The notes below the pieces were generated by a model. The model was given only the letters and a program-made list of their open reading frames with translations. It was not told where the DNA came from and made no database searches. From the IMG/VR virus record IMGVR_UViG_2718217860_000005, positions 1-16,502 of that record: DNA of 16,502 nt. One strand, given 5' to 3'. A program made the position numbers and the translations under genes. Of the stretch, positions 1 through 16,502 are shown piece after piece. This stretch comes from a virus (lineage: Duplodnaviria > Heunggongvirae > Uroviricota > Caudoviricetes). Numbering within the stretch: position 1 is the stretch's first letter; each line of letters begins with the position of its first letter.

Positions 1-258
1 ATGCAAACCGTTATTTTTGGTCGTTCGGGTTGCCCTTACTGTGTGCGTGCAAAAGATCTGGCTGAGAAATTGAGCAATGAACGCGATGATTTTCAGTATC
101 AGTATGTAGATATTCGTGCGGAAGGGATCACTAAAGAAGATCTACAACAAAAGGCAGGTAAACCCGTAGAAACCGTGCCGCAGATTTTTGTCGATCAGCA
201 ACATATCGGCGGCTATACCGATTTTGCTGCATGGGTGAAAGAAAATCTGGACGCCTGA
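1..258 (+). CDS. grxA: glutaredoxin 1
   Basis: 85-aa ORF with the CPYC active site (GRSGCPYCVRAK) and full-length match to E. coli GrxA as I recall it. Followed by a hairpin terminator. Confidence 0.9.
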   Translation: MQTVIFGRSGCPYCVRAKDLAEKLSNERDDFQYQYVDIRAEGITKEDLQQKAGKPVETVPQIFVDQQHIGGYTDFAAWVKENLDA

Positions 259-267
259 TCGTCTGAC

Positions 268-300
268 AAGCCCTCGCGTTGAGGGCTTTACTGATTTTTT
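268..300 (+). terminator. probable intrinsic terminator after grxA
   Basis: 8-bp stem AAGCCCTC / GAGGGCTT (268-275, 281-288) with loop GCGTT, followed by a T-run at 295-300. The U-tract is a few nt distal to the stem, so strength is uncertain. It overlaps the ybjM stop codon on the other strand. Confidence 0.5.
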
Positions 301-665
301 CTGTGCTGTGGTTTAAACAAACTACTGATAAATAAGAAACACAGTGCCCCCAGCGCACACCAGAACACCGCGCTTAGTAACCATGCCAGCTCTTGCCAGA
401 ATGAGCGCGTCGGTGAAAAAAACAGCCGCATAATGAGCATCGAACAGGGTGCCGCCAGCATTGCGCCAAACAGAGGTTTCAGGACTTCTCTACGCTGTGA
501 AAAGAAGCTGGCGACTGCTCCAGGAAGAATGAAAAATAGCAAGCCGATTTCAGGATGCCCGGCAGCCCGAAAAGCGCCTTTCATGTGCGTCGCCAGAAAA
601 AGGCACACCACAATGAAGAGGACAAAACAGCAGATTGCCCCCGCCCAACGTTGTTTATGTTTCAC
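288..665 (-). CDS. ybjM: inner membrane protein YbjM
   Basis: 125-aa hydrophobic ORF beginning MKHKQRWAGAICCFVLF. Length and sequence match my recollection of E. coli YbjM, and grxA-ybjM-ybjL synteny is as in E. coli. Confidence 0.8.
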   Translation of the reverse strand: MKHKQRWAGAICCFVLFIVVCLFLATHMKGAFRAAGHPEIGLLFFILPGAVASFFSQRREVLKPLFGAMLAAPCSMLIMRLFFSPTRSFWQELAWLLSAVFWCALGALCFLFISSLFKPQHRKNQ

Positions 666-934
666 TCGTTCCTCCTGACACTGCGTCTATCGAACACATT
701 TTTCGCCAGTGTGGCGTTCAGTAAGATAAAGCCGCTTCGCATTCCATGCTAATATAGGCCAACGCAATTCATATAGCCGTTGATACCTAATGTGATTACA
801 CTAGTAAAATATATTGTTACTTTACTATCGTTTAGGTGCGCTGAATGAATCTGCGCCCTGAATTCTGGTAAAAAACATTATCGTAAATTACCATTTCTTT
901 CAACAGCTTACTAGTAAACAAGAAGTTAGCCTCC

Positions 935-2620
935 GTGAATATAAACGTCGCCGAATTGTTAAATGGGAATTACATTTTGTTATTATTTGTGGTCCTCGCG
1001 CTTGGGCTATGTCTCGGAAAGTTACGACTTGGTTCGATCCAACTGGGTAATTCCATTGGCGTTTTAGTCGTATCGCTGTTATTAGGCCAACAACATTTCA
1101 GCATTAACACCGATGCGCTTAATCTTGGCTTTATGCTGTTTATTTTCTGCGTCGGGGTCGAAGCCGGACCGAACTTTTTTTCCATTTTTTTTCGCGATGG
1201 GAAAAATTACCTAATGTTAGCACTGGTGATGGTTGGCAGTGCGCTGGTGATCGCCTTAGGGTTAGGTAAGCTGTTTGGCTGGGATATTGGCCTGACGGCC
1301 GGTATGTTAGCAGGCTCTATGACGTCGACACCGGTTCTGGTCGGTGCTGGCGATACACTGCGTCATTCCGGCATGGAAAGCAGGCAGCTCTCACTGGCAC
1401 TGGATAATCTGAGCCTCGGGTATGCCTTAACCTATTTAATCGGTCTGGTGAGTTTGATTGTTGGTGCGCGTTACTTGCCGAAATTGCAGCATCAGGACTT
1501 ACAGACCAGCGCCCAGCAAATCGCCCGCGAACGTGGCCTGGACACTGATGCCAACCGTAAGGTTTATTTACCGGTGATCCGCGCCTATCGCGTCGGCCCG
1601 GAGCTGGTGGCCTGGACCGACGGCAAAAATCTGCGTGAACTGGGTATTTATCGACAAACCGGCTGCTACATTGAACGTATTCGACGTAACGGGATTCTGG
1701 CAAATCCAGACGGTGATGCCGTGCTACAAATGGGCGATGAAATAGCGTTGGTAGGCTATCCCGACGCCCATGCCCGACTCGATCCCAGCTTCCGTAACGG
1801 TAAAGAAGTTTTCGATCGTGACCTTCTCGACATGCGTATCGTCACTGAAGAAGTGGTCGTTAAAAACCATAACGCTGTAGGTAAACGTCTCGCACAACTG
1901 AAGTTGACCGATCACGGTTGCTTCCTTAACCGCGTCATTCGTAGCCAGATTGAGATGCCGATAGATGACAACGTCGTGCTTAACAAAGGTGACGTTTTAC
2001 AAGTCAGCGGTGATGCCCGTCGCGTAAAAACCATCGCCGATCGCATCGGCTTTATCTCGATTCACAGCCAGGTCACTGACCTGCTGGCATTTTGCGCCTT
2101 CTTTGTTATTGGGCTGATGATCGGGATGATCACCTTCCAGTTCAGCACATTCAGTTTCGGCATGGGGAACGCTGCCGGGTTGTTATTCGCCGGAATTATG
2201 CTGGGCTTTATGCGTGCTAACCACCCGACCTTCGGTTACATTCCGCAAGGTGCATTAAGCATGGTGAAAGAGTTCGGCTTGATGGTGTTTATGGCAGGCG
2301 TTGGTCTGAGCGCCGGTAGCGGTATTAATAACGGCCTGGGCGCGATTGGCGGTCAGATGTTGATTGCCGGATTAATTGTCAGTCTTGTGCCCGTGGTTAT
2401 CTGTTTCTTGTTCGGTGCTTATGTATTGCGAATGAACCGCGCACTGTTGTTCGGCGCAATGATGGGCGCACGCACCTGCGCGCCGGCAATGGAGATCATC
2501 AGTGATACAGCTCGCAGTAACATCCCTGCGCTGGGCTATGCGGGCACCTACGCAATCGCCAACGTCCTGCTGACGCTGGCAGGGACAATCATCGTCATGG
2601 TATGGCCAGGATTAGGATAA
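935..2620 (+). CDS. ybjL: putative transporter YbjL (AAE-family permease with two internal TrkA-C-like regulatory domains)
   Basis: 561-aa ORF with a GTG start at 935 ([13 protein letters not shown]...). Hydrophobic N- and C-terminal halves flank a soluble central region. Length and sequence match E. coli YbjL as I recall it. Confidence 0.85.
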
Positions 2621-2661
2621 AACTGAAGTTGCCCTGAAAATGAAATTTTTTTGCACAACCG

Positions 2662-2690
2662 CAGAACTTTTCCGCAGGGCATCAGTCTTA
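2662..2690 (+). promoter_or_regulatory. sigma-E (RpoE) type promoter of rybB
   Basis: -35-like GAACTT at 2664-2669 (consensus GGAACTT), 16-nt spacer, -10-like TCTTA at 2686-2690 (consensus TCTGA/TCAAA), then 6 nt to the RybB 5' end at 2697. RybB is known to be sigma-E dependent. Confidence 0.6.
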
Positions 2691-2696
2691 ATTAAT

Positions 2697-2775
2697 GCCA
2701 CTGCTTTTCTTTGATGTCCCCATTTTGTGGAGCCCATCAACCCCGCCATTTCGGTTCAAGGTTGATGGGTTTTTT
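2697..2775 (+). ncRNA. rybB: RybB small regulatory RNA (sigma-E-dependent, Hfq-binding OMP regulator)
   Basis: The 79-nt stretch GCCACTGCTTTTCTTTGATGTCCCC...GGTTGATGGGTTTTTT matches the RybB sequence as I remember it, including the 5' seed. It ends in a 10-bp hairpin (CCCATCAACC 2733-2742 / GGTTGATGGG 2760-2769) plus T6 at 2770-2775. In E. coli K-12 rybB lies between rcdA (ybjK) and ybjL. Confidence 0.75.
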
Positions 2776-2855
2776 GTTGCCTAAAATTTATTCTATTTAA
2801 AATCATGAGGTTAGAAGCACTGTTTTTTAACGATGGCGACAAAATGGCGGCAGCG

Positions 2856-3074
2856 TCAAAGAGAGAGCGCCACCTGTCCTGATTTCATTGGATGCGGCTG
2901 AACCGGATTTGACTCTTTTGGCGTTGCAATCGAACGAACAAAAGTTTCATGGGTAACAAAAGTATGGCTGCAGTTAATATTCTGGCACTGGTTGTAACGC
3001 TCTTTGGTCAATGAAGATACCTGAAAACTGCTGCGAGTATGGGCGGCACTTCCACACAGTGGGCAAATCATCAT
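2856..3074 (-). CDS. ogr: Ogr/Delta-family zinc-finger late-gene transcription activator
   Basis: C-x2-C-x22-C-x4-C motif (CPLCGSAAH...KERYNQCQNINC) and clear similarity to P2 Ogr. Starting at the ATG at 3074 gives 72 aa, the same length as P2 Ogr, with a GGGGAGA Shine-Dalgarno about 9 nt upstream. The ORF track's GTG at 3107 would add 11 residues. Confidence 0.8.
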   Translation of the reverse strand: MMICPLCGSAAHTRSSFQVSSLTKERYNQCQNINCSHTFVTHETFVRSIATPKESNPVQPHPMKSGQVALSL

Positions 3075-3164
3075 TTTTCGAGTTCTCCCCATTTTTGCTA
3101 AATTCACAATAATGATACCGCATTATTCCATTTTGCAAACTTAAAAGTTCTCCATTGCGAAGAA

Positions 3165-4265
3165 TCATTCCATTTCGAAATCATCAATCCTCACTTCAAG
3201 CTCCAGACTGGTCGTAAAACCGTTATCCGGGCTGACGGTATGCGTCAGAGTCGTAATGGTCCATTCCGCATCATCTATCGGCTGTTTAAAGCCACTGACT
3301 TTCACTGGCATTTCCGTGTAGAGATCTGCCCGACCTTCCGCCAGTTGTAGCGAGAATGACGCAACGCCGCGTTGCAGGCGTTCCCACTGCATTTTCGCCG
3401 CTCGTTCGGCGTTGCTCCGGTTGGCATAAGTGCGATTAAGTACCAGCACGTTTTCATCCGTACCCACCAGGTAATCGCCCTGCTTCGCTTCCGGCTCTTT
3501 CTTCTGCTTCTTAGTCCTGCGCTTACGCTTCACCGTGGTGCTTTCTTTCTTCGAGGGTTCGCGAGTATGCAACCAGCTGGCAATTACGCCCGTGTAAGCT
3601 CCGCGATCTGCCAGGGTAAAGCGGTGACTGTCGCCGTCCTTACGTGTGATAGTGATCACCGGCAGTGGTTTACCGCTGGCACTTTTACCCTGTCCCTGTC
3701 GGATGAATAACAGATTGCCATTTTTCACTGACGCGATAGCACCGTACTGGCGCGCCAGCCGCATCAGAAAACTGCCGTCACTCTCATTAGTCTGGTCTAT
3801 ATGTTCCACGGGCTTATCCGACAGGTCATTACCCAGTGCCATCTTCAGCTTGTGACGCGCGGCTATTTCCTTGACCACTTCCCCGACAGTGGTCTTGTGC
3901 CACGACTTTTCACGGCGGGTATTCAGCGTTTCACGAAAATCAGCACTTCGCGCCCGGATAGTCAGGCGGTCCGGTGCGCCAGTGTGTTCAATCTCGTCCA
4001 CCGTGAATGCCCCTTTCGGGAAAAGCGGCTGCCCCTTCCAGCCCAGCGCCAGCGTAATGACCGCACCACGGCGCGGCAGCGCTATTTTTCCATCGGCGTC
4101 GTCCAGCTCCAGATCAAGCTGGTCCGCTTCAAAGCCCCGGTTATCCGTCAGCGTCAGCCTCATCAGGCGGTTATCCAGCACAGTGGTGATATCCCTGCCC
4201 TCAATACTGATGCTGAATGCGGGAGTTTTGTTGCCTTTGTTAAGCAGTTCAGAGCTGAAATTCAC
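3165..4265 (-). CDS. D: P2 gpD-like tail protein
   Basis: 366-aa ORF in the position of P2 gene D (between U and ogr) with matching length class. Start overlaps the U stop (ATGA). Identified by synteny and recalled similarity to gpD. Confidence 0.75.
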   Translation of the reverse strand: MNFSSELLNKGNKTPAFSISIEGRDITTVLDNRLMRLTLTDNRGFEADQLDLELDDADGKIALPRRGAVITLALGWKGQPLFPKGAFTVDEIEHTGAPDRLTIRARSADFRETLNTRREKSWHKTTVGEVVKEIAARHKLKMALGNDLSDKPVEHIDQTNESDGSFLMRLARQYGAIASVKNGNLLFIRQGQGKSASGKPLPVITITRKDGDSHRFTLADRGAYTGVIASWLHTREPSKKESTTVKRKRRTKKQKKEPEAKQGDYLVGTDENVLVLNRTYANRSNAERAAKMQWERLQRGVASFSLQLAEGRADLYTEMPVKVSGFKQPIDDAEWTITTLTHTVSPDNGFTTSLELEVRIDDFEME

Positions 4266-4747
4266 GACAGCAGCCCTCCCACCGTTTTACTGATATCACT
4301 TAAGGCAGATGTTGCCGTGTCCTGCAGATTATTCAGTTGCGTACTGAGATCACCGAACATATCGGACAGGGATTCATCCACCCGTTTGAGCGACAGGGTG
4401 AACTCAATCCGCCGCGGCATACCGTCGCGGAAAAACTCCGTTTTAGTCAGATTCAGTCCCTCAATCACATACATGCCGTAAATCGTGCCGCTGCCTTCAA
4501 TCAGGGGCCATGCTTTTCCCTGTTCTGCCATCTGCTCCAGAGCCAGCAACGACAGCCTGCCGCCCGTTATCTCCGGCATAAGAACACCAGAAAGCGTCAG
4601 CATGTCGTTGTCCGGTCCCAGAAACTGCGTGGACGGACGACGGTTTACCCGGCTGTTTGCCGCATGTCGCCAGCTGCGTTGATACTGCAGTTCCTGATAC
4701 GGAACGGTGCGCAGCATAAACACGTACAATCCCAGCACCATCATCAT
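4262..4747 (-). CDS. U: P2 gpU-like tail protein
   Basis: 161-aa ORF (P2 gpU is about 159 aa) between T and D, with ATGA overlaps at both ends. Confidence 0.75.
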   Translation of the reverse strand: MMMVLGLYVFMLRTVPYQELQYQRSWRHAANSRVNRRPSTQFLGPDNDMLTLSGVLMPEITGGRLSLLALEQMAEQGKAWPLIEGSGTIYGMYVIEGLNLTKTEFFRDGMPRRIEFTLSLKRVDESLSDMFGDLSTQLNNLQDTATSALSDISKTVGGLLS

Positions 4748-7700
4748 GCGTCGTATCCCCCCTGATCGCTGTAGTTACTCCTGGCTTTTGCCTTCAGCCT
4801 GCGTTCACGTTCATCAAGCTGGCGTGCCACCTCCCGCGCAATATCCTGCGCACTTTGTCCTGGCTGCATCTGAATGATGATCTGCGTCGGTGCCTCAATC
4901 CTGTAAACGGGCGGCACAGTGGCTGCACGACTCACCATCGCTTCGCCGCCTTTCGCGGGAAGTGCCAAAGGATGCAACGGTGGAAGCTCTGCAGGCGCGG
5001 CAGCAACGCCCATCATTCCGGCAACAACGGCAGCCAGTGCAGCTGTATTTCTCCGGCTGGTCACATTTGCCGGGCCGTTAACAATTTCCGGCCCGTTTTC
5101 ACCGACGATGCCAAACTGCCCGCGCGGGATATAGCCGCCGCTGTCATACATCCCCGCAAAGCCATATCCCCATGACGGAAAACCACCCGATGGCATCATC
5201 ACTTTACCGTTTGTATTCACCGTCGCAGGTTGCTGACGCGTCACACTTTCCGGTAGTTTCGCCTTTGCGGCCTCTTTACTGACAACGCCGAGTTTCTCCA
5301 GCAACCAGGAAACGCCGGATTTCAGGGAGTCCAGCGGATGCATGACCATATTCAGCCCTTCCGCCAGTGCCTCCCCGAATCGCCGCCCCATTGCCGCTGC
5401 ACTCTGCAGTTCGGCAGAGGTTGACTTAACGGGCGTCAGCAGATCAGTAAACCAGCCCCACAGCGCCTGTACTTTGTCGCCAATCCACTGGAACACGGGC
5501 TTAAGCGGTTCGAATGCTGCACTGACGGGACCTGCCGCCGCTTTGAATCCTTCCACCACGCCACCAAGAAATGCGGTGATGGGTTGCCAGTATTTCCAGA
5601 CAACCAGCGCCACGCCCGCCAGTGCAGTAACCACAAGACCTATCGGACTGAGCAGAGCACCTAACAGACCAGATACGGCATACAGGGCAACGCGCAGCAT
5701 CGCCAGTGGACCAGATGCCAGTACTCGCAGCACCGTGCCTGCGGCGGCCAGTCCACCACGCAGTACCGCCAGAGGATTCATAAACATCACAGCAACAGCA
5801 CGTAAACCGGATAATCCAGACCGCAAAAGTGCAACCGGCGCACCTGCTACAGTTTTCAGGACATTTCCCGTCAGTGATGCCGTGCGGCGCAAAGACGACA
5901 ACGGCGCAGTAAGTAAACCCGCAGCGTGGCCCGATGAAGCAAGCCCGCGTCGCAGCAGTGCCAGTGGTGCGCCAGCCAGCCAGGACAACGCGCTGCTGGT
6001 TCGAGTTACTGCTGCCGTAACGGAAGGTAACGTTTTGATACCCAGCACAGAGAACCCCAGACGGATCACTGCCAGCGGCCCCAGCACTGCAGCTAACACC
6101 ACCGCTAAGGTGCCGAGGCCCACGGTAACCGCAGCCACAACAGCCGCCGCTTTCATCAGTGTGCCCGTCAGTTCCGGGTTAGCTTCCACCCAGCGACGCA
6201 ACGCCCCCGTGACGCTTTTCACCGTGAACAGAATATCCATCAGCGGCTGGCGCAGCGTTTCGCCCAGGCTGCTGAAGGTGTTCTGCGCTCCGGTTTTGAC
6301 CAGCAACCACTGAGCAGAAAGTGAGTCTTTGTTGATGTCGGATTCTTTCTGCATGGAGCCGAGCGCATCATTGCCCGCTGTCAGTTTTAGCTGGCGCTGC
6401 AGTTCCGGCAGGTTGTTTGCCAGTTTCGCCGCGTCATCGCCAAACTCTTTACCAAACAACATGGTCATGGCAGACAGGCGCTTATCCTGCGGCAGCGCGT
6501 TCACCTTCTCCAGCACGCGCTGGATGGTTCCCATCGCATCCTTCGTCATCTGCTTTTCAATCACTTCAGGATTGAGTTTCAGCAGATTCATCCCTTCAAA
6601 GAAACTCTTGCTCTGCATGGTGGCAATGGACAATTCACGCACCATCGCGTTTGCTGCACTGGCTGCAACCTCTGGCGCAGCGCCCAGTGTCAGGAAGGTG
6701 GAACCCAGCGCCGCCGCTTTACGATAATCCAGACGATCAGCCACACCGCCCAGGCGTTGCATGACATCAATGATGTCTGCCCCTTTCGACATGGCGTTAT
6801 CATCCAGATAGTTCAGCGCATCACCGAGCTGTTCAATATTGCGGGTAGGGATTTTGTAGAGCTGGGCGATTTTCCCCAGACTTTCTGACAGTTCATCCGC
6901 TGGCAGCTCAAAGGCTGTTGCCGCCTTTGCTGCCGTACTGGCTAAGGCCAGCAGGTCACGTTTCTGGTCCTCCCAGCTGTCGTCAGGGTTTGCAACGTTC
7001 ATACGCGCACCACCTTCAACCAGTGCAGCGAAGTCCACCGCACCGTTTTCCATCGGCAACTGTTCGCTGGCAGCTTTGATGGCATCCTGCATTTCATAAA
7101 AACGTGCAGTGCGGTTGCCATTATCGTCACGCAGACCATTGACCTGCTTTGCCACACCTTTCATGGCATCTTCCATGCTGGTATAGCTTTTTACTGCCGC
7201 CATCACTGGCGTCCCCATTGCCAGCCCTGCCGCCGTGGTGGTGGCTCCGGTTCCTGCGATGCGATCGCGCACCTCCAGCGAACGGGCATAACTGGCACGC
7301 GCTGCATTCATCCTGCGCTGAGCTTCCCCCAGTCGCTTCAGCCGCGCCTCCTGTTTCGACAGTTCCTGGTTATAACGTGATGTTTCACGGGCTAAACGGG
7401 CAGTTGCTCCCGCATCATCTTTCGCAGAAATTCCCGCCCGGTACAGTTCTGCACGCACAAGCGCCGTTTGCTTCTGCAAATATTTTTGTTGTTCTTCCAG
7501 GCGTTGGACTGCCAGTGTTTGCCGACCTAAAGCCACAAGGTGCCGTTGTGATGGTTGTTCCATCGCTTCCAGCTCAGAACTAAGCAAATTTGCCTTCTGT
7601 CTGGCATAGTTCAGCCTGTCGCCTAACTTTTTGTTATCGGCCTGCAGCTTGCGAAATTTTTCCAGGCTGTTACCCGCCTGATTGAGTTGCTTTAATGCGT

Positions 7701-7821
7701 CACGGGAGTTTCTGATTGCGCCAGCCAGCTCTTTCGAACTGGCCTGTGCAGCACGGAATGGGCGGGTGAGTTTGTCAACCGCATTAAGAATGACCTGCAG
7801 GCGCAGGTTATTATCACTCAT
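4744..7821 (-). CDS. T: tail tape measure protein (gpT-like)
   Basis: 1025-aa ORF directly after E/E'. The N-terminal third is coiled-coil-like (repeated Q/E/K/L/R heptad-like stretches) and the central region is very Ala/Gly/Leu-rich and hydrophobic, as is typical of tape measure proteins. It starts MSDNNLR, overlapping the E' stop. Confidence 0.85.
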   Translation of the reverse strand: MSDNNLRLQVILNAVDKLTRPFRAAQASSKELAGAIRNSRDALKQLNQAGNSLEKFRKLQADNKKLGDRLNYARQKANLLSSELEAMEQPSQRHLVALGRQTLAVQRLEEQQKYLQKQTALVRAELYRAGISAKDDAGATARLARETSRYNQELSKQEARLKRLGEAQRRMNAARASYARSLEVRDRIAGTGATTTAAGLAMGTPVMAAVKSYTSMEDAMKGVAKQVNGLRDDNGNRTARFYEMQDAIKAASEQLPMENGAVDFAALVEGGARMNVANPDDSWEDQKRDLLALASTAAKAATAFELPADELSESLGKIAQLYKIPTRNIEQLGDALNYLDDNAMSKGADIIDVMQRLGGVADRLDYRKAAALGSTFLTLGAAPEVAASAANAMVRELSIATMQSKSFFEGMNLLKLNPEVIEKQMTKDAMGTIQRVLEKVNALPQDKRLSAMTMLFGKEFGDDAAKLANNLPELQRQLKLTAGNDALGSMQKESDINKDSLSAQWLLVKTGAQNTFSSLGETLRQPLMDILFTVKSVTGALRRWVEANPELTGTLMKAAAVVAAVTVGLGTLAVVLAAVLGPLAVIRLGFSVLGIKTLPSVTAAVTRTSSALSWLAGAPLALLRRGLASSGHAAGLLTAPLSSLRRTASLTGNVLKTVAGAPVALLRSGLSGLRAVAVMFMNPLAVLRGGLAAAGTVLRVLASGPLAMLRVALYAVSGLLGALLSPIGLVVTALAGVALVVWKYWQPITAFLGGVVEGFKAAAGPVSAAFEPLKPVFQWIGDKVQALWGWFTDLLTPVKSTSAELQSAAAMGRRFGEALAEGLNMVMHPLDSLKSGVSWLLEKLGVVSKEAAKAKLPESVTRQQPATVNTNGKVMMPSGGFPSWGYGFAGMYDSGGYIPRGQFGIVGENGPEIVNGPANVTSRRNTAALAAVVAGMMGVAAAPAELPPLHPLALPAKGGEAMVSRAATVPPVYRIEAPTQIIIQMQPGQSAQDIAREVARQLDERERRLKAKARSNYSDQGGYDA

Positions 7822-8250
7822 CGTTAGCCCCGCTTCTCTGAATCGCTTTATACCGCCATTCCAGCACTTCGGTCAGCGGCATAACGTCAGTAACGGATGG
7901 CGGCCAGTGAAAGATGGTGGCGATATCAGCCACCAGATCGTCAACCGTCAGGCTGTCGGTAAACCGGCAAGCACCGACTTCTTCAACAAAAAAGTGACAA
8001 CCTCAACCGACATAGCGGTGAGATCTGCCGGGTCCATCTCTGCAATTTCCTGTGCAGTCAGTGCCGGGCTGGAGATGCGGGGGATCACGGTCATCATCGC
8101 GTTCACATCCATATCCATAATGGCCTGCAGGCGTGTACCGCGCAGTGCACCAGACTGCGGTTTACGCAGCACAATTTCGGTGATTTCCGTTTTACCGCGC
8201 TTGATAGGGGTATCCAGTTGAATAGTCTTTTCAGTCTGCTTATCGCTCAT
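7814..8250 (-). CDS. tail assembly chaperone E+E' fusion (programmed -1 frameshift product)
   Basis: Hand translation: the E frame reads ...ACT TTT TTG (T86 F87 L88). After a -1 slip on T TTT TTG (minus strand, 7993-7987) the new frame continues GTT GAA GAA GTC GGT ... for about 54 codons to a TGA at 7816-7814. The predicted fusion is about 142 aa, the size of P2 gpE+E', and ends just inside the T start region. Confidence 0.7.
7948..8250 (-). CDS. E: tail assembly chaperone gpE (zero-frame product)
   Basis: 100-aa ORF with an N-terminus resembling P2 gpE (TIQLDTPIKRGKTEITEIVLRKP...). It is preceded by an AGGA Shine-Dalgarno and contains the slippery heptamer near its 3' end. Confidence 0.8.
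   Translation of the reverse strand: MSDKQTEKTIQLDTPIKRGKTEITEIVLRKPQSGALRGTRLQAIMDMDVNAMMTVIPRISSPALTAQEIAEMDPADLTAMSVEVVTFLLKKSVLAGLPTA
7987..7993 (-). other. -1 programmed ribosomal frameshift slippery heptamer T-TTT-TTG
   Basis: Plus-strand CAAAAAA at 7987-7993 is TTTTTTG on the coding (minus) strand, in X-XXY-YYZ register with the E frame. The same heptamer is used in the P2 E/E' frameshift. Confidence 0.7.
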
Positions 8251-8275
8251 TTTGTTGTCCTGTAAATTGGGTTCT

Positions 8276-8293
8276 GGCGCGGAATCCCGCGCC
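8276..8293 (-). other. GC-only hairpin in the FII-E intergenic spacer
   Basis: GGCGCGG-AATC-CCGCGCC (7-bp stem) lies between the FII stop (8305) and the E start (8250). No U-tract follows on the transcribed strand, so it is more likely an RNA stability or attenuation element than a full terminator. Confidence 0.4.
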
Positions 8294-8304
8294 GTTCAGA
8301 TACA

Positions 8305-8820
8305 TCAGAGGCCGAGGGCGTTGCGGTGCGCTTCCATCAGGTCCACACCGTCCACAATTTCCACCATGTTGATAAGGTCCACTTCATAGAGCACCTCACC
8401 ATTGATAGTCAGCTTCGCGTAGCTGTTGGTACTGGTCACTTTGGTGGTGTTGCTTTCGCCCGTCTTCCACTCACCGGAATCCACTTCTTTGTGACGTCCG
8501 CGCACCACAAGCTCCACGGCCTGCACTTCCCCGGTATCGTCACGCTGGATAGAGCCGGTAAAGCGCAACTGGATACCATCCACCGTGGCTTTGCCCATCT
8601 GCTTAAACAGCAGCAGTTCAGTACCACCAATGGAAAATTCCGTATCCAGTGCGCCGTCATCCAGCCCCAGATCAACATCCACTGCACCCGGCATTCCGCC
8701 GCCGCGATACTTCTCATATTTGCGGGTGAATTTCGGCAGCGTCAGCGACTCAACGATCCCCTGCCAGTTGTTCCCGTCATTAAACAGGTTCAGGTGTTTT
8801 AATTTGCGTGGTAAAGCCAT
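8305..8820 (-). CDS. FII: tail tube protein (gpFII-like)
   Basis: 171-aa ORF (P2 FII is about 172 aa) 9 nt downstream of the sheath gene, in the order sheath-tube-E/E'-tape measure. Confidence 0.85.
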   Translation of the reverse strand: MALPRKLKHLNLFNDGNNWQGIVESLTLPKFTRKYEKYRGGGMPGAVDVDLGLDDGALDTEFSIGGTELLLFKQMGKATVDGIQLRFTGSIQRDDTGEVQAVELVVRGRHKEVDSGEWKTGESNTTKVTSTNSYAKLTINGEVLYEVDLINMVEIVDGVDLMEAHRNALGL

Positions 8821-8829
8821 GTTGTCCCC

Positions 8830-10002
8830 TTACGCGCTGACCTGGCTGGAGAAATTCACCAGGTACTGATCGGTGATGCGCTGACGCAGCATCAGGTTTT
8901 CAAGTGGCGGCACTGGTGTGTAGTCGTAGTCGATGGTGAGTTTTCCAGCTTTCAGAGTGTCTTTGTCGTTCACCGACTCATCCAGCCAGCAATCGCCACC
9001 AATGAGATAGCCCTGACTGATCAGGCTGCGCATTTTGGCGCGGATACCTTCGATAATGTCGCGGGCCAGCGACGGATTCAGCGGTTTGTCGACAGCCCAC
9101 ATTGGCGCTTCTGCCATCGTGTCCATCAGCACCTGCGCCGTGCGGGTGTTGTTTTCGAAGGCAAAGAGTGGGTCATCACTCAGACAGCGGGAACCCCAGA
9201 AGCGAAAGCCGTCTTTGCGGATAAGTGTGGTAACATCGTTCTGGTTAAGCAGTCCCGCATCAGTTGCCGGGTCCTGCAGATCCCAGAACACATCAGCAGA
9301 AATTCCAGTGACACCGTTCACGCCCACGTTGGACAGGCTTTTGTGCCACCCTGTCTGCTCATCAATTTTGGCACGCAGACCAAGCGCACGGGCGGTGGCA
9401 TATGCCGTTGCGTCGGCATTCAGCACCGTGTCCCAACCAGTAAAGTCAGGCCAAATCAGCATCCCTTCACGCTGACTGAAGTTTTCACGGTAAGTGATCG
9501 CCTCCTGCACCGTCTTGCAGCCATACGCTGACAGGTAAGCAAACCCACGCAGGCTTTGCGCCACGCCCAGCAACTCAGTAGCAACGGCTTTATTATCGTG
9601 CCCCGGCACGCCGAGGATGCGCGGTTTAACACCGAGCTGTGACTGGGCAGATAACAGGGCTTTCATACCAGTTTTTTTACCTTCAGCAGTCACTGCGCCG
9701 ATGATATTGGTCGTGGTTTCTTCTTCCGTTTCACCCTGCGGCACACGCACAACAACGGTCACGGGTTTTGCCTGGTCAGCGATGGCATCCAGCGAGCGGG
9801 CCAGCGTACCGGATTCACCCGCCTTACCGCTGGCAGTAAGCACATCAGTGATTAGCACGGGTTTATTAAGAGGGAACATTTTTGCATCGGCATCATCGCC
9901 CGTGCAGACCATGCCCACGATGGCGGTGCTCACCGTGGTAATGGATCGAGTGCCTTCGTTGACTTCAACAACGCGCACTCCGTGGTGGTAATCCTGAGCC
10001 AT
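8830..10002 (-). CDS. FI: contractile tail sheath protein (gpFI-like)
   Basis: 390-aa ORF (P2 FI is about 396 aa) with a strong AGGAGG Shine-Dalgarno about 9 nt upstream. It is the first gene after the intergenic region carrying the late-promoter dyad. Confidence 0.85.
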
Positions 10003-10078
10003 AGTGGCGAACCTCCTGATTGGATTAGGCTTCGCCCTATGTTGAAGTGATTGTGTCTGACAAGCAGCTAAGCGCAGT

Positions 10079-10096
10079 TGTACCGTTATTCACACA
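10079..10096 (-). promoter_or_regulatory. Ogr-type late promoter element (PF-like), TGT-N12-ACA dyad
   Basis: The coding strand reads TGT-GTGAATAACGGT-ACA. Its centre is about 85 bp upstream of the FI ATG, compatible with a dyad centred near -55 and a leader of about 30 nt, as described for P2 late promoters. Confidence 0.55.
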
Positions 10097-10108
10097 AAAT
10101 GACGGTAT

Positions 10109-10522
10109 TTATCTGCTTGCAGGGAAAACAGGCCAAATAATATCAGGTGCGGTGCTGGTATCTGTTGCCGTCACAGCCTCGATATAATCCAGCACAACGT
10201 TAAGTCGGGTAGTTTCCTCTTGCGTCAGTTTGCGCCCGGCCTGCAGCTTTAACTGAATCACGCTGATATTGACCATTGCTGCGTCTATCAACGACTGTTT
10301 TTTCTGTTCAGCGTCAGCTACCAGTTCATCATGAGAACGTTCCGGAGTGGGTGGTGCAGTAAATACCCCGTCTGAATACGCCCAGCCGATTCCGGGCTGC
10401 TCACTGATATCAGAAATATTAATGAGCTGCAGATTATCCGGCACAGTGAATTCATCCTCGCCATCCCAGACAATGACATTCACAACCATCCCATTTTCAA
10501 TAACTGCATATGACGCATTCAT
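10109..10522 (-). CDS. tail fiber assembly chaperone (Tfa / gpG-like)
   Basis: The C-terminal motif DTSTAPDIIWPVFP matches the conserved Tfa C-terminus (lambda Tfa has ...VDTSTAPDIEWP...). The ATG at 10522-10520 shares its A with the TAA stop of the fiber gene (TAATG coupling). The ORF track's upstream start at 10546 would overlap the fiber C-terminus. Confidence 0.75.
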   Translation of the reverse strand: MNASYAVIENGMVVNVIVWDGEDEFTVPDNLQLINISDISEQPGIGWAYSDGVFTAPPTPERSHDELVADAEQKKQSLIDAAMVNISVIQLKLQAGRKLTQEETTRLNVVLDYIEAVTATDTSTAPDIIWPVFPASR

Positions 10523-12441
10523 TATGCAAACTCCTCGATAATACAAACCCCATCAGCACCTTTCCCGCCCGTCATACTGGTTCCGCTATAACCTGCATCG
10601 TATGCACCACCTCCGCCTGAACCAAATGCCCTGCCTCTAACGCCACCGCCAGCGCCTGCGCGTCCACCGCCACCCCAGTACGATGTTCCGCCTTCACCGC
10701 TGACGCCGATATTTCCGGACTGACCGTCGCCTCCATCTCCACCAGTGATGCGGATATCGCCAGTACTCGGCACACCTCCGTTACCGCCGTTTGTGTTTGT
10801 AACACCCACTTTCCCGCCACCTTCGCCACCAGGAGCAATTAACGATGCGAATACGCTATTCCCGCCCCTGGTGCCGTTCGTTGCACTAACACCACCGGCC
10901 CCACCTGCGCCGATAGTGACTGGATAACTATTCTGTGTCGGGGTCATTATTGAAATTATTGTTCCACCGGCCCCACCGCCAGCACCGAAAAACGTTTCAT
11001 TATTGGATGTAGCCTTGCAGCCGCCCCCTCCGCCACCGCCGCCCGTTATTGTGACCCTGATCCGTTTTGTTTCTGGTGATGGGGTATACGTACCTGATGA
11101 CGCGAAAGCCCGGGTACTCAGCCGGCGTCCCACGTATCCGCTTGTATCTCCCAAACCAAGATAACGAATAACCTCCTGTTTGCTTGTTTTAGCCAGAATA
11201 TCCCGTCCAACATTAGTCAGGGTTGTCAGGCTGGCTGTATCATTCCCCGTAAAATACGGTAGTTTGTCTGCCGCAGTGGCAAGGCCTGCCAGTGCGGTCA
11301 GTGTGGCGTCGGCAGGTTGTTTTCCATTGGCAAGGTCATATACAGCCTTCACAGCTTTTGGTGTGGCAGCCTGCGTTTCTGACGTGCTGTTAGTGGCGCT
11401 GCTGAGTTGCACGGTACCTTTTACCGTCAGTGAAGCTGCAGGCACATCCGTTATCTGGCTCCACGGGTGCGTGTGACTGACAGGTGCCTTACCTGCTGCA
11501 AGGTCATATGCCGCCTTCACTGCCTTTGGTGTGGCAGCCTGCGTTTCTGACGTGCTGTTAGTGGCGCTGCTGAGTTGCACGGTGCCTTTTACCGTCAGTG
11601 AAGCTGCAGGCACATCCGTTATCTGATTCCACGGGTGTGTGTGACTGACAGGTGCCTTACCTGCTGCAAGGTCATATACAGCCTTCACTGCCTTTGGAGT
11701 GGCAGCCTGCGTTTCTGATGTGCTGTTAGTGGCGCTGCTGAGTTGCACGGTGCCTTTTACCGTCAGCGAGGCTGCAGGTACACCTGTTATCTGATTCCAC
11801 GGGTGTGTGTGACTGGCGGATGCTTTACCTGCTGCAAGATCATATGCAGCCTTCACAGCCTTCGGTGTTGCGGCCAGTATTTCGGATTCACTGTTGGTCG
11901 CACTGCTTAACTGAGTAAAACCTTTTGCGGTCAGCGAGGCGTCCGGGTGACGTCGTGACTGTTCGTGCTCTGATATTTTGTCATCCACATACTTGCGGGT
12001 TGCCAGCACTACAGCAGGGTCGATTTTCAGGATGATATTGTCCGTACTGCTGGTAATCAGCACCATGCGCACGGTCTGGGTACGCCCACTGCCTTCAGCC
12101 AGTTGCGGCTTATAGCTTTCCGGGCAGTTACCCACGGCAATCAATGCCCCGGACTCATCAAACAAGCCCACTTCACGTATCCACCAACCGCCCTCGTTTT
12201 CAGGGATCACCTGTTCAGCAATAATCTGGCTGCTGTTCTGCGGGTCGATATAAAGCATATTCAGCGCAGCCCGGCGTTTCTCATTTACCAGTGCCGTCTG
12301 CTTTGCGTCCGGCGTTGGCAATACTCCGCCGCCATCGCCCACCGCCATATGGGTAATTTTTAGCGGCACACCGAGCGCGGCGGCGCTGGCAAGTTTCGCC
12401 GCGCCAATATCCGTCAGCAGGGTATAAAATTTTGTGCTCAT
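10522..12441 (-). CDS. H: tail fiber protein (gpH-like N-terminus, phage fiber repeats, glycine-rich C-terminal domain)
   Basis: 639 aa. The N-terminal approx. 165 aa resemble the P2 gpH baseplate-attachment region (MAVGDGGG, SYKPQLAEGSGR, HEQSRRHPDASLTAKGFTQLSSATNS). Then come 3.7 tandem 56-aa repeats of the SSATNSTSETQAATPKAVK type, and the last approx. 175 aa are roughly one-third glycine. Confidence 0.85.
   Translation of the reverse strand: MSTKFYTLLTDIGAAKLASAAALGVPLKITHMAVGDGGGVLPTPDAKQTALVNEKRRAALNMLYIDPQNSSQIIAEQVIPENEGGWWIREVGLFDESGALIAVGNCPESYKPQLAEGSGRTQTVRMVLITSSTDNIILKIDPAVVLATRKYVDDKISEHEQSRRHPDASLTAKGFTQLSSATNSESEILAATPKAVKAAYDLAAGKASASHTHPWNQITGVPAASLTVKGTVQLSSATNSTSETQAATPKAVKAVYDLAAGKAPVSHTHPWNQITDVPAASLTVKGTVQLSSATNSTSETQAATPKAVKAAYDLAAGKAPVSHTHPWSQITDVPAASLTVKGTVQLSSATNSTSETQAATPKAVKAVYDLANGKQPADATLTALAGLATAADKLPYFTGNDTASLTTLTNVGRDILAKTSKQEVIRYLGLGDTSGYVGRRLSTRAFASSGTYTPSPETKRIRVTITGGGGGGGGCKATSNNETFFGAGGGAGGTIISIMTPTQNSYPVTIGAGGAGGVSATNGTRGGNSVFASLIAPGGEGGGKVGVTNTNGGNGGVPSTGDIRITGGDGGDGQSGNIGVSGEGGTSYWGGGGRAGAGGGVRGRAFGSGGGGAYDAGYSGTSMTGGKGADGVCIIEEFA
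11326..11940 (-). repeat. in-frame tandem repeat array, 168-bp period, about 3.7 copies, inside the tail fiber gene
   Basis: CAGGTGCCTT recurs at 11481 and 11649, a 168-bp offset, and the blocks 11470-11640 and 11640-11810 are near-identical. Protein copies cover residues 168-223 (diverged), 224-279, 280-335 and 336-372 (partial). Confidence 0.85.
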
Positions 12442-13043
12442 GGATTCACTCTCATTGTGTCAATAACATGGACCGCCCCGCCTTCATGCGCGGTGCCACC
12501 GGAAATAATCGTTTCGTTGATATACGGATAGATCGTGATTTCTTCGCCAAGATAGCTGGCGGCTCCCACCCAATGCGGGCCGCTGGTCTGCAGATTGATG
12601 GACATGCCGATCATGTGGCGGCTACATGGTTTGGCATCGCTTATCAGTCGCTCAAGTTCCAGATAGGTATCTTCAGTGATACCCTGGTCCTGCACGCCGA
12701 TATCCAGGCGAAACGTGCCCGGTGCCTCTCCGGTCTGCCACCACTCAATAATGCGGATCAGAAAGCCGAACGGCTCCACCACCCGCCGCACGGCACTGGT
12801 GGTCCCTTTATGCTGATGAATATAAAAAGCATCCTTCACCACCTGGCGCTTGACGCTTTCTGTCCAGCCCTCGTCCCAGCGATCTACAGAGAACGCCCAG
12901 GCGAGATAAGGCAGGAAACTGACCGGACAGGTTGCCGGATTCCACAAGTCACGAAGCGGCACCTGCAGATCAGAAATCCCGCTGCAGGTTTGCGCCAGTC
13001 GGCGCTCCAGTGGTGTTGAACCCGGTGGCAGCAGACTATTCAT
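12438..13043 (-). CDS. I: baseplate assembly protein (gpI-like)
   Basis: 201-aa ORF. The motifs RDLWNPATCP and LPYLAWAFSVDRWDEGW align with P2 gpI as I recall it. Overlaps the J stop and the H start (ATGA). Confidence 0.8.
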   Translation of the reverse strand: MNSLLPPGSTPLERRLAQTCSGISDLQVPLRDLWNPATCPVSFLPYLAWAFSVDRWDEGWTESVKRQVVKDAFYIHQHKGTTSAVRRVVEPFGFLIRIIEWWQTGEAPGTFRLDIGVQDQGITEDTYLELERLISDAKPCSRHMIGMSINLQTSGPHWVGAASYLGEEITIYPYINETIISGGTAHEGGAVHVIDTMRVNP

Positions 13044-13944
13044 CCGTTCCTCCGTTGGTTACGCTCCACTGCGTACATGATGCCGCCTGTGTTTTGTTCA
13101 GGACCACATCCTCCAGAGGAGAAGCCAGCTCCACACGCTGCACACCCTCAACATGCAGGGCGGCAAAGATGGCGCTACGGCGAATATCCCGACCAAGACG
13201 CGTCTGACTGGCGATGTACTTCTGCAGGCTGGCTTTTGCCGCTGCCATTACCGGCTCTGCTTCCGGTCCAGGATAGAGAAAAATGGTGGCTTCCACGCGA
13301 TACGGGATGATTTCTGCGCTGCGAACCGTAAGACGGTCAGCCACCGGGCGGACGTTCTCACTGTTCAGAGCTTTTTCCACCACGTCCAGCAGGTCTTTTT
13401 CTGCAGTTCCGTCGCCTTCGCGGCTAAGGACAGTCAGCACCACCTCTGCAGGTGCCGGGCTGGTTGCACTGGCATCCGCCACCCGACCGTCGGCGCTTCG
13501 GGCATGAAATTCATAAGCTGCAGTTGGCCCCGCAACTGAAAGCCCTTCAAAGGCTGCAGGCACACGCAGGCGTAACGCTTCATCGCTTTCCATCACAGCT
13601 GCAACGGGCGGCACAGCGTCATTATCAGCAGGCGTCACCGTCAGGCGTTTCACGTTGTAGTTGGCAGCGAGCTGGTCAAGATCGCTGCCCATCGCGTAAG
13701 CCACCATCACAGCCTGCGCGGCTTCGTTAATGCGCTGGCGCAGAAGCAACTCACGGTAAGCGTTCTCCTGCAGCAATTTGGTGACGGGTTCAGATTCCAG
13801 TTCCAGCGTGCGGATCACTGCTTCCTGCTCATCTTTCGGATGAAGCGCAACAAATCCGGCCTTGCGTTCGGCAAGCAGCGTCTCAAAGTCCGGCACATCC
13901 ACAATCTGCGGCGCAGGCAACTGCGAAAGGTCAATCACTGCCAT
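13036..13944 (-). CDS. J: baseplate assembly protein (gpJ-like)
   Basis: The N-terminus from the internal Met (MAVIDLSQLPAPQIVDV...) aligns with the P2 gpJ start, so I place the start at 13944, giving 302 aa as in P2. The ORF track's 13983 start adds 13 residues that overlap W. Confidence 0.8.
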   Translation of the reverse strand: MAVIDLSQLPAPQIVDVPDFETLLAERKAGFVALHPKDEQEAVIRTLELESEPVTKLLQENAYRELLLRQRINEAAQAVMVAYAMGSDLDQLAANYNVKRLTVTPADNDAVPPVAAVMESDEALRLRVPAAFEGLSVAGPTAAYEFHARSADGRVADASATSPAPAEVVLTVLSREGDGTAEKDLLDVVEKALNSENVRPVADRLTVRSAEIIPYRVEATIFLYPGPEAEPVMAAAKASLQKYIASQTRLGRDIRRSAIFAALHVEGVQRVELASPLEDVVLNKTQAASCTQWSVTNGGTDE

Positions 13945-14290
13945 TCTCTGCTCCTGTTGATACTGAAAGGGACACAGGCACACCGTTATTCCGCCGCCCG
14001 GTCAGCTCCACCACCATTGAACCGTCAAAATTGCTGTTAATAGTGATGGAATCCAGCGTCAGCCGTGGCTCCCAGCGACTCAGTGCCACATACACAGCCG
14101 ACATAACCTGCAGGCGTAACGCCGGATTTTGTGGCTGATCTATCAGTGCCGACAGCAGGGAACCATATTCCCGACGGGCAATGCGGCTACCCTGCGGCGT
14201 CAGCAGAATGTCCCGCACCGACTGGCGCAGATGGTCAATATCAGTAATGGCTTTACCGTTGGTATTGTTCATCCCGCTATAAAGCGTCAT
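13931..14290 (-). CDS. W: baseplate wedge protein (gpW-like, T4 gp25 family)
   Basis: 119-aa ORF between V and J (P2 gpW is about 115 aa), with the lysozyme-like gp25-family pattern (LLTPQGSRIARREYGS). ATGA overlap with V. Confidence 0.8.
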   Translation of the reverse strand: MTLYSGMNNTNGKAITDIDHLRQSVRDILLTPQGSRIARREYGSLLSALIDQPQNPALRLQVMSAVYVALSRWEPRLTLDSITINSNFDGSMVVELTGRRNNGVPVSLSVSTGAENGSD

Positions 14291-14865
14291 ACCGGGCCTC
14301 CGGTTGTGTCGCCGCCTTTCAGGACGCCAGTATGCTGATGCGCATCAACCACGATCCCGTTAGAACTCATTGCTCCGCCGCCCTGGGTAACGCCACCATT
14401 GATCACCACTTCGCTGTTAATGCGCGTGCGGTCAGCCTCCAGTACAAACTCACTGGTTTTCATGGTGATGTTGTCAGCGGCCTCAATGACCATTGATTTG
14501 ATGCCCCTGACATACCAGCGCCCGGTGGCGGGTTCATATTCAAACCAGCCACCGTCCGGGTATTCCGTCACGTTGCCGTCCTCAGAGCCTGAAGGTGGCG
14601 GAAACTGGTTTGAGTAGACCGCAGGCAGGGCAAACGCGGTTTCCAGATTGCCGCCAAGGCTGAACAGCACAACCTGCTCACCCACAGACGGTTTCCACCA
14701 GGTGCGCGATTTGCCCGCGCGCAGTGTCAGCCAGTTAATCCAGTTGGTTTCGAGGTCGCCAGTTTTCACCCGACACAGCCAGTTTGCCCTGTCCACTTCG
14801 GTGACTACACCTGTGCGGATCAGGTTGGTGATAAGGCGCATGATTTCGGTTAATTGTGCGTTCAT
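14287..14865 (-). CDS. V: baseplate spike/hub protein (gpV-like)
   Basis: 192-aa ORF. The N-terminus (NLIRTGVVTEVD...) and the C-terminal HQHTG...GGDTTGGPV region align with P2 gpV. It is the first gene of the V-W-J-I-H-tfa block. Confidence 0.8.
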   Translation of the reverse strand: MNAQLTEIMRLITNLIRTGVVTEVDRANWLCRVKTGDLETNWINWLTLRAGKSRTWWKPSVGEQVVLFSLGGNLETAFALPAVYSNQFPPPSGSEDGNVTEYPDGGWFEYEPATGRWYVRGIKSMVIEAADNITMKTSEFVLEADRTRINSEVVINGGVTQGGGAMSSNGIVVDAHQHTGVLKGGDTTGGPV

Positions 14866-14911
14866 AGGGAAAGGTTGCCATCAATAGCAAGCAGTAGACA
14901 GCCTTTGTAAT

Positions 14912-14929
14912 TGTATTAGACATAGAACA
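14912..14929 (-). promoter_or_regulatory. candidate Ogr-type late promoter element (PV-like), TGT-N12-ACA dyad
   Basis: TGT-TCTATGTCTAAT-ACA on the coding strand. The centre is only about 55 bp upstream of the V ATG, which would imply a very short or absent leader, so this call is tentative. Confidence 0.4.
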
Positions 14930-15085
14930 AATGCCTTTCAATGGTCTGCGTTAGAGCATTAATACGTTGCAAAAGGTCGAATGACGTTGCGCAAGTTAAG
15001 AAGTTCAATGCTCTTAAAAAAGCACTTGAAAGCAACGCCTTTAATTATTAAAAGCCAATTAATTTAGGCGGTTACTATGTTATCT

Positions 15086-15120
15086 TTGACACAAAAGATG
15101 TTTATTGACAATATATAAGT
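15086..15120 (+). promoter_or_regulatory. candidate sigma-70 promoter region for the DUF262 gene
   Basis: Two TTGACA hexamers (15086-15091 and 15105-15110) and an AT-rich TATATAAG stretch (15112-15119) lie 25-60 bp upstream of the ATG at 15144. The exact -35/-10 pairing is ambiguous. Confidence 0.4.
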
Positions 15121-15143
15121 TCAATCTAACAAGGAGAAAAATT

Positions 15144-16502
15144 ATGCCAAATGAAAATCTTGATATTGACTCAAGGACTACCGAGCAATTATACGAATGG
15201 TATTTGCAAGGAAATTTGATAGTCAATAGACGTTATCAAAGGAAACTTGTATGGTCTCTAGAAGAAAAGACTTCTTTAATATCTTCTATGCTGCAACAAT
15301 ATCCTATTCCGTTATTATTATTTGTTACCATCAATGAACAAAGAGAAATATTGGATGGAATGCAAAGATTAGAAGCAATTATGAGCTTCATCGAACAGAG
15401 ATTTTCATTAGATGGACAATATTTTGATTTGGACTCTATAGCTTTAACAAAACAACTTAAAGATAATGGAACTTTAATTCAGAAAGAACCAATCCTTTCC
15501 CGTGATTCTTCAGCAATTATTGCACGTTATCGATTTGCAATATCAGAATATAGCTCCACAAATGAAAATATTGACGAAGTATTCAGACGAATAAACTCAA
15601 ACGGGAAGATTTTATCCAAACAAGAATTACGTAGTGCAGGAACAGTTAGTAACTTCTCTGAACTGGTCAGATCGATATCAACATCGATCAGAGGTGATAC
15701 TAGCCATTCTGACATTATGAATCTCCAGCAAATGCACAAAATTTCAATCAGTAACGATAGATTGGAGTACGGGGTAAATATCGATAACCACTTTTATATA
15801 AAACATCATATTTTAACAAGACGAAGTATTCGTGATTCTGATGACGAGGAATTGATAGCCAATATCCTTGCATATATCAGTCTAGAAGAAAAACCCACAT
15901 CTGGGTCAACTTCTCTCGACACATTCTATGGTCAAGGAAACTCCTCTCATGCTCATGGTGTCAGACAGCAATTAGAGTCTTTCATTCAAACCAATAACGC
16001 TGCCACTATTAAGCAGAATTTCATAGCTGTATATGAATTAATTACAAGCCTATATGACGGAAAAAATGATACTTTTAGAAGCCATATTTTAGGGGAGGAT
16101 AATTCATCTCAAGAATGCCCTCGTTATTATCAAGCTGTGTTTTTGTCTATTTATGAACTTCTTTTCAACCAAAATATGCAATTAATTGATAAAGAAGGTT
16201 TATTCTCGCAATTAAAAAACACTGGCAATACCATAATTATGGTTACCGATGGTGGCCGCTGGGCTGCAAGCACTCGTGAAAAAAGTGTTAATGATCTTGT
16301 TGCATTAATAAGTCGTTACTTCCAACCTGCTCCTCAAAAGTATGTGAATCATGCTTGGGTAACTGAAATTCGCAATCTATTAACAAATTCTAGGGAAGGT
16401 GCGAATAAGCGGGGAAATTCTTCTCGGCTGACTCAGTCATTTCATTTCTTCATGTTTGAGCCGATTTTTTCTCCCGTAAATGCCTTGAATCAGCCTATTT
16501 AG
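15144..16502 (+). CDS. DUF262 / ParB-like (DGQHR-type) domain protein with an uncharacterised C-terminal half; candidate defence or restriction-like protein
   Basis: 452-aa ORF with an AAGGAG Shine-Dalgarno at 15131-15136 and a TAG stop at 16500-16502. N-terminal motifs RYQRKLVW, QQYPIP, DGMQR and FRRINSNGKIL fit the DUF262 signature. The sequence is AT-rich (about 35% GC in a hand-counted 60-nt sample) against about 60% in the tail genes. The ORF track's TTG at 15105 is an upstream alternative start that I discount. Confidence 0.65.
   Translation: MPNENLDIDSRTTEQLYEWYLQGNLIVNRRYQRKLVWSLEEKTSLISSMLQQYPIPLLLFVTINEQREILDGMQRLEAIMSFIEQRFSLDGQYFDLDSIALTKQLKDNGTLIQKEPILSRDSSAIIARYRFAISEYSSTNENIDEVFRRINSNGKILSKQELRSAGTVSNFSELVRSISTSIRGDTSHSDIMNLQQMHKISISNDRLEYGVNIDNHFYIKHHILTRRSIRDSDDEELIANILAYISLEEKPTSGSTSLDTFYGQGNSSHAHGVRQQLESFIQTNNAATIKQNFIAVYELITSLYDGKNDTFRSHILGEDNSSQECPRYYQAVFLSIYELLFNQNMQLIDKEGLFSQLKNTGNTIIMVTDGGRWAASTREKSVNDLVALISRYFQPAPQKYVNHAWVTEIRNLLTNSREGANKRGNSSRLTQSFHFFMFEPIFSPVNALNQPI

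Follow-up and report, generated by a model that had tools for sequence, protein, structure and literature searches.

The rybB locus

The window analyzed in this study is the whole stretch of 16,502 nucleotides of a virus record (IMGVR_UViG_2718217860_000005), and it opens with chromosomal rather than phage genes. A cmscan search identified the small RNA RybB (RF00110) at positions 2700–2778 with a score of 105.3 bits (gathering score, 40; E = 3.3e-21), and the match was full length, covering model positions 1–79 of 79. The gene itself was placed at 2697–2775 on the plus strand as an intact 79-nt unit, based on the RF00110 match and on identity with the annotated 79-nt rybB of Escherichia coli K-12 MG1655. 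Comparison with K-12 and EDL933 revealed no difference across 2697–2778, that is, all 79 nt of rybB and the next 3 nt. Upstream of the gene there was a single change from both strains, G to A at 2695 (position −2). This change is restricted to the lineage of the window (the window and genomes L001 and L006), and G is found in other E. coli, lysogenic or not. A link between this change and lysogeny was considered and rejected, as other lysogens do not carry the A.

The rybB promoter region (2664–2691, plus strand) contains GAACTT at 2664–2669 and TCTTAA at 2686–2691. It matches the K-12 and EDL933 sequences and is putative here; the RybB literature describes rybB transcription as sigma-E dependent and the action of the RNA on omp mRNAs as Hfq dependent. 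The intrinsic terminator of RybB occupies 2731–2775 on the plus strand, with a stem formed by 2731–2742 and 2760–2771 and a T6 run at 2770–2775. A simple terminator scan of 2550–3250, limited to loops of 8 nt, returned no matches; the RybB hairpin was missed because of this loop limit, and folding was therefore used instead. The predicted fold had a free energy of −25.2 kcal/mol (z = −3.3) and is consistent with the Rfam consensus structure. The description given in the initial annotation, namely that RybB, its promoter, and its terminator hairpin plus T6 run are intact at 2662–2775, was thus confirmed, with 2695 as the only altered position.

The conserved chromosomal gene ybjL, encoding an aspartate:alanine antiporter, lies upstream of rybB at 935–2620 on the plus strand, as an open reading frame that is named ybjL in identical genomes. 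The ybjL–rybB synteny is kept across Enterobacterales. The full chromosomal context ybjL–rybB–rcdA was recovered, with ybjL upstream in the window and rcdA following the prophage in identical genomes, and this synteny was seen in approximately 100 species loci.

Organization of the prophage

Downstream of rybB, the first gene is ogr (2856–3074, minus strand), a late-gene activator whose product is an Ogr/Delta zinc-finger protein (Pfam Ogr_Delta, 6.7e-22; 72 aa in RefSeq). Its stop codon is at 2856–2858 on the minus strand, and 80 nt separate it from the RybB 3′ end, in agreement with the distance first noted. A P2-type tail and baseplate module comprising D, U, T, E/E′, FII, FI, G, H, I, J, W, and V follows at 3165–14865 on the minus strand, as determined from open reading frames and the annotation of L001 and L006. 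Off-diagonal BLAST matches also showed that the tail fibre gene H (10522–12441) contains internal repeats at 11330–11907, with an offset of 168 bp and approximately 90% identity.

The remainder of the element was read in two genomes, L001 and L006, that are 100% identical to the window over 2500–3200; L001 shares 99.99% identity with the window over 1–15645. In these genomes the prophage is approximately 33 kb long. Starting from ogr, it runs through tail and baseplate genes, lysis genes, and capsid and terminase genes to a replication gene, then a 186-type cI/CII/Fil switch, and finally a tyrosine integrase, beyond which the chromosome resumes with rcdA and ybjJ. This is the gene order of P2/186-like phages (Peduoviridae), with ogr-D-U-T-E-FII-FI...V at one end and int at the other. 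The left attachment site (attL) described below was likewise read from these genomes rather than from the source genome of the window.

The integrase gene lies outside the window, next to attL, and its product contains Int_N (2.7e-32) and Phage_integrase (4.1e-22) domains according to Pfam. It shares 55% identity with the SopEPhi/RE2010 integrase, 49% with that of HP1, and 36–39% with integrases of the WPhi/P2 type. As judged from sequence, it is classed as a separate specificity clade within the P2/HP1 family. Williams is said to have described, in 2002, the integration of elements of the P2/HP1/P4 integrase family into the 3′ ends of tRNA and tmRNA genes.

A cargo slot is located between int and the phage attachment arm on the integrase side (P arm), at 33086–33808 in L006, 18280–19032 in L009 (strain STEC306), and 12123–13351 in L010. 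In the prophage type of the window, the slot holds a 240-aa open reading frame with a weak HEPN-like match (E = 0.0055, below the Pfam threshold); elsewhere it holds a DUF2971 gene (STEC306) or a Panacea-domain gene with a hypothetical gene (CPF6). With all three cargo types, a 20-nt repeat of the P arm is still found approximately 113 bp before the attachment core. In the prophage type of the window, the cargo insertion has replaced the last 14 codons of int, whose former tail now forms the end of the new open reading frame; the copy in the window itself may have lost its mobility. The STEC306 prophage (L009, 2279–6600) is heavily deleted, with the tail sheath fused near the capsid genes and the terminase frameshifted, and it carries a cargo pair of an S8 peptidase and an AAA ATPase. 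This decayed copy remains at the site with both attachment ends intact.

The window ends within an insertion sequence. Its last 109 bases (16394–16502) begin with GGAAGGTGCGAATAAG directly after a CTAG target, and we take GGAAGGTGCGAATAAG to be the IS5 terminal repeat. The 16394–16502 segment is multi-copy in E. coli, with as many as 42 occurrences in a single genome and further copies on plasmids. The IS5 copy interrupts a cargo gene (15144–16393) that is named elsewhere as a GmrSD (DUF262) restriction endonuclease; this gene is intact in AR_0019 and carries IS1 at another position in CFSAN064035. A search with 14900–16502 showed that the exact insertion junction at 16393 is absent from all genomes in the collection.

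Attachment core and breakpoints

BLAST comparison of the window with the empty loci of K-12 and EDL933 showed that chromosomal homology stops at 2791–2795, and the match to a free-phage record, that of Klebsiella phage KP12, sets in at 2765. The breakpoint is therefore at the RybB terminator, and not away from rybB. Regular-expression searches, alignment, and the BLAST breakpoints defined a 27-bp core, ATGGGTTTTTTGTTGCCTAAAATTTAT, at 2765–2791, which is common to attL, attR, attB, and attP; the aligned sequences were those of the window and of L001, L006, L002 (EDL933), L005 (K-12), L003, and L004. The core overlaps the last 11 nt of rybB, comprising the last 5 nt of the terminator stem and the T-run. 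These results bear out the initial annotation, which had predicted that the right attachment site (attR) and its core would lie within about 2733–2855 and probably overlap the RybB terminator.

The direct repeat that had been expected at the far end of the element was also found in genomes carrying the same element. In L006 the core is present at 573–599 and at 33882–33908, and the integrase-end copy, ATGGGTTTTTTGTTATCTAAAATTTAT, lies beside int and rcdA. By chance, two 300-bp junction regions would be expected to share a 27-mer with at most two mismatches 1.6e-8 times. One core copy is present, between rybB and rcdA, in the empty sites of K-12 and EDL933, where only 19 bp separate these two genes; no prophage is present there, as had been stated for K-12. 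Unoccupied attB was also found in strains EC21Z-048 and ‘clone D i14’.

On the phage side, attP is contiguous in KP12 in the order int, core (2617–2643), and ogr, and is thus located between int and ogr. The integrase gene and core also adjoin in Escherichia phage ESSI2_ev040, and the integrase of that phage shows 86% identity. With the ogr stop of the window at 2856, this arrangement matches the expectation that a P2-type attP lies between ogr and int and that ogr becomes the last prophage gene before attR. Klebsiella phage 4LV2017 has an annotated attL and attR with an identity of only 19 bp, ATGGGTTTTTTGTTGCCTG, compared with 27 bp (imperfect) in E. coli. This shorter identity results from a different host flank.

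Several features of integration at the 3′ end of an RNA gene are seen here: the core is present at both ends of the element, attB occurs empty in other strains, rybB is unchanged, and the integrase gene is next to attL. Together, the repeated core, the empty sites, the attP sequences, and the overlap with the RybB terminator support the proposal that the 3′ end of a small RNA gene is used as an attachment site. It is thus very probable that the segment is the attR of a P2/186-like (Peduoviridae) prophage integrated at the rybB 3′ end by tyrosine-integrase site-specific recombination.

Probable strand-exchange zone

The first 14 bp of the core, ATGGGTTTTTTGTT (2765–2778), correspond to the last 11 nt of rybB plus 3 nt: ATGGG, with which the terminator stem closes (5 nt), followed by T6 and then GTT. 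This segment was identical in all attP, attB, attL, and attR sequences examined, except for the attL of L001, which has G to T at core position 5. The variable positions of the core are 15, 16, 19, and 24. In attR, positions 15–27 begin with GC and co-vary with the adjoining phage arm (P′ arm) in a Klebsiella lysogen and in six E. coli/Escherichia lysogens, of which L001 and L006 represent the same element.

In attL, positions 15–27 correspond to a host allele that is also present as an empty site. An AT-type attL was found in L003, L006, L009, and L010, and the same type occurs in the empty sites of L132, L033, and K-12. More specifically, lysogens L006 and L009 have ATCTAAAATTTAT in attL, an allele also present in the empty sites of EC21Z-048 (L132), L033, L021, and L111, and lysogens L003 and L010 have ATCTAAAACTTAT, the allele of the empty K-12 site. 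The attL of strain 95-3322 is of the GC type (GCCTGAAATTTAT), and its flank is exactly that of the empty GC-type strain ‘clone D i14’. Because the sequence to the right of position 14 is host-derived in attL and phage-derived in attR, we infer that both strand exchanges, with their exact cleavage positions, fall within 2765–2778. This placement is based on seven lysogens and three attP sequences, and mismatch correction in a longer heteroduplex could blur it.

Alternatively, the crossover could occur downstream of rybB, at core positions 17–27, which would make rybB a mere neighbour of an intergenic attB. This reading would account for the E. coli repeat reaching 16 bp past the RybB 3′ end, with CT.AAA.TTAT common to attL and attR. 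However, the attL/attR identity in Klebsiella ends at position 19, and E. coli attL and attR differ at positions 15 and 16, with attL 15–27 following the host allele even where the host is of the GC type. Moreover, G was present at position 15 in all three attP sequences, and the attR allele of the window, GCCTAAAATTTAT, was found in none of 47 evenly sampled non-lysogens. Despite differing flanks, the junction in Serratia, Kluyvera, and Klebsiella also comes directly after the T-run. An intergenic crossover is accordingly highly improbable; the 19-bp identity in Klebsiella, the attP alleles, and the host-tracking attL all speak against a crossover beyond core position 16, and such a position was rejected.

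Arms of the attachment site

With strand exchange placed inside the 14-bp segment, the whole gap from the crossover zone to ogr (2779–2855, 77 bp) is phage DNA and constitutes the P′ arm of attR, as indicated by homology to KP12 and by block conservation. A column profile of 22 distinct diverged junctions revealed three conserved blocks with unconserved sequence between them, which correspond to 2765–2783, 2801–2813, and 2834–2853 in the window.

The second block contains a candidate IHF-like site, AATCATGAGGTTA, at 2801–2813 on the plus strand, with one mismatch to WATCAANNNNTTR. A relaxed form of this pattern (AATCA-N5-TTA, scanned as [AT]ATCA[AT]NNNNTT[AG]) was present in 19 of 118 species-level RybB loci, mostly at exactly 25 nt after the T-run. 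The third block is a 20-nt candidate arm-type integrase site, TGGCGACAAAATGGCGGCAG (2834–2853, plus strand), composed of two TGGCGRC units 11 nt apart, or one helical turn. When up to four substitutions were allowed, this 20-mer was found in 23 of the 118 species loci, and 21 of these 23 had it exactly 58 nt after the T-run.

A second copy of this 20-mer is located in the P arm, where it falls within the 3′-terminal part of int (at 33769 in L006, 2503 in L004, and 1240 in L131), 183 bp upstream in attP. The P arm also contains two tandem AACTTATTGTTTT repeats. The sequence beyond int can form a hairpin, AACCCGUUU-ACAU-AAAUGGGUU with a U-run behind it (−9 kcal/mol), and this hairpin resembles a terminator for int transcription. 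Overall, arms and core are arranged as would be predicted for an intasome in which a bending protein acts together with integrase sites of the arm type and the core type.

Proposed model of integration and expected effect on RybB

A model of integration can be proposed from these features. The attP core, between int and ogr, would be supplied by the terminator-like hairpin that the phage itself carries after int: the 3′ half of this hairpin exactly matches the end of the RybB terminator (ATGGG + T6 + GTT). Two terminator-like hairpins with shared 3′ halves would thus be brought together, with strand exchange inside the 14-bp identity at 2765–2778. An exchange at this position would rebuild an unchanged rybB at attR and leave the phage hairpin at attL. 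The 77-bp P′ arm, with its IHF-like site and the 20-nt repeat shared with the P arm, probably serves intasome assembly, and the integrase and IHF are predicted from the motifs to bind there.

The initial annotation had suggested that integration could alter the formation of the RybB 3′ end. This suggestion finds no support in the sequence, since the 79-nt RNA is identical to that of K-12 through 3 nt past the T-run. Beyond the T-run, the first difference from an empty allele comes at 4 nt for the K-12 type and at 8 nt for the EDL933 type. The unchanged RybB sequence is explained by the copy of the rybB 3′ end that the phage carries, and integration would be expected to have no effect on RybB.

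It is conceivable that integration changes the formation of the RybB 3′ end or the RybB level through the altered downstream sequence or through antisense transcription from ogr during induction. The DNA downstream of 2778 is phage-derived, and ogr transcription is directed towards rybB. A search of the minus strand between ogr and rybB (2860–2776) for an ogr terminator yielded no terminator-like structure in the scan, and the fold was no better than those of shuffled sequences (z = +0.69). As no convincing terminator was found between the two genes, antisense transcription may occur during induction. On the other hand, no base differs from K-12 in RybB, including its hairpin and T6 run, or in the 3 nt that follow; the agreement with the EDL933 empty allele extends a further 4 nt, and empty sites are polymorphic at the same positions that change upon integration. 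The presence of the insertion in approximately one in five E. coli genomes also suggests that it carries no strong cost. An effect of this kind is therefore very unlikely, and the reconstruction of an unaltered rybB is the preferred reading.

Distribution of the insertion and polymorphism of attB

The rybB–ogr junction (attR) was found in 1,119 of 5,426 complete E. coli genomes, and the junction between the P arm and rcdA (attL) was found in the same number. The two junctions occurred together in approximately 1,119 of these genomes, leaving approximately 4,300 unoccupied. Outside E. coli, ogr or D directly follows rybB in Klebsiella, Kluyvera, Serratia, and other Escherichia species. The distance between rybB and rcdA ranges from approximately 0.1 kb to more than 8 kb across Enterobacterales.

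Several copies at this site show signs of decay. The copy in the window has a cargo insertion in the int 3′ end as well as the IS5 insertion, sister genomes carry IS1 and ISKox3 within the element, and the STEC306 copy is heavily deleted. These observations could suggest that the adjacency of rybB and ogr is a fixed remnant of an ancient event with no active attachment site. However, occupancy is patchy, being spread over many lineages within the 1,119 of 5,426 genomes, and the prophages at the site differ in P′ arm, cargo, and tail fibres. Matching attP sequences are present in free-phage records, and the same junction architecture recurs in many genera. We thus regard a fixed remnant as extremely improbable and retain site-specific integration at rybB.

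Three common attB alleles were distinguished at core positions 15–27, with classes of 15, 11, and 18 among 47 sampled non-lysogen rows. Based on one checked genome per class, these correspond to GCCTGAAATTTAT, ATCTAAAATTTAT, and ATCTAAAACTTAT, respectively. The GC allele GCCTGAAATTTAT is shared with E. albertii and E. whittamii and is probably the ancestral Escherichia allele. Four substitutions within 10 bp set the K-12 allele ATCTAAAACTTAT apart from GCCTGAAATTTAT. The string ATCTAAAACTT occurs again immediately after RybB in an Enterobacter hormaechei genome (L025), ahead of a 2.2-kb insert. From Serratia to Klebsiella, GTTGCCTGAA is kept after the T-run, and the sequence beyond differs.

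We tentatively raise the idea, which we consider rather unlikely as it stands, that the flank 3′ of RybB has been shaped by mobile-element traffic and not by ordinary mutation. If this were true, integrating elements would homogenise and occasionally overwrite the host attB. Off-centre recombination in the repeat at prophage loss could then overwrite attB and leave readable footprints of lysogeny in empty genomes.

Comparison with known systems and significance

Insertion of P2-type prophages at rybB has been described before. For E. coli W, B, and Crooks, Archer et al. give the ‘rybB ncRNA’ as the place where the P2-type prophages are inserted, and rybB has also been given as a P2-like integration site more recently (Archer et al., 2011, PMC3032704; Hochhauser et al., 2023, PMC10121019). 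According to the parts of these papers considered here, the prophages Rybb*W, Rybb*B, and Rybb*Cr share their site, their P2-like type, and their host species with the element in the window, and variable defence cargo is a feature of the published rybB prophages as well as of the window type. In those same parts, the site is given without a dissection of the core, the crossover zone, or the arm motifs, and no essential difference is otherwise apparent (PMC3032704, PMC10121019).

In Klebsiella pneumoniae, the Kpn38RybB island is a Fels-2/P2-like prophage located ‘precisely within the gene for RybB’ (Hudson et al., 2014, PMC4048246). Compared with the E. coli element, phage 4LV2017 (KY271398) and related Klebsiella phages show approximately 99% identity in the integrase, 95–98% in the P arm, and 97.5% on the ogr side.

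Bobay et al. (2013, PMC3603311) discuss phages that target small RNA genes, ryeE (cyaR) and ryeB being earlier cases. The premise that P2-like elements use the 3′ ends of small RNA or tRNA genes is thus documented for cyaR/ryeE (PMC3603311) and for rybB itself (PMC3032704, PMC4048246, PMC10121019). P2 at cyaR, seen as the ogr-D′ remnant of K-12, resembles the rybB element in that ogr adjoins the RNA gene, the tyrosine integrase targets the terminator-proximal 3′ end, and the attP copy rebuilds the gene. The two differ in the target RNA and in the integrase clade, the rybB integrase having 36–39% identity with the P2/WPhi type and 49% with that of HP1. A literature search for rybB together with attB returned nothing relevant, and rybB is mentioned in PMC3318445 only as a core small RNA.

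The prophage at the rybB 3′ end is therefore real, was correctly interpreted, and is already known; it is an ordinary feature of approximately one-fifth of complete E. coli genomes, and rybB is an established hotspot for P2-like prophages with anti-phage defence cargo. Beyond correct annotation, the finding has little consequence. What is added here is a base-level map of the 27-bp core, the 14-bp exchange zone, and the P′ arm motifs at fixed spacing across genera. This map can be used to set precise prophage limits, to type attB alleles, and to design attP × attB assays, and it argues that lysogeny at rybB should spare the envelope-stress regulator RybB.

Follow-up and report, generated by a model that had tools for sequence, protein, structure and literature searches.

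A P2-like prophage, probably integrated in rybB, with an IS-interrupted DUF262-Schlafen gene in its orf30 slot

We analysed a DNA stretch of 16,502 nucleotides (hereafter the window) and find that positions 2779-16502 very probably form the left portion of a ~33-kb prophage of the P2-like (Peduoviridae) type, which sits at rybB and carries in its orf30 slot a DUF262-Schlafen cargo gene broken by an insertion sequence. An earlier note on this DNA had drawn attention to a complete tail module that seemed to lack the S, R, lysis and head genes expected upstream. This puzzle arises because the window ends inside the prophage, before S. The S, R, lysis, head, replication and integration genes would lie beyond the cargo gene, outside the window.

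Results

An intact P2-type tail module with conserved expression signals

Positions 2856-14865 encode 13 intact P2-type genes on the minus strand. Next to the left boundary lies an ogr-type late-gene activator (2856-3074), a zinc finger protein of 72 amino acids that matches Pfam Ogr_Delta (6.7e-22) and is 51% identical to P2 Ogr. It is followed by gene D, encoding the tail/baseplate hub (3165-4265; Phage_GPD, 1.4e-27; 55% identity to P2 gpD), gene U (4262-4747; Phage_P2_GpU, 9.5e-44), gene T, encoding a tape measure of 1025 amino acids (4744-7821; PhageMin_Tail, 8.7e-18), and genes E and E+E', encoding tail assembly chaperones (7814-8250; Phage_TAC_7, 1e-18), the E' part of which PGAP names a GpE family protein. 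Further along are FII, the tail tube gene (8305-8820; Phage_tube, 6.1e-60), FI, the tail sheath gene (8830-10002; Phage_sheath_1 and related domains; 67% identity to P2 FI), a tail fibre assembly gene in the position of P2 G (10109-10522; Caudo_TAP, 1.4e-20), and gene H, encoding a tail fibre of 639 amino acids (10522-12441; Phage_tail_fib, 8.7e-64, and Phage_fiber_2, 7.5e-72). The module is completed by gene I (12438-13043; Tail_P2_I, 7.3e-55), gene J (13036-13944; Baseplate_J, 4.1e-24; 65% identity to P2 J), gene W (13931-14290; GPW_gp25, 1.5e-13) and gene V, encoding the baseplate spike (14287-14865; Phage_base_V, 1.3e-17, plus an Apex motif).

The earlier description of an intact, contiguous minus-strand module is borne out by these 13 Pfam-assigned ORFs (E-values from 1e-13 to 1e-72), which contain 0 internal stops. 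The genes follow the order V-W-J-I-H-G and FI-FII-E/E'-T-U-D, then ogr and the attachment site, as in P2 (AF063097). BLASTP places the proteins at 41-67% identity to their P2 orthologues with gene order conserved, although the G homologue has no match to P2 G. Translational coupling, which the note had also proposed, is reflected in overlaps of 1-14 nt at 8 of the 12 gene junctions. The same holds for its programmed frameshift: read directly from the sequence, the slippery T_TTT_TTG is in frame with E at 7993-7987, E itself stops at 7948, and the -1 frame remains open as far as 7816-7814, where its TGA overlaps the start of T. P2 has an equivalent TTTTTTG frameshift in E/E'.

Pattern searches identified two TGT-N12-ACA dyads that we predict to mark late promoters. 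One, at 10079-10096, belongs to the F operon and falls in the gap between G and FI, which measures exactly 106 bp; an equivalent P2 activator site is annotated. This gap is the Z/fun slot and is empty here, a difference from P2 and an agreement with the note, which had described an empty site of about 106 bp holding the late promoter. The other dyad, at 14912-14929, belongs to PV, the promoter of the V operon. It ends 46 nt 5' of the V start codon and is centred at -55, the same geometry as the annotated PV activator site of P2, whose centre also lies 55 nt 5' of the V start. The window thus contains both an Ogr_Delta activator and predicted late promoters centred at about -55, as in P2-like phages. 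By analogy with P2 biology, the Ogr zinc finger would bind these dyads and switch on V-W-J-I-H-G and FI-FII-E/E'-T-U-D, the standard pair of late operons, and the tail products would be made through translational coupling and the -1 frameshift in E.

The left boundary lies at the 3' end of rybB

On its ogr side the element adjoins attL and the small RNA gene rybB. The latter is intact (2700-2778, plus strand; Rfam RF00110, 105.3 bits, full length 1-79/79), and its terminator tail is the attachment core of the prophage. The attL core, ATGGGTTTTTTGTT (2765-2778), was recognised as a repeated 14-mer together with matches to the K-12 flanks. The 14-mer is found again at 37406-37419 of the related locus L001, past the integrase-side genes; K-12 flanks match either side of the prophage, and K-12 itself has rybB at the empty ybjL-rcdA site. 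The element appears to be integrated in the 3' end of rybB, bringing a replacement terminator that would keep the gene intact. Integration in rybB, also seen in the relatives described below, is a further difference from P2.

Relatives carry the complete prophage

Nine complete E. coli genomes are ~100% identical to window positions 1-16393. The note had proposed looking for S, R, lysis and head genes past the foreign gene; when this was done in relatives, they were present in canonical order. In all nine, the foreign gene is directly followed by S, R and then lysis, head, replication, repressor and integrase genes, within a prophage of 33.3 kb in the 3' end of rybB. The full prophage is visible in the annotation of EC-JS426. 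The 19.1 kb from S to attR are covered at 100%, with 99.9-100% identity, in the nine genomes and in two variants that carry an IS1 insertion, and Q, P, O, N, M, L, X, Y, K, R and S, as well as A and int, are contiguous in the same set. The early region of the relatives is 186-like (CI/CII/Fil), a departure from P2 shared with the CI/CII-type immunity of phage 186 (U32222, Eganvirus), whose tail and lysis genes also follow the P2-type order. From these relatives we infer that the prophage is probably complete in the source genome as well.

The note had offered two readings of the module, one of them a head-less remnant or tailocin-like cassette. A version of this reading would make the insertion sequence at the window's right end a deletion or rearrangement breakpoint that left only the Ogr-controlled tail module. 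The window does end within the element, the gene-IS junction was matched in none of the databases searched (complete E. coli genomes, GTDB representatives and JGI metagenome contigs), and no part of the tail module is damaged. We nevertheless consider this reading highly improbable. The cargo gene occurs in 28 of 5,426 genomes and the full V-cargo-S stretch in the same number, 28. S, R, lysis and head genes are kept, in canonical order, in 28/28 complete genomes with the cargo; they are likewise kept in 11/11 nearest relatives and, upstream and again in canonical order, in 10/10 contigs sampled for an identical V protein. An independent IS1 hit in the cargo gene is a simple insertion that left the remaining prophage intact. 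The specific scenario in which an IS-mediated deletion or inversion removed the half from S to integrase, leaving a tail-only cassette by rybB in possible early tailocin domestication, retains in our judgement only a very slight chance.

Comparison with R-type tailocins derived from P2 tails, such as R-pyocins, leads in the same direction. What they have in common with this element is a set of genes for a contractile tail of the P2 type. Capsid, terminase, replication and integrase genes are missing from tailocin loci but occur in all relatives that we examined, and the element here also has phage att sites; no related locus that we examined is without capsid, terminase, portal, replication and integrase genes. 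Known tailocin loci also carry their own lysis and regulatory genes, but none is visible on the ogr side, which abuts attL and rybB. The head-less or tailocin-like reading is without support in any relative, and the IS at 16394 leaves it a small residual possibility.

A complete-looking prophage could also be cryptic, that is, non-inducible or unable to form plaques, with its tail genes kept by recency or by selection unrelated to virions. This copy has already been hit by an IS, and one relative has an extra ISL3-like element inside the prophage. Against this, no tail ORF is broken and the coupling and frameshift signals are in place, unrelated hosts from different countries carry near-identical copies, and the same V allele is combined with varying cargo and tail fibres, implying that phage-type recombination is still going on. 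We regard a cryptic prophage as unlikely.

The gap between S and V is a known cargo slot

The note had assumed that in P2 the gene immediately upstream of V is S. The P2 record AF063097 contradicts this: the nonessential orf30 and the tO terminator lie between the two genes. According to Lynch (2010; PMC3091744), P2-like phages have three loci of horizontal transfer, and orf30 is among them. The arrangement of this locus is the P2 one of S, terminator, an opposite-strand foreign gene of ~34% GC, PV and V; P2 orf30 has 34% GC and the same relative strand as the cargo gene here. The locus in question lies between S and V, has its gene on the strand opposite both, is low in GC and varies in content. 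Of the note's other reading, a moron at a non-canonical site of a full prophage, the full-prophage moron is upheld by the relatives, whose gene order is the outcome that the note had named as pointing to a simple moron insertion, but the site is not non-canonical, since it is the P2 orf30 locus.

Of 55 sampled prophages, 33 have nothing in the slot and 22 have cargo, of at least ten types. Phage 186 differs from the prophage described here in having an empty slot, with 69 bp between its S and V homologues; most of the E. coli prophages sampled are in this state. An identical V protein occurs both with and without cargo. The S-V gap is a recognised polymorphic cargo slot, often occupied by defence-type genes.

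Between the V start codon (ATG at 14865) and that of the divergent gene (ATG at 15144) lies an AT-rich control region of 278 bp (14866-15143; 34% GC, versus 55% in the tail module), matching the AT-rich spacer of about 280 bp followed by a divergent foreign gene that the note had reported. This region holds PV and presumably the cargo promoter; a consensus scan of 14866-15143 found no strong sigma-70 consensus for the cargo gene. Prophages with an empty slot have a different dyad sequence at an identical distance from V. Exchange of cargo at the S-V slot also swaps the PV promoter, with the distance from the Ogr dyad to V unchanged.

The cargo gene belongs to the DUF262-Schlafen class

The cargo gene occupies 15144-16393 on the plus strand, in the position of P2 orf30; this stretch, at 35% GC, holds 416 complete codons from its start and ends 2 nt into codon 417. 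Its intact allele encodes 591 amino acids, and GC at the cargo locus is 33-35%, compared with 55% in the tail module; the P2 slot gene encodes a different, 261-amino-acid protein, Orf30, for which neither Pfam nor PADLOC gave a match. The intact protein contains Pfam PF03235 GmrSD_N (1.7e-17) at residues 26-165, plus SLFN_AlbA_2, and DUF262 and Schlafen domains are joined in most homologues as well. Homologue comparison shows DGMQR to be invariant in the N-terminal DUF262 module and Ex4DxK (E419/D424/K426) to be invariant in the C-terminal Schlafen part, which by sequence has the catalytic Ex4(E/D)xK motif of Schlafen nuclease domains. In structural comparison, the C-terminal fold resembles the nuclease domains of SAMD9, SLFN12, SLFN11 and SLFN5, and the N-terminal module has BrxU and SspE as neighbours.

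PGAP names this protein a 'GmrSD restriction endonuclease domain-containing protein', and the GmrSD_N match, together with the structural proximity of its N-terminal module to BrxU and SspE, could point to a classic GmrSD type IV restriction enzyme that cuts modified (for example glucosyl-hmC) phage DNA. The C-terminus argues otherwise. A Pfam search of the intact 591-amino-acid protein found no DUF1524/HNH nuclease domain, the effector that forms the C-terminus of GmrSD, BrxU and SspE; in its place are SLFN_AlbA_2, Ex4DxK and a Schlafen-like fold, and PADLOC models cover only the N-terminal part. What the cargo protein shares with GmrSD is the DUF262 module, and we consider the restriction-enzyme reading quite improbable. 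On its domains, motifs and modelled fold, the cargo is a predicted DUF262-Schlafen (pSlfn7-type) defence protein and not a classic GmrSD enzyme.

EcoSlfn7, of the DUF262-Slfn (pSlfn7) class, protects E. coli from phages in a nuclease-dependent manner, tRNA cleavage has been shown for the related Schlafen RorSlfn5, and the partner domains in Schlafen fusions have in general been proposed to act as sensors (Perez Taboada et al., Nat Microbiol 2026; PMC13056530). The cargo gene resembles EcoSlfn7/pSlfn7 in its DUF262-Schlafen fusion, its Ex4(E/D)xK motif and its nature as a single-gene E. coli system on a mobile element. The likeness is one of architecture and motifs, which suggest that an intact cargo allele would be active in defence; it may cleave tRNA upon infection, with the DUF262 module as sensor. 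A diverged allele (69% nucleotide identity) occurs at 821 places on E. coli plasmids, and this plasmid allele, rather than the cargo allele, could equally be the one tested as EcoSlfn7.

An IS5-family element interrupts the cargo gene

The copy in the window differs from EcoSlfn7 in being cut by an IS before the nuclease domain. Its sequence diverges from the intact allele at 16393/16394, where the terminus of an IS5-family (ISKpn26-like) element, with the terminal sequence GGAAGGTGCGAA, begins and continues to the end of the window (16394-16502). Across 1,735 genomes this tail of 109 nt is found 8,222 times, next to a gene annotated 'IS5-like element ISKpn26 family transposase'; here, the transposase gene and the other end of the element fall past the window's edge. 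In codon 417 the element follows immediately on a CTAG; IS5-family elements have a YTAR target preference.

No intact cargo ORF is present in the window: 416 native residues are kept, the Schlafen domain is lost, and the IS adds 36 codons and a TAG stop. We found no recorded match to the resulting cargo-IS fusion protein. The insertion point is two codons 5' of Ex4DxK, and because the IS cuts in codon 417, before this catalytic motif, the defence gene is almost certainly inactive in the source genome, as judged from its sequence. The tail module is untouched by the insertion. Across the related prophages, independent insertions of IS1 and of an IS5-family element have disrupted the cargo gene, and the prophages appear otherwise intact.

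Discussion

The apparent absence of S, R and head genes is an effect of the window's edge, and the S-V gap is a known slot and not an anomaly. For phage biology the element is of little import, as it has the textbook P2 layout with the orf30 slot filled. The cargo gene bears on annotation: the RefSeq name 'GmrSD restriction endonuclease' misdescribes what is predicted to be a DUF262-Schlafen protein, of a class for which phage defence has only recently been shown.

The tail module belongs to a prophage that is complete in its relatives

The E. coli core genes grxA, ybjM, and ybjL lie at the start of the window, and the tail module occupies 2856–14865 as 13 minus-strand ORFs with profile matches at E-values of 1e-13 to 1e-72. 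These ORFs encode, in order, Ogr_Delta, Phage_GPD, P2_GpU, the tape measure, the E-type tail chaperone, tube FII, and sheath FI, and then a tail-fibre assembly protein, tail fibre H, Tail_P2_I, Baseplate_J, GPW_gp25, and Phage_base_V. None of the 13 contains an internal stop, and neighbouring genes overlap by 1–14 nt at 8 of the 12 junctions. The E frame carries a T_TTT_TTG heptamer (7993–7987), and its −1 frame is open as far as a TGA (7816–7814) that overlaps the start of T. The earlier note's description of intact, translationally coupled tail genes with an intact programmed frameshift is thus borne out. Its estimates of an AT-rich spacer of about 280 bp and a divergent gene before V, and of a G–FI gap of about 106 bp with the late promoter, also agree with measurement: 278 bp separate the V start codon (14865) from the divergent cargo ATG (15144), with 34% GC in this spacer versus 55% in the tail module, and the G–FI gap is exactly 106 bp and contains one TGT-N12-ACA dyad, the predicted Ogr-type late-promoter activator site. 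The window holds seven such dyads versus 4.7 expected, a count that is not significant in itself; their weight lies only in their positions and conserved spacing.

The G–FI (Z/fun) slot, just 106 bp long in the window, is occupied in two comparison prophages with an identical V protein and the same cargo gene (L019, 14011–16003; L020, 13838–18160), where a resolvase/invertase and alternative cassettes of tail-fibre and chaperone genes are found.

Window positions 1–16393 have matches of approximately 100% identity in nine complete E. coli genomes. In one of them, EC-JS426, the cargo is a 1,776-bp CDS with protein accession WP_001132405.1, and directly beyond it come S, R, lysC/lysB, endolysin, holin, X, L, M, N, O, P, and Q; beyond Q come a small cargo region, replication gene A, dam, the cII/CI switch, the integrase, and then host rcdA. 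All nine genomes carry the 19.1-kb stretch between S and the right attachment site as one contiguous block, 99.9–100% identical, as do two more strains in which an IS1 interrupts the cargo gene. The identical V protein was found in 10 different contexts, and in each of them S, R, lysis, and head genes lie upstream of V. Among 5,426 complete E. coli genomes, 28 contain the cargo gene and likewise 28 contain the full V–cargo–S stretch. The earlier note had proposed either a moron inserted in a full prophage, to be recognized by S, R, lysis, and head genes directly beyond the cargo, or a head-less remnant or tailocin-like cassette. The former arrangement is what the relatives have, and the latter is backed by no relative, with S, R, lysis, and head genes in every related locus seen. 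The tail module is an ordinary, intact P2-like module, and the prophage to which it belongs is complete in every relative.

Further cargo was observed outside the window in EC-JS426 (locus L001), at two positions that are reported P2 hotspots. Small unannotated genes, one with a weak 2TM-effector match, lie between portal gene Q and replication gene A (26819–28664), and the stretch between the integrase and attR (36610–37332) contains a 240-aa gene weakly matching HEPN.

The prophage is integrated in the rybB terminator

An intact RybB sRNA gene is present on the plus strand at 2700–2778 (Rfam, full length, 105 bits). In K-12, rybB stands alone between ybjL and rcdA. The last 14 nt of rybB, its terminator tail (2765–2778), form the attachment core ATGGGTTTTTTGTT, which recurs after the integrase-side genes in EC-JS426, at the point where the K-12 flank resumes. 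The phage thus inserts into the terminator of rybB and itself restores the 3′ end of the gene; the prophage is approximately 33.3 kb in length. A limited literature search found no paper describing rybB as an attachment site of P2-like phages.

The cargo gene occupies the orf30 slot between S and V

The earlier note expected S directly upstream of V in P2 and therefore regarded the insertion site as non-canonical. Neither point holds. The P2 record has a terminator, the nonessential orf30 on the opposite strand, and the activator site of the V-operon promoter PV between S and V; orf30 has 34% GC versus 50% for the P2 genome, the same skew as the window's cargo. The orf30 locus is also one of three common places for horizontally acquired genes in P2-like phages, together with the TO and Z/fun regions (Lynch et al., 2010; PMC3091744), and a 2026 survey reports that hotspots for defence genes also lie among the tail genes of P2 (PMC13586616). 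In phage 186, by contrast, the S and V homologues are 69 bp apart and the slot is empty.

A census of 55 E. coli prophages with related V and S genes, taken evenly down the ranking, found the slot empty in 33 (V–S distance 68 bp) and filled in 22, with DUF6216, TIR, SIR2, AIPR, P-loop NTPases, an Sll1717-type ATPase, several hypothetical proteins, or the window's cargo gene. The S–V slot is the classic orf30 cargo slot, and in the window it holds a DUF262-Schlafen gene with a putative role in defence. Another prophage at this rybB site, whose tail module is 98% identical to the window's, has a different 250-aa gene in the slot (L002, 16306–17058; NZ_CP024141.1); its product has no Pfam, NCBIfam, or significant PADLOC match.

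Comparison of the filled slot (window 14866–14929) with an empty one (L015, 9933–10000) revealed that their common sequence begins only about 20 bp upstream of the V ATG. In both states a TGT-N12-ACA dyad ends exactly 46 nt before that ATG (TGTATCAGCACTGATACA in the empty slot, TGTTCTATGTCTAATACA in the filled slot), which puts its centre at −55, as in the annotated P2 PV site. Since these slot sequences are unrelated and each supplies its own dyad at equal distance, cargo exchange swaps the late promoter while keeping its geometry. At the other end of the cargo, a hairpin and T-run 3′ of S, read by eye only, probably ends both convergent transcripts. A consensus scan of the cargo flanks gave no convincing sigma-70 promoter, with match counts at or below the shuffled expectation.

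The cargo encodes a DUF262-Schlafen fusion

RefSeq names the cargo product a GmrSD restriction endonuclease domain protein. Pfam assigns an N-terminal GmrSD_N/DUF262 domain (residues 26–165) and a C-terminal Schlafen AlbA_2 domain (419–575), and finds no DUF1524 nuclease; a classic GmrSD assignment was rejected because this domain is missing. The PADLOC models NsnA and PD-T4-2_A match the DUF262 part only, and NCBIfam models match neither the cargo nor P2 Orf30 nor the alternative cargo. Structural neighbours of the C-terminal part include SAMD9 AlbA_2 (score 11.1), DIP2311 (10.0), SLFN12 (8.8), SLFN11 (7.9), and SLFN5 (7.8), and those of the N-terminal part BrxU (9.3), SspE (8.0), and ParB-like proteins (about 6–7). 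Foldseek agrees with these neighbours, with weak whole-chain scores.

The 590–600-aa architecture is kept from Enterobacteriaceae to Vibrio, Pseudomonas, and cyanobacteria. An Enterobacter homologue (89% identical) sits in the same V–S slot of P2-like prophages, and a Pseudomonas homologue (40% identical) stands alone on the chromosome. In a set of 39 homologues with identities as low as 37%, the DUF262 motifs NRxYQR (28–33) and DGMQR (71–75) are invariant, as are E419, D424, and K426. These three residues form an Ex4DxK motif (TEQPSYDFK), the published catalytic signature of prokaryotic Schlafen nucleases (PMC13056530).

DUF262-Slfn fusions account for 1.8% of prokaryotic Schlafens, and one of them, EcoSlfn7 of E. 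coli UC4224, lowers plating of phages across a broad range, with T7 reduced 538-fold (PMC13056530). Strain UC4224 is absent among the 60 matches listed for a lower-stringency cargo search. For the cargo allele, which may differ from EcoSlfn7, the architecture, motifs, and genomic position suggest a defence function. Megablast found no match to the cargo in deposited phage genomes, and tblastn against the same genomes returned only partial DUF262 matches, none spanning 80% of the protein. The lower-stringency cargo search also brought up a diverged DUF262-Schlafen allele (69% nucleotide identity) that plasmids of E. coli carry at 821 sites (e.g. NZ_CP060753.1, 4289–5896), which makes it far commoner than the prophage allele with its 28 genomes.

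Insertion sequences disrupt the cargo gene

From position 16394, immediately 3′ of a CTAG, the window no longer follows the intact, 591-aa cargo allele. A total of 8,222 copies of the window's last 109 nt (16394–16502) occur across 1,735 E. coli genomes, adjoining an IS5-like ISKpn26-family transposase gene; the window thus ends within an ISKpn26-like element of the IS5 family. The insertion interrupts the ORF in codon 417, only two codons ahead of E419, and the reading frame runs on through 36 IS-encoded residues to a stop that coincides with the window's final base. This severs the Schlafen domain completely, and the gene, judging from the sequence, is almost certainly non-functional in the window's genome. 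This exact junction was absent from the 5,426 complete E. coli genomes, GTDB genome contigs, and JGI metagenome contigs; no record of the truncated fusion protein was found, and none of the 10 contexts of the identical V protein has the IS5-family insertion.

An IS element at the window edge, with a junction that no public sequence was found to share, could also mark an IS-mediated deletion that removed the S-to-int half of the prophage from this genome. We consider such a deletion very improbable because the relatives uniformly retain S, R, lysis, and head genes and because an independent IS1 event in the same cargo gene is a simple insertion. That IS1 lies near codon 167 (window position 15645) in two complete genomes and one draft (L005, 881–3433, NZ_CP031134.1; also NZ_CP195467.1 and locus L021). 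The IS1 and IS5-family events thus represent two separate knock-outs of the cargo, in prophages that are otherwise intact or, in the window's genome, probably so. Defence pseudogenes are rare in P2-like phages according to a 2026 survey. The prophage, its cargo slot, and its cargo class are all of known kinds, and the layout is ordinary for a P2-like phage.

Follow-up and report, generated by a model that had tools for sequence, protein, structure and literature searches.

The glycine-rich end of a P2-type tail fiber in an E. coli prophage is very likely a Pam3 gp24-type receptor-binding tip carried with its Tfa chaperone as one cassette

Tail-fiber mosaicism has long been recognised in P2 and other phages. 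A solved fiber of the kind considered here is gp24 of cyanophage Pam3 (PDB 7YFW/7YPX), a minimal protein of 280 amino acids whose N-terminal helical stalk docks directly on the baseplate. It contains a TNF-like beta-sandwich with strands extended into six long loops; each loop carries two glycine-rich motifs, 12 in all, which are stacked as a hydrogen-bonded lattice, and a GGGGxGG motif is found in the central loops (PMC9608196). The variable distal loop ends are the proposed receptor-binding part, and gp25, a chaperone like Tfa, clasps the domain while the fiber is being assembled (PMC9608196). Tips of this type are homotrimers that fold in a 3:3 complex with the Tfa-like chaperone, which is released afterwards. 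Another glycine-rich strand sandwich, that of the S16/T2-type adhesin gp38, also uses hypervariable loops as its receptor-binding surface (PMC9608196).

The window analysed here, a whole stretch of 16,502 nucleotides, is a P2-like prophage of E. coli adjoining ybjL with the gene order ogr, D, U, T, E, FII, FI, Tfa, H, I, J, W, V; the order V-W-J-I-H-G-FI is identical in P2. A preliminary description of this DNA had singled out the end of the tail fiber as a glycine-rich domain standing in place of the usual receptor-binding region. We conclude that this end is very likely a distal receptor-binding tip of the Pam3 gp24 type which, together with its cognate Tfa, forms one mobile cassette on a P2-type fiber. 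The tip is ordinary, one of many in a family of receptor-binding tips with a solved structure, and does not represent a new kind of system. In contrast to the minimal fiber of Pam3, the domain here caps a P2-type fiber of 430 residues.

Organisation of the fiber gene and its chaperone

The features of the fiber and Tfa genes are the following.

10522..12441, minus strand: tail fiber gene, homologue of gpH (open reading frame with translation; 639 amino acids plus stop)
11992..12441, minus strand: N-terminal baseplate-attachment domain, residues 1-150 (PF12571, E 8.7e-64)
11330..11875, minus strand: shaft, a 168-bp tandem repeat in 3.2 copies encoding 56-aa Phage_fiber_2 units (Tandem Repeats Finder, PF03406)
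11146..11328, minus strand: pre-tip segment, residues about 372-432, conserved and still homologous to P2 gpH (BLASTP)
10525..11145, minus strand: receptor-binding tip, residues about 433-639, a TNF-like beta-sandwich with a glycine-rich strand lattice of the Pam3 gp24 type (PF21722)
10520..10524, minus strand: TAATG overlap of the stop of the fiber gene and the start of the Tfa gene (sequence)
10109..10522, minus strand: Tfa, cognate tail fiber assembly chaperone, 137 amino acids (PF02413 Caudo_TAP, E 1.2e-20; phrog_188)

The fiber, which is annotated as 'tail fiber protein' in identical prophages (RefSeq WP_000104780.1), has the make-up of a P2 gpH-type protein, with an N-terminal tail-collar domain, fiber repeats (PF12571, PF03406) and a position between gpI and Tfa. 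Pfam recognises Phage_tail_fib over residues 1-150, Phage_fiber_2 four times and Gly_rich_2 over residues 450-636. The N-terminal domain is common to P2-like phages and shares 54% amino acid identity with P2 gpH; nucleotide identity with Peduovirus-type phages amounts to 96-98% and is confined to the N-terminal part of the fiber. The shaft repeat (92% matches, score 917 with Tandem Repeats Finder) comprises four PF03406 stretches, and two of its 56-aa units are missing from P2 gpH, where they appear as gaps in the alignment. Fibers plausibly come to differ in length through unequal recombination in this 168-bp repeat rather than through the glycine tracts.

Residues 1 to about 432 of the fiber align with residues 1-383 of P2 gpH at 54% identity (BLASTP), and homology extends over the N-terminal domain, the repeats of the shaft and the pre-tip segment. 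The similarity ends after '...VIRYLGL', at about residue 432-438, and none is found beyond; the last ~285 residues of gpH, plus gpG, are replaced here by an unrelated tip and Tfa. The idea that a different tip takes the place of the usual P2-type end was thus borne out: the tip is wholly different from that of P2 gpH, and the locus has neither a P2-type C-terminal receptor-binding region nor a gpG-type chaperone. Because the similarity to gpH stops near residue 432 and the Tfa is unrelated to gpG (E 1.5), tip and chaperone were swapped together, as one specificity cassette. Judging from the alignment, the recombination junction is the C-terminal end of the pre-tip segment. A mobile cassette made up of tip, Tfa and TAATG junction would have recombined onto a P2-type fiber just past '...YLGL', displacing the P2-type tip and gpG.

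A single Tfa gene coupled to the fiber by TAATG had been described and was found as such, the ATG of Tfa overlapping the TAA stop of the fiber at base 10522. Comparison of Tfa with the sequences in the PDB gave no detectable match to any solved chaperone, which sets it apart from Pam3 gp25. We infer the trimer geometry and the action of the chaperone: from its Pfam family and by analogy with gp25, Tfa would be the cognate chaperone that grips and caps the tip domain during trimer folding.

Family and fold of the glycine-rich tip

Positions 10525-11049 of the window encode fiber residues 465-639, of which 63 of 175 are glycine (36%, versus 5-9% in the remaining protein). The runs quoted in the preliminary description, TITGGGGGGGGCKAT, GAGGGAGG and GGDGGDGQSGNIGVSGEGG, are all present in the translation, and it was also right that collagen-like G-X-Y periodicity is lacking. 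The glycines fall on the three triplet phases 25, 22 and 16 times, so the tip does not qualify as a collagen-like repeat; glycine pairs at lag 3 are in mild excess (33 observed versus 22 expected). The fold already sets in before the first glycine run, some 30-35 residues upstream of it and near residue 433-440 (about window position 11145), where its start is placed by the Pfam match, by the AlphaFold confidence, which climbs from about residue 439, and by the end of the P2 gpH similarity. The first run, called G8 below, is the first glycine motif of the domain.

11020..11043, minus strand: first glycine motif G8, residues 467-474 (GGC GGC GGT GGC GGA GGG GGC GGC)

The tip belongs to Pfam family PF21722 (Gly_rich_2), which it matches with 54.3 bits against a curated gathering threshold of 24.3 and over most of the model (residues 450-636 correspond to model positions 4-224 of 226). 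When the tip was used as a single sequence to search the PDB, the Pam3 fiber was matched weakly (E 0.04) but over the whole domain, and with a profile compiled from 140 diverse relatives the same fiber was matched at an E value of 7.4e-21. The likeness to Pam3 gp24 comprises sequence homology and also the fold, a TNF-like beta-sandwich whose loops make a glycine-rich lattice. The AlphaFold monomer obtained with the diverse alignment had a pLDDT of 91.1, above 93 throughout the domain, and a pTM of 0.84. The 140 diverse representatives were needed for this success, as 81 close homologues gave a pLDDT of 54. Structure prediction of the tip, which the preliminary description had proposed as a check, therefore yielded a confident fold with strong structural matches to solved fibers.

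The family is large, and with the solved Pam3 structure the tip turns out to be of an ordinary, known type. In a viral structure library 260 proteins match the tip model at E <= 0.001, among them proteins of cyanophages, of Xanthomonas, Edwardsiella and Achromobacter phages, of mycobacteriophages and of giant viruses, and a sequence search matched 5632 cluster representatives (50% identity) at the same threshold. The domain is C-terminal in nearly all matches listed, in proteins of 220-1405 amino acids. NCBIfam holds no model for either the fiber tip or Tfa, and a full-text literature search on PF21722 / Gly_rich_2 found no paper. Some relatives were reached by one kind of search only: with tblastn of the tip against isolated phages, in which the low-complexity filter masks the domain, phage Goslar alone was matched, and the jedunavirus tips described below were reached only by a DNA search in 'distant' mode.

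In BFVD, proteins of Megavirus, Hokovirus and Edafosvirus annotated 'collagen-like' or 'glycine-rich domain-containing' match the tip model (E 1e-10 to 1e-11), so that phages share the fold with nucleocytoplasmic large DNA viruses. A further match of the family profile, to the N-terminal ~200 residues of RemZ (PDB 8gl8_D, 1114 amino acids; E 1.7e-5), hints at the presence of the glycine-rich domain outside phage fibers as well. The likeness to the glycine-rich domain of the ALK/LTK receptor kinases, a eukaryotic cytokine-binding ectodomain, is at fold level only. As regards gp38, the tip is part of the fiber itself and not a separate gp38-family adhesin capping gp37.

By comparison with Pam3 gp24, residues about 433-639 very likely form a distal receptor-binding domain, a TNF-like beta-sandwich whose strands are connected by long hairpin loops, each built of two glycine-rich motifs. 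Extended polyglycine/polyproline-II-like strands would pack as a hydrogen-bonded lattice like that of Pam3 gp24, with the glycines serving as structural struts. The most buried strands would need to be nearly all glycine, which would explain both G8 and the GGGGRAGAGGG segment. A review of polyproline-II bundles describes helices fully surrounded by others as all glycine, and runs such as G8 therefore find an explanation. Receptor specificity would be located at the ends of the loops, in short non-glycine stretches; that these ends are distal rather than proximal is suggested by the topology and by the description of Pam3.

Two other readings of the domain have to be set against this one. The high glycine content, and the low confidence of the AlphaFold run with the shallow alignment, might be taken as signs of a low-complexity, disordered or collagen-like spacer with no specific fold, but this reading is refuted by the confident model and its matches to solved fibers. 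It is further opposed by the want of a G-X-Y phase and by the individual glycines, which are conserved column by column in the 140 relatives, and we regard a spacer as hardly tenable. Even less credence can be given to the notion that the domain is an enzyme, since 'carbohydrate kinase', the label on many 308-aa E. coli homologues, has nothing but database names in its favour. A Pam3-type tip remains the reading that we prefer. Hundreds of 308-aa E. coli proteins named 'carbohydrate kinase' (for example P0023, P0035-P0037, P0055 and P0153) bear nothing but the Gly_rich_2 tail-fiber tip, and the single 308-aa copy viewed in its context (locus L005, 6001-6114) is a fragment adjoining tail fiber assembly genes. 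The label looks like a propagated misannotation, and a widespread mislabel can be corrected in that these proteins are tail-fiber tips.

Glycine tracts and loop tips among relatives

The preliminary description had suggested that the glycine codon runs are candidates for slippage-based length variation, and had proposed that the C-terminus be compared across relatives for indels in the glycine tracts. That comparison showed mostly fixed tracts and variable loops. Among the 140 diverse relatives, G8 is eight residues long in 132, and other glycine motifs are of fixed length in 126 to 135; length is looser in the third motif (106/140), the seventh (109/140) and the GGGGRAGAGGG segment (68/140). 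The non-glycine loop tips range widely in length in the same relatives, the first loop tip for example from 0 to 15 residues. Among the 120 best-matching E. coli allele (protein) clusters, which are 80-98% identical, the glycine motifs are essentially invariant, and substitutions cluster at T478, N522, T524, R525, V530, V545 and D569. The tip thus has the conserved glycine stem and the variable distal loop tips of the Pam3 type. As tract lengths are fixed and loops are variable, variation lies in the loops, the opposite of what slippage predicts.

If the glycine codons were slippage-prone, with length variation serving as a contingency or host-range switch, homopolymers or perfect repeats and frequent length polymorphism would be expected, as at simple-sequence contingency loci, and neither was seen. 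The glycine codons are mixed, homopolymers in the region reach at most 5 nt, and the only periodicity in G8 is a weak one of 9 bp in 2.7 copies (11020-11043, Tandem Repeats Finder). No indel was present in the domain in 116 of the 120 clusters, and collinearity with the query holds for all 36 full-length genome matches, which were sampled evenly across the ranking down to 86% identity. Part of the suggestion did stand, in that the remaining four clusters have in-frame deletions (G8 to G5 in three, G8 to G6 in one), which occur in at least two backgrounds. In the closest relative (the P0001 locus) the deletion is a clean 9-bp loss of GGCGGAGGG at a GGCGG microhomology, the flanks being otherwise identical. 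All four deletions are in the first tract, however, and no other glycine tract varies in these clusters. We conclude that the G5 and G6 forms are rare deletion alleles with no sign of a switching mechanism, and a slippage-driven switch is very unlikely. The tracts are better viewed, in line with the Pam3-type tip, as structural struts than as mutable repeats.

In E. coli CRE10 (L001, 1973-3844) the annotation splits the same fiber into two pseudogene fragments; the sheath gene of this locus is frameshifted and its tube gene is partial. We rejected this split fiber, the single frameshifted copy, as evidence of slippage because the frameshift in the neighbouring sheath gene points to a probable assembly or sequencing error.

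Spread of the cassette and the candidate receptor

Among 5426 complete E. coli genomes, 290 carry DNA of the tip, and 77 of its locations are on plasmids. The fiber-Tfa region is covered to at least 80% in 65 of these 5426 genomes, and the fiber region is present in identical copies in about ten complete genomes. On the scaffold of another myovirus (L007) the tip (98%) and Tfa (91%) lie, with an identical TAATG junction, behind a fiber of 352 amino acids, and on a ~90-kb plasmid the tip is carried by a fiber of 1060 amino acids. The ~90-kb plasmids with the tip look like P1-type phage-plasmids. The same tip, Tfa type and order recur in phage Goslar (vB_EcoM_Goslar; gp090 and Tfa gp089), where the Tfa is 64% identical to the one described here and the tip has 69% amino acid identity in the BFVD match, with a TM of 0.88. 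In contrast to the prophage fiber, however, the Goslar tip sits on a P1 gpS-like fiber of 1324 amino acids, in an unrelated jumbo phage.

More distant tips are found in jedunaviruses of Klebsiella and E. coli, whose gp24-like fibers (BUCT_49532 gp44, JD001, MMNM_27 and SCNJ1-Y TFP_Y) are about 50-55% identical over the whole tip, the GGGGGGGGC motif included. These fibers differ from the prophage fiber in being short (285 amino acids), in belonging to a minimal baseplate and in having no adjacent annotated Tfa, and dependence on the chaperone may thus not be universal.

Jedunavirus fibers are the only relatives with receptor data, and these data concern LPS. In the Klebsiella jedunavirus SCNJ1-Y, host-range escape mutations fall within the gp24 homologue's glycine-rich domain, and the protein, when purified, blocks DNA ejection triggered by LPS (PMC12671077). 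Mutations that evolved in phage MMNM lie in the homologous fiber, within its long loops between strands (PMC11633184). By analogy with these Klebsiella relatives, the receptor of the tip is most likely a lipopolysaccharide structure, and the epitope would likely differ from that bound by P2. The preliminary description had expected a receptor different from the LPS core used by P2; a different class of receptor is not established, because the Klebsiella relatives engage LPS. The escape positions T169/S209 of TFP_Y were mapped onto BUCT_49532 gp44, where the residues mismatch (numbering or allele differs), and they were not transferred to the tip described here. For Goslar, the literature search gave no information on the receptor.

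Outer-membrane proteins are the targets of the polyglycine-type adhesins found in T2/S16 phages, and LPS is therefore not the sole plausible receptor. The tip could have the fold proposed above and yet recognise an outer-membrane protein, as T2/S16-type gp38 does. This would agree with the structural resemblance to S16 gp38 that has been reported for the glycine-rich domain in Pam3 (PMC9608196), and with specificity residues that are few and localised, as expected of a protein-binding loop surface. With the Klebsiella relatives pointing to LPS, we consider a protein receptor possible but clearly the less likely choice, and keep a lipopolysaccharide structure as the favoured receptor. A bolder reading extends to the deletion alleles. 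An extended helix of the polyglycine-II type completes about one turn in three glycines, and loss of such a turn in the G8 to G5 alleles might alter tip geometry and host range. It is rather improbable that the E. coli tips combine such functional alleles with a receptor new for Gly_rich_2, which might be O-antigen or an outer-membrane protein, and with specificity set by about ten loop-tip residues, which might include T478, N522-R525, V545 and others. The practical gain is modest: for a tip present in about 5% of complete E. coli genomes, on prophages of the P2-like and other kinds and on plasmids of roughly 90 kb, the analysis supplies a template of the structure and a small set of residues that are candidates for setting specificity. 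These could aid host-range prediction or the re-engineering of P2-type phages, tailocins and delivery particles.

Near the tip, the remnant of a recombinase/invertase gene was observed in a prophage near yejM/tRNA-Pro (L005, 4616-6114) and on a roughly 90-kb plasmid (L006, 4300-8183); the former also carries alternative tip and Tfa genes in opposite orientation. This suggests an invertible host-range switch in which one arm can be formed by the glycine-rich tip; the window itself contains no invertase gene. On the strand opposite to the fiber, upstream of gpV in the accessory-gene slot of the P2-like prophage, an open reading frame that runs past the end of the window (15105-16502, plus strand) encodes a GmrSD_N/DUF262 domain (E 1e-17) and is probably a cargo gene directed against phages in the manner of type IV restriction systems; in strain CFSAN064035 it is truncated beside an IS1 element.

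What the first reader, a model, noticed from the sequence alone, without database searches (positions are those of the whole stretch)
14866..16502. AT-rich cargo gene encoding a DUF262/ParB-like protein with an unrecognised C-terminal half, divergent from the tail operon
Seen: composition switches abruptly at the V start codon. Hand-counted 60-nt samples give about 60% GC at 14281-14340 (tail genes) and about 35% at 15144-15203. A 452-aa ORF with a strong Shine-Dalgarno reads away from the tail genes, and its N-terminal approx. 200 aa carry the motifs I associate with the DUF262 domain (RYQRKLVW, QQYPIP, DGMQR, FRRINSNGKIL). Established: DUF262 domains occur in GmrSD type IV restriction enzymes (fused to a DUF1524 His-Me nuclease), SspE, BrxU and DndB-type proteins, and temperate phages carry such genes as morons. 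Inference: I cannot see an HxxP...N-type His-Me finger signature in the C-terminal approx. 250 aa. This is therefore either a DUF262 protein with a novel effector domain, or the sensor/NTPase subunit of a multi-gene system whose partners lie beyond 16502. The window ends exactly at this gene's stop, so the rest of any operon is invisible.
Basis: partly seen in the sequence, partly recalled or inferred. Interest (0 to 1): 0.75.

Follow-up and report, generated by a model that had tools for sequence, protein, structure and literature searches.

The report
IS5-broken DUF262-Schlafen phage-defence gene
The flagged gene is a prophage-carried copy of a recently described single-gene anti-phage system (a DUF262 sensor fused to a Schlafen-type RNA-cutting domain), but in this window an IS5 insertion sequence has cut off the RNA-cutting end, so the "unrecognised C-terminus" and the stop codon are partly an artefact.

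Summary
The AT-rich gene is real: the GC fraction is 0.35, against 0.55 in the tail genes. Its N-terminus is a significant DUF262/GmrSD_N domain (E 1e-17), and it has no His-Me nuclease.

The 452-aa ORF is a chimera. Window 16394-16502 is the end of an IS5 element inserted at a CTAG (16390-16393). Codons 418-452 and the stop codon are therefore IS5 sequence.

The uninterrupted allele is identical to the window in DNA up to the junction and is present in 26 complete E. coli genomes. It encodes 591 aa, and its missing C-terminus is a Schlafen AlbA_2 domain carrying the invariant catalytic motif E419-x4-D424-x-K426. That gene sits alone between the P2-like genes V and S, which is the classical "orf30" cargo slot. 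It has no partner genes.

DUF262-Schlafen fusions are a published class of prokaryotic Schlafen defence proteins. One member, EcoSlfn7, cuts T7 plating about 540-fold (Nat Microbiol 2026).

So this is a known kind in a known phage cargo site, and here the loss of the effector domain has most likely inactivated it. The DUF262 call and the "non-HNH effector" guess were right. The "multi-gene operon beyond the window" guess and "the window ends at the gene's stop" were wrong. Interest is low.

The parts
14287..14865 (-). P2-like baseplate assembly gene V. It is the last late gene before the cargo slot and marks the GC boundary.
   Evidence: ORF. Annotated as 'phage baseplate assembly protein V' in identical E. 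coli loci.
14866..15143 (.). Divergent intergenic region with a GC fraction of 0.34. It should hold the late promoter of V and the cargo gene's own promoter. AAGGAG (the Shine-Dalgarno sequence) lies at 15131-15136.
   Evidence: Composition and Shine-Dalgarno sequence. The layout matches phage P2, which has S, a terminator, Orf30 on the opposite strand, the Ogr activator site, then V. The consensus promoter scan found no convincing sigma-70 site for the cargo gene, so its promoter is not mapped.
14912..14929 (.). Candidate Ogr/Delta activator site (TGT-N12-ACA) for the V late promoter, 47-64 bp upstream of the V start codon.
   Evidence: Pattern match. The position agrees with P2's annotated activator site. 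The window-wide count (7 observed, 4.7 expected) is not above chance, so this is a candidate only.
15144..16393 (+). Native 5' portion (codons 1-417; the last codon spans the junction) of a 591-codon DUF262-Schlafen defence gene. It is identical in DNA to WP_100266644.1's gene in E. coli AR_0019.
15210..15638 (+). DUF262 / GmrSD_N (ParB/Srx-like NTP-binding) domain, residues 23-165, with the YQRxxVW, DGMQR and FRRINSxG motifs.
15639..16393 (+). Mostly helical middle region, residues about 166-417, with no Pfam family. Residues up to about 348 are shared with the PADLOC NsnA profile.
   Evidence: AlphaFold2 secondary structure, pLDDT mostly 80-95. PADLOC NsnA hit over residues 9-348. No specific fold match.
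16390..16393 (.). CTAG, the IS5 target site at the insertion point.
   Evidence: Sequence. That IS5 prefers YTAR/CTAG targets is from my own knowledge, not tested here.
16394..16502 (.). Terminal 109 bp of an IS5 element (inverted repeat GGAAGGTGCGAATAAG at 16394-16409). This is the end nearest the 3' end of the transposase gene. It supplies codons 418-452 and the TAG of the chimeric ORF.
   Evidence: It matches 8,222 places in 2,098 E. coli records, at 99% identity or more in 2,016 of them, including 916 on plasmids. It lies next to an 'IS5-like element IS5 family transposase' gene in L002. The reference copy is 1,195 bp with matching 16-bp inverted repeats.

Best explanation
The flagged gene is a copy of a single-gene anti-phage system of the prokaryotic Schlafen class (a DUF262-Slfn fusion, the architecture of the published EcoSlfn7). 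It is carried as cargo in the S/V ('orf30') slot of a P2-like prophage of E. coli, and here an IS5 insertion has disrupted it.

The intact 591-aa protein has three parts:
- an N-terminal DUF262 ParB/Srx-type nucleotide-binding domain;
- a helical middle region;
- a C-terminal Schlafen AlbA_2 nuclease domain with the catalytic motif E419-x4-D424-x-K426.

Inferred mechanism for the intact protein: the DUF262 domain and helical region act as a nucleotide-dependent sensor or switch. On infection this switch releases the Schlafen endoribonuclease, which cleaves tRNA, as shown for the related RorSlfn5 and for human SLFN11/13. Cleavage stops translation and phage production.

In this window IS5 inserted at codon 417, two codons before the catalytic Glu. 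The gene now encodes residues 1-417 plus 35 IS5-derived residues and has no effector domain, so as a defence gene it is most likely inactive.

Shown here: the domain content, the conserved motifs, the IS5 junction, the single-gene context and the slot. Taken from the literature: the defence phenotype of one DUF262-Slfn and the tRNase activity of another pSlfn. Inferred: the sensor role of DUF262, the tRNA target, and the loss of function.
For: IS5 disruption:
- Other E. coli genomes match the region at 100% identity only to window 16393.
- The last 109 bp are an IS5 end.
- The alignment with the intact allele diverges exactly after CTAG, and the first amino-acid difference is at residue 418.

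Intact gene:
- It encodes 591 aa and stands alone between V and S in E. coli AR_0019 and in Enterobacter hormaechei.
- This is the same slot and orientation as P2's nonessential Orf30.

Domains:
- GmrSD_N matches with E 1.7e-17. SLFN_AlbA_2 matches residues 419-575 with E 1e-7 for the C-terminus alone, 32.8 bits against a cut-off of 25.3.
- The AlphaFold2 model has pLDDT 87.6 and pTM 0.81.
- Foldseek gives BrxU, ParB-CDP, DIP2311 (probability 1.0) and SLFN5/13/14.

Motifs: Ex4(E/D)xK and DGxQR are present in 113 of 113 full-length homologs and invariant in the 32-sequence alignment.

Literature (PMC13056530):
- Ex4(E/D)xK is the catalytic motif, and DUF262 fusions make up 1.8% of 5,930 pSlfns.
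- EcoSlfn7 reduces T7 plating 538-fold under its native promoter.
Against: - The sequence of the tested EcoSlfn7 could not be retrieved. Strain UC4224 is not among the 28 complete genomes carrying this allele, so this allele is not the tested one and its own phenotype is unknown.
- Only two of the seven pSlfns tested in that paper gave protection.
- No biochemistry exists for any DUF262-Slfn. The tRNA target and the sensor role of DUF262 are extrapolated.
- The Pfam AlbA_2 hit is modest (E 1e-6 to 1e-7).
- What follows IS5 in the source genome is unknown. The rest of the gene may or may not still be there.
Confidence: 0.85

Rival explanations
1. It is a GmrSD-family type IV restriction enzyme that cuts modified phage DNA, as the RefSeq product name suggests ('GmrSD restriction endonuclease domain-containing protein').
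For: The N-terminal GmrSD_N domain is significant. The best fold match is BrxU, a GmrSD-family enzyme. RefSeq uses this name.
Against: Neither the window ORF nor the intact protein has the defining C-terminal DUF1524/His-Me finger nuclease. The C-terminus is a Schlafen AlbA_2 domain instead. The tested DUF262-Slfn is most active against T7, whose DNA I understand to be unmodified (for the activity; the T7 DNA point is from my own knowledge).
Confidence: 0.03
2. It is the sensor or NTPase subunit of a multi-gene system (for example Menshen NsnABC or PD-T4-2) whose partners lie beyond the window's end.
For: The best PADLOC hits are NsnA (E 2e-23, residues 9-348) and PD-T4-2_A (E 1e-17).
Against: - In uninterrupted loci the gene is flanked directly by V and S, with no other gene in between.
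- The plasmid, Vibrio and Pseudomonas relatives share no conserved neighbour.
- The PADLOC hits cover only the DUF262 and helical part.
- The protein carries its own effector domain.
Confidence: 0.03
3. The C-terminal AlbA_2 domain is a nucleic-acid-binding module rather than a nuclease (RefSeq names some fragments 'AlbA family DNA-binding domain-containing protein'). On this reading the DUF262 domain itself is the active NTPase or nuclease.
For: The AlbA_2 domains of SAMD9 (7ksp) and DIP2311 were solved as DNA-binding or uncharacterised domains. Some ParB-like domains are nucleases, for example 5k5d.
Against: The Ex4DxK triad, which the literature identifies as the Schlafen catalytic motif, is invariant in 113 of 113 homologs across phyla. 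That argues for retained catalysis.
Confidence: 0.08
4. The IS5-truncated product (DUF262 plus helical region plus a 35-aa IS5 tail) is not dead. It may be a stable effector-less sensor with a new role, such as interfering with related full-length proteins. Alternatively, the knock-out itself was selected because the effector is costly.
For: - The promoter, Shine-Dalgarno sequence and 417 native codons are intact and identical to the functional allele.
- The same allele is hit independently by IS1 in two genomes.
- The 69%-identical plasmid paralog is broken by ISKpn26, IS1 and ISVsa5, and only 107 of 847 records keep 80% or more of it.
Against: There is no evidence of expression or stability. 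IS insertions in accessory genes are common and need no selection. The junction was found in no other record, so there is no sign that it has spread.
Confidence: 0.07

Closest known systems
Prokaryotic Schlafen defence proteins, DUF262-Slfn architecture (EcoSlfn7 of E. coli UC4224; Perez Taboada et al., Nat Microbiol 2026, PMC13056530)
   Same: - Same two-domain logic in a single polypeptide: an N-terminal DUF262 and a Schlafen AlbA_2 domain with the Ex4(E/D)xK motif.
- Single-gene system in Enterobacterales with its own promoter.
   Different: - The window copy lacks the whole Schlafen domain because of IS5.
- UC4224 is not among the carriers of this allele, so the two differ by an unknown amount. 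The sequence of EcoSlfn7 was not available to me.
- The mechanism of the DUF262-Slfn class has not been studied.
GmrSD / BrxU / SspE family (DUF262 + DUF1524 His-Me nuclease)
   Same: Homologous DUF262 NTP-binding domain with the YQR, DGxQR and FxxxN motifs. These are the best structural matches.
   Different: The effector is a Schlafen RNase-type domain rather than a DUF1524 His-Me DNA nuclease. DNA modification is unlikely to be the cue.
RorSlfn5 and human SLFN11/13, SAMD9 (Schlafen/AlbA_2 tRNA nucleases)
   Same: Same effector fold and catalytic motif. It probably acts the same way, through tRNA cleavage and translation arrest.
   Different: The sensor domain is different: DUF262 here, against an Ig-like domain, a helicase or the SAMD9 multidomain. 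The trigger is unknown.
Phage P2 Orf30 cargo slot between S and V
   Same: Same position and same orientation opposite to the late operons. It is low-GC and nonessential cargo.
   Different: The cargo is unrelated. P2 Orf30 is 261 aa and shows no similarity (E 0.16).
Menshen NsnA / PD-T4-2 protein A (PADLOC models)
   Same: They share the DUF262 domain and part of the helical region (E 2e-23 and 1e-17).
   Different: Those are components of multi-gene systems. Here there are no partner genes, and the effector is fused to the protein.

Membership tests
Prokaryotic Schlafen (pSlfn), DUF262-Slfn class | Schlafen AlbA_2 nuclease domain | tested here: met
Prokaryotic Schlafen (pSlfn), DUF262-Slfn class | Catalytic Ex4(E/D)xK motif | tested here: met
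   The intact allele has E419-QPSY-D424-F-K426. The motif is invariant in 32 of 32 aligned homologs and present in 113 of 113. Its definition comes from PMC13056530. It is absent from the window ORF.
Prokaryotic Schlafen (pSlfn), DUF262-Slfn class | Fusion to a DUF262 domain in one polypeptide | tested here: met
   GmrSD_N matches residues 26-165 with E 1.7e-17 in the same 591-aa protein.
Prokaryotic Schlafen (pSlfn), DUF262-Slfn class | Anti-phage phenotype and RNA cleavage | not testable with these tools
   Only literature evidence exists, and for other members: EcoSlfn7 (efficiency of plating) and RorSlfn5 (tRNA cleavage).
GmrSD type IV restriction enzymes | N-terminal DUF262 NTPase domain | tested here: met
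   BrxU is the top fold match.
GmrSD type IV restriction enzymes | C-terminal DUF1524 (GmrSD_C) His-Me finger nuclease | tested here: not met
   Neither the window ORF nor the intact protein gives a Pfam hit at E up to 1. The C-terminus is AlbA_2.
Menshen (NsnABC) / PD-T4-2 | Partner genes (NsnB and NsnC, or PD-T4-2 B) adjacent | tested here: not met
   The gene is alone between V and S. Other contexts show no conserved neighbours.
IS5 insertion sequence | Terminal 16-bp inverted repeat and identity to IS5 ends next to an IS5 transposase gene | tested here: met
   Window 16394-16502 matches at 99% identity or more in 2,016 of 2,098 records. It lies adjacent to an IS5 family transposase gene. 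The reference element is 1,195 bp with inverted repeats GGAAGGTGCGAATAAG and GGAAGGTGCGAACAAG.
IS5 insertion sequence | 4-bp target duplication (CTAG) on both sides and a complete element | not testable with these tools
   The window ends 109 bp into the element. No other record holds the junction.
P2-like prophage cargo ('orf30') slot | Location between tail-completion gene S and baseplate gene V, transcribed opposite to them | tested here: met
   Intact loci.

The most novel reading that the evidence does not exclude
Intact members of this family could be nucleotide-gated Schlafen tRNases. In this reading a ParB/Srx-type DUF262 NTP switch senses a broad, modification-independent phage cue and licenses tRNA cleavage. 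That activation mode has not been shown for any Schlafen. The repeated IS knock-outs would then reflect selection against a self-toxic effector. These are IS5 here, IS1 in two other chromosomes, and ISKpn26, IS1 and ISVsa5 in the plasmid paralog.
Probability: 0.25. Interest if true: 0.5.

Novelty: new member of a known kind. Interest (0 to 1): 0.2.

Why it matters
- It corrects a misreading. The apparently novel C-terminal half and the stop codon are products of an IS5 insertion, and the real effector is a Schlafen domain outside the window.
- It places a DUF262-Schlafen defence gene in the classical orf30 cargo slot of P2-like prophages in Escherichia and Enterobacter.
- It shows that RefSeq's 'GmrSD restriction endonuclease' label and PADLOC v2 (which gives only partial NsnA and PD-T4-2 hits) misdescribe this family.
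- The mechanism of the DUF262-Schlafen class is still open. The intact allele (WP_100266644.1) and this natural effector-less allele would make a convenient matched pair for experiments.
- Nothing here is a new kind of system.

Tried and rejected
- NCBIfam has no model for the protein.
- A sequence search of the PDB gave only a weak local hit, E 6e-4 to an 'HNH nuclease domain-containing protein', over a short DUF262 stretch with no domain passing on its own. I judged it uninformative.
- No deposited phage genome holds the full-length protein. All 64 hits cover less than 40% of the query.
- The sigma-70 and terminator scan of 14800-15200 found no convincing promoter for the cargo gene.
- I tried to obtain the EcoSlfn7 sequence or accession. 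No supplementary files are held for either version of the paper, the text gives no accessions, and the UC4224 genome papers give only assembly ids. UC4224 was not visible among the carriers.
- The exact 452-aa chimera is not on record.
- The junction sequence is absent from metagenome and genome contig collections and from 5,426 complete E. coli genomes.
- The middle region (residues about 166-417) gave no specific fold or family match. The only hit was a sub-threshold one to DUF7602.
- P2 Orf30 was tested as a possible relative and is unrelated.
- TGT-N12-ACA sites are not enriched in the window as a whole.
Full report
**1. Checking the observation**

The window is E. coli chromosome. Host genes grxA, ybjM and ybjL lie at the left end. 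They are followed by the end of a P2-like prophage carrying ogr, D, U, T, E, FII, FI, G, H, I, J, W and V on the - strand.

The GC fraction is 0.553 over the late genes. It falls to 0.342 in the 278-bp intergenic region (14866-15143) and to 0.346 in the flagged gene.

An ORF runs from ATG 15144 to TAG 16502 (452 aa) and diverges from gene V. AAGGAG sits 7 nt upstream of the ATG.

Pfam GmrSD_N (DUF262) matches residues 23-165 with E 9.6e-18. No His-Me, DUF1524 or HNH profile matches.

**2. The ORF's end is an artefact of an insertion sequence**

A megablast of 14700-16502 against 5,426 complete E. coli genomes gave 100% matches that all stop at window 16393. The remaining 109 bases matched thousands of places instead.

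Searched alone, 16394-16502 hits 8,222 places in 2,098 records, 916 of them on plasmids. Identity is 99% or more in 2,016 of those records. In a reference copy these bases lie next to an 'IS5-like element IS5 family transposase' gene. That copy is 1,195 bp long with 16-bp terminal inverted repeats, GGAAGGTGCGAATAAG and GGAAGGTGCGAACAAG.

In the window the first of these repeats starts at 16394, directly after CTAG at 16390-16393. The window is identical to the uninterrupted allele through 16393. The first amino-acid difference is at residue 418.

The 452-aa product is therefore 417 native residues plus 35 residues and a stop codon read from IS5. In fact the ORF runs into IS5, and the window ends 109 bp into that element.

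**3. The intact gene**

In E. coli AR_0019 the gene is 1,776 bp and encodes 591 aa (WP_100266644.1). It is the only gene between baseplate gene V and the virion-morphogenesis gene S. An 89%-identical ortholog occupies the same place in P2-like prophages of Enterobacter hormaechei.

Phage P2 has the same layout: S, a terminator, the nonessential Orf30 on the opposite strand, the Ogr activator site, then V. P2 Orf30 is unrelated to this protein (E 0.16). The slot is therefore shared but the cargo differs. Cargo and defence hotspots within the P2 tail genes are already described (PMC13586616).

The multi-gene alternative is refuted, because there is no room for partner genes. The best PADLOC hits are NsnA (E 2e-23) and PD-T4-2_A (E 1e-17), and they cover only the DUF262 and helical part.

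**4. Domain content of the intact protein**

Pfam finds GmrSD_N at residues 26-165 (E 1.7e-17). It also finds Schlafen AlbA_2 (PF04326) at residues 419-575. For the C-terminus alone that hit has E 1e-7 and 32.8 bits against a cut-off of 25.3. A PHROG of unknown function (phrog_26759) covers the whole length (E 1.4e-75).

Foldseek agrees, with BrxU, ParB-CDP, DIP2311 (probability 1.0) and SLFN5/13/14. The helical middle region (residues about 166-417) has no specific match.

**5. Conservation**

The roughly 590-600-aa architecture is widespread. It occurs in Enterobacterales, Vibrio, Aeromonas, Pseudomonas, Comamonas, Sulfitobacter and cyanobacteria, with at least 1,754 hits at E up to 1e-5.

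In a 32-sequence alignment that reaches down to 38% identity, the invariant residues include:
- the DUF262 motifs N28-R-x-Y-Q-R-K-L-x-W37, D71-G-M-Q-R75 and F147-x-R-I-N-x-x-G154;
- E419, D424 and K426 in the C-terminal domain.

All 113 full-length homologs retrieved keep both Ex4(E/D)xK and DGxQR.

**6. Comparison with what is known**

Perez Taboada et al. (Nat Microbiol 2026, PMC13056530; preprint July 2025) catalogued 5,930 prokaryotic Schlafen proteins. They define Ex4(E/D)xK as the catalytic motif. They report DUF262 fusions as 1.8% of the set.

[quoted passage not shown] For another member, RorSlfn5, they show trigger-dependent cleavage of the tRNA anticodon arm.

The intact protein here meets the sequence-level criteria for this class, namely the AlbA_2 domain, the motif and the DUF262 fusion. 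It fails the defining criterion of GmrSD enzymes, the DUF1524 nuclease. RefSeq's name, 'GmrSD restriction endonuclease domain-containing protein', is therefore misleading.

I could not obtain the EcoSlfn7 sequence. UC4224 is not among the 28 complete genomes that carry this allele, so this is a different member of the class.

**7. Most likely mechanism**

What is shown:
- It is a single-gene system.
- The N-terminal domain is a ParB/Srx-like nucleotide-binding domain with its signature motifs intact.
- The C-terminal domain is a Schlafen domain with an intact catalytic triad.

What is inferred by analogy with BrxU, SspE and ParB (nucleotide-controlled switches) and with RorSlfn5, SLFN11/13 and SAMD9 (tRNA nucleases):
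- The DUF262-helical module senses infection and controls the Schlafen RNase.
- The RNase cuts tRNA and halts translation.

In this window the IS5 insertion sits two codons upstream of the catalytic Glu and removes the entire effector domain. The copy is therefore most likely a defence pseudogene. Its promoter, Shine-Dalgarno sequence and first 417 codons are untouched, so a truncated sensor-only protein could still be made.

**8. Distribution and decay**

Of 5,426 complete E. coli genomes, 28 carry this allele at 98.5% identity or more. Twenty-six of them are uninterrupted and two are split by IS1 at about nucleotide 498. None has the IS5 insertion. The junction is also absent from the gene-product index and from the metagenome and genome contig collections.

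A paralog that is 69% identical in protein sits next to pemIK on IncFII-type plasmids in about 800 genomes. Only 107 of 847 records keep 80% or more of it, and several carry ISKpn26, IS1 or ISVsa5 insertions.

Distant relatives sit alone in a Vibrio integrase/CI/replicase element and in a variable chromosomal spot in Pseudomonas.

**9. Verdict**

The gene is a member of a known, experimentally supported kind of defence system, in a known cargo slot, and it is broken here by IS5. The open questions are the trigger, the role of DUF262 and the RNA target. These belong to the family as a whole and are not made more testable by this truncated copy.

Noticed in passing
L003:4289-6061 (E. coli plasmid pEC96-CTX-M-215, NZ_CP060753.1) and about 850 other plasmid places: A paralog that is 69% identical in protein (590 aa, WP_100038971.1) sits next to pemIK on IncFII-type plasmids in about 800 of 5,426 E. 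coli genomes. Only 107 of 847 records keep 80% or more of the gene. Several carry ISKpn26, IS1 or ISVsa5 insertions, and large clusters of fragments exist (P0063, 500 aa, 1,685 members; P0075, 336 aa, 1,100 members).
   Followed up: partly
L005:601-3153 (E. coli CFSAN064035; also strain 22AR0322): In two other genomes the same chromosomal allele is split by an IS1 element at about nucleotide 498, inside the DUF262 domain. This disruption is independent of the window's IS5 insertion.
   Followed up: partly
window 1-3400: The left end is host chromosome (grxA, ybjM, ybjL), present in 5,417 of 5,426 E. coli genomes. It is followed by the prophage end with an ogr/Delta-like zinc-finger gene and gene D. 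The host-prophage junction (att site) should lie around 2,650-3,160 but was not mapped.
   Followed up: no
window 10079-10096 and 14912-14929: TGT-N12-ACA sequences lie upstream of the FI operon and of V, where P2 late promoters carry Ogr sites. The window-wide count (7 observed, 4.7 expected) is not above chance.
   Followed up: partly
L002:1497-1500 and 2696-2699: The reference IS5 copy used for comparison is flanked by CTAA on one side and TTAG on the other. These are not a direct repeat. That could mean recombination between two IS5 copies in that genome.
   Followed up: no
L006:9965-10150 (Vibrio) and L009:10049-10321 (Pseudomonas): Distant full-length homologs are each followed, 180-250 bp downstream on the same strand, by a small ORF (61 and 90 aa) with no Pfam hit. 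The E. coli and Enterobacter prophage copies have no such ORF. Whether the two small ORFs are related was not tested.
   Followed up: no
phage records H41-H61 (T4-like Krischvirus and related coliphages): Many large virulent coliphages encode a short stretch that is 37-38% identical to residues 16-91 of the DUF262 domain, annotated as hypothetical. These could be small phage-borne DUF262-like proteins.
   Followed up: no
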